In this document: one piece after another, positions 1-64,000 of the stretch
Layout: each line of letters starts with the position of its first letter
How positions within the stretch are numbered: the first letter of the stretch is position 1
NCBI GenBank assembly: GCA_016748015.1
Contig: JAAOMT010000659.1
Coordinates: 685,222 to 749,221, forward strand
Reading direction: 5' to 3'
From: Geosiphon pyriformis uo1
Taxonomy: Eukaryota > Fungi > Glomeromycota
Length of the DNA stretch: 64,000 nt
Position numbers and translations under genes: made by a program
The notes under the pieces: generated by a model
What the model saw: the letters and a program-made list of their open reading frames with translations, nothing else
Told to the model about the DNA's origin: nothing
Databases searched by the model: none

Positions 1-15
1 TAATTAATAAGAAGT

Positions 16-660
16 TTAAGTTTCAACTGTAACATCATCCTTTCCAAAGAGATTGAGCTTCAGTGAAATCAAGCTATTTATGGTGTAATCTATTAGAAGA
101 GTTTTATCTAACTCAAAGCTAACTAGTTTGTTGAAGTCTTTTGTGGATAAGGTATATAATACTTGAGGTAAAATGAGTTTTGTATTCAAGAAACCAAATC
201 TTTGTATTAGAGTTTTGGCTCTTTTAGCAATAGTTAAAACTCTTGGGACATCTAACCATATAATGCCCAAAATTTCTGTCTGTATCTCTAAAGTTGTTTT
301 TTTCATGAGTTTCATATTTTTTATAATTTCACCAAAGTAACCATAGAGTTCTAATTGCCTGCTATATGACAAGTTTTTGTTTATAGATAAGATTTTTTAA
401 AGTGTTTTCCCAATTGTGTTAGAAAGTGAGAGTATAGCTGCTATTATACTTTCCAACAAATATTTATCTATTTTACTACCAATTATTTCTCTTCTGATAG
501 TAGTTTTCTTTGGTCTAATAACAGTATGTGTTTCACTGTTATCTGTTATGGTGGTTTGTTTTCCAATGGTTAGAGTAGTATTTGGATAGTTTTTGATCCA
601 ATACTTATGAAGAGTATAGAAGGCATTTTGAATGTTTTGATCCAGAAAATAATTGTTCAT
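16..660 (-). pseudogene. Family A ORF3 (unknown ~218-aa protein), copy A1
   Basis: ORFs 397-660 and 16-372 are in frame, split by one premature stop; homologous text in A0, A2 and A3; the ORF runs into the LTR. Confidence 0.85.
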
Positions 661-1273
661 GTCAATTGAAAATACCTCTGTTTTGGAAATAGTGTATTTA
701 TTTATACTTGATTTTCACTGATTATTTGAGTCGGTATTATCACAATAGGCAGCCAATCAAGTCGTTTATAATATTTCTTGAGTTGTGTATCATGAACAGG
801 ATGATTATTGAAGATTGTTCTGGATTGATTTTGAAGAATATAAAAACCATTGTTCAAAACTTTGTTGACTATAAAAGGTCTTTTCCACCAGCTAAAAAAT
901 TTATTACCATAAACATTGTCTCTGTTAGAACAGTATTCTAGTATCAAGTTATCAACACTTAAAGAAAGTATTTTATAGGTTTTTTTTTTCTTAAGCTTTT
1001 CTTGAAACTGTTTTATTTTTTCAAAAGCAATTATTCATGCTTCTACCAAGGAGTCAAAAATGATACCAAATCTTCTTTGCAAAATGTCTTTGTAATTTCC
1101 TATTGTGATTTCTTCAAAGAGTATTGTTTTAATGTTAGTTTCTATTGGTAGTGTTGCCATGCATCCATAGAACAGATAAAAAGATTTATAACTTTTTATG
1201 TTATGATTCACAGTTCTATAAACAAACAAAGCTAAAGGCAGTACTTTGTCTCATAAGTTTGTTTCTTTACTGG

Positions 1274-2140
1274 TGTTATGGTTTAAGAATTTAGCAAAAA
1301 GAATCATAAAAATAATACAAACTATTCAATCATAATATAGCACAGTAATAATCTTAGAAAGGTAATGATAAACATAGTAGCAAATACCATCTCGTGATAG
1401 TGGTAAGCACCAGTTCACAATAGCAGCCAACACCAACTGGTGATAGCAGCAAACACCAGGTTGAAATATCAAAAAGAAAGTATTTTCTCGTTGAACTATA
1501 AACATGTATATATACAGTAGTTTTAATATTAGGAAATAATCAATCAAGTAATAAAAATCATAACTTATCAAGCAACAGATCCAATTTTATCCGACAAACT
1601 CTACTTTAAATCATACTTTCAAATTAAATATCCCAAGAAACCTTTAAAAATCAAAAAGAAATGAAAAAGAATATTTAAAACGGAACTATCACAACCCAAA
1701 GTATTAAGAAACTTACTTGTATTATTTATTGAATGAAACTATCATTCATCAATTGAATCCCTTGGAAGAATAATCCTTGATCAAGATTATTCATATTGTT
1801 ACTAATTGATAAAAGCTTTATTGTGAGAATTAGAAAAGCACTAAAGACCATTAACATTCTGTGTTTCTAGATTAGAGAAACACATCAGGCAATTGCAAGG
1901 ATAGCCTCAGAGAAGACCCCAGACAGTGGGTAGATTTCAGTTCAGCCTCTGAAAAGGAGTACATAAACACACACAACAATCAAGAATTAAAGAATAACTT
2001 ACATCACAACAGTAAAAAGAAAGCCTTCAGTGTAACAGTAACATTATCACACAAATAGAATTGAGAAACTCATAAAAGACTGATTGCAATTAAAGCGGGA
2101 TATTAGCAATTAAATATAACAAGAAAACCATCCCGTAACA
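1274..2140. mobile_element. Solo LTR of a third family (C), inserted in the A1 integrase
   Basis: Termini TGTTATGG...CCGTAACA; 4-bp TSD CTGG at 1270-1273 and 2141-2144; the uninterrupted target CACTGGTTTTGG is seen in A3 (~44155). Confidence 0.9.
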
Positions 2141-3741
2141 CTGGTTTTGGCTAGGGTTTTACATAATGTTCTATTGAAATGTTTTACTAAGCCATTTGTT
2201 TAGGGATGATAAGGGAAGAAAAGTTTATGACATATTCCCATTTTTCTACAAAGTTTTTTAACTAGTGTACTAAAAAAAGCTTTTTTTTTATCAAATAAAA
2301 GTTCTTTGGGGCAGCCATAATGGCAAATAATATCTTCATAAATGAAATTAGCTATTAAAACTGCTGTTTGGTCTGGAGTGGCTCTTGCTTCTATTCACTT
2401 TGTAAAATAGTTGGTAGCTGTGATAATATATCTGTTGCCATTAGGAGTAATTGTTAAAAGTCCAACAACATCTATATCAATTCTGTCAAATAGTTGACTA
2501 ACAGAGATTGGATGAATATTTTTTTTGTGATTGGGTTTGCCTCTTCTTTGGCAGATGTTACAGGTTTTGATGTATTCAGCAATATTTTTTTCCAAGATAA
2601 GCCAATAATAACAAGCTAAAGTTTTCTGAATTGTTTTTGTTTTTTCAAAGTGTCTAGCTAATAAGTCAGTGTGCATGTTATATATTACAATTTTTCTTTC
2701 TTCAAATCTGATGACTCTCTGAGAGCAGTCAGGATTTTTTCTGTTTCTTTTGTATAATTGGTTCTGGCAGATCAAATAGAAATTTGATTGTTTGTACAAA
2801 TGTTCTCTTTGCTGTTAAGTGTATTCTGGTGGGTATTGTTCTTTATCCAAAAATTTCATTAAAGCAGAATAGTTGTCCAAGTCTATTATCGTGTTTGTTT
2901 ATGAAAGAGTTACTAATAATTAAGTTGATTTGGTTTAAGGGTTGTACTATTACTGAATAGTAAGTCTAAAGAGAGCATTAGTGTTTTGTATATTTGCTCT
3001 TTTGTGGTGTTGAATATTATAGTCAAATTCATCCAAGTGGAGTATCCAGTGAGTTATTTATTTGTGTTCCAGTTTCTTTTTGTTGCACAGCCAAACCAAG
3101 ACTTAATGATCTGTTACCACTAAGAATTTTGCACCAAGAAGATATTAATCCCAGTAGCTAATAGCCCAAACTACTGCTAGACATTCTTGTTCAGTAACTG
3201 AATAGTTTTTTTCTGCTGGTGTGAAGAATTTACTGGCATATGCTATGGCATGTTTTTTGTCATTTTCATTTTTCTGTGAAAGAACAGCACCAAGTCCATA
3301 ACCAGATACATCAGTGTGGAGGATAAAAAGTTGGTTCAGATCAGGTTGTTTGAGAATTAGTTCAGTAACAAATTTTTTCTTCAAAAATTCAAAAGCTTTT
3401 TGTTGATGAGTGTCCCAATGATAATTGACATTTTTTTTGAATAGCTGATTGAGAGAAAAGGCAATTTTGGAGAAACTCTTGATAAATTTGCAATAGTAAG
3501 AGGCCAAACCAAGAAAAGAGCATAGTTCAGGAACATTTATTGGTTGTCTAATGTTCTGGACTTTTTCAATTTTAGCTGAGTCAGGAAAGATTCCATCTTT
3601 TGTAATAAGATGACCAAGGAACTGAATGGATTGACATCCAAAAAAAGATTTGATTGGATTGATCTTGAGGCCAGCATTTTTGAGCAGGTCAAAAATCTTC
3701 TGTAAATGTTCAAGATGTTCATTCCAGGTTTTTGAATATAC

Positions 3742-4467
3742 TGTTATGAGTTGGAGTAACAAGCTAACAGATAGCAAGGGAAAACAGGATTGTAGGGTGA
3801 TGGAAATAATCAAAGGGGAATTCAACTTTAAAGAGCGAATTTGAATGAGTATAGATTCAATGTGCAAGATCAGTTTCATAGAATATCTCAGTCACTATTT
3901 TTTTCAAAGGTAACTGGGGAATCTGAAGATAGAGGGATAGTCCATACTGTTAACAATTGATCACCACTAGTATAATTCTATGCCTTACATTGGTGCTCTT
4001 AGAATTCAATATCAGGTATCAACTTGTGCTTTTTAGTCATGTTTATTTAAATAATCTTCAAATGCTACAATTATATATGTCAAAAAAAAGCCAACAAGTA
4101 ATCTTTTACCTTTAAAATGTTCAGATACTTGAAGGTAGAGAAAGAAAAATTAGCAATAAAAGAAAGATTGAGATGAAAGTTGTTATTTTATTTATTTTTG
4201 ATTATTTAGATGTTTGTTATTAAATGCTTTTCTACAGCTAAGAGATTTATCACTTATATAGCTGTCAAAAATGGTCAATGATCAGGTTAATGATCAGGTC
4301 AATAATTAGGTCAATGATCAGGTCATTGATCAGGTCAATGATTAGGTTAACAGTCAGGTCATTGATCAGATCAATGATCACTTTCTAAAAATAGTGTGGC
4401 TAATCATATGACATCAGTGGCTAATACATGTAATAATTAATAAAAACTATGAGTTTCAACCATAATA
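3742..4467 (-). repeat. A2 3' LTR
   Basis: Near-identical to 10696-11404; contains the 12-bp GATCAGGTCAAT array and TATATAA on the minus strand. Confidence 0.92.
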
Positions 4468-7400
4468 TCATTCTCTCCAAAGAGATTGAGCTCCAGCGAA
4501 ATCAAACTATTTATGGAATATTCTAATTGAAGAATTTTATCTAACTCAAAACTAACTAGTTTGTTAAAGTTTTTTGTGGATAAAGTGTATAGTACTTGAG
4601 GTGAAATGAGCTTTGTATCCAAAAGACCAAATTTTTGTATAAGAGTTTTGGCTCTTCTGGCAATGATCAAAACTCTTGGGACATCCAACTGTACAATGCC
4701 CAAAATTTCCACTTGTTTTCTTCATGAGCTTCATGTCTTTTATGATTTCACCAAGGTGATCATAGAGCTCTAATTGTCTTCCATATGACAAGTTTTTGTC
4801 TATGAGCAAGATTTCTTTAATCGTTTTTCCAATTGTGGTGGAAGATACAAGTATTGCTGTTGTTATGCTTTCCAACAGATACTTATTCTTTTTGCTACTA
4901 ATTTTTTCTCTTCTGGTAGTTGTTTTCTTTGGTCTGATAACAGTATGAGTTCCACTGTTGTCAGTTATTGTGGTCTGTTTTCCAATAGTCAAGGTAGCAT
5001 TTGGATGGTTTTTGATCCAATACTTATAGAGAGTATAGAAAACGTTTTAAATGTTTTGATCCAGAAAATAATTGTTCATGTTGATTAAAGATACCTCTGT
5101 TTTGAGAATGGTGCATTTATTATACTTGGTTTTTGCTAATCATTTGGGTTGGTATTACCACAACTGATAACCAATCAAGTCATTTGTAATATTTCTTAAG
5201 TTGTGTGTTATGAACAGGTTGATCATTAAAGATTGTTCCAGATTGATCTTGAAGAATATAAGAACTATTGTTCAAAACTTTTTTGACTATAAAGAGTTCT
5301 TTCCACCGGCTAGAGAATTTATCACCATAAACATTGTCTCTGTCTGAACGGTATTCTAATACCAAGTCACCAACACTTAAAGAAAGTGTTTTATAGGTTT
5401 TCTTCTTTTTAAGCTTTTTTTGAAACTGTTTTATCTTTTCTAAAGCAACTATTCGTGCTTCTACCAATAAGTCAAGAATGGTACCAAGTCTTTTTTGCAA
5501 AATGTCTTTGTAATTTGCTATTGTGATCTTTTCAAAGGGTATTGTCTCAATGTTAGTTTCTATTAGTAGTGTTGTCATGCATCCATAGAGCAGATAAAAA
5601 GGTTCATAACTTGTTATGTCATGATTCACAGTTCTATAAGCAAACAAAGCTGAAGGCAGTACTTTGTTCCATAAATTTGTTTCTTCATTTGTTTTGGTTA
5701 AGATTTCACACAGTGTTCTATTAAAACGTTCCACTAGGCCATTTGTTTAGGGGTGATAAGGGGAGGAAAGTTTGTGATGTATTCTTATTTTTCTACAAAG
5801 TTCTTCAACCAGTGTACTGAGAAAAGCTTTTTCTCTATTAGATAAAAGTTCTCTGGGGCAGCCATGATGGCAGATGATATCTTCATAAATGAAATTGGCT
5901 ATTAAGACTGCACTTTGTAAGATAGTCAGTAGCTGTGATAATGTATCTGTTGTCATCAGGGGTTATTGTTAAGGGTCCAACAACATCTATACCAATTCTG
6001 TCAAATGGTTGACCAACAGAGATTGGATGGATATCTTCTTTTTTATTGGGTTTTCCTCTTCTTTGGCAGGTATCACAAGTTTTAATGTACTCAGCAATAT
6101 CTTTTTCCAAGGTAGGCCAATAATAGTAAGCTAGAGTTTTCTGAATTGTTTTAGTCTTTCCAAAATGTCCAGCTAATGGATCAGTGTGCATGTTATAGAT
6201 CACAATTTCTCTTTTTTCAAATCTTATAACTCTTTAGAGGCAGTCAGGATCTTTTCTATTTCTTTTGTATAATTGGTTTTGGCAGATTAAATAAAAATTT
6301 AATTGTTTATGCAAATGTTCTCTTTGTTGTCGAGTGTATTTCAGTAAGTATTGTCCTTTACCCAAAAATTCTATTAAGGCAGAGTAGTTGTCCAAGTCCA
6401 TTATCATGTTTGTTTGTGGGAAAGTTACTAATAATTAGTTTGGTTTGGTTTGAGGTGGTTGTACTGTCACTTAGTGGTAAGTTTGGAAAGAATGTTAGCA
6501 TTTTGATGATTAGCTCCTTTGCAATGTTGAATATTATAGTCAAATTTGTTCAAGTGGAGTATCCAGCAAGTTAATCTTTTGTGTTCTAGCTTCTTTTTGT
6601 TGCACAGCCAAACCAAAGCTTGGTGATTTGTTACTACCAAGAATTTGGCACCAAGAAGATATTTGTTCTAATAACTAGTAGTTCATACTACTGCCAGACA
6701 TTTTTGTTCAGTCACCAAGTAGTTCTGCTCTGCTGGTGAGAGAGTTCTACTGGCATATGCTATGGCATGTTTTTTGTCATTTTCATTTTTTTGGAATAAA
6801 ACAGCTCCAAGTCCATAGCCAGATGTATCAATGTGGAGGATGAAAGGTTGATCTAGATTAAGTTGCTTCAGAATTGGTTTAGTGACTAGTTTTTTCTTTA
6901 GAGTTTCAAAAGCTTTTTGTTGGTGTGTGTCCCAATAGTAGTTGACGTTTTTCCTGAGTAGCTGATTAAGTAGAGCAGCTATTTTGGAGAAATCCTTGAC
7001 AAATTTGTGATAATAGGAAGCCAAACCAAGGAAAAAGCATAGTTCATGAACATTCATTGGTTGTCTAATGTTCTGGACTTTTTCAACCTTAGCTGGGTCA
7101 GGAAAGATTCCATCTTTTGTGATAAGATGACCAATGAATTAGGTGAATTGTCTTTCAAAGAAAGATTTAATCAGGTTGATCTTGAGATCTGCATTTCTAA
7201 GAAGATCAAAAACCTTTTGCAAATGTTTAAGGTGTTCATCCCAGGTTTTTGAGTACACTATTATATTGTTCAGATAGACCAGAACAAAGTTTTCTTTCAC
7301 TAATTCAAATACTTTATCTATTAAGCATTAAAAAGTGGGAGGGGCATTAGTGAGACCAAAAGACATGACTGTGAATTCATAGATACCATACTTGGTAATG

Positions 7401-10400
7401 AAAGCAGTTTTCTTCTGGCTTTCTGGATCCATCTCTACTTGCCAGAATCCAGCAGTTAGATCAATAGTTGAAAAGAAAGCAGCATCAATCTTGGGAAGTG
7501 GGTACATGTTTCTTTTAGTGATGACATTTAATTGGTAGTAGTCAACACAGAAGCATAGAATTCCACTTTTCTTGGGTACCACTACAACTGGGAAAGCCCA
7601 TTCATTCTTGGTTTTTTGTATGAATCTAAGTTCTTTCATTCAGTTTATTTCTTTCTTGATGAACTCATCATTTTGGCAATTGGATTGGTAAGGCTTCAAA
7701 TGGATGGGGCAAGTTTCTCTGGTGGTGATGGTGTGTTGTATCACATGAGTTTGTTCTGGGGTATTACCTTCTTTTGAGATAACTGGACTGTTTCTTGCCA
7801 ACAGATTTTCAATGTCTATCTTTCTTTCTTCTGGGGAGGGTTCTTTTTGTTTTACTACTAATAATTGGGTCTCAGGTGGTTCATTCTCAAAGGACTTCTG
7901 TACTTCTTTTAATTCATCTCTTGGTATTAGTCTAATTGGTTTCCAATCTTTGTAATAGATCAGGCATGATTTGCATTCATCACTTGGAGAATACAAAGGT
8001 TTATTGCACCAGCACTGGGCACAAGGGCCATGCCACCAATAACTGTATTTGGCTTTCTTGCCAGGCTTTTGGTCAAAGGTTCTTCTTAGGATATTATAGT
8101 AGGGCCAGCAGATCAGCTTGCCATTTACAATAATTCTCTTTCTATTAGCTTTAACATTGTCTAGTGACTTGTCATTGCTGGTGAAGGTGGTATAAGCAAG
8201 TTCAGCAGTTTCTTCTTGTTCTTTTTGTTCATCTTCTTCATCACTTTCTTCATTATCTGATTCCTTTGATTGCTTATCTTCTTGATTTTGTTTGGTTGCT
8301 GAAAGAGTTGTTCAATGGTGACATTTAACCACAATGAGTTTTTTACCACATCTTATGGTTAGCTTACAAAGTTCATAGTCGAGTAAGGCTTTTGCTTTCT
8401 TGAGCCACTCATTGCCAACAATGATGGTGTATTCTTTAGCTTCAGAAACTTCCATGTCAGTTTCAATACTGATGCCATTAATGTGGAGAGGAATAGCTTT
8501 GGCAATGCCCAGACCTTTCTTTTTGTTACCATGTATGTTGGTCATTGGTCGGGTGAAAGGCTCATCAATTTTTCTACCAATTGCTTCAAGGAAGTGTTTG
8601 GCAATTACACTAACAGATAATCCACTGTCTAGGATCAAGTCAATAAAGTAACCAGCCACTTGTGCTTTGCAAATTAAAGGAGTAACATTGCTGTTATTAG
8701 CAAGTCCAGCTTGGCAAGGGCGTTTATTGGTCTTTGGTGTTTTCTTTTTGGAGATTAGAGATTTGCAGAGATTTTTTCTGAACTGTGGATGGGTCATTAA
8801 CTGGCCAAAGGTAATGTGTATGGGATTTCTATGAGATCTTTGACAACAGAATAGGGTCCAGATTTTTGTACAATTTTTGGAAGTTCCAACTTTGGAGGGT
8901 TCTTAAAAACTTTGACTTTTGGTGGCTCATTGTTATCAGCAGTGAAAGTTGAGGCTTTGTTGGAATCTAGAACGAAATCAACCTTGGCTTTCTTCTTTTT
9001 TCTGGTTAATTCAGAAGTGTTGATTGCTAATTCATCTATGTCATGGTCGTCATCAGTTAAGTTAAAAGCAAAAAAGGGGTTTTCTTCTGGTTGGCTTGTA
9101 CTCTCACTCTTTGGAGATGCACTTACCAGTTTAAAGGCTGATAGACTGTGGCTTTAACTAGAGGATCTTCTCCAAAGAAATTGATGTTGGCATGGTTGGG
9201 TTTTTGATTGGGAGCATTATTGTTGATGGGTTTATTGTTTTGATTGTCATTATTTCTGGGGACTGGAGGAGGTAAAGGAGGATTGTTGCAATCTTTTGAG
9301 AAATGTCCAGTTAATCTACATCTATAACATACAGGAGAACCACAATTTTGCTGTCTTTGATAAGGAGGTTGCTGGGGCTGATTAAAGTGTAGTTCATATT
9401 TGGGTCTTTGTGGTTGTTGGTTATCTTTAACTGCTTGTGTCAAAGATTTTAATAACCAGGCAAGATTGGCTGTGAGTCTATCAATTAATTGTTTATTTGG
9501 ATTTTGAGTTTGGGCAGCAAAAGAGGCAGCAGCTATTTGAGGGGCAGGAGCCATGACAAGAGCAGAAGCAAAAACTGGAAGTATAAATTCCAAATGTATT
9601 TTTTGGTTGTCTTCAATTCGTTGGGCAAGTTCAATGGCCATGTTCATTGTAGGATTGTCTTTTAGGGCCAAGAGAGGCCAAAAAGCATAAGATAAATTGG
9701 TTCTCAATCTTTTTGTAAAGGAATGAATTTTTTGCTCTTCTGTCTAATTTTTTTCAGAGTCTACACATTTGATTAACTTTCTGATTGCTTTAGCATATTT
9801 AGTTACAATTTCACCTGGACCTTGAGTTCTTCTTTCCAATTCTATGCACCACTTGAATATCAAGATTGGGGTTCTGAACTTGTTTTCAAACCAGGTTGTG
9901 AAAGAGGTGTTGTTTTTTTCGGCATTTGCTAGCATCTATCTAATGATTCTTTGATGGGCATTAGTATCAGTTTTCTGTAAGAACCAGGTAGCAGGAGAGC
10001 CTTAGAGGTAGCCACCAACAATTTGAAACTTGTACTCATCATCGTATTGGTTGGCTGTAGCAGCTCTTTCAAAGTCATCCAACCATTCAATTGAATCTTA
10101 TGCATTGCTTCTGAATAATGGTAGTGGGGTGTTGTTTCTTTGTCCCAAAGCAGTTTGTATGCCTTGGAGGGCAGCCAGGATGTTTGCTTGTATTGAATTA
10201 TAAGCTATTGGTTCAGGGGTTACTGTTTGAGTGGAATGTTCTGATTTACTTAAAAAGAGATCTGTTTCAAGGAGAGTTATAATTGATTGGTGAGCAGCAA
10301 CCCAAATGTGTATTTGGTAATTCAAATATTCAAAATCAGGGGGCTGTTGTGTGAAAGTTGGGAAGTATAAAAGCTGATTAATGCTATTATTTTTTTCTTC

Positions 10401-10672
10401 AAAGTTGTCTTCAAAATAAGCTTGGTTAAAATAATAAGTTGTATATGCTGTATAAGTTTCAGCTGAGTGCTTGTTTAGGAACCAGTTCCAAAAGTCTTGG
10501 AATTGTCTATTAGATTGTTCTTTAAGGAGAAAGCAGATCAAGCAGGAGGGCAAGAGATTGAGTTCAATAAAGTCTAGATCGTTTCTGTTGTATGCTGCAA
10601 AGTGTTCTTCTGATTGCTGTTGCAGGTATAAATAATCACCCATACAATAAGAAAATAAGTGAATTTTGACAA

Positions 10673-10689
10673 CCTCATAGGGAGCACCA
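10673..10689 (-). promoter_or_regulatory. Primer binding site, probably elongator tRNA-Met (A2)
   Basis: Minus strand reads TGGTGCTCCCTATGAGG, 6 nt from the LTR; resembles the complement of the eukaryotic tRNA-Met(e) 3' end. Confidence 0.75.
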
Positions 10690-10695
10690 CTTTTA

Positions 10696-11404
10696 TGTTA
10701 TGAGTTGGAGTAACAAGTTAATGGATAGCAAGAGAGAACAGGATTGTAGAATTATGGAAATAATCAAAGGGGAATTCAACTTTAAAGAGCGAATTGAATA
10801 AGTATGAATTCAATGTGCGAGATCAGTCTCATAAAATATCTCAGTTGCTATTCTTTTCAAAGATAACTGGGGAATCTGAAGGTAAAGAGATAGTCCGTAT
10901 TGTCAACAATTGATCACCACTAGTATAATTCTATGCTTCACATCAGTACTTTTAGAATTCAATATTAGGTATCAACTTGTGTTTTTTAGTCATGTTTATT
11001 CAAATAATCTTCAAATGCTACAATTATATATGTTAGGAAAAGGCCAACAAATAATCTTTTATCTTTAAGATGTTTAGATACTTGAAGGTAGGAAAAAAGA
11101 AATTAGTGATAAGAGAAAGATTGAGATAAAAGTTGTTATTTTATTTATTCTTAATTATTCAGATGCTTGTTATTACATGCTTTTTTACAGCTAAGAGATT
11201 TATCACTTATATAGCTGTCAAAAGTGGTCAATGATCAGGTCAATGATCAGGTTATTGATCAGGTCAATGATCAGGTCAATGGTTAGGTCAACAGTCAGGT
11301 CATTGATCAGATCAATGATCACTTTCTAAAAATAGTGTGGCTAATCATATGACATCAGTGGCTAATACATGTGATAACTAATAAAAACTATGAGTTTCAA
11401 CCAT
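10696..11404 (-). repeat. A2 5' LTR (terminal bases displaced to 21534-21537 by element B)
   Basis: Direct repeat of 3742-4467; PBS adjacent. Confidence 0.92.
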
Positions 11405-12261
11405 TGTTACTCATAGAATATAGAAAATATAGTATTATTAGTTAGTAGATATTAGCCAATTAGATGTAGACGTAGTAAATGTGGAATTCCAGGATTTCTC
11501 TTAAAGGAATTGCAGGATTCCAGGAATTTCAAAATTCCCCAATGAGGAATTGCAGGATTCCAGAATTCCAGAAATTCCAGGATTCCTGTCACAAGGAATT
11601 GAAGAATTGAGAAATCTCAATTATGTATATATAGCAATAGGATTAGAAGCTAAAAAGACAGACCTCTCAAGTTTAGATTTAATCTAAGCAACTCTTCAAA
11701 TCACAATTATCTAATAAATAACTATTTGTTATCTTAAATCTATTTCCACTATTAACACTTTATGTTGATAGTAATCGACACTTAACCACACTAGAACAAT
11801 AGCTCTTAATCATGGCTATTGACAGAATACTAACTTGCAAATCACCTTGGCTTATTTCTTTTCTTTCTTTATTTTCTTTTCTTTTCTTTATTTTTTTGCT
11901 TTGATTTTATTGTTGTTTACTAACTCTATTGAGGATTAACGCACAGGACACTGACGTCAGGATAAACATGACTGGTAAAAGACCCAGGAATAAAGGTAGA
12001 ACACTCGATTGAAGATAGCTTACCAGGAGGAATACTGGCCACCAAGCTGAGAAAGAAATTGACAAAACTGCAGTTTCAGAAAGCTACAAATAAAACTATC
12101 ACCATTGAATCTCTGTTTATTATACAAAGAATTCAACTAAACTCTTCAGATACAAATCCTTTAGGCACAAACCTTCAGATTACTATCAACTGCAATTAGA
12201 TTTGAGTACCAAGTTATGGATTTTTTATTTAACCCAACAACAGAAATAGTCACTTGTAACA
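11405..12261 (+). repeat. B 5' LTR
   Basis: Direct repeat of 20641-21529; GGAATTCCAGGATT-like internal repeats precede TATATATA. Confidence 0.94.
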
Positions 12262-12263
12262 TT

Positions 12264-12280
12264 TGGTGCTCCCTATGAAG
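12264..12280 (+). promoter_or_regulatory. B primer binding site (same tRNA as family A)
   Basis: TGGTGCTCCCTATGAAG, 2 nt after the LTR end. Confidence 0.8.
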
Positions 12281-12281
12281 T

Positions 12282-15200
12282 ATAATTCTACAGAGAACTA
12301 GCACCAACAAGAACAAACCAAAAGTGACAAAATCAGAAAATATAGGAGCAAACCATTTAGGATTTGCGAAATCCTTGTTTCAACAATACAGCCAACAATT
12401 AGGATTAAACAGTAATCATTACCCAGCCGAATCAGCCTTCAATTTCTATGTCAATGACAAAATCACTGAATGCTTAGGAGGAACAGTTAACATTGAAGCA
12501 GCAAGAGAAAACTTTTACACAGAATTATTCCAACACACCAACTTACCAAGGAACTATAGTTTCACACCAATAATCAGAGAAATCAACCAAACTATTAAAA
12601 AGTACACTCAACAACAATTTCCTATTACCTATGTAAATAAAGGCAAAAGAAGGTTACAAACACCAGCAGTAACGCCTAAAGGGATACAACTACCAACCTG
12701 GAAAAAACAAAGAATTGAATCCCTATCATATCCATCATATCATTACACACCTGAAAACACTATCAATATTTCATCTGCAGGTGCGTCCACACCAAATGCA
12801 ACATGAACATTTGGACGATTCTCATTCCAAAGTAAACAAAGGAAAGTGGAGTTATTAGGACCATACGGTAAATATTTTGAAGGATTTAAATCGTGATTAC
12901 CAACACCATCAGGAATTTAATCACTGCTACCTCAACCAGACTTTGGAACTGCTACTCCGTAAGAACTATTTGAAGAAGAAGAAGAAGAGGAATTGGAAGA
13001 TCAAGAATTTACTTACCAAAATCTGATCCTTGAAAACCCAGAATTTGAAACCCCAAACATTCAAACTCAGCGAGAAAATCCAGAAATCGAAATCCTGAAT
13101 ATTCAAACACCACAAAATCAAAACCTTGAAGTAATTAATCAGCACTTACCTCCAGTTATCATCATCAATCAACCACCAGTTGAACCAATTGGCCAGCTCA
13201 TCCAAACACCAAACCAACAAAATCAACAATCATCTCCAGTACTGTCTTAACAACAACAACTTCTACTACAGCAACAACAACAAATGGCATATGCACCAAT
13301 TGCGAAGCTCGACAAATTTACTGGCAAAGAGAATGACACACAAGTTTGGCTAAATAATGTAGAAAAAGCCATTGCAGCCAATGGATGGAATGACACCAGA
13401 GCCATGCAAGCCATACCCTATTTTTTTAAGGATATAGCGGACTCATGGTATCAAAGTCTGGTTGACAAACTCCAAGATTTCAACACCTTCAAACTAGAAT
13501 TTTTAAGATACTTTAGCAATAACAACAGCATCAACAGATTAGCCAACACTTTCACTACAATTAAACAAGAAGAAACTGAAGCAGTTACCACATATCTGGG
13601 ATGCTTCCATAGAAATCTGCAACAAATTCAAGCAATTGATGCTAATTATTTCACAGCACCACAAATTTTCAATCAATTCATCCATGGCCTGTACAGTAGT
13701 ATCCTGCAACATGTACACCCATTGCATCCAGCCATTCTCCAGGACACAGTTACACACGTCAGAGATTTTGAATCTGCCAAATTAGAAGCCAATCACGCCC
13801 ATGCCGTGAACCTAGTGATAAATAGATTATCTGAATTGGATTCCAAATTGAAACAATTCAGTGATTCAATTAATTAGAAATTAGAGGGACACTTAGCTGA
13901 CAATTGCGCAATTTATCAACCACCACAATAATGCAATAATCCCAGAAACGTGAATCATTTCCAAAATCAGTCACGTCTATCATCATCATTAGCAGCACCT
14001 AATCAGCCGTGGCAGCCAGAAACACGTGTTTGTCACAACTGTGGTAAACAAAGACACATAAGAGCAGACTGCAAATTTTATAGCAACAATTCACGATCGG
14101 AAAATCAATATCAAAACCTTGATTGCAGATTTCAAACTCAGAATTGTTACCCAAATCAAAACCAATATCAAACCACTTACCTGCCAATGATGCAGCAACC
14201 AATCTATTAATCGCAGCCACCAGTAATCTATCAGCTGCAACCCCAAATAATTTATCAGTCCTAACAACCAATTCAAACACCACCCCAAAACTTTACTCAA
14301 ATGACATCAGGAAACCCAAGACCTAGAAGCACTCAAAACTAGAGATCGGCAATGATTGTTCATCAACTGATCCCCAGCTCCTCTTACCAACCATCAGGCT
14401 TTCAACAATAGAATTTGGGTACTGGTTCCATCCAAAACCCAAATTCCCAGAACTACTTAAGTCTTCTGGTTACTTCAGAAGATGCCCAAACCAACAAACC
14501 GGAACTCAACCAACAGCAGCCACCTACCAACAATATACCTCCAGCAACTGTCACAAACGATGAATTGTTAGCAGTGATTTTTCCATTTGAACTCAAAGAA
14601 TCATCCTGCACACCATTATTCAGTGGTGCTGCCCTTGAAGAAAAACCAATCACTGCCATGTACACTGATGCAAAAGTCGATGAACACACCATTAAATTCA
14701 TTCTTGACAGTGGTTCAGCAGGCAGCATTATCACACAACAACTTATGGATCAATTAGGTCACCAAGTTGATTGAACTGCCAGTGCTAGAATTATCACTGC
14801 TGATGGTGCCACAAAAACACCTATTAGTGAGATAGATGATTTTCCTATAGAAATTAACGGTATCATAGTACCCATCAAAGTTCTAGTAATGAATGCCACT
14901 CAATACCAAGCCCTAGTTGGTAATGACTGGCTGTCCAAAACCAATGCCATGCTTAATTGGACGACTCAAGAATTAATATTCAGCCAGAATGGGCAACACA
15001 TGTGAGTACCAGCAACATGTGGCCACTTCAAGGCGACCAATACCACAGCACCACTAATTGACTTTGAGGAAGAGAAGCTGAAACCTATCTGGAAAGCATA
15101 CCAAGTGTTGTGGGCCAATATCGATCACAATAAACTGCTGCCAATACTCGCCTGAGATGATAACAGGAAAGAAAAACAGAAGGAAAAACTTACCTAGGAA

Positions 15201-18200
15201 ACTGATGACCTAACATAAACTGACAACAATGAGAGTGAACCGACTTCCAGCTGGGAATGGGAAAAAAACAAAGAAGATAAAGGAAAAGGGAAAGAAAAAG
15301 AAGAAGAGACCACCCAAATTACCATCACTTATAATACCTACACTATACCATAACGATCTATCTATCATCGACTTAAGCTTATATGCGTCGATTGTGGCAA
15401 AAAATTGTTGTCAATAGGCACATGCTGTGGTGATAATGAGAAATATTCAATGGCAACTAAGTTCTATTACCACCCATGCATCCTTGAACACTTTGGGAGA
15501 CCAGAATGTGTAGGAAAATGGGACAACCAATCATGCTTAGCTTGTAGAGAGACTCTTTTTGACGAAGGAATGTGGAACAACATTTCTAAACATGAAGGAA
15601 TGTACAATGTATTGTGTCAATACATGATCCTCATCAGCAACTGGATACGAAAAGGGACACCAATAGAAGCCACTTGGAGAAGAGCCATACAGTGATTGGA
15701 CAGTTGTCCACATGATGACAACAAAATATGGTGAATAATGACCGCAAAAATCGAGAGCACATCACTAAAAAAGATTAGGGAGATCAAAAACAACCCACCA
15801 GAACCCATAGAACTGGACTGAGACCCAAAACCAGTCATAAATCTGTTAGATCCAGAACAATTCTATAAACACTACCAGGAATTAGCACTTACTAGAGAAG
15901 AACAAGAGCAATATTTGGAAGAAATAAATACCCAACTATGTGACCACTGTTTGATTCCATATGACTTTCAGTATTGTAATGAGTGTGATCTCATTTACAA
16001 TCCACCACCATGCATGATCTACATAATCCCCGAAGAGAAAGAACCAATCAGCAGCTGTGCATCAGAATCGGAATTGATTTTCAATCCCAATTCAAACTCC
16101 CACAAAAATGACAATGAAAACACTAGTTCCAGCTTCATTCAAAATGGCATTAACAACAACAACAATTCCAACTCAGATTTAAACTCAGATTTAAACTATG
16201 AACAATATATCGTGCTCCCCGACCTCACCAAAGAGCAGGAACTTAAATGGTTCAATAATAACAATGAAGGTATTATGCCAAAATGCGTGCATGATACAGA
16301 TGTCAGATTTGATCTGAGATATTCTGGAAAAGAGGCCATCAAATTGGAACCATATTCACACATTTGCATTGATCTAAAAATAGCTTTAGAAATTCTAGCA
16401 ACAACAATGATTCAACTAGCATTTAGGAGTAATTTAGCAAAAAGAGGAATAAACATCAGAGGAGGAATAATTGATACAGGATACATAGAAAATATTATTG
16501 CTATGCTACAAAATAACTCAGAAAAGACCTATATAATAGAGCCCAACAAAAAGATAGCACAGACAATATTCCTGCCTCTGGTTAGAGTAGCTTAGTTAGT
16601 ATCAATGAAAAAGAGGGAGAAATTAGAAATAACAGCGAGAGGAATACAGAGATTCAGATTGACAGGTAGAGTAGATGTACCAGTCAATATGACAGAAGAA
16701 GAAATTGTTGACCAAGGAGAAATTATCTCAATGGGTCAAGCAATTTTTATTCCACCATATGGCCAGTACATGATAAGGATAAAGTGGGAAGTAAAAGAAC
16801 AGAATCAGATTTTTGAAGCAGAATCAACCCTTTGTGAATCAGAAGAGATTGAATTCATCAATCTCCATATACCAGCCAAAGATTACAGCCATATCAAAAT
16901 TTCCATCTACAATAACACAGGAAATGTCATAGTAATACCAGCCGAAACTACCATTGAATACTTAAACACTGAAATAGAGAATCAACCACCAAACATTATT
17001 CCAGACTTTCCACAGTTTTGTGAATATGTCAATATCACATCACAAACAATATATAGACGAAGCAAATGTTATTTGCTCCAACCAGAACAATTGGAATAAA
17101 TAAACATAGGAAACTTAGATCCACTCTAACATATGTAACTTAAGATATTGCTCAACAATTTTAATGACATCTTTGCCAGCAAAAACAAGTTTGGCTGAAC
17201 TAATATTATCTAGCATCAAATTAAGACTGGAGATGCAATACCAATTAAACAGTGAGCATACAGAGTATCACTAGCCAGCCATGAAATTATCCATCAAGAG
17301 ATCAACTAAATGCTTAACAATGGGTTAATTCAGCTATCAATAAGCCCATGGTTATCACCAGTAGTACTCATCCATAAGAAGAATGAAAAAATCTGATTTT
17401 GTATGGACTACAAGAAACTCAATAATGTAACTCATGGAGACAACTATTCAACTCCATGGATACAAGAACTATTTAACACTTTTGGTGGAAACAAATAGTT
17501 CTCAATGTTAGATTTAGATAGTGATTACTGGCAAGTAGCCATAGATCCAGCTGACAAAGAAAAAACAGCATTCACCACAAGAGAGAGAAACTTTAAGTTT
17601 GAAGTTATGCCATTTGGCTTAACCAATGCTTCAGCGACTTTCCAATGGCTAATGGAAATCATTTATACTGGTTTATTGTGGAAATCAGTAATTGTATACT
17701 TGGACAACACCAATGTATTCTCAAAAACATTTGATGATCATTTTTATCATCTTCAACAAGTGTTTAAAAAACTAAGAAGAGCAGGACTAAAGTTAAATGC
17801 AACAAAGTGCTTCTTCGGCAAGACAGAACTAAAATTCTTAGAACACATAGTCAGCAAAGATGGCATCAAAATGGATCCAGAGAAAATAGAGATAGTAAAA
17901 AACTTTCCAGTGCTGACCAATATGATAGAACTGAAATTATTTTTGGGATTCACCAGCTACTATTGATGTTTTATCAAGAACTTTTTCAAGTTAGTGCAGC
18001 CACTCAACCAACTGCAAACCAAGAATACAAAATATGAATGGACAGAAAGTCAACAAGAAGCTTTTAATATTCTGAAAAAAAAGTTTATTCAAGCTCCAGT
18101 ACTGATCTATCCAGATCACAGCAAACCATTCATCATCACTACTGATGCATCCAGCCAAGCATTAGGAGCAGTACTATCTCAGAGAAGACCAGACAGCAGA

Positions 18201-18500
18201 AAACATCCAGTAGCATATGCCAGTAGAGGTTTAACACCAGCCAAAAAGAACTATGGAACACTGGAACAAGAACACTTAGTGATATACTGGGCAGTCATGA
18301 AATGGAAAGAATACTTGAGCCAGAAGTTTGAAGTGTACACAGATTACAAAGGATTAATATTACTCCAAAAACAAGAATTTGGAGATGGAAGACAGTCAAG
18401 ATGGAAAATGGCACTCGCACCATATAATTATACTATACATTATAAAAAGGAAAAAAACAACAGAAATGCTGACAGTTTGTTGCAAATAAGACAAATCTAA
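12282..18500 (+). pseudogene. B gag-PR-Cys-rich-dUTPase-RT-RNase H polyprotein (one frame, many premature stops)
   Basis: ORF fragments at 12324, 12993, 13284, 13950, 14415, 15405, 15915, 16605, 17505 and 17994 are all in the same frame. Motifs: CHNCGKQRHIRADC knuckle, FILDSGSAG protease, YLD(N) RT, TTDAS RNase H. The start is inferred (ATG>ATA at 12282). Confidence 0.9.
16251..16670 (+). pseudogene. dUTPase domain within B pol
   Basis: Decayed dUTPase motifs: D..FDL, RSNLAKRG, GGIIDTGY, KKIAQ, RGIQRFRLTG (from RGxxGFGSTG). Confidence 0.88.
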
Positions 18501-18561
18501 GAACATTTCAATCCAGAAATATAACAAAACCAAAACAAGACTCACAAAAATATAACAAAAG

Positions 18562-19944
18562 ATGAATACACAAAAATATCAACAACTTCAACATTATATA
18601 GATACTTAACAGTTCAAAGAGAAATTATCTCAACCAGAACAAAAGAGGATCAAATGACAATCCAAATATTTTATCACTTACCAAAATATACTTTATTGGA
18701 AAAATAGAAAAGATTCAGATCAGCCAACCAGAATAATTACAGAACCAAAAAAAGAGACAATACTGTTCAACATGCACTCAGATCTAACTGTAGGACATTT
18801 TTATAAAGAAACAACCATAGAAAGAACCAGAAAGAGATACTATTGGCCATCAATATATTCAGACATCATACAATATGTACAAAATTGTGACACTTGTCAA
18901 AAAAGAGGAGGAACAAGACCTAGTAAACCATTAAGACCAATCAAAATGGGACAACCATTTGACCGTATTGGAATCAATTTAGTTAGACCATTGACAATTA
19001 CCAGCAGAGACAACAGATATATAGCAGTAGCCATGAACTACCTTACAAAATGGCCAGAAGCAAAAGCAATTCAAAGAGTGGATGCAAAATCCATTGCTGA
19101 ATTTATCCATCAAGATTTGATTTGTCGACATGGATGTTCAAAAGAACTATTATCAGACCAAGGAACCCATTTTGTGAATAGAACATTAGCAGAACTAAGC
19201 CAAAGATTCGGAATTAAGAGACCACTATTATCACCATACCATCTACAAACCAATGGATTAGTTGAAAGATTTAATAGAACATTGTGTGAAGCAATAGCAA
19301 AACTCAGCCAAGAAAACCAAGATGAATAAGATTTGTTCATACTATCAGTATTATTGGCTTATTGAACAATGAAGCAAAACACCACACAAGCAACACTATT
19401 TGAATTGATATATGATAGAACAGCAACATTACCAGTTGAGATAGAGGTTACCACATATTCAACTGAACCAATAACAGAAGAGAATTTCCAAGAAACATTG
19501 TTAAGAAGAACATATGACTTAATGGAAACATTGAAAAACAAATAAAAAAGAGCAGCTAATAATATACAAAAGTCACAAGAGAAACAGAAAGAAAGACATA
19601 ATAATCAACTACCAGACAAACCAGTTGAATTCAGGATTGAAGACAAAGTACTCTTACATCATACCAAAGCAGAAAAACAATAAAGTGAAAAATTTGATCC
19701 CAAATGAGACGAACCATTTCACATAGAAGAAATTCTAGGAAATAGAGCTTACAAATTAAGATTGAATAACAAAATCTTGACCAAAACAGCACATAAAGAT
19801 CGACTGAAACCATACCACCATATAGCATCATCATCTACCAGTAATATTTCACAATTAGGAGTACAAAGAATACTAGTCCAACCAGATAAGATTCCATGAG
19901 ATCTGAAACCAATCATTATTATTAACAATAACACGTCCAATTGA
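18562..19944 (+). pseudogene. B integrase, separate ORF
   Basis: ATG at 18562, out of frame with pol; HHCC (MHSD..GHF..CDTC), SDQG, NGLVERFN and a GPF-like motif; no chromodomain seen. Confidence 0.88.
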
Positions 19945-19967
19945 TCAACAAAAGAATATATAAGAAC

Positions 19968-20627
19968 ATGGTTGACATGACAGAAGAGATCAGAAAAATG
20001 AAAATTACAGACAATATCCATTCACTAGCCCAACAAATTTTTCAATTAATCTAACACCAGGAGATGAAAATTATAATCAATCAACAAACCATTTGTTACA
20101 AAAATATGGCAAAGATACCACAACACAAAACACAGAAAAGACTTGAAAATGTTGTTAACAAGATCATAACCAAGATAAAATTGGCCATAAAAGAACAACA
20201 AATAGTCGGATTACACCAAGAACTTACCAGAAAAACTTGGACTTGGTGAATACAACAATTTCCGAAAAACTATTGTCATTTCCACTTGGGACAACACATA
20301 AATATCCAGAATTTGTACACCGACAAAACAAAACAGTTATTTGACACAATAATACTAAGACAACTAAAACAATTTGTGGGAAGGAACAATCTAACCACAC
20401 AAGCTTGAGTTATTTACCAGCTATATATGGGATTTCAAGACCGACCAGAAATCTTACTCAACACAGCAATGGATACAGTTACAAGTAATCAATTGAGAAA
20501 AATGACCAATGCCCAATTTGAAGAACTACAAACTAAAATAACACAAGTAATACTTGAAAAAGAAGTTCAAGAAATAATTCAAGAAGGAGAATTAAAAAAA
20601 TTAAATTTCAACAGAGCTCAATATTAA
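19968..20627 (+). pseudogene. B ORF3 (unknown ~219-aa protein)
   Basis: ATG at 19968 is in frame with ORFs 20064 and 20427, broken only by stops consistent with C>T; ends at the PPT. Confidence 0.8.
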
Positions 20628-20640
20628 AAGAAGGGAATAA

Positions 20641-21529
20641 TGTTACTTATAGAATATAAGAAATATAGTATTATTAGTCAGTAGATATTAGCCAATTAGA
20701 TGTAGACATAGTAAATGTGGAATTCCAGGATTTCTCTCAGAGAAATTGCAGGATTCCAGGAATTTTAGGATTCTCTGACGAGAAATTGCAGGATTTCAGA
20801 ATTCCAGGATTCCTCTCACCAGGAATCACAGGATTCCAGGAATTCCAAGATTCCTGTCACAAGGAATTGAGGAATTGAGAAATCTCAATTATGTATATAT
20901 AGCAGTAGGATTTGAAGCTGAAAAGACAGACCTCTAAAGTTTAGATTTAATCTAAGCAACTCTCTAAATCACAATTATCTAATAAATAACTATTTGTTAT
21001 CTCAAATCCATTTCCATTATCAACACTTCATGTTGATAGTAATTGACACTTAACCACACTGGAACAATAGCTCTTGATTATGGTTATTGACGGAATACTA
21101 ACTTGTAAATCACCTTGGCTTATTTCTTTTTTTTTTTTCTTTTTTTTTCTTTTTTTTATTTTTTTGCTTTAATTTTATTGTTGTTTACTAACTCTATTGA
21201 GGATTAACATGCAGGGCACTGATGTCAGGATAAATGTGACTGGTAAAAGACCCAGGAATAAGGATAGAACACTCGATTGAGGATAGCTTACTAGGAGGAA
21301 TACCAGCCACCAAGCTAAGAAAAAAATTGATGAAACTGTGGTTTCAGGAAGCTACAGATAAAACTATCACCATTGAATCTTTGTCCATTATACAAAGAAC
21401 TCAACCAAACCCTTCAGATACAAACCCTTCAGGCACAAACCTTCAGATCACTATTAACTGCAACTAGATTTGAGCACTAAGTTATGGGTTTTTTATTTAA
21501 TCCAACAACAGAAATAGTTACCTGTAACA
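20641..21529 (+). repeat. B 3' LTR
   Basis: Preceded by the polypurine tract AAAAGAAGGGAATAA; repeat of the 5' LTR. Confidence 0.94.
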
Positions 21530-24500
21530 CCATAACAATACCATTATGTCGTCCAAGTAAACCAGAACAAGGTTTTTTTTTACTGATTTAAATACTTTAT
21601 CCATTAGGTGTTGAAAGGTGGGAGGAGCATTGGTAAGACTAAAAGGCATGACTGTGAATTTATAGGTGCCATACTTGGTAATAAAGGCAGTTTTTTTTCT
21701 GCTTTCTGAATTTATTTCTACTTGCCAGAATTCAGCAGTTAAGTCAATGGTTGAGAAGAAAGCAGCACCATTGAATTTATCTAGCATTGCATCAATTTTA
21801 AGAAGTGAGTACATGTCTCTTATAGTGATGGCATTTAGTTGGTAATAGTCAACACAGAAGTGTAGGGTTCTATCTTTTTTGGGTATCACTACAACTGAGA
21901 AAGCCTATTTACTCTTGGTTTCTTGTATAAATCCAAGATTTTTCATTCAGTTTATTTCTTTCTTGATGAATTTATCATTGTATTAATTGGATTGATAAGG
22001 CTTCAAATAAATGGGACAAGTTTCTTTGGTGGTAATAATGTGTTGTATCACATGGGTTCGTCCAGAGATGTCACTTTCTTTTGAAATAACTGGATTATTT
22101 CTAGCCAACAGATTTTTAATGTCTATTTTTTTTTCTTCAAGAGAAGATTCTCTTTGTTCTATGGCTAGTAATTGGATTTCAGGTGGTTCATTCTCAAAGG
22201 ACTTTTGTACTTCTTTAAGTTCTTTTCAAGGTATCAAGCTAATTGGTTCCCAATCTTTATAATTGATCAGGCAGAATTTGCATTCATCACTTGGTAAATA
22301 CAAAGATTTATTATACCAGCACTATACACAAAGACCATGTTACCAATAGCTGTATTTGGCTTTTTTGCCAGGTTTTCTGTCAAAAGTTTTTCTGAGAATA
22401 TTATAGTAGGGCCAGCAGATTAGCTTGCCATTTACTATGATTTCTTTTTTGTCAGCTTTAATATTGTCCAGTGGCTTGCCATTGCTGGTAAAGATAGTAT
22501 AAGTGAGTTCAGCAGTTTCTTCTTGTTCTTCTTGATCTTCATCATCACTCTCATTATCATCTGATTTATCTAATTGTTTTTCTTTTTGATTTTGCTTGGG
22601 TACTGGAGAGGTTGTCCAGTGACAGCACTTAACTACAATGGGTTTTTCACTATATCTGATGATTAGCTTACAAAGCTTATAGTCAAATAGCACTTTAGCT
22701 TTCTTAAGCCACTTATTGTCAACAATTATGGTGTACTCTTTTGCTTTAGATACTTCCATGTCAGTTTCAATGCTGATACCATTAATGTGAACAGAAATAG
22801 CTTTGGCTATGCCCAGGCCTTTTTTCTTGTTACCATGTATGTTGGTCATTGGTCTTGTAGAAGGCTCATCAATCTTTCTGCCAATTGTTTCAAAAAAATG
22901 TTTGTCAATTACACTAATAGATAATCCACTGTCTAGGATCAGATCAATAAAGTAACCAGCCACTTGGGCTTTACAAATCAGAGAGGTGACATTGCTGTTA
23001 TCAGCAAGTCTAACTTGGCAAAGACATTTGTTAGTTTTTGGTGTCTTCTTCTTTAGTATTAATGATTTGCAAAAATTTTTTCTGAACTGTGGATGGGTTA
23101 TCAGTTGGCCAAATGTAATGTGTGCTGGGGTTTCCATGAGATCTTTAACAACAGAATAAGGTCCAAATTTTTGTACAATTTCTGGGGGTTCCAACTTTGG
23201 AGGATTTTTAAAAACCTTAGTCTTTAGTGGCTCATTGTTATCAGCAGATAATTTGGATGCTTTGTTTGGATCTAAAATGAAATCAATCTTGGCTTTTTTC
23301 TTCTTTCTGGTTGATTCAGAGATGTTAATTGCTAGTTCATTTATATCATAATTATCATCAGTTAGGTTAAAAGCATAAAAGAGGTTTTTTTCTGGTTGGC
23401 TTGCACTCTTACTCTTTGGAGGTGCGCCTACCAGTTTAAAGGCTAATAAACAGTGGCTTTAACTAAGAGATTCTTTTCAAAAAAATTGATGTTAGCATGA
23501 TTGGTTCTTTGATTAAGGATATTGTTGTTAATAATTCTGTTGTTTTGATTGTCATTGTTTCTAGGAGTTAAAGGAAGCAAGGGAGGATTGTTACAATCTC
23601 TAGAAAAATGTCTAGTTAATCCACAGTGGTAACACACAGATGGGCCACAATTTTGTTGTCTTTGATATGGGAGTTGCTGTGATTGATTAAAACGGGATTC
23701 AAATCTGGGTCTTTGGGTTTGTTGATTCTCTCTGACAGCTTGGGCTAAGAGTTCCAGTAACCAGGCAAGATTAGCTGTGAGTCTATCTATTAACTGTTCA
23801 TTTGGGTCTTGAGTTTGGGCAGCAAAAGAGGTAGCAGCCATTTGAAAAGCAGGAGCCATTACAGGAACAGGAGCAAAAACTGAAAGTGTGAATCTTAGGT
23901 ACATCCTTTAATTGTCTTCTATTCTCTGAGCAAATTCAATGGCCATATCTATTGTGGGATTATCTTTCAAGACCAGAAGGGGCCAAAGAGCATATAATAG
24001 ATCAGTTCTTAGTCTTTTTGTGAAGAAATATATTTTCTGCTCTTCTGTTCAATTTTTTTTAGAGTCTACTTATTCAATAAGTTTTTTTATTGCTTTGACA
24101 TATTCTGTCACAACCTTACCAGGGCCTTGAGTTCTTTTTTCTAATTTTATATGCCATTTTGAGATTAAGATAGAAGTTCTAAATTTCATTTTAAACTGGG
24201 TAATAAAAGAGATGTTGTCTTCTCCAGCATTTGCTAGTGCCCATTTAATGATTCTTTGCTGAGCATTGGCATTGGTTTCTTGTAAGAACCAAGTAGCAAG
24301 AAAGCCTTAAAAGTAGCCACCAACAATTTGGAACTTGTATTCATTATCATATTGGTTTGCTGTGGCAGCTTTCTCAAAATTATCCAGTCATTTAATTGGA
24401 TCTTGAACATCACCTTTGAATAATGATAATGGGATGTTGTTTCTTTACCCTAAAGCAGTTTGTATATCTTAAAGGGCAATTAGAATGTTTTGTTGTAGAG

Positions 24501-25033
24501 AGTCTTGAGCCATTGGTTCAGGTATAACTGTTTGTGTAGAGTGTTCTGATTTACTTGAAAAGATGTCAAAAATGGAAGCAGTTTAATAGCTTTCTTCTTC
24601 TGTTTCAAAAAGAGTTTCAGTTGATTAATGAGCAGCAATCTAAATGTGGATTTGATGATTCAGATATTCGAAATCAGAGGGCTGTTGTTCAAAAGTTGTA
24701 AAATATAAAAGCTGATTAATACTGTTGTTTTTTTCTTCAAAGTTATCTTCAAAATAAGCTTGGTCAAAGTAATAGGTTGTATAAGCTGTGTAGATTTCAG
24801 CTGAATGCTCATTCAGAAACCAGTTCCAAAAGTTTTAGAATTGTTTGCTGAATTGTTTTTAAATGGGGAAGCAAATCAAGCAGAAGAACAAAGAATTGAG
24901 TTCAATAAAGTCTAGATTATTTTTGTTGTGTGCTTCAAAGTGTTTTTTTGATTATTATGACAGGTATGAATAATCACTCATACAATAGAAAACAAAGTGG
25001 ATTTTGACAATCTCACAAGAAGCACCACTTTTA

Positions 25034-25728
25034 TGTTATGGGTTGGAGTAACAAGCTAACAGATAGCAAGGGAGAACAGAATTGTAGGGTAATAAAAATA
25101 ATCAAAGAGAATTCAACTTCAAAAAGCAAATTGAATAAGTATGGATTCAATGTGCAAGATCAGTCTCATAAAATATCTCAGTTGCTATACTTTTTAAAGA
25201 TAACTGGAGAATATAAAGATAGAGAGATAGTCTGTACTGTTAACAAATAATCATGTCTGATATAATTCTATGCCTCATGTTGGCGCTCTTAGAATTCAAT
25301 ATCAAATATCAGATGTGCTTTTCAGTCACGTTTTATTCAATAATCTTCAAATGCTGTAATTACATGTTTCAGGAAAAGATAAAAAATAACCAATAAGTGA
25401 TCTTTTATCTTTTTAGATACTTGAAAATAGGGAAAAGGAAATTAGTAATAAGAGAAGAATTGAAATGAAGTTGTTATTTTATTTCTTTTATTTCTTTGAT
25501 TCTTACATGTTTTTTTTACAGCTAAGAGATTCATCACTTATATAGCTGTCAAAAGTGGTCAATGATGAAGTCAACAACTAGATCAATGATCAAGTCAATG
25601 ATCAGGTCAATGGTCAGGTTATTGATCAGGTCAATGATCACTTTCTAAAAATAGAATTGTTAAATTATGTGACATTAATGGCTAATACATGTGATAATTA
25701 ATAAGAAGTATAAGTTTTAACCATAACA
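25034..25728 (-). repeat. A1 5' LTR
   Basis: Family A LTR; its end matches window positions 1-34. Confidence 0.9.
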
Positions 25729-28700
25729 GTATAATGCTCAAAATTTTTGCCTGTATTTCTGAAGTTGTTTTTTCATGAGTTTTATATCCTCTATGATTTC
25801 TCCAAGGTAATCATATAGTTCTAATTGCCTTCTATATGACAAGTTTTTGTTTATGGGTAAGATTTCTTGAAGTGTTTTTCCAATTGTGCTAGAAGATAGA
25901 AGTATAGCTGCTATTATACTTTTCAACAGATATTTATCCATTTTGCTACCAATTTTTTCTCTTCTGGTGGTAGTTTTTTTTGGTCTAATAACAATATGTG
26001 TTCTACTGTTATTAGTTATAGTGGTTTGTTTTCCAATGATCAGAGTAGCATTTGGATAGTTTTTAATCCAATACTCATGAAAAGTATAGAAAGTGTTTTG
26101 AATGTTTTGATCCAAAAAATAATTGTTTATGTTGATTGAAGATACCTCTGTTTTGGGAATGATGCATTTATTTATACTTGATTTTTGTTGATTATTTGAG
26201 TTAGTATTACCACAACAGGCAACTAATAAGGTTGTTTATAATATTTCTTGAGTTGTGTACCATAAACAGAACGATTATTGAAGATTGTTACAGATTGATC
26301 TTAAAGAATATAAGAACTATTGTTCAAAACTTTGTTGACTATAAAAGATTCTTTTCATTGGCTAGAGAATTTATTACCATAGACATTGTCTTTGTCTGAA
26401 TAGTATTCCAATACCAAGTCATCAACACTTAAAGAAAGTGTTTTATAAGTTTTCTTTTTCTTAAGCTTTTCTTGAAACTGTTTTATCTTTTCAAAAGCAA
26501 TTATTCATGCTTCTACCAAGGAGTCAAGAATAGTATCAAGTCTTCTTTGCAAAATGTCTTTGTAATTTCCTATTGTGATTTCTTCAAAAGGTATTGTTTC
26601 AATGTCAGTTTCTATTAGTAGTGTTGCCATGTGTCCATAGAGCAGATAAAAAGGTTCATAACTTATTATGTCATAATTCACAGTTCTATAAGCAAACAAA
26701 GCTGAAGACAGTACTTTGTTTTATAAGTTTGTTTCTTCACTGGTTTTGGCTAAAGTTTTACATAGTGTTCTATTAAAATATTTTACTAGGCCATTTGTTT
26801 GAGGGTGATAAAGGGAGAAAAGTTTATAACATATTTTTATTTTTCTACAAAGTTTTTCAACCAGTGTACTGAGAAAAGCTCTTTTTTTATCAGATAAAAG
26901 TTTTTTAGGGCAGTCATAACAGCAAATGATATTTTTATAAATGAAATTGGCTATTAAGACTGCTGTTTGATTAGAAGTGGCTTTTGCTTCTACCCACTTT
27001 GTAAGATAGTTAGTAGCTGTGTTAATGTATCTGTTGCTATTAAAAGTTATTGTTAAAAGTCTAACAACATCTATACCAATTCTGTTAAATGATTGACCAA
27101 CAGAGATTAGATGAATATCTTCTTTGTGATTGGATTTGTCTTTTCTTTGGCAGATGTCACAGGTTTTGATGTATTTAGCAATGTTTTTTTTTCAAGATAA
27201 GCCAATAATAGTGAGTTAAAGTTTTCTGAATTGTTTTTGTTTTTTCAAAGTGTCTAGCTAATGAGTCAATGTGCATGTTGTATATTACAATTTCTCTTTC
27301 TTCAAATCTGATAACTCTCTGAAAGTGGTTAGAATCTTTTCTATTTCTTTTATATAGCTGGTTCTGGCAAATCAAATAGAAATTTAATTGTTTGCACAAA
27401 TGTTTTCTTTGCTGTCGAGTGTATTCTGGTGGGTATTGTTCTTTACTCAAAAATTCTATTAAGGCAGAGTAGTTATCCAAGTCCATTATTGTGTTTGTTT
27501 ATAAAAAAGTTACTAATAATTAAGTTGGTATGGTTTGAGAGATTGTATTATTACTGGATGGTAAGTCTAAAGAGAGCATTGGCATTTTGATAATTTGCTT
27601 CTTTGTGGTGTTGAATATCATAATCAAATTTATCCAAGTAGAGTATTTAGTGAGTTATTTGTTTGTGTTCTAGCTTCTTTTTATTATGCAGTCAAACCAG
27701 GGCTTAATGATCTGTTACCACTAAGAATTTTGCACCAAGAAAATATTGATCCTAGTAACTAATAGCCCAAACTACTGCTAAACATTCTTATTCAATAACT
27801 GAATAGTTCTTTTCTGCTGGTGTGAGGGATCTACTGGCATATGCTATGACATGTTCTCTGCCATTTTCATTTTTCTGTAAAAAAACAGCACTAAATCCAT
27901 AGCCAGATGCATCAGTATAGAAAATAAAAGATTGGTTCAGATCAGATTGCTTGAAAATTGGTTCAGTGACAAGTTTTTTCTTCAGAATTTCAAAAGTTTT
28001 TTGTTAATAAGCGCCCTAGTAATAATTAACATTTTTTCTGAGTAGCTAATTAAAAAAAAAGACAATTTTGGAAAAATCTTTAATAAATTTGTGATAGTAA
28101 AAGGTCAAACCAAGGAAAGAGTGTAGTTTAAGAATATTCATTGGTTGTCTAATGTTTTGAACTTTTTCAACTTTAGCTAGGTCAGAGAAAATTCTATCTT
28201 TTGTAATAAGATAACCAAAGAACTGAGTGGATTGGCATCCAAAGAAAGATTTGATTGGGTTGATTTTAAGGCCGACATTTCTGAGCAGATCAAAAATTTT
28301 CTGTAAATGTTTAAAGTATTCATTCCAGGTTTTTGAGTAGACTATTATGTCATCTAAGTAAACCAGAACAAAGTTTTCTTTTACTGATTCAAATACTTTG
28401 TCTATTAGGCATTGAAAAATAGAAGGGGCATTGGTGAGACCAAAAGACATAACTGTGAATTCATAGGTGCCATACTTGGTAATGAAAACAGTTTTTTTTT
28501 TGCTTTCTGAATTCATCTTTACTTGCCAGAATCTAGCAGTTAAGTCAATAGTTGAGAAGAAAGCAGCACTATTGAATTTATCTAGCATTGCATTAATTTT
28601 GGGGAGTGGGTATATGTCTTTTATAGTAATAGTATTTAATTGGCAGTAGTTAATACAGAAGCATAAAGTTCCACTTTTTTTGGATACCACTACAACTGGG

Positions 28701-31700
28701 AAAGTCCATTCACTCTTGGTTTTTTATATAAATCCAAGATTTTTCATCCAGTTTATCTCCTTCTTGATAAACTTATTATTGTGTTAATTAGATTAATAAG
28801 GCTTTAAATGAATGGAATGAGTTTTTTTTGTGTTGTATTACATGGGTTCATCTAGGTGTATTACCTTCTTTTAAGATAACTGGGCTATTCTTACCAACAG
28901 ATTTTCAATGTCCACTTTTTTTTTTTTAGGGGAAAGTTCTTTTTGTTCTACAACTAGGAATTGAATTTTAGGTAGTTCACTCTCAAAGGACTTCTGTACT
29001 TTTTTTAGTTCTTTTCTGGGTATCAAACTAATTGGCTTCCAATCTTTGTAATAGATTAGGCAGAACTTGTATTTATTACTAGGGGAATATAGAGGTTTAT
29101 TGTACCAGCACCTGGCACAAGAGCCATGTTACCAATAACTATATTTTGCTTTCTTACCAGGTTTTCTATCAAAGATTCTTCTGAGGATATCATAGTAGAG
29201 CCAGCAGATTAGCTTGTCATTTATCATTATTCCTTCTTTGTCAGCTTTAATATTGTCTAGTGGCTTGCTATTGCTAATGAAGATAGTATAAGCAAGTTCA
29301 GCAGTTTCTTCTTGTTCTTCTTAATCTTTTTCTTCATCACTTTTATCATCATCTGATTCATCTGATTGTTCTTCTTCTTAATTCTGCTTGGATACTGAAG
29401 AGGTTGTCTAATAACAGCACTTAACCACAATAGGTTTCTCATTACATCTAATAGTTAGTTCACAAAGTTTATAATCAAGCAAGGCTTTTGCCTTTTTGAG
29501 CCATTTATTGTCAACTATTATGGTGTATTTTTTTGCTTTAGATACTTTCATATCAGTTTCAATGCTAATGCTATTGATTCAGACAGGAACAGCTTTGGCT
29601 ATGCTGAGATCTTTCTTTTTGTCACTATGTATATTGGTTATTGGTCTTGTAGATAGTTCATTAATTTTTCTGCCAATTGCTTCTAAAAAGTGTTTGGCAA
29701 TGATGCTAACAGATAATCTACTGTTCAAGATCAGATCAATAAAATAACCAGCCACTTGGGCTTTACAAATAGAAAAGGTAACATTGCTGTTGTCAACAAG
29801 TCCAGCTTGGCATAGGCATTTGTTGGTCTTTGGTATCTTTTTCTTTGAAATCAATGATTTGCAAAGATTTTTTCTAAACTGTAGATGAGTCATTAACTGG
29901 CCAAAAGTGATATGTGCTGAGATTTCCATAAGATTTTTTACAACAAAATAGGGTCCAAATTTTTGTACAATTTCTGGAGGTTCTAACTTTGGAGAATTCT
30001 TAAAAACTTTAGCCTTTGATGGCTCATTGTTATCAGCAGTGAAAGTTGAGGCTTTGTTGAGATCTAAAACAAAATCAACTTTGGCTTTTTTCTTTTTTCT
30101 TGTCAAGTCAAAAGTGTTGATTGTCAGTTCATCCATATCATGGTCATTATTAGTTAGTTTAAAGGCATAAAAGGGGTTTTCTTTTGGTTGGCTTGTACTT
30201 TCACCCTTTAAAGGTGTGCCTACCAGCTTAAAGGCTAATAAACAGTGGCTTCAACTAAGAGATTCTCTCCAAAGAAATTGATGTTAGCATGATTGGGTCT
30301 TTGGTTGGGGACATTGTTGTTAATAGTTCTGTTGTTTTAATTGTTATTGTTTCTGGGAGCTGAAAGAGGCAGGAGAGGATTGTTGTAATCTCTGAAAAAA
30401 TATCTAGTTAATCCACAGTAATAACACACAGGTGGGCCATGATTTTGTTGTCTTTGATAAGGGGGTTGTTGGGGTTGATTAAAGTAAATTCAAATCTGAG
30501 TCTTTGTGATTGTTGATTTTCTCTGACTGCTTGGGCTAAGGGTTTTAGTAACCAGACAAGATTAGCTGTAAGTTTATCTATTAACTATTCATTTAGATCT
30601 GGAGTTTGGGCAGTAAAAAAAGTAACAGCCATTTAAGGAGCAGGGGCCATAACAAGAGCAGAAGCAAAAACTGGAAGTGTAAATCCCAAGTACATCTTTT
30701 GATTGTCTTTAATTTGTTGGGCAAGTTCAATGGCCATGTTTATTATGAGATTGTTTTTCAGGGCCAGAAAGAACCAAAGAGCATAAGACAGATCTGTTCT
30801 CAATCCTTTTGTAAAGGAATAAATCTTTTGTTCTTTTGTTCAGTTTTTTCCAGAATCTACTTGCTTGATTAATTTTCTGATTTCTTTGGCATATTTAGTT
30901 ACAACTTCACGAGGACCTTGGATTTTTCTTTTTAATTCCATACACCATTTGGATATTAAGATAAGAGTTCTAAATTTAGTTTCAAACCAGGTTGTGAAAG
31001 AAGTGTTTTCTTCTCCAGCATTTGTTGGTGCCCATTTAATGATTCTTTGGTAAGCACTAGCATTAGTTTCTTGTGAGAACTATGTAGCAAAAGACTCTTG
31101 GAGGTAGCTACCAATGATTTGGAACTTGTATTTATTATTATATTGGTTGGCTGTGGTAGTTCTTTTAAAGTCATCCAACCATTTAATTGGATTTTGTGCA
31201 TTGCCTCTGAATAATGGTAGTGGAATATTGTTTCTTTACTCTAAAGCAGTTTGTATGTCTTGGAGGGTAATCAGAATGTTTTGTTGCATGGGGTCATTAA
31301 CCATTGGTTCAGGGGTAACTGTGTGGATAAATTTGATTCACTTAATAAAAGATCAAAAACAGGAGCAGTTTGATAGCTTTCTTTTTCTGTTTCAAAAGGA
31401 GTTTTAGTTGCTTAATGAACAGCAATCCAAGTGTGGATTTAATGATTTAGATATTCAAAATCAGGAGGCTGTTGTTTAAAAGTTGTGGAGTATAAAAGCT
31501 AATTGATACTGTTGTTTCTTTTTTCAAAGTTGTCTTTAAAATAAGCTTGGTTAAAGTAATAGATTGTGTAGACTGTATAAGTTTCAGCTAAATGCTCATT
31601 CAGAAACCAGTTTTAAAAGTCTTGGAATTGTCTGCTGAATTGTTTTTTAATGGAAAAACAAATTAAGCAGAAAGGCAAAGAATTGAGTTCAATAAAATCT

Positions 31701-32486
31701 AGATTATTTTTGTTGTGTGCTTCAAAGTGTTTTTCTAATTGTTATGGCAGATATGAATAATCACTTATATAATAGAAAACAAGGTGAATTTTGACAATCT
31801 CACAGGAAGCACTACTTTTATGTTATGGATTAGAGTAACAAGCTAACAAATAGCAAGAGAGAACAAGATTGTAGGATAATAGAAATAATCAAAGGAATTT
31901 CAACTTTAATAAGCAAATTGAATAAGTATGAATTTAATGTGCAAGATCAGTCTCATAAAATATTTCAGTCACTATACTTTTCAAAAATAATCAGGAAATT
32001 TGAAAATAGAGGAATAGTCCATACTGTCAACAAATGATCACATCTGATATAATTCTATGTCTTATGTCAACACTCTTAGAATTCAATATCAAGTATTAGA
32101 TGTACTCTTCAATTACATTTTACTTAATAATTTTCAAATGTTGCAATTACATGTTTCAGGAAAAGAGTAAGGAATAATCAACAAGTAATCTTTTATTCCA
32201 AGATATTCAGATACTTGAATGTAGAGAAAGGGAAATTAATGATAAGAGAATAATTAAGATAAAAGTTGTTATTTTATTTATTTTATTTTTTTGATTTCTA
32301 TATGCTTTTCTATAGCTAAGAGATTCATTGCTTATATAACTGTTAAAAGTAGTCAATGATCAGGTCAATGATCAGGTCATTAATCAGGTTAATAATCATT
32401 TTTTAAAAATATAGTGGCTAATTTATATAACATTAGTGGCTAATACATATGATAATTAATAAGAAATATAAGTTTCAACTGTAACA
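25729..32486 (-). mobile_element. Ty3/Gypsy family A copy A0 (host of A1; 3' part lies outside the window)
   Basis: Resumes mid-ORF3 at GTATAATGC; IN, RH, RT, PR and gag remnants; PBS; 5' LTR 31821-32486. Confidence 0.9.
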
Positions 32487-34069
32487 ATAATATGTAATAA
32501 TTAATAAAAATTATAGTGTTAATCATAATATTATTAAACTGTTTCTGTTTTTGATTTTTTTTAAGTAAATTAAAGCTTTTTAAAAAACAGTTATTTCTAA
32601 ACCAATGACTATTAATTTTATATAAGCAAATATTTTGATTACTTTTTAAAATATATAACTTGCTTTTAAAACAAAAAAACAATATTTTACTATTTTTATT
32701 TAAAAATAATACATAAAATCTAATTAAATAATTAAATAACTTTAAAAAAACAGCAACAGCCAATTAATACAATAATACTTACAAATTACAGATTGTTGAT
32801 AGTTATTTTTAAAATTTTTTTACTATCTGGTTTTAACAAAAAACTATTATTAGTGTTTTCTAAAAAATAAAAAAAATTTTAAAATACAAAAAAAACAATA
32901 TTTTTATTATTATTTAGTTTGAATAAAAATTTAAAATTTTAATTTTAATATCTAAATAATACATGAAATTAGAAAAAAAATTCAAAATTTTGGTAATTAA
33001 ATATGCCAAAGTTATAAAAAAGTTAATTAAGCAAATAGACTCTAAAAAAAATTAAACAAAAACTTTATTTTTTTACAAAAGAATTAAGAATTAATTAATC
33101 ATATGCTTTTTGGTTTTTTTTGGTTTTAAAAAATAATTTTACAATAAATATAACTATTAAACTTGTTTAAAAAATCAAAAACAATTAAAAAATATATTTG
33201 GAATTCATATTTTTAGTTTTTGTTTTTGTTTTGACTTTAGCTTTTTAAATAGCTGTTATTTCTTTTGCTAATTAAATTTAAGATTTAAATAAACAGCTTA
33301 TAGATAAGCTTACTGCTAATTTTATCTGATTATTTAAATTATTAGCACAAGTAATAAAAAAATTCAATAATATTAGAAACCTAAATTTAAATCTTATATT
33401 AAGCAAAATTATAACTTATTTGTATATTACTATTGTAAATTAATTAAATACTTTTTAAAAAATTGTAACAATTTATTTTTGCTTTTATTAATTTTTAAAA
33501 ACAATAACAATCAAAACAATAAAATTAATAATAATAATATTTTTAATCAAAAATTTAATCATATAAACCTAAATTTTTTTGAAAAAAATTTCTTAATTAA
33601 AGTTATTACTTATTAATTTTTAAGTTAATAAGCATATTATTAAAAAGTAAGAATATAAATTAACAAAAAAAATTTTTTTTATGTATTTAATCTAATTAAT
33701 AATAATTATAATATAAATAAATTAATTATTAATCTTTTTAATTTTACAAAAAAAAACCAAGATTGATTTTATTCTAAATTTTAACAAAGTTACTACATTA
33801 ATTACTAAAAACAATAAACAATTAAAAACAAAAGTTTTTAAAAATTTTTAAAAATTGTACAAAAATTTGAATTTTATTCTATTGTCAAAAATTTTATAAA
33901 AACTCAAATACAAAAAAAAAAAACTTCTTTCTTTCCTTCATCCAAAAATCCCAAAAAAGAGTCTATAGTTTTTTTGAAAGAAGTTTTTTTTTTTTTTTTT
34001 ACCATTCAGTACAATAAATCAAAACCATTCTTTGATTACGAGGCCACTGTTGGCTCTGTTATTACTGTT

Positions 34070-35868
34070 ATGAAGAAAATTGTTAAAGCTTCTGGTTCTG
34101 AGGGTGGTTTCAAGACTGTTGCATCAAGGAAGAAGAAAAAGAGAGGTGTGTTGGAAGAAGGTATTGATAATAAAGGGGTTGCTGCTGAAGCTCTTGGTAC
34201 TCGTTCATGGGGTTCTGAGACTGGTGACACTATGGAATCTGAGAGTATTGACATGGAGGAAGAATGCTTGGTTAAAGAGACTAGTGTAGACTATGATGAT
34301 AATAGTACTCTCATAGGAGGGAATCCTGATCAAACACCAAAGGGTTTGCATGTAAAGACCAAGAAAGTATTAGGGAAACCGTTGGGTGTAATTAATTATG
34401 ATACTGTTGATGCAGAAGATAATGTGTTGGATGATTCTCTTCTTCTCCTATCTTCTCTTCCAGTCAAGCCATCCGTTCAAGTGCCTGTTCGCAAATCCTT
34501 TGCTTTAGATATTGATCTGGTAGCAGTGGCTGGAAAATTCTCTCAGAAAAAAGTCGATTTTGTCAGAAAAATCTTTTCAGGTGTAAATGGTTTTGGGAGA
34601 GTCTCTACTCCCTCAAAATTTGGTGGAATCATCTGGGTATCTTTCACTTCTGAAAAAGCAATGATGGCAGCTGTGCAGTTGGCAAATGATTATGGTGTTG
34701 TGGTAAACACTAATCTTAAGTGCCCTATCAACAATTATACAAATTGGGCAATTGTGTTGAAAGAAATTCCTGTGGGAACTTCCATTGAGGCAGTGCGTGC
34801 AGCCATTTCTGAATTTGGGTTTATTAAGTCGATCAAAATGCAGTTGGTGGGTCTATGGCAAAAGGCAATCATCAAATTAGAGGATCAAATTTAGGCTAAT
34901 CTCTTGGCAGCTGAGTGGTCTATCCTTATTGGGAAAGATGCGGTGTGTGTGGCCCAAGCCGATATTGACAAACAAACATGGAATGCCAAAGATGAGTTTA
35001 GGGCTTTGCTTTATATGCCCCTCATGGACACCAATGCTCATGATTTCTGGGACTTCATTGGTTTGATTGGTGGGAAAACATGTGTTATTGAATGCAGTTC
35101 TGTTAGTTATGTCTGAACACACTGTGCCACTGTGTGCTTTGATTCTGAGGATAGCTTTATTCAGGCAATGACAAACACTTCTGTTATAAAAGGTGTTGGT
35201 CTCTGATAATCTTGTTTAACTACTGCATGGTGCTCAATTTGCAAAACTTCTGGTTATATTTCTCTTGCTTGTCATACTGCTAGTGTGTCCTCAAGTCCTA
35301 GGAGCAAAAGAGCTCCTCTTTCGGCTCAGGATCAGTTCTGTCTGGCAAAGATTTATGAAAAAAAATCTGCTCTGTTTCTCATCCTTTGGCTTTCAGTGGA
35401 AAAACTTGGGCCTCCGTGGTTGGTAATCCACTCCTGATAGTGTTTTTTGGTGATTCAGCTCAATCTGGTTCTATATCTTATGATAAATCTCTTCTGACTG
35501 TTAATGGCGAATTGGAAGACCGTTTGAAGAATATTGAAAGCAGTCTTGTCAGCCTTACAGGACAGATTGGTGAGTTGGCTAAGAAGTTGGACTTATTCAT
35601 GCCAGCAGTTTCTCAGCCTAGCCCTGGATGTCAGCTGCTGGTAACCCTCCCATCGCAGAATTAAGGGGAGGATATAGTGATGGAAGTGGGTTTGGGTGAT
35701 GCCACTAGTGACAAGACTGCTGCCATTCTTGGTTCAACTGCCTCACCTAAGATTGTAAAATTGGAAAACATGTTGGAAGATCTCTCTGCTTTGGTCATAA
35801 GCCTATCAGCGCACTTGGATGGTTTGGCTTTGGCAGGTGGTGCTTTTCCTTTACCTCTTTCTCAATGA
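34070..35868 (+). pseudogene. LINE ORF1
   Basis: In-frame fragments 33974, 34904, 35386 and 35677; basic N-terminus and a C-terminal coiled-coil-like segment; may begin upstream of this ATG. Confidence 0.75.
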
Positions 35869-38800
35869 ATGGTCTGATATAGAAAATTGCTACATGTAAT
35901 ATTCATGGATTGAACAATCCTGTGAAGCAAAATAATGTCATTCATTGGCACAAGGATATGGACAATTTAGTTTCTATTTTCACAGAGTCAAAGCTTAAAG
36001 AGAAAGTTTGTCTATGGTTGGCCGACAAATTTGATGGTGTTCGGGTTTTTACTTCTGGTCTGAATTCTGGTTCTTCGGGTGCTGGGATGTTAATTGTCGT
36101 GAATTCTTCTTTAGCAAAGCACATCTGTAAAATTTCTGAGGTGCCTGGTCGGCTCTTATCTATCAAGTTGCTTTTCAAAAATAAACTTTCAGTGTCTATT
36201 TTGGGGCTCTATGCTGGTATGTCACCAGTGGCTTGGTTTTTTCAGGCTGGTGAGATCAACTCTCTTATTGCTAAAGCCATTAATGAGTCCTCTTTTGTTA
36301 TTCTTGGTGGTAATTTTAATGAGAATGGTTCACACAAATGTGCCAGTTTCAAAAAATGTTCTAATTTGGGTTTGATTAACTCTCTGGGAGGGAGCTCTTT
36401 TGTAAAATCACCTACTTGGTGCAATTCTTATGGTATTACTAAGACAATTGACTACGTGTTTGTTTCTTCTAATTTGGTTGGTGTAGTGATGGATTGTGGT
36501 GTGGATGGTGTTGGGGAATATTTTGATACTGATCACAAGGCTGTTTATATTTCTGTGGAACTGGGTGGCCTGCTCAATGTTCAGCTGAATTTACTGCGCA
36601 AACAGGCTAATAAAGATCATTGGAAGTATGATATCAAAAATACCAGTGAGATTAAGTGGTTAGAATTCAGGAATGCTATGGCTGCTAATGCTGTTATGTT
36701 TTCAGATGAGTTTGTTATGGCTAAGCAGTTTTCTGATCTGGATGCAATATGGGACATTGTTTATAAGGTTGTGGTTCTTTCTGCTAGTGGTACATTTAAG
36801 AAAAAATGGTTTAGGGGTTTCGATTGTGTTTTTAATAAGGTTTCTTTCTGGTTTTATAAATTGAAGCTACTTGTGTCTAAACTGGTGAAGGCTTCTCAGA
36901 TGGTTTCTGGCAGGAATTTTGCCTTGTTGTTGGATACTTGGAACAGGCTTGATTCTGTGGGCACTTCAATGATAAGATTTTTGTTTCTTTCTGGTGTCGG
37001 TTTTGATGCAATCCATTCTGGGCTGGCTAAGGTGAAAAAGTCTTACTGCTCTTCTAAGTTGTTGAAATCAAAGCAAGCTGAAGAATCTGGTATAAGGCAG
37101 ACTATTGAGAGAAGGATGGAGAGTTTTGAGGTGGATAAGGGTCATACCATTAGAAGTGTTTTGGAGCATCTTTTTTATAAAGTGGTGCTGGATTATTTGG
37201 TGGATGGTAGGGAGTTGGTCTTGGAGCCTGAGTTAGTTAAATCTAAGGTGGATGGAATTATGGAGGGTTGAACTCGAAAACGTGTGGTGGCTTCTGATAT
37301 CTCTGGTGATTGGGCTAGGCAATTTTGGCCTTTGGATCATGTCTTTGATGGTGCCTTTTTGAATGTAATACATTCAATCAGTTTCAATGAGATGTTTGGT
37401 GTTGTTTCAAATTTGCCCAATGGGAAAGTGGCTGGTCTTTCTGGTATCAATAATAAACTTTGGAAACATGGTCTTGAATATGTTTTTGGTGCTCTTAAAT
37501 TTTTGTTTAGGTTGTGAGTCTGTGCCTGGGCCCTGGAGGGAAGCCTGGGTCTCAATAATCTCTAAATTTTATGAGTGGGAAAGGGTTCTTACAAATACCC
37601 ATCTGATTGCTTTGATTGAGACAGCTCACAAGGTCCTTTCCAAGATTTTGTCAGATCGGATTTCTCTGGCTTGTAGCAGTTTTGATGTCCTTTGTGGGGA
37701 CAATTTCTCTGTCCTGAAGGGTACGTCTACTCAATCACCTATCTTTGCTATTGGTTCAGTAATTGAAGATGCTTTGAAAAAGAACTAGGAGTTGTGATTA
37801 GTTTTACAAGATATGCGCAAAGCTTATGATTCTGTTGGTTGGGAGCATCTCAAGAGAAGTTTGGTTAGGATCAAAATGTGTGACAAATTTATCAGGTTTT
37901 TTGATAGCATTTATAATAGTCGCACTAACAGAGTGATAACGGATTTTGGTTTGACTGATGGATATCATGTTCACGATAGGTTGGATTAAGGGGAGGTTTT
38001 TTCGCCACTTCTCTGGCACATATTTTATGACTCACTTTTGTGTGAGATTAAGAGACAGGAGAGCATTTATGGTTACAGGTTGATTTCTCATTTCGTTTCT
38101 AAGACTGGCCAGATGGAATCGCAAGCTGGACTGTCATTATTTCTGGCTGCTGGTGCTTTTGTTGATGATACTATCTGGGTTGATAGCAGCCAAGCTGCTA
38201 CACAACACATTCTCAATGTTGCTAGTGAGTTTTTTCATTTAAATGACATTTCAATAAACAATAACAAGACTGTGAGCATTCCTATCAACTGTCAAGTCGC
38301 TGCTCCTTATTTAACTATCAGTAGTGTGCCAATTTCCATCACTAAAAGAGGTGAACCTCATCAGTATCTGGGTATTTTTTTGTTTTCTGAGGGTCTTTTG
38401 AAGCCTAGCTTAGTTAAGGCACATTTGAATGTTTGGTTTTTTGTCAATCTTATTCTGAGAAAAGTTATTTCAGATAAACAGCTTGCTTATTTGGTGTCTT
38501 CAGTTCTCTTTCCTATCGTCAGCTACAGAACTCAGTTCAGTTTTATTCCTCTCAGTGTGTATAATAAATGGGACACTTTGGTTTGCAAAAATCTGAAATC
38601 CAAATCTGGGCTGCCTCTGGACTTTTCCAATGATGCTTTTCATCATCCTTCATTGTACAATTTAAAAACTTTTGAGCAGATTCAGGCTGAAAGCAAGTCA
38701 GCTTCTGTTATTACTTTTGCGAATTCGGTTGGTGTTTTGGGTTGCTTATTTTCTCATAGGTCTCATGATCTCCAGGTTCTTAGCTGGTGTCCTCATTACC

Positions 38801-40542
38801 CTTTGTTATTTCCTGTTTATGTTGGGGTTAGCCCTTCAAACAATTTTTTGGTGGGTGTGGTTCATATTTTTTCTGGGTGTGATTTGTCTTTGGATGGCTC
38901 TCTGGCTGGTGCTTTTTGTCTTTAGAATGGTACTCCTATGCCTCTAGTTCTCAGCAAAACAATTTTTTTCAAATGTGTTCTTTCCTTTAGGCGTTATGGT
39001 ATTGCTTTTGTAGAACAGCTTCGTAACCAAAATAGCATTGTTTTTGATTGGAAGACTTTTAAGCGTTGGAAAAAACTGGACCCCCATGGCCCAGTCCCCT
39101 CCTGATTTGAGCTCTCTGTATGTTTTCTTGGTAGTGTAGCTTCTCTTTCTGATCATTTTCCTCATAGGGGTGTTTGTGGCTCTTCTGACATTTGTCAGTC
39201 TTTTGGTTTTGATGTTATTTGTAATGATCTATTGAATGTTGGTGCTGCCTGCCTCTCTGTATACACAAATGGGTCTCTGAGTAACTTGGGCACTGTTGAT
39301 ATGTTGGCTGGTGCTGCAGTTTTCTTTGAGAACATTGATTTGGGTCTGGGTGTGAGGGTTTCTGGTTTGGTTTCTTTTACTTTGGCAGAGTTGCAGGCCA
39401 TTGCTTTAGCTCTTGAGTGTGTTCTTTCTTCTCATTCAGTTGACTTGTTCTCAGACAGCCAAGTGGCCATAGATGCTTATAGGTCAGAGTCTTTATTGGC
39501 TGGCCCTGATTTTAAGAATTGTTGTTGGATTGAGCGTCGTCACATCACCAATGTCATTCATTGCAAAAATTTGGATGTTAATTGGATTAAGGTTAAGGGC
39601 CATTCAGGTGTTTCAGGCAATGAGCATGCTAATGCACTTGCTAAGGAAGCTGTCTTTTCTGCCTGGCACTTGCCCCACTTGGTCAGTGAGAGGTTTTTGA
39701 AGGCTGGTATTAATATGGTTTCTGGCAATTCAAGGCATTTTGTTCATAACATATTCAGATCAATTCATCATGCACATTGGGAGGTTGGTTCTGGTTCCCG
39801 GGTTGTTCCAGGGTGTATGCATGCTGATATTGACTGGTTGAGGTCTTCTTTGGTGTGGTACCCAGATTTCCACATGGCGACTGGTTTTACTAGTACTCGG
39901 ACAGCTGGCTTTTGTACATATTTCATGAAAGCCTTTCATCATCGCCTTCCTGTTGCTATGCAAAAATGTCTGTATGATAGGGTTTATCTCAGTGTGGTTT
40001 GTTTGTTCTGTGGTGAGGTTGAAGTCTCAGACCATGTCTTTTCTTGCTCTTTTGATGCTGATAGCCACACTGGTTTGTTGGACACTTATGCAGCTGTCTG
40101 AGAGGTGCATTCTGGCCTGTTTTGTTCTTTTTCGTGCATATTGCAGTTGTTGTCAACTTGCATTTCAGATTTGTCTGTCAGTATGGCCCTGTGTAAAGAC
40201 TTTGTTTTCGGCGATTGGTATTGTGAGTCTGTTTCTGTTTACAAGAATCCTAAGGTGGCAGTGGTTGAAGTTGTGGATTTTGTGCAAGAATTTTGTCTTG
40301 CATTTCGTGATAATATCTGGCTAGTTCGTGTAAAACACCGGGCCATTATGGAGAGGAATAAGCTGATTCTACATGATGGTTTTATTTCTGTCACTGTTTC
40401 TGGTTTTTCTACATGGTTTTTAGCTGGAGTGATTAGGTTGTTGGGCATTGCTAATGCACTTGGCATCAGTTTTGGGTATTGTAAGCATTGTTTGTTTTAT
40501 GCAGGTGTTGGTGACATGGCTTTCATTCATATAAGTGTGTAG
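35865..40542 (+). pseudogene. LINE ORF2 (endonuclease-RT-RNase H-zinc finger)
   Basis: APE motifs TCNIHG, GG(D)FN, IDYVF, TDHKAV; RT LQDMRKAYDSV and FVDDT; RNase H YT(D)GS..AELQAI..SDSQ..WIKVKGHSG; CLFC..H...C; one frameshift near 37470. Confidence 0.92.
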
Positions 40543-41026
40543 TGTTGTTCTGACTAGTCTTAGTGTCTGGTCGCGTGTAGTGAAGGCATGATTCACACCT
40601 AGTTTAGATCATTTATATGATGTATAGCACTAGGTGGCATTTGGACTTCACTCGTTAAACTTTAAAAAAAAAAAAAAAAAAATTCAAATACATATTACTT
40701 TTAGCCAACTAATAATCTATTTTTAGTTCAAAAAAAATCTGTATAAATTCTTAATTCTAAAAAAAAAGATTTCAAAAACCAATAAGTGTTTTTATTAAAC
40801 TGAATTTTATAATAATAATAATAATATTTTTTTAATTTACAAAGTTTAAATAATTTGTTATTTTATTAACTTAATTTTAAATAACAGATTATTTGTTAAT
40901 ATTATTGTTAAATACTTTTTTAAAGTAATTGATAAAAAAATTAATAAATCTTTAATTTAGCTTATAATTAATATATATAATAATAAAGAAAAAGTTTTAA
41001 TATAATTAAAGCTATTTTGTTTATAT

Positions 41027-41716
41027 TATTATAGATTAGAATAATAAGCTAATAAATAATAAAATAAAACAGAATTATATGATTAATAAAATTAAAAAGA
41101 AAATTTTAACTTTAAAATATAAATTAAATTAATATAAATTTATTGTATAAGATTAATCTCATAAATATCTTAGTTGTTAATTTTTTTAAAAAATAACAAA
41201 AAAATTTAAAAATAGAAAAATAATATATTAATATAATTTTATGTCTTATATTAATATTTTTAAAATTTAATATCAGATATTAATTGCATTTTTCAATAAT
41301 ATTTATTTAATAATTTTTAAAACTAAAAATTATAAATAAATACCAACAAATAATCTTTTATTCATAAATGTTTAAATACTTAAAAAAACAAAAAAAATAA
41401 ACAAATTAAAAAAATTAAATATTTAAAAATAATTTCTATTATTTTGATTTATATATATCAAATATATTAAAATATGTTTTTTTATAATTAAAAAATATAT
41501 TACTTATGTAACTATTTAAAATAACTATTAATTAAATTAATAATTAAGTTAATGATTAAGTTATTAATTAAATTAATAATTAAGTTAATAGTCAGATTAT
41601 TAATTAGATTATTAATTAGATTATTGATTATTTTTTAAAAATAAGATGGCTAACTATATAATATTAATAACTAATATATAAATAATTAATAAAAATTATA
41701 GTTTTTAATTATAATA
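41027..41716. repeat. Highly eroded family A LTR
   Basis: Collinear AT-shifted match to the A LTR, including the decayed 12-bp array and terminus. Confidence 0.7.
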
Positions 41717-42889
41717 TTATGTTTTATATTATAAATATTTATATATAATTTTATATAAAAGTTTTGTTTTTAAAAAATAATTTTATTGTTTTAAAGTTAG
41801 TTAATTTTGTTTGTAATTTGGTAATTGGTCATAAAAAAAAGATTTAATTAGCTTAAATTTAAGACTAAATTAGAAAAAAATAACAGATTATATATAAATA
41901 ACTTTGTATTTTTTGTTGTATATAATCTTTTAATTATTATATTTTATAATATAATATAAATACTTAATATTATAAAAGCTTATATTATAGTTTTTGGTTT
42001 AAAATAAGCTGTTTATTTTTTTGGTTTTAACAATAATGTTATAATAAAAATAAATACATAATATAGTTTTAATTGGCTTAAGTGGTTATATATAACAAAC
42101 ATTTAAATTATGTTTAATATAAATACTTAATTTGTATTAAATTGTGATTGGGCTTTGTTTATTAAATAAATAAATATTATTAAAACTAGTTTTAGTGTAT
42201 TTTTTTAATTAAAAAAAAAAGTGCTTTTAAATTAATTAAAGACAGAAAATTTCAAGAAAAACATTTCAATAATGTGGTGTTTAATTGTTTTTACTACCAA
42301 AAAGACTTCTAAGCAGTAATATACTGTTACAGATTGGAGTAACAAGCTAATGGATAGCAAGGGAGAACAGTATTGTATGGTGATGGAAATAAACAAAGAG
42401 GGAATTACAATAAAGGAGCGAATTAAATGAGTAAGGATTTAATATGCATAATCAGTCTCATAAAAATCACAGTTGCTAATCTTTTCTTAAATCTGAAGGT
42501 AGAGGAATAGTCCATGATTGTCAACAAGATAACACCACTGCTATTATTTTATGTTTCAACTCGGCAATTCTTAGAATCAATAACAGGTATCATTGTGCTT
42601 TTTAATCATTTCTTTTATTCAATGAATTACAAGAGCAAGCCAATTGCTTCTTAGGCTAATTCTAACAAATACAAATCAAAAAGGGGAAAAGATAAGGTAT
42701 GTAAATGCCAACAAGTAAATACTTGAAGGTAAAAAAAGGGAAATAAGCAATATGAGAGGAAGTAATTGATATTGTTTTATTTCATTACTTTGATCATGTT
42801 TTTCTACAGCTAAGGGAATCATCACTTATATAGTTATCTAAAAATAGGGTGGCTAATTATATGACATCAGTGGCTAATACATGTGATAA

Positions 42890-43546
42890 CTAATAAAAAC
42901 TTTGGGTTTCAACCATAACATCATCCTCTTCAAAGAGATTGAGCTCCAGCAAAATTAAGCTATTTATGAGATAGTCTATGTGAAGAGTTTTGTCTAACTC
43001 AAAACTAACTAGTTTGTTGAAGTCTTTTGTAGACAAGGTATATAATACTTGAGGTGAAATAAGTTTTGTATCCAAGAGACCAAATCTTTGTATAAGAGTT
43101 CTGACTCTTCTAGCAATGATCAAAACTCTTAGAACATCTAATCGTATAATGCCCAAAATTTCCACTTGTATCTCTGAAGTTGTTTTCTTCATGAGCTTCA
43201 TGTCTTCTATGATTTCACCAAGACAACCATAGAGTTCTAGTTGTCTTCCATATGACAAGTTTTTGTCTATAGGCAAGATTTCTTGTATTGTTTTTCCAAT
43301 TGTGCTGAAAAGTGAAAGTATCACTGCTGTTATGCTTTCCAGCAGGTATTTATCCATTTTGCCACCAATTCTTTCTCTTCTGGTAGTTGTTTTCTTTGGT
43401 CTGATAACAGTGTGAGTTCTACTGTTGTCTGTTATGGTGGTTTGTTTTCCAATAGTCAGAGTAGTATTTGGATAGTTCTTGATCCAGTACTCATGAAGAG
43501 TATAGAAAGTGTTTTAAATGTTTTGATCCAGGAAATAATTGTTTAT
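42890..43546 (-). pseudogene. A3 ORF3
   Basis: Homologous to A1 ORF3; start ATG>ATA; stop lies inside the LTR. Confidence 0.82.
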
Positions 43547-43587
43547 GTTGATTGAAGATACCTCTGTTTTGGAAATGGTGCATTTAT

Positions 43588-44901
43588 TTATATCTGATTT
43601 TTGCTGATCATTTGGGTTGGTATTACCACAACAGGTAACCAATTAGGTTATTTGTGATATTTCTTGAGTCGCATGTCATGAACAGGACAATCACTGAATA
43701 TTGTTCCATATTGATCTTGTAGGATATATAAACCATTGTTCAAAACTTTGTTGACTATAAAAAATCTTTTCCAGTGGCTGGAGAATTTATCACCATAAAC
43801 ATTGTCTTTGTCTGAACGGTATTCCAAAACTAAGTGACTAACACTTAAGGAAAGTGTTTTATAGGTCTTTTTCTTTTTGAGCTTCTCTTGAAATTGTTTT
43901 ATCTTTTCAAAGACAATTATCCGTGCTTCTACCAATGAGTCAAGAATGGTACCAAGTCTTCTTTGCAAAATGTTCTTATAATCTCTTATTGTTATTTCTT
44001 CAAAAAGTATTGTTTCTATATTTATTTCTATTGGTAGAATTGCTATTTGTCCATAGAGCAGATAAAAGGGTTCATAACTTGTTATGTTATGATTCACAGT
44101 TCTGTAAGCAAACAAAGCTGAAGGCAATATTTTGTCCCATAAGTTGGTTTCTTCACTGGTTTTGGCTAGGGTTTTACATAGTGTTCTATTGAAACGTTCC
44201 ACTAGGCCATTTGTTTAGGGGTGATAAGAGGAAGAGAGTTTATGACATATTCCCATTTTTCTGCAAAGTTCTTCAACCAGTGTACTGAAAAAAGCTCTTC
44301 CTCTATCAGATAAAAGTTCTTTGGGGCAGCCATGGTGACAGATAATATCATCATAAATGAAATTGGCAATTGAGACTGCTGTTTGATCTGGGGTGGCTCT
44401 TGCTTCTACTCACTTTGTAAGATAGTCGGTAGCTGTGATAATGTATCTGTTGCCATCAGGAGTTACTGTTAAAGGTCTAACAACATCTATACCAATTCTG
44501 TCAAATGGTTGACCAACAGAGATCGGATGGATATCTTCCTTGCGATTGGGTTTTCCTCTTCTTTGACAGGTATTACAGGTTTTGATATATTCAGCAATGT
44601 TTTTTCCAAAGGTAGGCCAATAATAGCAAGCTAAAGTTTTCTGGATTGTTTTTGTTTTTCCAAAGTGTCCAGCTAATGGATCAGTGTGCATATTGTAGAT
44701 CACAATTTCTCTTTCTTCAAATCTGATGACTCTCTGGAGGCGGTCAGGATCTTTTCTATTTCTTTTATATAACTGGTTCTGGCAAATCAAATAGAAATTT
44801 GATTGTTTGTGCAAATGTTCTCTTTGCTGTCGAGTATAATCTGGTGGGTATTGTCCTTTACCCAAAAATTCTATTAAGGCAGAGTAGTTGTTCAAGCCCA
44901 T
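43588..44901 (-). pseudogene. A3 integrase, separate ORF
   Basis: MGLNNYSAL start; HHCC, RIGIDVV, NGLVERFN, GPF-like motif. Confidence 0.9.
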
Positions 44902-44965
44902 TATCGTGTTTGTTTGTAGGGGAGTTACAAATAATTAAGTTGGTTTGGTTTGAGAGAGTTTACTA

Positions 44966-47656
44966 TCACTGGATGGTAAGTCTGGAGAGAGCGTCGGCAT
45001 TTTGATGATTAGCTTCTTTGCAGTGTTGAATGTCATATTCGAATTCATCCAAGTAGAGTATCCAGCGAGTTATTCATTTATGTTCCAGGTTTCTTTTGTT
45101 ACATAGCCAAACCAAAACTTGGTGATCTGTTATCACCAAAAATTTCACACTCTTAAGATATTTGTCCCAGTAGCTGGTAGCCCAAACTACTACTAAGCAT
45201 TCTTGCTCAGTGACTGAGTAGTTTCTTTCTGCTGATGTAAGAGTTCTACTGACATATGTTACAGCATGTTCCCTGCCATTTTCGTCTTTCTGGAAAAGAA
45301 CAGCACCAAGTCCATAACCAGATGCATCAGTATGGAGGATAAAAGGTTGATCCAGATTAGATTGCATAAAGATGGGTTCTGTAACCAGTTTTTCCTTTAG
45401 AATTTCAAATGCTTTTTGTTGATAAATGCCCCAGTGATAATTGATGTTTTTCTTAAGTAGCTAATTGAGAAGAGCAGCAATTTTGGAGAAATTCTTGACA
45501 AACTTGCAATAATAAGAGGCCAAACCAAAAAAAAAGTGTAGTTCATGAACATTCATTGGTTGTCTAATGTTTTGAACTTTTTCAATTTTGGCTGGATCAG
45601 GGAAGATTCCATCTTTTGTAATAAGATGGCCAAGGAACTGGGTGGATTGATGTCCAAAGAATGATTTGATTGGATTGATCTTAAGACCAGCATTTCTAAG
45701 AAGGTCAAAAACCTTTTGCAAATGTTCAAGATATTCATCCCAGGTTTTTGAGTATACCATTATGTCATCCAAGTAGACTAAGACAAAGTTTACTTTACTG
45801 ATTCAAATATTTTGTCCATTAAGCATTGAAAGGTGAAAGAAGCATTTGTGAGACCAAAAGGCATGACTGTGAATTTGTAGGTGCCATATTTGGTGATGAA
45901 GGCAGTTTTTTTTCTGCTTTCTGGATCCATCTCTACTTGCCAGAATCCAGCAGTTAAGTCAATGGTTGAGAAGAAAGCAGCACCATGAAATTGGTCTAGC
46001 ATTGCATCAATCTTGGAAAGTAGGTACATGTCTCTTTCAGTAATGGCATTTAGTTGGCGATAGTCAACACAAAAGCATAAGGTTCCTCCTTTCTTGGATA
46101 CCACTACAACTGGAAATGCCCATTCACTCTTGGTTTCCTGTATGAATCCAAGATTTTTCATTTGGGTTATTTTCTTTTTGATAAACTCATCATTGCGCCA
46201 GTTGGATTGATAAGGCTTCAAATGGATGGGGTGAGTTTCTCTGGTGATGATGGTGTGTTGTATCACATGTGTATGTCCAGGGGATTCACTTTCTTTTGAG
46301 ATAACTGGGCTGTTTCTAGCCAGCAGATTTTCAATGTCTATCTTTCTTTCTTCTGGAGAGAGTTCTCTTTGTTTTACAACCAGTGATTGGATTTCAGGTG
46401 GTTCATTTTCAAAGGACTTTTGGACTTCTTTTATTTCCTCTCGGGATATCAAACTGATTGGTTCCCAATTTTTGTAATAGATCAGGCAGGACATGTATTT
46501 ATCACTAAGAGAATACAATGGTTTGTTGCACCAGCACCAGGCACAAGGACCATGCCACCAATAACTGTATTTGGCTTTCTTGCCTGGCTTTCTGTCAAAG
46601 GTTCTTTTGAGCATGTCATAATAAGGCCAGCAGATTAGCTTGCCATTGACAATGATTCCTTCTTTATCTGCCTTGACATTATCTAGTGGTTTGTTATTGC
46701 TGGTAAAGATGGTATAGGCGAGTTCAATAGTTTCTTCTTGTTCTTCTTGTTCTTCTTCTTCCTCACTTTCTTCATCATCTGATTTGTCTGATTCATTTTC
46801 TTCTGGGTTCTGCTTGGATACTGAGAGTTGTCCAATGGCAACACTTAACCACAATGGGTTTCTTACTACATCTGATGGTTAGTTCACAGAGTTTATAATT
46901 AAGCAAAGCTTTTGCTTTCTTGAGCCATTCATTGCCAACAATGATGGTGTATTCTTTCACTTCAGATACTTCCATATCAGTTTCAATGCTGATGCCATTG
47001 ATGCGGACAGGAATAGCTTTGGCTATGCCAAGTCCTTTTTTCTTATCACCATGCACATTGGTCATTGGTCGTGTGAATGGTTCATCAATTTTTTTGCCAA
47101 TTGCTTCAAAAAAGTGTTTAGCAATAATACTAACAGATAATCCACTGTCTAGGATCAAATCGATGAAGTAGCCAGCCACTTGGGCTTTGCAAATTAGAGG
47201 AATGACATTGCTATTGTCAGCAAATCCAGCTTGGCAAGAATGTTTGTTGGTTTTGGGTGTCTTTTTCTTTGGAATCAGAGATTTGTGAAGATCTTTTCTG
47301 AATTGTGGATGGGTCATCAATTGGCCAAAGATTATATGTGCTGGGGTTTCCATGAGGTCTTTGACAACAGAATAGGGGCCGGATTTTTGTACTATTTCTG
47401 GGGGTTCCAACTTTGGAGGGTTTTTGAAAACTTTGGCTTTTGGGGGCTCATTGTTGTCAGCAGTTGATATAGAAGCTTTATTGGAGTCCAGAACAAAATC
47501 AACTTTGGCTTTCTTCTTCTTTCTTGTGAATTCAGAGGGGTTGATTGCTAGTTCATCCATGTCATGGTCATCATCAGTTAAGTTAAAAGTGTAAAAGGAG
47601 TTTTCTTCTGGTTGGCTTGCACTCTCACCCTTTGGAGGTGCACTTACCAGTTTAAA
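44966..47656 (-). pseudogene. A3 pol: protease-RT-RNase H (reached by -1 frameshift)
   Basis: LILDSG, YLDDIMVYS, HTDASG; ends NADALSRLTIQ then TGA. Confidence 0.9.
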
Positions 47657-49197
47657 GGCTGATAAACAGTGGCTTCAACTAGGGGATCCTCTCCAAAGAA
47701 GTTGATGTTGGCATGATTGGATCTTTGGTTGAGAACATTGTTGTTGTTGGGTCTGTTGTTCTGGGCATCATTGTTTCTGGGAACTGGTGGAGGCAGTGGA
47801 AGATTGTTGTAATCTTTTGAAAAGTGTCCAGTTAATCCACAGCAATAGCATACAGATGGGCCACAATTTTGTTGTCTTTGATAAGGTGGTTGCTGAGACT
47901 GATTGAAGCATGATTCAAATCTGGGTCTTTGTGGTTGTTGATTTTCTCTGACTGCTTGGGCTAAGAGTTCTAATAACTGGGCAAAATTTGCTGTGAGTCT
48001 GTCTATTAACTGTTCATTTGGATTTTGAATGTGAGTGGCAAAAGAAGTAGCAGCCATTTGAGAGGCAAGAGCCATGACAGAAGCAGGAGCAAAAACTGGT
48101 AGTGTGGATCTCAAGTGCATCCTTTGGTTATCTTCAATTCTTTGTGCTAATTCAATGGCCATATTCATGGTGGGGTTATCTTTCAGGGCCAGAAGAGGCC
48201 AAAGAGCATATAATAGATCAGTTCTCAATCCTTTTGTGAAGGAGTGAATTTTCTGTTCTTCTGTCCAATTTCTTCCAGAGTCTACACGTTTGATTAGCTT
48301 TCTAATAGCCTTGGCATATTCAGTCACTACTTCTCCAGAATCTTGGGTTCTTTTTTCCAATTCCATGTGCCATTTTAATATTAATATTAGGGTTCTGAAC
48401 TTGGTCTCAAATCGGGTAGTGAAAGAGGTATTTTCTTCTCCAGCATTAATTGGTGTCCATCTGATTATTCTGTTTTGAGCATTGGCATCTGTTTCTTTTG
48501 AGAACCAGATAGCAGAAGAGCCTTGGAGGTAGCCACTAACAATTTAGAACTTGTATTCTTCATCATACTGGTTGGCTGTGGCAGCTCTCTCAAAATCATC
48601 CAACCATTCAATTGGATCTTGTGTATCATCTCTAAATAGTGGTAGTAGGATATTGTTTCTTCTTTCTAGAGCAGTTTGTATACCTTGGAGAGCGGCCAGA
48701 ATGTTTGCTTGTATGGAGTCATTAGCCATTGGTTCAAGGGTAACTGTTTGTGTAGATAAGTCTGATTCACTTGATAAAAGGTCAAAAACAGGAGCAGTTT
48801 GGTAGCTTTCTTCTTCTGTTTCAAAGGAAGTTTCAGTTGCTTGATGGGCAGCAATCCAAATGTGGATTTGATGATTCAGATATTCGAAATCAGGGGGTTG
48901 TTGTTCAAAGGTTGCAGAATATAAAAGCTGATTAATACTGTTGTTTCTTTCTTCAAAGTTGTTTTCAAAATAAGCTTGGTCAAAGTAATAGGTTGTATAA
49001 GCTGTGTAGGTTTCAGCTAAATGCTCATTCAGAATCCAGTTCCAAAAGTCTTGGAATTGTCTACTGGATTGTTCTTTAAGAGGGAAACAGATCAAGCAGA
49101 AGAGCAGAGGATTAAGTTCAATAAAATCTAGGTCATTTCTGTTGTGTGCTGCAAAGTATTCTTCTGATTGCTGTGGCAGATATGAGTAATTACCCAT
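47644..49197 (-). pseudogene. A3 gag
   Basis: Retrotrans_gag-like core and CX2CX4HX4C knuckle (intact in A2); conserved end PLNW-stop. Confidence 0.88.
47650..47656 (-). promoter_or_regulatory. -1 ribosomal frameshift slippery heptamer T TTA AAC
   Basis: In gag phase just before the gag stop; the -1 frame is open into pol; also at 9129-9135 and 23434-23440. Confidence 0.8.
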
Positions 49198-49766
49198 ACA
49201 ATGAGGAAATAAGTGAATTTTGACAACTTCACAGGAAGCACCACTTTTATGTTATGGGTTGGAATAACAAGCTAATGGATAGCAAGAGAAAACAGTATTG
49301 TATGGTGATAGAAATAAACAAAGAGGGAATTACAATAAGGGAGCAAATTGAATGAGTAAGGATTCAATATGCGTGATCAGTCTCATAAAAATCACAGTTG
49401 CTAATCTTTTCTTAAATCTGAAGGTAGAGGAATAGTCTGTGATTGTTAACAAGATAACACCGCTGCTATTATTCTATGCCTCAACTCAGCGATTCTTAGA
49501 ATCAATAACAGGTATCGTTGTGCTTTTCAATCATTTCTTTTATTCACTGAATTACAAGAGCAAGCCAATTGCTTCTCAGATTAATTCTAACAAATACAAA
49601 TTAAAAAGAGGAAAAGATAAGATATGTGAATGTCAACAAGTAGATACTTGAAGGTAAGAAAAGGGAAATAAGCGATATGAGAGGAAGTAATTGATATTGT
49701 TTTATTTCATTACTTTGATCATGTTTTTCTACAGCTAAGGGAATCATCGCTTATATAGCTATCTAA

Positions 49767-49855
49767 AGTGGTCAACGACCAGGTCAATGATCAGGTCAAT
49801 GATCAGGTCAATGATCAGGTCAATGATCAGGTCATTGATCAGGTCAACGGTCACT
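49767..49855 (-). promoter_or_regulatory. 12-bp tandem array (GATCAGGTCAAT) in the A LTR U3, just upstream of TATATAA
   Basis: Present with variable copy number in all A LTRs except 42325-42920. Confidence 0.7.
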
Positions 49856-50727
49856 ATCTAAAAATAGGGTGGCTAATTATATGACATCAGTGGCTAATAC
49901 ATGTGATAACTAATAAAAACTTTGGGTTTCAACCGTAACAATACTTATTATAAAAAAAATAGTGGTTACTTTTTGTTTTGATTGTAATCATTAAAATTAG
50001 AGTATGTTATTTTCTTAATTTTAAGTTATTTAATTTAAATGTTTTATTTATCTTGAATTAAGCATTCCGCAAATATCTTTTATCAATTTTGTATTTTAAA
50101 CTGGTTGCGAAAATTGGACTTGAAATCTAAATGCTAAAATATCAAAATTCAACACTGATAAAGCTATATATCGAACCGAAAATACTTTGAAGATTGGGCG
50201 AATTTAAATTTCTACCCTCTGAATGATAAATTCAAGTCCTCAAAATCCAAGACTCATGTAGTAAAAATTTTGATTTTTCTGTAAAATCTTTTGCCACCAT
50301 ATTCGACTTTGTTTGCTTAGCTACATGCTTTAACGTGTGAGGGCTATTTAGGCAATCTGTATTTCCCCTTGCATCAAGATCAAAATCTTGCCTTTTTGTA
50401 TTTGCTATCTTTCGTTCCAAAATATCGGCTATTTTATCCAATTAAGAACAAACATGTCGCTTTCCAATTCGATTCCAGTTAATTAGTTAGCTTCCCTTCA
50501 TAGCTCTAATTATTTTACTCATCGTAGCCCTGTGGCAACAAATAAATTAGTAAAGCTAGCAAAAGTCGAAAAAACCACGACCTACCTTACACTTGGATAG
50601 ATTTGGAATTGTTACTTTCGAATGTTTCAAAGCTAAACTATTAAGTTTATAATCCAAATTGTGCCCGTATATGTACCAAAATTCCCAAATGGATGGTTGA
50701 AATCCAATAATATACAAATGTCAGTTC

Positions 50728-52228
50728 TCAAGAATCTTCATCCTCAGATGACTCCTCACTGTTGCTATTTCCTGCTAAAAACAATTCGCGCTGAAATCTT
50801 TCCGCGAATTCTGCAACATTATGACCTTGAGAAAAATCGATCATTTCACGAGGGTATCGATTAACAGCAAACGGTGGGCTGTGAGCTTGGCTGGCCTCGG
50901 CTTGAGTCTCTATTAGCCTTAAATCGAGTCTTAAGTTGGCTATTGTAGGAAATCAAAATAGTGAGCTCAAACGTGTAAAATCTGGTGAGAACTCTAAAAT
51001 CAACAGACCACTCAATATTTCGTCCCAGCTGTATAATAGACTGTCGGTCATGGGACCAAACGGGTTAAAATCGATCAACCAAACCCTTTCTCGATTTCGG
51101 GTAACGTAGACATCGAATACGTCTTTGATAAGAATATGTTAGACCGATGGAAAATTTAGAAGTATATTCAAAGTAAAAGTAATAGAAACTATACAATTGA
51201 GATTTGAAAATTTATGCTGAATATTATCCAAGAAGAATTGAACTATCTTGGCCTTTAACTCTTCTTTGATCTCGTTGAGGAAAGGATAATAATTCACATC
51301 CCTTTGTGAAATGGCTATAATGAATAAAATATCTCAGTCATTAAAGTATAGTTTTATAAATTAAATAATTTTTGTCTTACCAATTAATCCTTGATTTTTT
51401 ACAAAACAACGAAATTCCATTGAGGTGACTACATCATACCATTTTCGTAAAATTAATTCGAAAGTTTCAGGTTGTGTTCTTCTAGGCGATTCATCGTTAT
51501 CATAGCAGCAATTATCGAAAGCATGGTCAAGATCATGTGCAATGAAATCTGAAGACTTGAGAAGAAGGAAGACATCAGAGGGGGAGTTACATTTTAAGGT
51601 ATTGGTTGCCGATATCCAGATCGCGTCCTTTTAATAATCGTGTTAGAGAATTGAGGATCAACTCAAAGTTTGAAACAAGCAAGTCTTCAACTTTTATTTT
51701 CTGACCCTCGGAGAACTCCAATTCAATTTTGGGAAGACTGCTCCATCAAAATCATTGATTGCCTCCCCTATTTGTTGCTCTAGCTCGGGAAAATTTGGTA
51801 GGATTTCCTGTGGAGACAACGAAAATAAAGTCAACATATTGAATGTGTAAAAATCAATTGGAAAGAAAATTTTTATAGAAAAATAATGCCTCGTCATCGT
51901 TTGCGTCACAGTCGGCTTCGTCTTCTTCGTCACTGAGTTCCTTAAAACGGTTGCTTTCTAAATAGCTAACACAGAAATAGTTGGTAGAAGCCCTTACGGA
52001 CAAAAAGAAACGACCTGATGTAACTTACTTTCGATCTGGAAGAAAAACACCGTCGGCGTGAAGATAATCTATAAATTCTGCGGGAAGTGGCTTTATAACT
52101 TTAGATTTCAGAGTTACCCGTCGAAACCTTTCGTACCAAGCAGAAAATGCGCAATTAAGTATATGTTGTTCTGAGAGTTCAGGAAAAGAGTTTTGGTCTG
52201 AAGGAGAATCTCTTATTGTTCCGGGCAT
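50728..52228 (-). CDS. CDC123: Cdc123/D123 ATP-grasp eIF2 assembly factor (multi-exon)
   Basis: [61 protein letters not shown] motifs; spliceable into one frame ending EDEDS-stop. Confidence 0.92.
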
Positions 52229-52577
52229 GTTTGTTCGCGACTTTTCAGCAAAAATGTTATTTTGGAAATCGGAAATGAAACGAAAGGGTTGAGCATATGG
52301 CTAAATCCACTAATCGCTTTTTAACACGTTATCTAAAATAAAGTTGCTTTTATGAGCATCCGGGTAACACCGTTTCTAAATGTAAGCAATGATATTCCGT
52401 GATTTTATTTAAGTTATTTCCCAGATCAATTTTGAGATAAAATATAATAAATTCTATCTTCTAAAACCTCGTACACAAAATCTCAATTAAAGATTGATTG
52501 CTCCTTTTCCTCCCTCTCTTCTTTGTTTCTCCCTCTCTCTTTGCTTCTCCTTCTCCAAAACGAGTTTGCTGCTGGAA
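52229..52577. promoter_or_regulatory. Probable bidirectional promoter
   Basis: 349 bp between divergent ATGs; CT-rich tract before DNAJC3. Confidence 0.55.
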
Positions 52578-54656
52578 ATGAAACTTCGTTGTTTTCTGTA
52601 TTCCCTGGTTCCACTTTTTCTATCCACAACTTCCTTTGTTCTTTGTGAAAAAACCACACAGCAACTTATAGCTGAAGGAAATAAACTATTAACCTCGGGT
52701 CACTTTGAAGACGCTCTCCAAAGTTTTGGAGCTGCAATCAGTTAGGGGAAACGGGTTTCTTTCTTGTTTTTTTTATAATCCTAGCTTGGGACTAATATTT
52801 CCTTTTTGTAATATCCATTTATTGAAACCTGAAACCAGTCAAGGACCCCTCAAATTACTTATCGTATTTCAAACGTGCCGCAACATACTTGTCTTTGGGA
52901 AGAACTTCCTCTGCACTCGAAGATTTTACCAAGAGTTTAGAGCTTAAACCTGATTTTGATCAAGTTTGTATTATGCAGAATATTTGAGCAGATTTCTTTT
53001 TCGAAACAGATCATCTCATCTACGTATAATCTGACCAATGCAGGCTCTTTTGCAACGGGCGAAAATATATGTCAAAGAGGGCTCATATCTCGATGCAAAA
53101 CGTGATTTGAGAAAGTATCTCAAAAGAAATCCACAAGACTCGGATGCTAAAAAGCTGGTATATTTAAACCTCTACTTTAAAAGCTCTAATGACATCACTT
53201 TAACGTTACTATTTCCTTTAAAATAACTGGGATTTCATATCAAAAGTTGGCGTCACTTAAAGAAGCCGAGGATGCAATCAAAGCAGCCGATGCCTCTTTG
53301 AAATCTCAGCATTATGATGACTGTATCAAGAAATTGGCTATTGCAATTCAGATCTCACCGCACGATTCACGATTACGACTAACTAAAGCTCAATGTCATC
53401 TCCAGAAAGGTGAAGTTCAGGAAGGTGCAAGAGACCTCACGTAAGTGAGTCTAGTTAGATTCCCCAGCATAATTGCAAATTCTTGGTACTAAGATCGATT
53501 TTTCAATCTTCAGTCAAGCTTCGAAATTAGATCCGTCAAATCTTGAGACTTTGATGCGTCTTTCCAAACTCAATTATTTTGCCCTATACCAACCTGAACA
53601 GTCATTGAAAATGATTAAACAATGCACCCACTATGATCCGGACAATAAAAAGTGCATAAAAATATTTCGAAGGATAAAAAAATTAGAAAAATCAGTAGAA
53701 TTTGTTAAAAACGACATTGAGGGACATCGATGGCAATCAGCTATTAATAAATTGTTTGGCATCGGAAAAGAAAAAAGCTCAGGACTTGTTAAAGAAATCG
53801 AAGAAGAGCGCAGAGGTCTCAATGAAGGTCGTGGAAGTCAAGACCTACTGATAAAACTATTTGGATGGGCATGTAAGGCTTATAAGGAGGTAAAAACTAA
53901 TGTCAAGTAATGTTAATTTCTCTATTATTCTTCTTCGGATCATTTATTTGCTACTTTTCTATAATAACATTTTAAACTTAGTTGAAAGACAGTGACAATG
54001 CAATCAAATGGTGTACCTCAACTCTGAAGTTTGATCCTCAAAACGTAGATGCTTTAGTAAATCGTGGTGAAGCGTATATATTAATTGGAGATTTTGAAGC
54101 TGCAGTGCGAGACTATACTAAAGCCCAAGAAATTGCTGGTGAAGAAAACCAAAATATCAGAGAAGGATTCCAAAAAGCTCATCGCCTTTTGAAAACATCA
54201 AAGTCCAAAGACTATTATAAAATATTGGGGGTTCCTCGCTCAGCAAGCAAAAAAGATATAAAGAAAGCTTTCCGGAAACTTGCCCATCAATGGCATCCAG
54301 ATAAATACCAAGGGGATTTATCTCGAGATGAAGTTGAGGGGAAAATGAGTAGTATTAATGAAGCTTATGAGGTTTTAAGTAATGACGGTAAGGCATTTTC
54401 CTATCCTTTGACATTTTAAGCCTCAACTATCAAAACTAATAATTGATCCTTAGAAACTCGAGAGAGATTTGACAATGGGGAAGACCCAAATGATCCAACG
54501 GGTGGTGCTCAACACTTTTACGCCTCTCAAGGTAACCCGTTTGCCCATTTCGCTCAAGGGGGTGGTTTTCCATTCGGTGCTTTCCAATTCGGTTCATCCC
54601 ATGGCGATGGAAAAGGGGGTGGTCAGACTCAATTCGATTGGAAGTTTGCTTTTTAG
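52578..54656 (+). CDS. DNAJC3: ER TPR + J-domain co-chaperone (DNAJC3/P58IPK/Jem1-like), multi-exon
   Basis: Signal peptide [18 protein letters not shown] repeats, C-terminal J domain [15 protein letters not shown] tail; GT-AG introns. Confidence 0.9.
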
Positions 54657-56809
54657 TCGAACACTTTTGTTACTTATATGGGGTTTTGATGAAATTGGTT
54701 TATTACCACCTTTGCAAAGGAAGTTCGATTTTCTAGATCTATTTAATTTAATTTCAATTGTCGGATATCTTGAAGCAGAGTTAGGGAAATTACAACCAAG
54801 GCTTAGCTGGTGGGACGGATAATCAGTACACTTTTTATGGATGATAACCGCTATGCCCTTGCTCCGTCCCCCTATCTTTATCCAAAAAAAACGAATATAT
54901 GAAGTTCATTGGGTGCTCTCGTTCATGAAGATCTTGATTTAAAATCAAATAAAAATAGTGCAAATGTATTTTTCCAATGAAGAAATTGTGAGATTTGGAT
55001 CAACCACACCGTAAAACTGAAAAGCAAACTTTGTAACGTGATATAAGACATGAGTTCGTTCCCAATCAAAACTTTGAATTTAAATTCTTTTAAGTATGCG
55101 AGCTTTTCAAAATTGGCTTCTTTTGTAAATTGAATGAATATTGCCAATTTGAAATTGAATTAAGACTGCGATTAGCAAAGAGAGTGCCAAGATTGGGGAT
55201 TATAACCACCAGTCAGTTGACCAGTTCTTTTACTTTGATTACAGTAACTGTTGCTTCTTTATTATCGCATAACCGATGAGAATCTTTTGAAGTGAATCCG
55301 TATCGGCTGCCTCGAAGTAACAAATTAAAACCATATTCATGTTTGTTTTGAAAAGATGTATTTTCTTCTTTGCCCTGGGTCCAATGATCAAGTTGTTTTA
55401 TATTATGTGTTTTAAATCAATATTAGAACGTAATGGCTGAGCGTCTACAGACTTTTGATGACTCTCAGGTACGAGATAATGATGTAAAAGAACTTTCAGG
55501 TAAAATTTTTGCAAATGGTTTTACTTTTCGATAGGAGAGATGTTAAAATTCTTCAATAGATTCCTTAAACGGGTCAAAATTTTCATCTGTTCAGTTAAGA
55601 AACCCACATATTTCAGATTAAAAGAAAGTGAAATTTTGGGAGTTGAAGCCTGGAGCTGGATTCGTAACAGTTATTTCATACAAAATGGCAAAAGTTTCTT
55701 CTAGCTCTTTTACATGTGTTTAATTAGATAGTCTTCAAAGGTGGTGGATTGAGATTTTTTTTAGAAGTGGCGACAAACAATTTCAAGGTTATAAGACAAA
55801 ATGAAATAGATCCCAATAGTGTAAATAAAATATTTCAAACAATCTAAACACACTTACCGAAGATAATTTTAAAAAATTTTCTCTTTTAACCCAATCAGTA
55901 AAGAGCGTTACAGCAAAATGCGGTAATTCTAATATGGGAGAAATTTTGACTATTCAATAAGCTCCCGAAAATCGTGAATGTCTAGAAGGGACAGTTTTAA
56001 TAATATGTAGCTTAACAATGTCTACACTTGGCAATAATTGATAAGGACCAATGTGATGAAATTAATTGCACCCTTTTTGCTCAGAAATGTATTTTCTTAA
56101 AAATATATAAGTAGGATACATGAATCGCCCGATTTTTCTTGAAAGACCAAAAAGCCTTTGGCATAACTGGGATTGGAATTAAAACAGTCCCTCATGTCAT
56201 TGAAGTAAACTCATTCACGGGTAAAAGATAATTCCGGTAAAAAAATAAGAGGCTGAGATGACTTAAGGCTTAGCTATTGCAAAAAAGTGGCACAGCTAAC
56301 ATGGCTGTGTTCTCAGTATAAAAATTCTTTATTTACCAAAATCTGAATAATTTTCAATTCCTATTACAAAACAGCTTCGCTGTGTTCTCCATTTCTATTT
56401 TGCATTTTTTTCTGCCTTAAACTATTCTAGATAGCTTATGCTTACTTAAATATTTTTTTATACCTTTCTCTTCCGTTTTTACACATGACCCAAGGAAGTT
56501 TTCACCACTTAAATTAATAAACTCCTTTTCCAGAAGAAACTTTGCAAAAGTAGCGGAAGATAATCGATTTCAACTTTTGAGTCTTTCCTTGAGCATTCTA
56601 TTAATATAACGTTTAAGGTTATTTGTATGCGTTTGGCTCTCTCTTTAATCCTATGCTTTGCCAGTTTAACCTCAGTTAATTGTTTCAAGGAAGGCAACTC
56701 AGCCATCAGGACACAAGTTACAAAAGTTTTTCTTCCCAGGTTAACCTTTCACCTTTCCCTCACAGTTTGCTTTTATCGTCATTCGTTTGATTCCAAGAAA
56801 AACAACAAG

Positions 56810-56872
56810 AACGATAACGATAACGAAAGATAACGATAACGACGACGACGACGACAACGATAACGATACCGA
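56810..56872. repeat. (GAC/GAT/AAC)n microsatellite upstream of the SH3 gene
   Basis: Visible trinucleotide/hexanucleotide run. Confidence 0.8.
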
Positions 56873-56922
56873 TCAAGTTTCAGATTTTCCTTTGACCCAA
56901 AAAGAAGCGTATAATTTGAATC

Positions 56923-59197
56923 ATGTTCCCAACAAAAAGTCCATTATCAATATTGAATTGGCTTGCAACGACAATTTTTTTAAGTCAATTTTTTCGAATC
57001 GCACGGTGTCAAAATAATGTGCCAATTATCCAGACACGCATGCCAGCATGTTTTTCACTGAATGGAAGCTCTGTTTGTTCAGCGTTTTCAGAGTTTTACA
57101 TCACTTCAGCAATAGGTTCAAAGTTCGAATTCTTATATACAGCCTCAAACATTACCCAATTCGATAGCGCATTGAAAGACTATGTGAATAATAAATTCAT
57201 AGAAGATCACTTTAGAACAGATTGTCCAAAGCTCAACTCAAGTACTACATATCCACGATACACAACTACTCTGATATGTGCTGAAATGGTTCGAGATCCC
57301 CAATCCCTTCCATGTACTCTTTTGGATAACCAAGAGTTTTATATGGGAAAACTAAATAGTACCTCACCACCGATATGCGAGTCTACATGCCAAAGTTTCA
57401 ATGAATCTGTTCAAAAAATCAGATCAAATATCACTATTTGCAATGCTAATAAAACCAAATCAGATAAACAAATATTTTCCTTATGTGCCACAGGAGAAAC
57501 TAGCAATGACACCAGTCGTTGTATATCAGGAGAGCAGAACGAGCCTTTGAATTGTGGTAAGTCTTTACATATATCGGGGATGGTGGTGGTTACTTCCAGC
57601 AATCTCGGGCTATTTGATTTTAGTAAAAATATTGATTCAGTTCAGTGAGGATATTGATTCTCATAGCAAGACATAATAATACCAAAGAAAGAATTTAAAA
57701 AAATTCTCGCGTTAAAATTTTTAATCAATAAGTTGAGTAGTAACTTGGAAAAAATAGATGGAGCCCAGAAATGAAGTTGTGAGATTTTTTGGAAGGATCT
57801 CTGGCAATGATGGAAATTTTCATTTTTTCATTTAAGAAAATTTATTTTTCATTTTAGAAATTAAAGAAAATTTATTTTTAATTTACCCATAAATTCATAC
57901 CTCTAATGAAATAATTTTCTCAATATCGTTCACAGGATTCCAACAAGACATTAACACCTTTTGTCAATATTGTCAAGAATCATCAGGAACAAGTTCAGAT
58001 CCCTGCTGTAAAAAAGCAAATCTCACTGAATGTCAATTTCCCGATAAAAAAAACAGTATGAACTCGACATCTACATTACCTCGAGAGAGTGCTCCGCGGT
58101 CATCATCTAGTCTAAGTGGTGGAACTTTAGCCGCCATCATTGCGGGGTCGATTGGATTCTTGACACTCGTTGTTGCTTTCTTCATCTTCTATCGTCGTCG
58201 AAAACGATCAGATGTAAGGAATGATGCAAATGGATTTCGTTATAGCCCAACAAAACAAAATGGAAGTAGTACTGATATATCATCGTCAGCGGCAGAGTTA
58301 GTTCCCAACAAATCAACAACAGGAAAAAATAATTCATTCATTTCTAATGAAGCGATTACTTTACCACCTATGAAACTAGTCACTGATAATGATGGTTATT
58401 CAAGAAGAGTTGAACCTGAAACTTTCAATTCTACTGTTTTAGCTTCGGTCGTTCCCACCACATCATCAATGCCACTATCTGTATTATTATCTGGAGGAGC
58501 TATGGCTTCTGGTTCAGAATTAATTGCTGAAGGAACTTATTTTTACGAGGAAGATCATTTAGTAATTGTCGTTTACCCATACGCTGCACAATTACCTGAT
58601 GAATTAGAATTAAACCAAAATGATGAGATTATCGTCAAACAAGCGTTTGATGATGGATGGGCTGTTGGTGTCAATCGTAATACTGGAAAAGAAGGTGCTT
58701 TTCCACTAGTATGTGTCGTCAGTCCCAATTTAACTGGTCAGGATTCGTTAGATCATATTAATAGTCCAGGGTTATCAGAAGCTTCACGTCATTCTTCTGA
58801 GGGTAATACACATTTTCGACAGTCAATCGCGCCCACAACAGGATCATTGACCCCAAATCGACAATTCAGCATATTAAATAGTAGTGATAATGTACCAAGA
58901 CGAAATTCAAGTATGCGTCGAAATTCAAACCAACGAAGTGTTGGAAATCTTGGGGATTATAATAGCGGTGATGTAGGTCGGAGTAGTAATATTAGTAGTA
59001 ATAGTGATAATGAAAATCGAAGCATTCTTCAAAGTCTTGTCAATATTGGGGGAAATGAGAATCCAGAGCAAAGTGACGATGACGATTACGATGATGATTG
59101 GAATAAGACATCAAATGTCCTCCAACGTAGTACTGATTCGAACTATGTCACAAATTTTGATATTGAAACAGATAATAACGGTGAACAAGAAATCTAA
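56923..59197 (+). CDS. Single-pass membrane protein: signal peptide, Cys-rich ectodomain, TM helix, SH3 (exons 56923-57556 and 57936-59197)
   Basis: GT-AG intron keeps frame (NCGF..CQYC..DPCC); [24 protein letters not shown] followed by RRRKR; SH3 [25 protein letters not shown]. Confidence 0.88.
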
Positions 59198-60106
59198 GTG
59201 CATTTTTTTTTTCTGATATTGAGACTTATTTATTTTTAATATAGTTTTTCATGTTATACCAAGCTAATTGAAAAAAAAACAAAACAATATTAGGCTAATT
59301 TTTTTAGAAGAGAATTGTAAAACAAAACAGTTGTACAGTAATTTTTTTTCTTTATGTTTTTCCAATTCCCCCTTCATATTTCCAACCGACCCCAACATTC
59401 CTCATCTTCAAAATTCATCCTTAAAAATTGATATCCAAAATCTCAATTTTGGATCTTTTTCTTTGGCAAAACTGGGAGCATTCATTGTAATTATTTTCAT
59501 CCAATCAAAAGAAAAAAGGAAAATTATTAAATTAATCAGATTTCTCTTTTTTTTCATCATAACGATGAAAATGATCGATATATTAGCAACACTATCTTGG
59601 AGAACAAGGGTACGACATGACACACATATGCATCGGGAATTCAAAAAAACCATACAGTCTTCAACGAAATGTACAAAATGTCTGCATAAAAAATAAATGA
59701 CAAAACTTTAACTTTGTATCAGGACGCATGGAAACCCTACATCATTTCCATTCTGAAAAATAAACAAATCCCCAATGATCAACGAAATAAGTAACTATGG
59801 GTACAGTACACTTCCTATTATGGTGATTTCTTAATATAAGTTTTTCCACATCAGAAGATTGATTGATTGACAAAAGGGATAGAAAGGTTTCATCCAATCG
59901 GGGAAAATAATTATCAATGAACATTTTTTTTGATTGTCCGCCCACATAATCAAGATGCAATGTAATTTTCAACTTATTATGCTAGTACAAATCGAAAATA
60001 CCTCTATTTATTTATTTTTGGGTTTTTCTTTTCAATTTTCTAATAAGCCCAATTTAGAAAAGAGCTTCAGTGGTAATTTCCAGCTTCGAATTCTGTACTG
60101 TCAACA

Positions 60107-60107
<1 letters not shown>

Positions 60108-60143
<36 letters not shown>
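60108..60143. repeat. (ATG)n microsatellite
   Basis: About 12 perfect units. Confidence 0.9.
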
Positions 60144-60145
<2 letters not shown>

Positions 60146-60569
60146 ACATTAGAATGATCAAATCTTAACTTATAATTTGGGGTTTTTGAAAGATTGAACA
60201 ATGAGTTATAATTTGCCAATTTTCTTATAATGAAACTTAAAAAATCTTTAATTTCTAATTATTTTTTACTTAAAATCTTTAATTTACAGTCAAATCTGAA
60301 ATAACCTATATTGAGATAACTTATAATCTGTAATAAGCTATAGCATTTTAAATCTACCAATTTAGTAGTTAAAAAATTTCTATGTTTATAATCCATATCT
60401 GTAATACCCAATAATTCATAATTTTTTACTGTTAGTATAAGTTATCTTAAATGTTGGATTTAGTTTAAATTCTGCTAATTTTAGTAAAATTGCAATAAAA
60501 CAAATCAATATTTTTATGATTAAAAATACTATATGATAATATAACATTACTTATTCAACAAAATAATTA

Positions 60570-61050
60570 TTAATTATGTAAGTAATCAAGTCAGAGTTTC
60601 AAATTATTCTAAGTTCTAAATTATCATCAATTATATAAATAATTAAGTTAGAGTTTTGAATTGTATTAAGTTTTAAATTATTACTAATCTTATAAATAAT
60701 CAAGTTAGAATTTCAAATTGTTTCAAGTTTTAAATTATTATAAATTGTATAAATAATTAAGTCAAAGTTTTAAATTGTTCTAAGTTATAAATTATTATTA
60801 ATTATATAAGTAATTAAGTTAAAGTTTCAAATTGTCTCAAGTTCTAAATTATTATTGATTGTATAAATAATCAAGTTAAAGTTTCAAATTGTTTCAAGTT
60901 TAAATTATCATTAATTGTATGAATAATCAAATCAAAATTTTAAATTGTTCTATACTCTAAATTATTATTAATTGTGTAAGTAATTAAATCAGAATTTCGA
61001 ATTATTTTAAGTTTTAAATTATTATTAATTGTGTAAATAATCAAATTAGA
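60570..61050. repeat. Tandem array of ~57-bp units (~8 copies)
   Basis: Recurring AAGT(C/T)A(G/A)AGTTTCAAATTG...AAGTT(C/T)TAAATTAT at ~57-bp spacing. Confidence 0.85.
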
Positions 61051-63809
61051 TTTTTGAATTAGTCTTATTTAATTAGAATCTTAATTGTACTTTTAATTTT
61101 ATTATGTTTAATAGCAAAAAACATGCTATCTTTTTAGCTTGTATTTCACAAAGTTGTAAAAATGTTATACTTTATAATAAGCCTATAGTGTTTAATTAAT
61201 ATTATATAAATGATAAAAACCAATTAAAAACTGCAAAACACTTTAAAAAAAACAGTTTTTTATACATGAAACAGTCTTTAGTTTTGGCTTAGGTCAAAGA
61301 TAAACCAAATTTTTGTTCATAAACAAATACAATATATGACTTAATTAGCAAACATATACATACAATATATAATTTTGACTTTAATAAAGCACTTGTTATT
61401 TTTGTTTAAGAGACAAAATTACATAGAATAATATTTACTAAAAATATAATTTGAGTTGCTGACATAAAGTTTTATAATCAATTAAATATTTCAGAAAATA
61501 AACACCAAAAATTATCTAATAGCTGGCTTAAAAGCTTTAAAGATTGTGTTGTATTGTATTCACTTTACTTTTATGGTAATCTATTATCAGCCAATATTAA
61601 GTATATTAAAGATAAATAAGTAAATATAATAATACTTTTTGCTAATTAAAAGTTATATAATATTTTATATCATATTATTAAATCAAAGTCTTACTACAAT
61701 ATTATATTATAACACTCAAATAATCAAAAATATAACTGATACTTGTTTTTATAACCAATGCTAATAGAATTAAGTATTTGCTATTACTTATTATTGGTTA
61801 TATTAAACATCTATGTTGTTTTTAAAAGAAAACAAAAAAGCAACTTGGTTTTAGTATTATTTAAACATTTATTTTTAGATAATTAGTAATATTTTTTGAC
61901 AGTAATTTGTTGATTGAAACTATTAACTACATAAAAAAAACCAAAACATATTATTATTAGTAAATAATTTTGTTAACCACAATTATAATACAAAATCTAT
62001 TACAAATATTTATATAAAATAGTTTGTTTTTAATTTAACTATATATTTAGCTTATAGATATTAGAATTATTTATTGTTTTAAGACACATTATTGTTGTTA
62101 TTTTTTTTACTATGTATTGAATTTTTTTGATAATAGTACTAATAATATTTATGTAATTAATCAACTTTAAATAATATGTTTAATTTATAGAGCATAAAAA
62201 AAGTTTTAAATGAAATAATTACTTATTGTTAATACAAAATTGGTATTTTTCTAATTAATATAAATAACAACTTTCAAAATAAAACTATAACTTGAAAATA
62301 ATAATTAATTATAATCAAAAAACAATATTAGAAAAGATTAAGAATTGTTACAAAAAGTTTAATTGTATACAGCTAAATTATAAATACTTATCAATTAAAA
62401 AGTTAATAAATCTATCTGAAAAAAACAATATAATTACTTTAAAACATCTAAATAATAATAAAATTACAAATTATATTATAATAAATCATAAAACAAAACA
62501 CAATAACTCTAATAAAAAACAAGAAATATAGAAAGTATTAAGTATTAAGAATGCACTAATTGCTATTACAAATTTTAAACAGTTTATAAAGCTTAAAAAT
62601 AGCAAGAAATTTTATAATGTAATTAGTAAACTTACTTATATTAAATATATACTTTATAAAAGAATACAAAATAAACAAAAACAAATAACTCTTACAAGTT
62701 TCTTTAATATTGTATGAACTATTTAAAAAATTTTATAAGAATATGCAAATAAATTTATTTTTTAATAATATTATATCAATTTTTATTATATGTATATTAT
62801 ATATACTTAAATTTAAAAAAACTTATAATTTGTAATAATTTATAGCAATTTGTATTTATCAAAAATATGAATTATTTTAAATTTAACTGTAATTATTTTT
62901 ATTTTTATTTACAATATAAATCAAAACTTAGATAATTAACAAATACAATTATTAAAAAAATATATTTTAAAATATAATATTATTTTTATAAAATTATTAA
63001 TAATTTTAATATAAATATATAAATTTGATTATATAAAAATTATTATTATATATTTTATTTATTTTAAAAAAAAATTTTTTTGTATTAAGTTAAGATTTTA
63101 AAATTAACAAAAATAAAGAAATAAGTAAATTTTAATATTAATTTACAATTAAAATTTACCTAATTATTATATAAGTAAAAAATTATTTAAATATTAAATA
63201 TAATTAAAATATTTAATTAAATATATATAAAAATTTATATTTTATTTTTTTCTAATATTATTATAAATTTTTTATAATTAGTATATGTTTTTTAAATTAT
63301 TAAATAACTAATTCAAATTTTATTTATTATTAATATTTACATATTAAATAAATAAATTAAATTGTATAATAATTAAAAATATTAACAATTATTAATTAAT
63401 ATTAACTATTATTTAACTAATATTTTACAAAACAGTTTTATTTAAAAAAAAATTTAAAAGTATTTTTTAATTTTATTTTAGTATTATTAATAATATTATT
63501 AACATTATTATTAATTTTAACTATATATTTTTTTATAATAAAAGTCATAATAAATCTTATTTTTTTTAAAAAAATATTATTACTTATAGCTATTTTGTTA
63601 ATAATAAAATTTGGTAAAATATTAGAGCTCTATTTAATTATTGTTTAAATTTTATGCAATTATTTAATAAAACTTAAAAAAAATATTATATGTATTATTA
63701 ATATTTAAATTATATTTATAATATTAATAAATCTTTTTTTTTTAAGTTTTTTATTAATTTATTTGTACTAATTATAGATATTATTTATATATGTTTTTAA
63801 AATTATAAG

Positions 63810-64000
63810 GAAAAAACTTCTTTCTCTCTTTCGTCCCAAATTCTTAAAAAAGAGTTAAAAAGTTTTTGAAAGAAGTTTTTTACAATTCAGTATAATAAAT
63901 CTAAACTCTTTATTCTTGACTATGAGGCTACTGTTGGCTGTAGTATTGCTATTATGAAGAAGACTATTAAAGTTTTTGGTTTTAGTGATGGCTTCAGACC
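63810..64000 (+). mobile_element. 5' end of a second LINE of the same family (cut by the window end)
   Basis: Matches 33913-34115 (AAAACTTCTTTC... FTIQYNKSK..DYEATVG..MKK). Confidence 0.85.

What the first reader, a model, noticed from the sequence alone, without database searches (positions are those of the whole stretch)
10823..10883. Family A U5 carries a split copy of the tRNA-Met anticodon arm bridged by a hairpin
Seen on the + strand: TCAGTCTCATAA (10823-10834) and AATCTGAAGGT (10873-10883), also at 49377-49425 and, more decayed, in the other A LTRs. Established from recollection: eukaryotic elongator tRNA-Met contains TCAGTCTCATAATCTGAAGGT. The element RNA is therefore antisense to the whole anticodon arm of the tRNA its PBS matches. 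In A2 the spacer is an inverted repeat (TCTCAGTT...AACTGGGGA) that could extrude and join the two boxes. Inference: an extended primer-template interaction, analogous to the Ty1 boxes or the Ty3 bipartite PBS. An alternative is a captured intron-containing tRNA fragment, since the break falls at the canonical intron position.
Basis: partly seen in the sequence, partly recalled or inferred. Interest (0 to 1): 0.8.

Follow-up and report, generated by a model that had tools for sequence, protein, structure and literature searches.

The report
Retrotransposon LTR mirrors primer's anticodon arm
A fungal jumping gene carries, just upstream of its normal primer site, two short boxes that together are the exact mirror of a methionine tRNA's anticodon arm; they likely give the tRNA primer a second grip on the element's RNA, as in HIV, and may derive from a captured intron-bearing tRNA gene.

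Summary
In Ty3/gypsy family A (nearest named proteins from Geosiphon pyriformis), the 3' part of the LTR (likely U5) carries two boxes. Together they match nt 27-47 of tRNA-Met genes exactly, antisense on the element RNA, about 145 nt upstream of an elongator-Met-type PBS. The 21-nt split match was not approached by 1500 shuffles (max 16) or 150 non-Met tRNAs (max 14). The boxes are 21/21 unchanged between two LTR subtypes whose flanks are 189/234 alike (p 0.01-0.09). Family B (44% RT identity, unalignable LTR, same PBS) carries box 2 in both LTRs. Best reading: an extended primer-template contact like HIV-1's U5 contacts with the anticodon loop, 3' stem and variable loop (inferred, untested). 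The bridging hairpin is not conserved: the A4 type lost one arm. The 40-nt spacer sits at the 37/38 intron site with a correct anticodon-intron helix, so capture of an intron-bearing tRNA is a plausible origin, compatible with later function. The host's own tRNA-Met gene was not seen. The mechanism class is known (HIV-1, Ty1, Ty3, Drosophila gypsy); this layout was not found in my searches or in the scan's earlier notes.

The parts
10823..10833 (-). Box 1: element RNA antisense to tRNA-Met nt 27-37 (5' anticodon stem and loop); 10834 adds nt 38
10834..10873 (.). 40-nt spacer at the tRNA 37/38 position; intron-like on the + strand (anticodon-intron helix at -3 to -6, internal hairpin)
10874..10883 (-). 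Box 2: element RNA antisense to tRNA-Met nt 38-47 (3' anticodon stem and variable loop); 10873 adds nt 37
10672..10689 (-). 18-nt PBS of copy A2, matching the 3' end of an elongator-type tRNA-Met, 6 nt from the LTR end
10696..11404 (-). 5' LTR of copy A2; its last 8 nt lie at 21530-21537, beyond the inserted element B. TATA-like site at 11213, AATAAA at 11149 and 11000, so the boxes are likely in U5 (inferred)
3870..3930 (-). Boxes in the A2 3' LTR (2 and 1 mismatches)
25160..25220 (-). Boxes in the A1 LTR (box 1 exact, box 2 decayed); PBS at 25010-25027
31947..32007 (-). Boxes in the A3 LTR (box 1 exact, box 2 decayed); PBS at 31797-31814
41153..41212 (-). Decayed boxes in a heavily C>T/G>A-mutated lone A LTR
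42452..42500 (-). Both boxes exact in the A4 3' LTR, 28-nt spacer
49377..49425 (-). Both boxes exact in the A4 5' LTR, 28-nt spacer; PBS at 49226-49243
12171..12182 (+). Family B 5' LTR: antisense to tRNA-Met nt 36-47 (box 2 plus 2 nt)
21411..21448 (+). Family B 3' LTR: box 2 exact at 21439-21448, preceded by two partial tandem copies (9 and 7 nt)
12264..12281 (+). PBS of family B, same tRNA-Met type as family A

Best explanation
The two boxes likely form a second docking site for the element's primer tRNA: once the 18-nt PBS has likely bound the 3' end of elongator tRNA-Met, the boxes about 145 nt upstream would pair with tRNA nt 38-47 and 27-37, with the spacer looped out. This would open the anticodon arm and stabilise, select or position the primer for minus-strand initiation, likely with help from the CCHC nucleocapsid of Gag. 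Shown: sequence match, orientation, position relative to the PBS, conservation between A subtypes, and box 2 in family B. Inferred: U5 location, host tRNA identity, pairing in the particle, and the step that needs it. The boxes may have entered the LTR as a captured piece of an intron-bearing tRNA-Met gene or pre-tRNA and been kept by selection while the intron-like spacer drifted.
For: Match is to the tRNA type read by the PBS: 101 of 118 loci found with a T-arm plus PBS motif carry a CAT anticodon (my count). Five PBSs match the 3' 15 nt of the L062 tRNA-Met at 11-13 of 15, all misses but nt 59 being C>T or G>A. Split match of 21 nt is far beyond controls. 21 of 21 box columns are unchanged between A2- and A4-type LTRs versus 189 of 234 in the rest of 10697-10990, while the spacer has 18 of 39 columns changed or gapped (p 0.011, or 0.093 counting only transversions and gaps). 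Family B (RT 44% identical to A4; no alignable LTR) has the same PBS and box 2 in both LTRs; the exact 10-mer arose in 3 and 7 of 3000 shuffles of its U5 regions. Identity stops sharply at nt 27 and 47 (0-1 of 12 upstream, 4-5 of 12 downstream). Model energies: duplexes -13.5 and -16.1 kcal/mol against opening costs of 7.1-7.4 (RNA) and 5.8 (tRNA). Precedent in HIV-1 (PMC3185550).
Against: No host tRNA-Met gene was seen. 0 of 118 tRNA-like loci with the PBS-type 3' end had box 1 exactly, 2 of 118 had box 2, and three intron-bearing Met genes had different anticodon stems. Other U5 blocks are as long unchanged as the boxes (20, 19 and 19 columns). In 2079 laid contigs the boxes show only C>T or G>A decay, but non-decay variants are rare anyway (6 sites in the other 125 positions), so this does not discriminate. 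Family B has only a weak box-1-like site (-4.9 kcal/mol), and any 10-nt match to the tRNA arose in 76-77 of 3000 shuffles. Energies ignore tRNA modifications, tertiary fold and the 145-nt loop. In HIV the role of the equivalent segment is disputed (PMC3185550: deleting nt 127-152 had no detectable effect).
Confidence: 0.55

Rival explanations
1. Neutral relic: a piece of an intron-bearing tRNA-Met gene or pre-tRNA (anticodon domain plus intron) was captured once and has no role in priming. Its persistence reflects a slowly changing or otherwise constrained stretch of U5.
For: The break is exactly at 37/38, the eukaryotic intron site (PMC10275265). The A2 spacer is 40 nt; real Met introns here are 26, 31 and 38 nt. 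It forms C32:G(-3), U33:G(-4), C34:G(-5), A35:U(-6) in both A2 LTRs (nt 32 has decayed to T in the 3' copy), a 4-mer found at 14 of 3468 LTR positions. 2 of 3 real introns also have the C32:G(-3) pair. In the A2 5' LTR the spacer folds better on the tRNA-sense strand (z -2.5) than on the element RNA (z -0.5).
Against: The exons stayed unchanged while the intron lost 12 nt and its helix in the A4 type. No D-arm or T-arm remnant. Box 2 recurs in family B. The strand asymmetry is not seen in the A2 3' LTR (-7.7 sense versus -8.6 antisense).
Confidence: 0.2
2. The boxes do bind tRNA-Met but act at another step: primer packaging, RNA dimerisation or circularisation, or minus-strand transfer if the RNA 3' end runs past the boxes.
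For: Drosophila gypsy has a second 11-nt tRNA site against the anticodon and T stems that binds tRNA but is dispensable for cDNA synthesis (PMC1635307). A tRNA-like sequence in HIV-1 U3-R promotes minus-strand transfer (title cited in PMC6468702). The R/U5 border here is inferred from AATAAA motifs only.
Against: The last AATAAA in the A2, A4 and A1 5' LTRs lies over 110 nt upstream of box 2, so the boxes are likely absent from the RNA 3' end. Their order relative to the PBS fits the HIV initiation contacts.
Confidence: 0.2
3. Chance resemblance, or an internal half-tRNA priming site of the copia/Ty5 kind.
For: The LTR is AT-rich; single 12-nt matches to the tRNA arise in 6 of 3000 shuffles. 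Anticodon-loop priming exists in fungal Copia elements (PMC10886601).
Against: The joint 21-nt match was never approached. A full 3'-end PBS is present at the LTR end. Priming inside U5 would lose the LTR end, and the cited paper reports half-tRNA priming for Copia lineages.
Confidence: 0.05

Closest known systems
HIV-1 U5 / tRNA-Lys3 extended initiation complex (A-rich loop; nt 142-148) (PMC3185550, passages and sections 14 and 20 read)
   Same: Contacts upstream of a full PBS, aimed at the anticodon loop and at the 3' anticodon stem plus variable loop, in the same 5'-to-3' order. HIV-1 holds tRNA-Met as primer when U5 is changed to match its anticodon (also PMC1797187, passages).
   Different: Here a fungal Ty3/gypsy element, a natural elongator-Met primer, 21 perfect pairs covering the whole arm, 145 nt from the PBS, and no experimental proof.
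Ty1 multipartite and Ty3 bipartite PBS (PMC1635307, PMC4551931, passages)
   Same: An LTR retrotransposon RNA pairs with its Met primer beyond the canonical PBS.
   Different: They use initiator tRNA-Met. Ty3's second site is at the RNA 3' end. That their extra boxes target the T and D arms and their core PBS is short is recalled, not read here.
Drosophila gypsy second tRNA-Lys2 site (PMC1635307, passages)
   Same: A Ty3/gypsy element with an 11-nt second site against part of the anticodon stem of its primer.
   Different: That site lies near the RNA 3' end, is single, and is dispensable for cDNA synthesis; here two boxes lie inside the LTR next to the 5' PBS.
tRNA-Lys3 gene-like sequence in HIV-1 U3-R (Piekna-Przybylska 2010; only its title and a citing sentence seen in PMC6468702; paper not held)
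   Same: The primer's own gene seems embedded in the LTR; that the proposal includes an intron at the anticodon is recalled.
   Different: That site is in U3-R and aids strand transfer; here the match is exact but limited to nt 27-47 and likely in U5.
Helenus TRIMs (PMC10886601, abstract and passages)
   Same: tRNA-derived sequence inside LTRs, including in fungi.
   Different: Helenus are non-autonomous and keep the polymerase III A and B boxes. Family A has gag-pol, no A or B box in its LTRs, and keeps only the anticodon domain.

Membership tests
Ty3/gypsy LTR retrotransposon | TG...CA LTRs with PBS and target-site duplication | tested here: met
   LTR pairs 89-93% alike, PBS, 4-bp duplications (ATAC for A2 and A4, CCAT for B)
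Ty3/gypsy LTR retrotransposon | gag, protease, RT, RNase H, integrase in that order | tested here: met
   Pfam hits along A4 (gag, protease, RT, integrase), A2 (CCHC, protease, RNase H) and B (all five)
Extended primer-template interaction (HIV-1/Ty1/Ty3 kind) | Element RNA complementary to the primer outside the PBS | tested here: met
   with proxy tRNAs L006 and L062 and the human tRNA in PMC8216282
Extended primer-template interaction (HIV-1/Ty1/Ty3 kind) | The matched tRNA is the host tRNA used at the PBS | tested here: inconclusive
   PBS type is elongator Met, but no host tRNA gene was available and no single proxy matches both PBS and boxes fully
Extended primer-template interaction (HIV-1/Ty1/Ty3 kind) | Conserved above background | tested here: inconclusive
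   p 0.011-0.093 between A subtypes; box 2 in family B; no signal from within-family variants
Extended primer-template interaction (HIV-1/Ty1/Ty3 kind) | Pairing shown by probing; mutation impairs priming | not testable with these tools
   needs bench work; only model energies
Helenus / TRIMp3 | Polymerase III A and B boxes in the LTR; non-autonomous | tested here: not met
   no A or B box in four LTRs; full coding interior
Intron-containing tRNA gene | Complete cloverleaf | tested here: not met
   0 tRNA genes; no tRNA match; flanks unlike D and T arms
Intron-containing tRNA gene | Insert at 37/38 with anticodon-intron pair | tested here: met
   met in both A2 LTRs, lost in both A4 LTRs

The most novel reading that the evidence does not exclude
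A Glomeromycota gypsy lineage captured the intron-bearing anticodon domain of its own primer's gene and turned it into an antisense docking site. An anti-38-47 box in U5 is a clade-wide requirement for priming with elongator tRNA-Met, a natural counterpart of the U5-anticodon changes HIV-1 needs to hold that primer.
Probability: 0.3. Interest if true: 0.7.

Novelty: new variant of a known kind. Interest (0 to 1): 0.5.

Why it matters
Extra primer contacts are debated even in HIV-1 because they are short and isolate-specific. A perfect 21-nt, two-part site kept across LTR subtypes and partly shared with a distant family gives a clean case to test with compensatory mutations. It would extend retrovirus-like U5 contacts to fungal gypsy elements. 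It may also record how such sites arise, by capture of the primer's own gene with its intron still readable.

Tried and rejected
No whole genome is held for the window, so the host tRNA-Met gene and a genome-wide LTR set were not seen. No RNA holder listed; start and poly(A) sites were not mapped. ARAGORN found 0 tRNAs; at lowered thresholds it gave 180-185 noise calls, not used. Rfam gave 3 weak unrelated hits. A decayed RT query found 0 viral loci. In 91 related gypsy loci from viral and MAG collections I saw no Met-type PBS at an LTR end with boxes. A proxy test of 15 of their LTRs against 207 panel tRNAs could not assign primers reliably and even mis-ranked A and B, so it is uninformative. 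Split-box scans of viral contigs gave only hits without tRNA or LTR context (L002, L230, L231). A PBS scan gave 11 loci that were not examined further. Depth peaks over box 1 are not used, since contig depth is no copy count. The A1 and A3 rows of the intron-register test were one base out of register and were dropped. One 'transition' at 10834 came from a single copy and lies outside the 21 columns counted. The RT tree is the quick search only. Rejected: hairpin bridge as a conserved part, polymerase III promoter, internal half-tRNA priming.

Full report
Setting. The window is a nest of decayed Ty3/gypsy elements. Family A lies on the minus strand: copy A2 (LTRs 3742-4470 and 10696-11404 plus 21530-21537), A1, A3, A4 (LTRs 42325-42920 and 49250-49941) and a lone LTR near 41029-41720. 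A dUTPase-bearing family B (LTRs 11405-12261 and 20641-21529) is inserted in the end of the A2 5' LTR. The best 56 protein hits to an A4 protease-RT frame are named Geosiphon pyriformis, so the host is likely that Glomeromycota fungus.

Observation. Both boxes are at the stated coordinates. Box 1 is exact in 5 of 7 A LTRs and box 2 in 3 of 7; 13 of 15 mismatches are C>T or G>A (read), the dominant change in this family (113 of 183 variant places in run X1). The joined boxes equal nt 27-47 of tRNA-Met genes: the human elongator tRNA printed in PMC8216282 (passage) and 8 of 9 viral-contig hits. The best split match between the A2 LTR and that tRNA is 21 nt, against at most 16 in 1500 shuffles and at most 14 for 150 of 170 non-Met tRNAs. 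It is not chance.

Same tRNA as the primer? The PBS lies 6 nt after the LTR end (10689-10672). A scan that used only a T-arm plus PBS motif returned 118 loci, from 37 of 64 parts of the collection. By my count 101 carry a CAT anticodon, 12 another, and 5 are cut short. The PBS implies a G1-C72 pair, an elongator rather than initiator feature (established knowledge). Five PBSs match the 3' 15 nt of the L062 tRNA-Met at 11-13 positions, every miss but nt 59 being C>T or G>A. Against this: none of the 118 had box 1 exactly and only L062 and L082 had box 2, with one mismatch in box 1. Anticodon stems vary among Met tRNAs, so the host match is likely but unseen.

Position. On the element RNA the order is TATA-like site (11213), AATAAA (11149, 11000), box 2, spacer, box 1, LTR end, PBS; box 1 starts 145 nt before the PBS. 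This puts the boxes in U5 by inference; no RNA data were found.

Conservation. Between A2-type (4 LTRs) and A4-type (2 LTRs), after discounting within-group decay and leaving out the lone LTR, 21 of 21 box columns are unchanged. The rest of 10697-10990 has 189 of 234 unchanged and the spacer 21 of 39: p 0.011, or 0.093 on transversions and gaps alone. Other U5 blocks of 19-20 columns are equally unchanged. Among 2079 laid contigs only decay variants reach 5% in the boxes (10824, 10830, 10881), but only 6 non-decay sites occur in the other 125 positions, so this does not discriminate (run X1 may be the source of this DNA). Stronger is family B: RT 44% identical to A4, in the same 17-row clade as Rhizophagus elements (SH-aLRT 91, quick tree), with no alignable LTR. 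It has the same PBS and box 2 in both LTRs, with two partial tandem copies in the 3' LTR. The exact 10-mer arose in 3 and 7 of 3000 shuffles; any 10-nt match arose in 76 and 77. B's box-1-like site is weak.

The spacer. The A2 5' spacer folds at -3.2 kcal/mol (z -0.54) on the RNA and -8.8 (z -2.5) on the tRNA-sense strand. In the A2 3' LTR the RNA strand folds at -8.6, so a modest hairpin is possible in some copies. The A4 type has lost the second arm yet keeps both boxes. The bridge is therefore dispensable. The spacer does look like a tRNA intron: it lies between nt 37 and 38, is 40 nt long, and pairs C32:G(-3), U33:G(-4), C34:G(-5), A35:U(-6). This is the arrangement described in PMC10275265 (passages) and is seen in part in 2 of 3 real Met introns among my loci. 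The needed 4-mer occurs at 14 of 3468 LTR positions. No D arm, T arm or polymerase III box remains.

Mechanism. With the PBS region held apart, pairing both boxes to a proxy tRNA gives -13.5 and -16.1 kcal/mol against opening costs of about 7 (RNA) and 5.8 (tRNA). Modifications, tertiary structure and loop closure are ignored. I take extended primer-template pairing at initiation as most likely (0.55), tRNA binding for another step next (0.2), neutral relic (0.2), chance or internal priming (0.05). Capture from an intron-bearing gene or pre-tRNA is a plausible origin under the first three.

What is known. [quoted passage not shown] It keeps tRNA-Met as primer when U5 is matched to its anticodon, and the importance of these contacts is disputed (PMC3185550, passages and sections 14 and 20; PMC1797187, passages). 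Ty1 and Ty3 have multipartite PBSs, and Drosophila gypsy has a second 11-nt site near its 3' end (PMC1635307, PMC4551931, passages). Helenus TRIMs carry tRNA-derived LTRs with promoter boxes (PMC10886601, abstract and passages). PMC3601003 passages added nothing. Nine searches listed no report of this layout in fungal gypsy elements. The library lacks most subscription papers, the HIV U3-R paper was not held, and no supplements were read. The scan's earlier notes on this genome concern other features.

Verdict. A real, non-random feature: a new variant of a known kind. Function is inferred, with one key check (the host tRNA gene) still open. Interest 0.5.

Noticed in passing
window 3738-3741/21538-21541 and 42321-42324/49942-49945 (approx.): Copies A2 and A4 both have the same 4-bp target duplication ATAC, and A1's end is followed by its reverse complement, suggesting target-sequence preference; B duplicated CCAT.
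   Followed up: partly
window 11076-11090 and 49640-49655: A second, weaker box-2-like motif (7 nt antisense to tRNA nt 41-47) sits in a 15-column block unchanged between A2 and A4 types, in a region that otherwise aligns poorly.
   Followed up: no
window 15822-16595: Family B encodes a dUTPase between gag/protease and RT.
   Followed up: no
window 11225-11325: U3 of family A holds a tandem array of a roughly 12-nt unit (TGATCAGGTCAA) varying in copy number between LTRs.
   Followed up: no
window 33842-40101: A further retroelement on the + strand with weak RT and RNase H hits that does not match the gypsy RT query; type not determined.
   Followed up: no
window 32000-34000, 40000-42000, 60000-64000: Stretches of 12-20% GC with heavily C>T/G>A-mutated repeat copies, suggesting strong cytosine-deamination decay of repeats.
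   Followed up: no
window 57893-59197: Host gene with a likely membrane span and an SH3 domain.
   Followed up: no
L062 and L082: 2.2-kb metagenome contigs each packed with 18 eukaryote-type tRNA genes in one orientation.
   Followed up: no

Follow-up and report, generated by a model that had tools for sequence, protein, structure and literature searches.

The window analysed here, a 64,000-nt stretch of Geosiphon pyriformis DNA, holds a sense open reading frame (ORF3) between the integrase and the 3' LTR of an LTR element, element B. The initial annotation took this frame for an ancient accessory gene, other than env, that a second LTR family of the window, family A, carries as well. Is it a gene at all, do the two families share it, and what could it do for the elements? 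The features on which the answer depends are collected in Table 1.

Table 1. Positions of ORF3 copies and surrounding features in the 64,000-nt window
Feature	Position	Strand	Basis or remark
Element B 5' LTR	11405..12261	+	LTR comparison
Element B gag, protease, dUTPase, RT, RNase H (decayed)	12262..18500	+	Pfam on ORFs
Family B integrase, separate frame, several decay stops	18562..19944	+	stop codon 19942-19944
TATA-like motif, candidate internal promoter, 41 nt upstream of the conserved B ORF3 start	19957..19963	+	
Family B ORF3 frame, 219 codons and stop	19968..20627	+	ORF translation
Element B polypurine tract (PPT), directly 3' of the ORF3 stop	20628..20640	+	
Element B 3' LTR	20641..21529	+	LTR comparison
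B-specific U3 array, GGAATTCC/GGATTCC units, candidate ORF3 target	20719..20873	+	predicted; before LTR TATA motif at 20894
Family A ORF3, 218 codons with one internal stop; ATA in place of the decayed start codon	42890..43546	-	
TATA-like motif 46 nt upstream of the ORF3 start, overlapping the stop codon of the A integrase	43586..43592	-	
Second A ORF3 copy, one internal stop	16..660	-	
Third A ORF3 copy, with a frameshift and a changed TATA-like motif	4437..5079	-	
Fourth A ORF3 copy, 3' part deleted	25750..26130	-	
A-specific U3 array, 12-bp units, before LTR TATA motif	11226..11321	-	
Further A U3 arrays	4273-4380, 25558-25640, 32352-32398, 49770-49847		

The window is a nested stack of decayed LTR elements, and families A and B are both Ty3/Gypsy elements. 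Element B has TG...CA LTR ends, a target duplication and a PPT; its 3' and 5' LTRs agree in 775 of 857 aligned bases, and Pfam searches of its ORFs gave the domain order gag, then PR-RT-RH-IN. A dUTPase sits between PR and RT (16270-16590, Pfam E 4e-11). Its insertion point lies within an A LTR, 8 nt from the LTR end, and the 4-bp duplication CCAT flanks the element (11401-11404 and 21530-21533); the site is compatible with a decayed CpG-centred target. Family A lies on the minus strand and has the layout of B apart from the dUTPase, which Pfam did not detect in the family A ORFs scanned.

Several other features of the window were observed. A Cys/His-rich stretch of B with several CxxC motifs is located between protease and dUTPase (15100-15800), and the part of it that was scanned gave no Pfam match. 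The primer-site sequence TGGTGCTCCCTATGA is common to B (12262-12285) and A (after the 5' LTRs), where it stands about 8 nt off the LTR end. Decayed element remnants at 32500-33900 and 40690-41950 are about 66% like family A and have 10-19% GC; this extreme AT-richness suggests heavy C-to-T decay. A LINE-like (non-LTR) element at 35883-40542 retains endonuclease, RT and RNase H remnants and shows a strong G/T skew. Host-like genes were seen at 53473-54822 and 56920-59696 (a TPR and DnaJ protein; an SH3 protein that may contain a TM segment), and an AT-rich tandem array of about nine copies of a 57-bp unit at 60561-61054.

Among the traits of Ty3/Gypsy elements, an integrase within the Pol polyprotein is missing from B: the RNase H frame ends at a stop (18498-18500) and the integrase follows in a separate frame. 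For comparison, a third family (C) was reached by scanning metagenome contigs with the integrase core, ORF3 not being used as a query. Six loci were found, of which only L004 reaches far enough past the integrase. A stop after RNase H and a new ATG for the integrase were present in B, in all four A copies and in loci L002, L003 and L005. The separate integrase ORF was noted at 18498-18564 for B and near 44910, 27500, 6400 and 2900 for the A copies, behind an A/C-rich spacer of about 60 nt; the 90 nt upstream of the integrase start held no TATAWAW motif in any of the four A copies. ORF3 follows the integrase stop at a distance of 23-66 nt. It was found in all four A copies with an intact integrase 3' end, in B and in L004, where a 160-aa ORF (1411-1890) occupies the same place. 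The proposed co-occurrence of ORF3 with a split integrase holds for A, B and L004, and the contigs of L001, L002, L003 and L005 end too early to tell.

The frame first noticed in B was confirmed as one 219-codon reading frame, and the two A frames named with it (42890-43546 and 16-660) are present on the minus strand. In B, three internal decay stops (codons 29, 94 and 147) fall where relatives have Gln or Arg/Trp. The conserved start of B ORF3 is probably the second Met, an ATG at 19998, which gives 209 aa. In 100 gene models of B relatives, 35 start at the second Met, 22 have that Met 7-14 residues in and 43 start elsewhere; diverged B families likewise mostly begin at the second Met. Such starts fit a transcription start site downstream of the first ATG. 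At the other end, B stops just before the purine tract, while A and L004 cross it into the 3' LTR; A ORF3 terminates about 9 codons inside, and the frame at 42890..43546 reads through the PPT into an LTR that starts at 42920. A position before the PPT and 3' LTR, as initially described, is thus correct for B and incorrect for A. The near-equal length of the two ORF3s is partly due to chance: A and B have about 210-218 aa, and family C has about 160 aa.

Searches of protein databases returned many copies. The A ORF3 gave 130 matches among 248 candidates, and all 120 among the matches listed were G. pyriformis hypothetical proteins, the best full-length matches having 85-91% identity. The same Met start was used in 65 of these 120, of which 25 were 213-230 aa long, as judged from gene models and not from experiments. 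The B ORF3, searched with X at its stops, gave 100 matches among 190 candidates, all of those listed being from G. pyriformis.

Family A ORF3 is under purifying selection. The dN/dS values were 0.12-0.35 in all six pairs of the four copies in the window; the same test gave 0.19-0.86 for 12 pairs of A integrases. For the two full A copies the ratio was 0.21 in frame; the remaining two sense frames gave 0.73 and 0.82, and the antisense frames 0.28-1.10. Since the window has only one B copy, selection in B was judged on relatives at about 30-85% identity rather than on pairs of DNA copies; their frames are open and their changes conservative. ORF3 diverges far faster than the integrase, with 15-19% versus 51-55% identity between families.

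Among 14 family members we found no TM- or signal-like stretch, the best 19-residue hydropathy being 0.27-1.28 on a simple scale rather than by a dedicated predictor. Therefore, ORF3 is not env-like, in agreement with the initial annotation. The proteins have basic patches of 4-7 K/R per 15 residues, but with pI values of 5.7-6.8 in eight of the 14 they are not generally basic. The acidic tail seen in A and C is partly forced because it is read from the purine tract.

Direct comparison of the A and B ORF3s did not connect them. The identity was 15% over 189 columns, BLASTP gave no match, the shuffled pairwise z did not exceed 2.4 in 20 pairs, and cross HMM searches were non-significant. The HMM-HMM alignment that had been suggested as a check was not significant either (hhalign E 0.24, 0.46 and 0.57). 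The motifs quoted in favour of the likeness blend different copies; for example, B reads A-stop-VIYQLY. Still, the C-terminal register that had been set by eye is the one that MAFFT and hhalign produce once family C is added.

Support for the likeness of A and B came only by way of family C. The L004 ORF matched A with E 0.017 and B with E 0.033, with the same C-terminal motif in that register; in the hmmsearch comparison, equally high scores were reached by 123 of 2000 shuffles for A and by 44 of 2000 for B. A mixed ORF3 profile run against 1.84 billion representatives gave 106 matches. These included A- and B-like proteins, two relatives of the L004 ORF (family C), one diverged A relative, and B families of G. 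pyriformis that have diverged to about 30-40% identity; a further search gave 16 matches among 1187 candidates. With the groups enlarged in this way, most C members and the diverged A relatives having been gathered with profiles that contained rows of other groups, hhalign yielded E 0.0074 and then 0.0019 for A-C over 66-68 columns (a score reached by none of 60 and then by none of 50 shuffles), and E 0.0075 for B-C over 66 columns (0 of 60 shuffles as high). In a later B-C comparison the E-value was 0.0047, the match was down to 21 columns and 2 of 50 block shuffles scored as high. When 10 C proteins were combined into a profile, 13 of 18 A/B proteins scored above at least 190 of their 200 shuffles, compared to 1 of 20 unrelated window ORFs used as a control; control profiles against the integrase gave E 0.15-0.82. 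Aligned jointly, the three families show four collinear blocks that span the protein: a helix and hairpin at the N-terminus, then a Y..LG helix and a T/H-A.R helix, and last a motif reading ..LT..F..L.

On these alignments, we consider it likely that the ORF3s of A, B and C form one homologous family. Unrelated genes captured independently at the same position, with motifs that are amphipathic-helix look-alikes, could also account for the absence of significant direct A-B similarity and for 3' ends that differ relative to the PPT, and other Gypsy lineages are described as having taken up different ORF3s repeatedly (PMC5408684). However, an ORF found by synteny, with the integrase alone, matches A and B in the same segment. 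Independent capture also sits poorly with the C-profile test and its controls, with the collinearity of the blocks over the whole length and with the order of secondary structures, predicted alike in A and B at low confidence, so that it seems quite improbable. Together with the dN/dS values in A, the bridge through family C supports the idea of an old shared accessory gene under selection.

How would this gene be expressed? A TATAWAW motif was observed at or just after the integrase end, at -46 relative to the ORF3 start in three of the four A copies (among them 16..660 and 25750..26130; in the copy at 4437..5079 it differs slightly), at -41 in B and at -35 in L004. Such a TATA-box-like motif makes a short transcript of its own likely for ORF3. 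As background, three A interiors, each about 6 kb long, contained 1, 5 and 11 TATAWAW matches, 8.4 kb of B contained 4 and 1.9 kb of L004 contained 2, which corresponds to a chance rate of about 0.4-5% per 26-nt window for a pattern picked after A, B and C had been viewed. Locus L002, inspected afterwards, has a TATA-like motif over the integrase stop; in A and L002 the TAA stop forms part of the motif, so that a chance match becomes more probable. Locus L003 shows a T-rich tail containing a TA run, and no ATG in the approximately 70 nt between the integrase stop and the contig end.

Taken together, we find it rather likely that ORF3 has a short transcript of its own, which would begin at an internal promoter, about 20 nt upstream of the start codon, and end at the poly(A) site of the 3' LTR. 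A spliced RNA, re-initiation or a 3'-end signal are possible alternatives, and the AT motifs at the integrase end could be 3'-end signals. By eye, a plausible splice acceptor before ORF3 was seen only in L004 and none was shared. In three of the four A copies an ATG at -37, out of frame with ORF3, begins a reading frame of 30 codons that extends over the start of ORF3. This ATG lies upstream of a TATA-directed start site and would divert re-initiating ribosomes, which argues against simple re-initiation after the integrase.

Searches for a known fold or family gave no assignment. ORF3 had no match in Pfam, PHROGs or PDB sequences; a match to an already described retrotransposon domain, which would have spoken against a distinct family, was thus not found in these collections, and neither was a known DNA-binding domain. 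AlphaFold2 models built on shallow alignments had pLDDT of 42 and 40. For these low-confidence models Foldseek returned nothing at E 0.001 (A model against PDB, B model against viral structures), and a search of the ESM Atlas gave no interpretable match. Both models have a helix and a beta-hairpin at the N-terminus followed by helices, so the initial description of the protein as helical was half right. As for enzymes, the best GDSL score was E 0.13 in one of 23 members, below the Pfam cut-off; DEDDy and chromodomain gave no match (Pfam; 25 of 27 families listed, plus other Pfam scans). No likeness to a known silencing suppressor was found, and none to Gag or capsid in Pfam. A tblastn search of phages with a C member, the viral contigs and an initial metagenome scan also returned nothing. 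Two candidate relationships gained no support. For DUF1016_N (PF17761, YhcG N-terminal), one C member scored E 0.11 on the Y..LG helix and the motif order is similar by eye, but a profile comparison with seven real members gave E 0.13-0.27, a level that 19-20 of 40 shuffles also reached. A suspected resemblance to hypothetical proteins common in Rhizophagus was not borne out, since such a name was carried by none of the 10 divergent matches looked up.

Each family has its own U3 repeat array directly before the LTR TATA motif; in L004 it consists of TCACAC-type repeats. One A copy has a 3' LTR (42318-42920) without the 12-bp array and a 5' LTR (49250-49938) with it (49770-49847). The idea that a family-specific LTR motif recurs at the internal promoter proved weak: none of the three families had its top U3 6-mer there, and TGATCA, the motif of A, is not A-specific, as it also occurs upstream in B and C.

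A small, soluble protein encoded at the 3' end behind what may be its own promoter, diverging fast beside family-specific arrays, has the layout of foamy-virus Tas. By this analogy, ORF3 would be transcribed from its own TATA promoter at the integrase end and would act as the element's own transcription regulator on the LTR repeat array. As its weakest step, the scheme predicts that ORF3 binds DNA and activates or de-silences the LTR as Tas does. We regard an internally promoted, self-encoded LTR regulator as a possible reading, put forward tentatively and at less than even chances. A wider version, in which foamy-like non-retroviral elements would combine a separate integrase with an internal TATA that drives new, sequence-specific trans-activators co-evolving with the LTR arrays and switching the element on in methylated chromatin, is more doubtful.

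Other roles have to be weighed against the regulator. ORF3 might work in counter-defence, with the internal promoter kept and with host RNAi, DNA methylation or chromatin proteins as its point of action instead of the LTR. Very fast divergence with the frame kept would suit such a role, as would the lack of a detected DNA-binding fold; in the related fungus Rhizophagus irregularis, transposable elements including Gypsy are CG-methylated and yield small RNAs, as described in 10.1101/2021.03.30.436303. On the other hand, ORF3 resembles no known suppressor, divergence within A is under purifying and not positive selection, and the visibly decayed copies of the window mean that any protection was incomplete, which leaves counter-defence an unlikely explanation. 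An adaptor role appears unlikely too. ORF3 would then deliver integrase or RNA to the Gag particle, or accompany the integration complex to the nucleus; the integrase would need such a carrier because it is not part of Pol. This role is suggested by the joint presence of a stand-alone integrase and ORF3 in A, B and L004 and by the closeness of ORF3 to the integrase stop. Yet a stoichiometric partner needs no dedicated promoter, the divergence of ORF3 outpaces that of the integrase by far, and L003 has a split integrase with no ATG shortly behind it (on a contig too short to decide). The DNA anatomy points, if only modestly, to a regulator with its own transcript rather than to an integrase-packaging factor.

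An internal transcript could also serve self-restriction. In yeast, Ty1 p22 is a copy-number control factor made from an internal transcript, and an ORF3 of this kind would agree with the likely internal promoter. It would agree also with the very many copies in hosts; LTR sequence makes up 41.2% of the G. pyriformis genome according to PMC11952901. With no Gag or capsid likeness in ORF3 and with families that have expanded massively, self-restriction is very unlikely.

Known systems place the regulator reading and ORF3 itself in context. Sense additional ORFs (aORF-3S) between pol and the 3' LTR are described for Ty3/Gypsy elements such as Athila and Bagy2 (PMC7264820), and ORF3 qualifies as one by its copies, database matches and dN/dS. 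It resembles the aORF-3S of that paper in position, in sense orientation, in presence in most copies, in being conserved like the element genes and in a function that is open. It differs from them in having no TM segment, in its fungal host, in a TATA-like motif instead of a known splice acceptor, in its place behind a stand-alone integrase and in the lack of any sequence match. Foamy virus Tas/Bel1 has an internal promoter (PMC7390438). ORF3 is likewise small and accessory, sits at the 3' end beside U3 or running into it, and has a TATA-containing candidate promoter in the end of the upstream gene. Unlike Tas, it belongs to an element without env in a fungal host and has no sequence similarity to it that Pfam or PDB sequence searches could find, nor a fold match for the low-confidence models; the likeness in layout is one of analogy and not of membership.

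In Oikopleura, Tor3b and Tor4b express env from an internal promoter. There too the third gene of a Ty3/Gypsy element has a promoter in or just behind the end of pol, but the Tor ORF3 is a membrane glycoprotein and the Geosiphon ORF3 is soluble (PMC4402516 for the Tor elements). The LTR elements of bdelloid rotifers have non-env ORF3s, GDSL and DEDDy, and resemble B as dUTPase-bearing Gypsy-type elements with a non-env third ORF. Their ORF3s are enzymes, whereas the searches placed ours in no enzyme family, and PMC5408684 presents them as family-specific captures, said to be typically spliced.

We conclude that ORF3 stands for a real family of accessory genes that had not been named before and that occupies a known position, with no function assigned. 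The accessible literature searched for additional ORFs of fungal or Gypsy elements, including passages of PMC11952901, PMC3248453 and 10.1101/2021.03.30.436303, gave no account of this family; supplements and repeat libraries may hold elements that carry it. Of the third ORFs known from Gypsy elements, most resemble env, encode enzymes or have no known use. The present family, which matched nothing in the libraries, has been kept across integrase lineages that are about 50% apart, and well over 200 of the 'hypothetical proteins' annotated in G. pyriformis belong to it. The A, B and C proteins and their arrays make three pairs that can be tested against each other. If ORF3 is a self-made LTR switch, these elements would have a circuit so far described for complex retroviruses.
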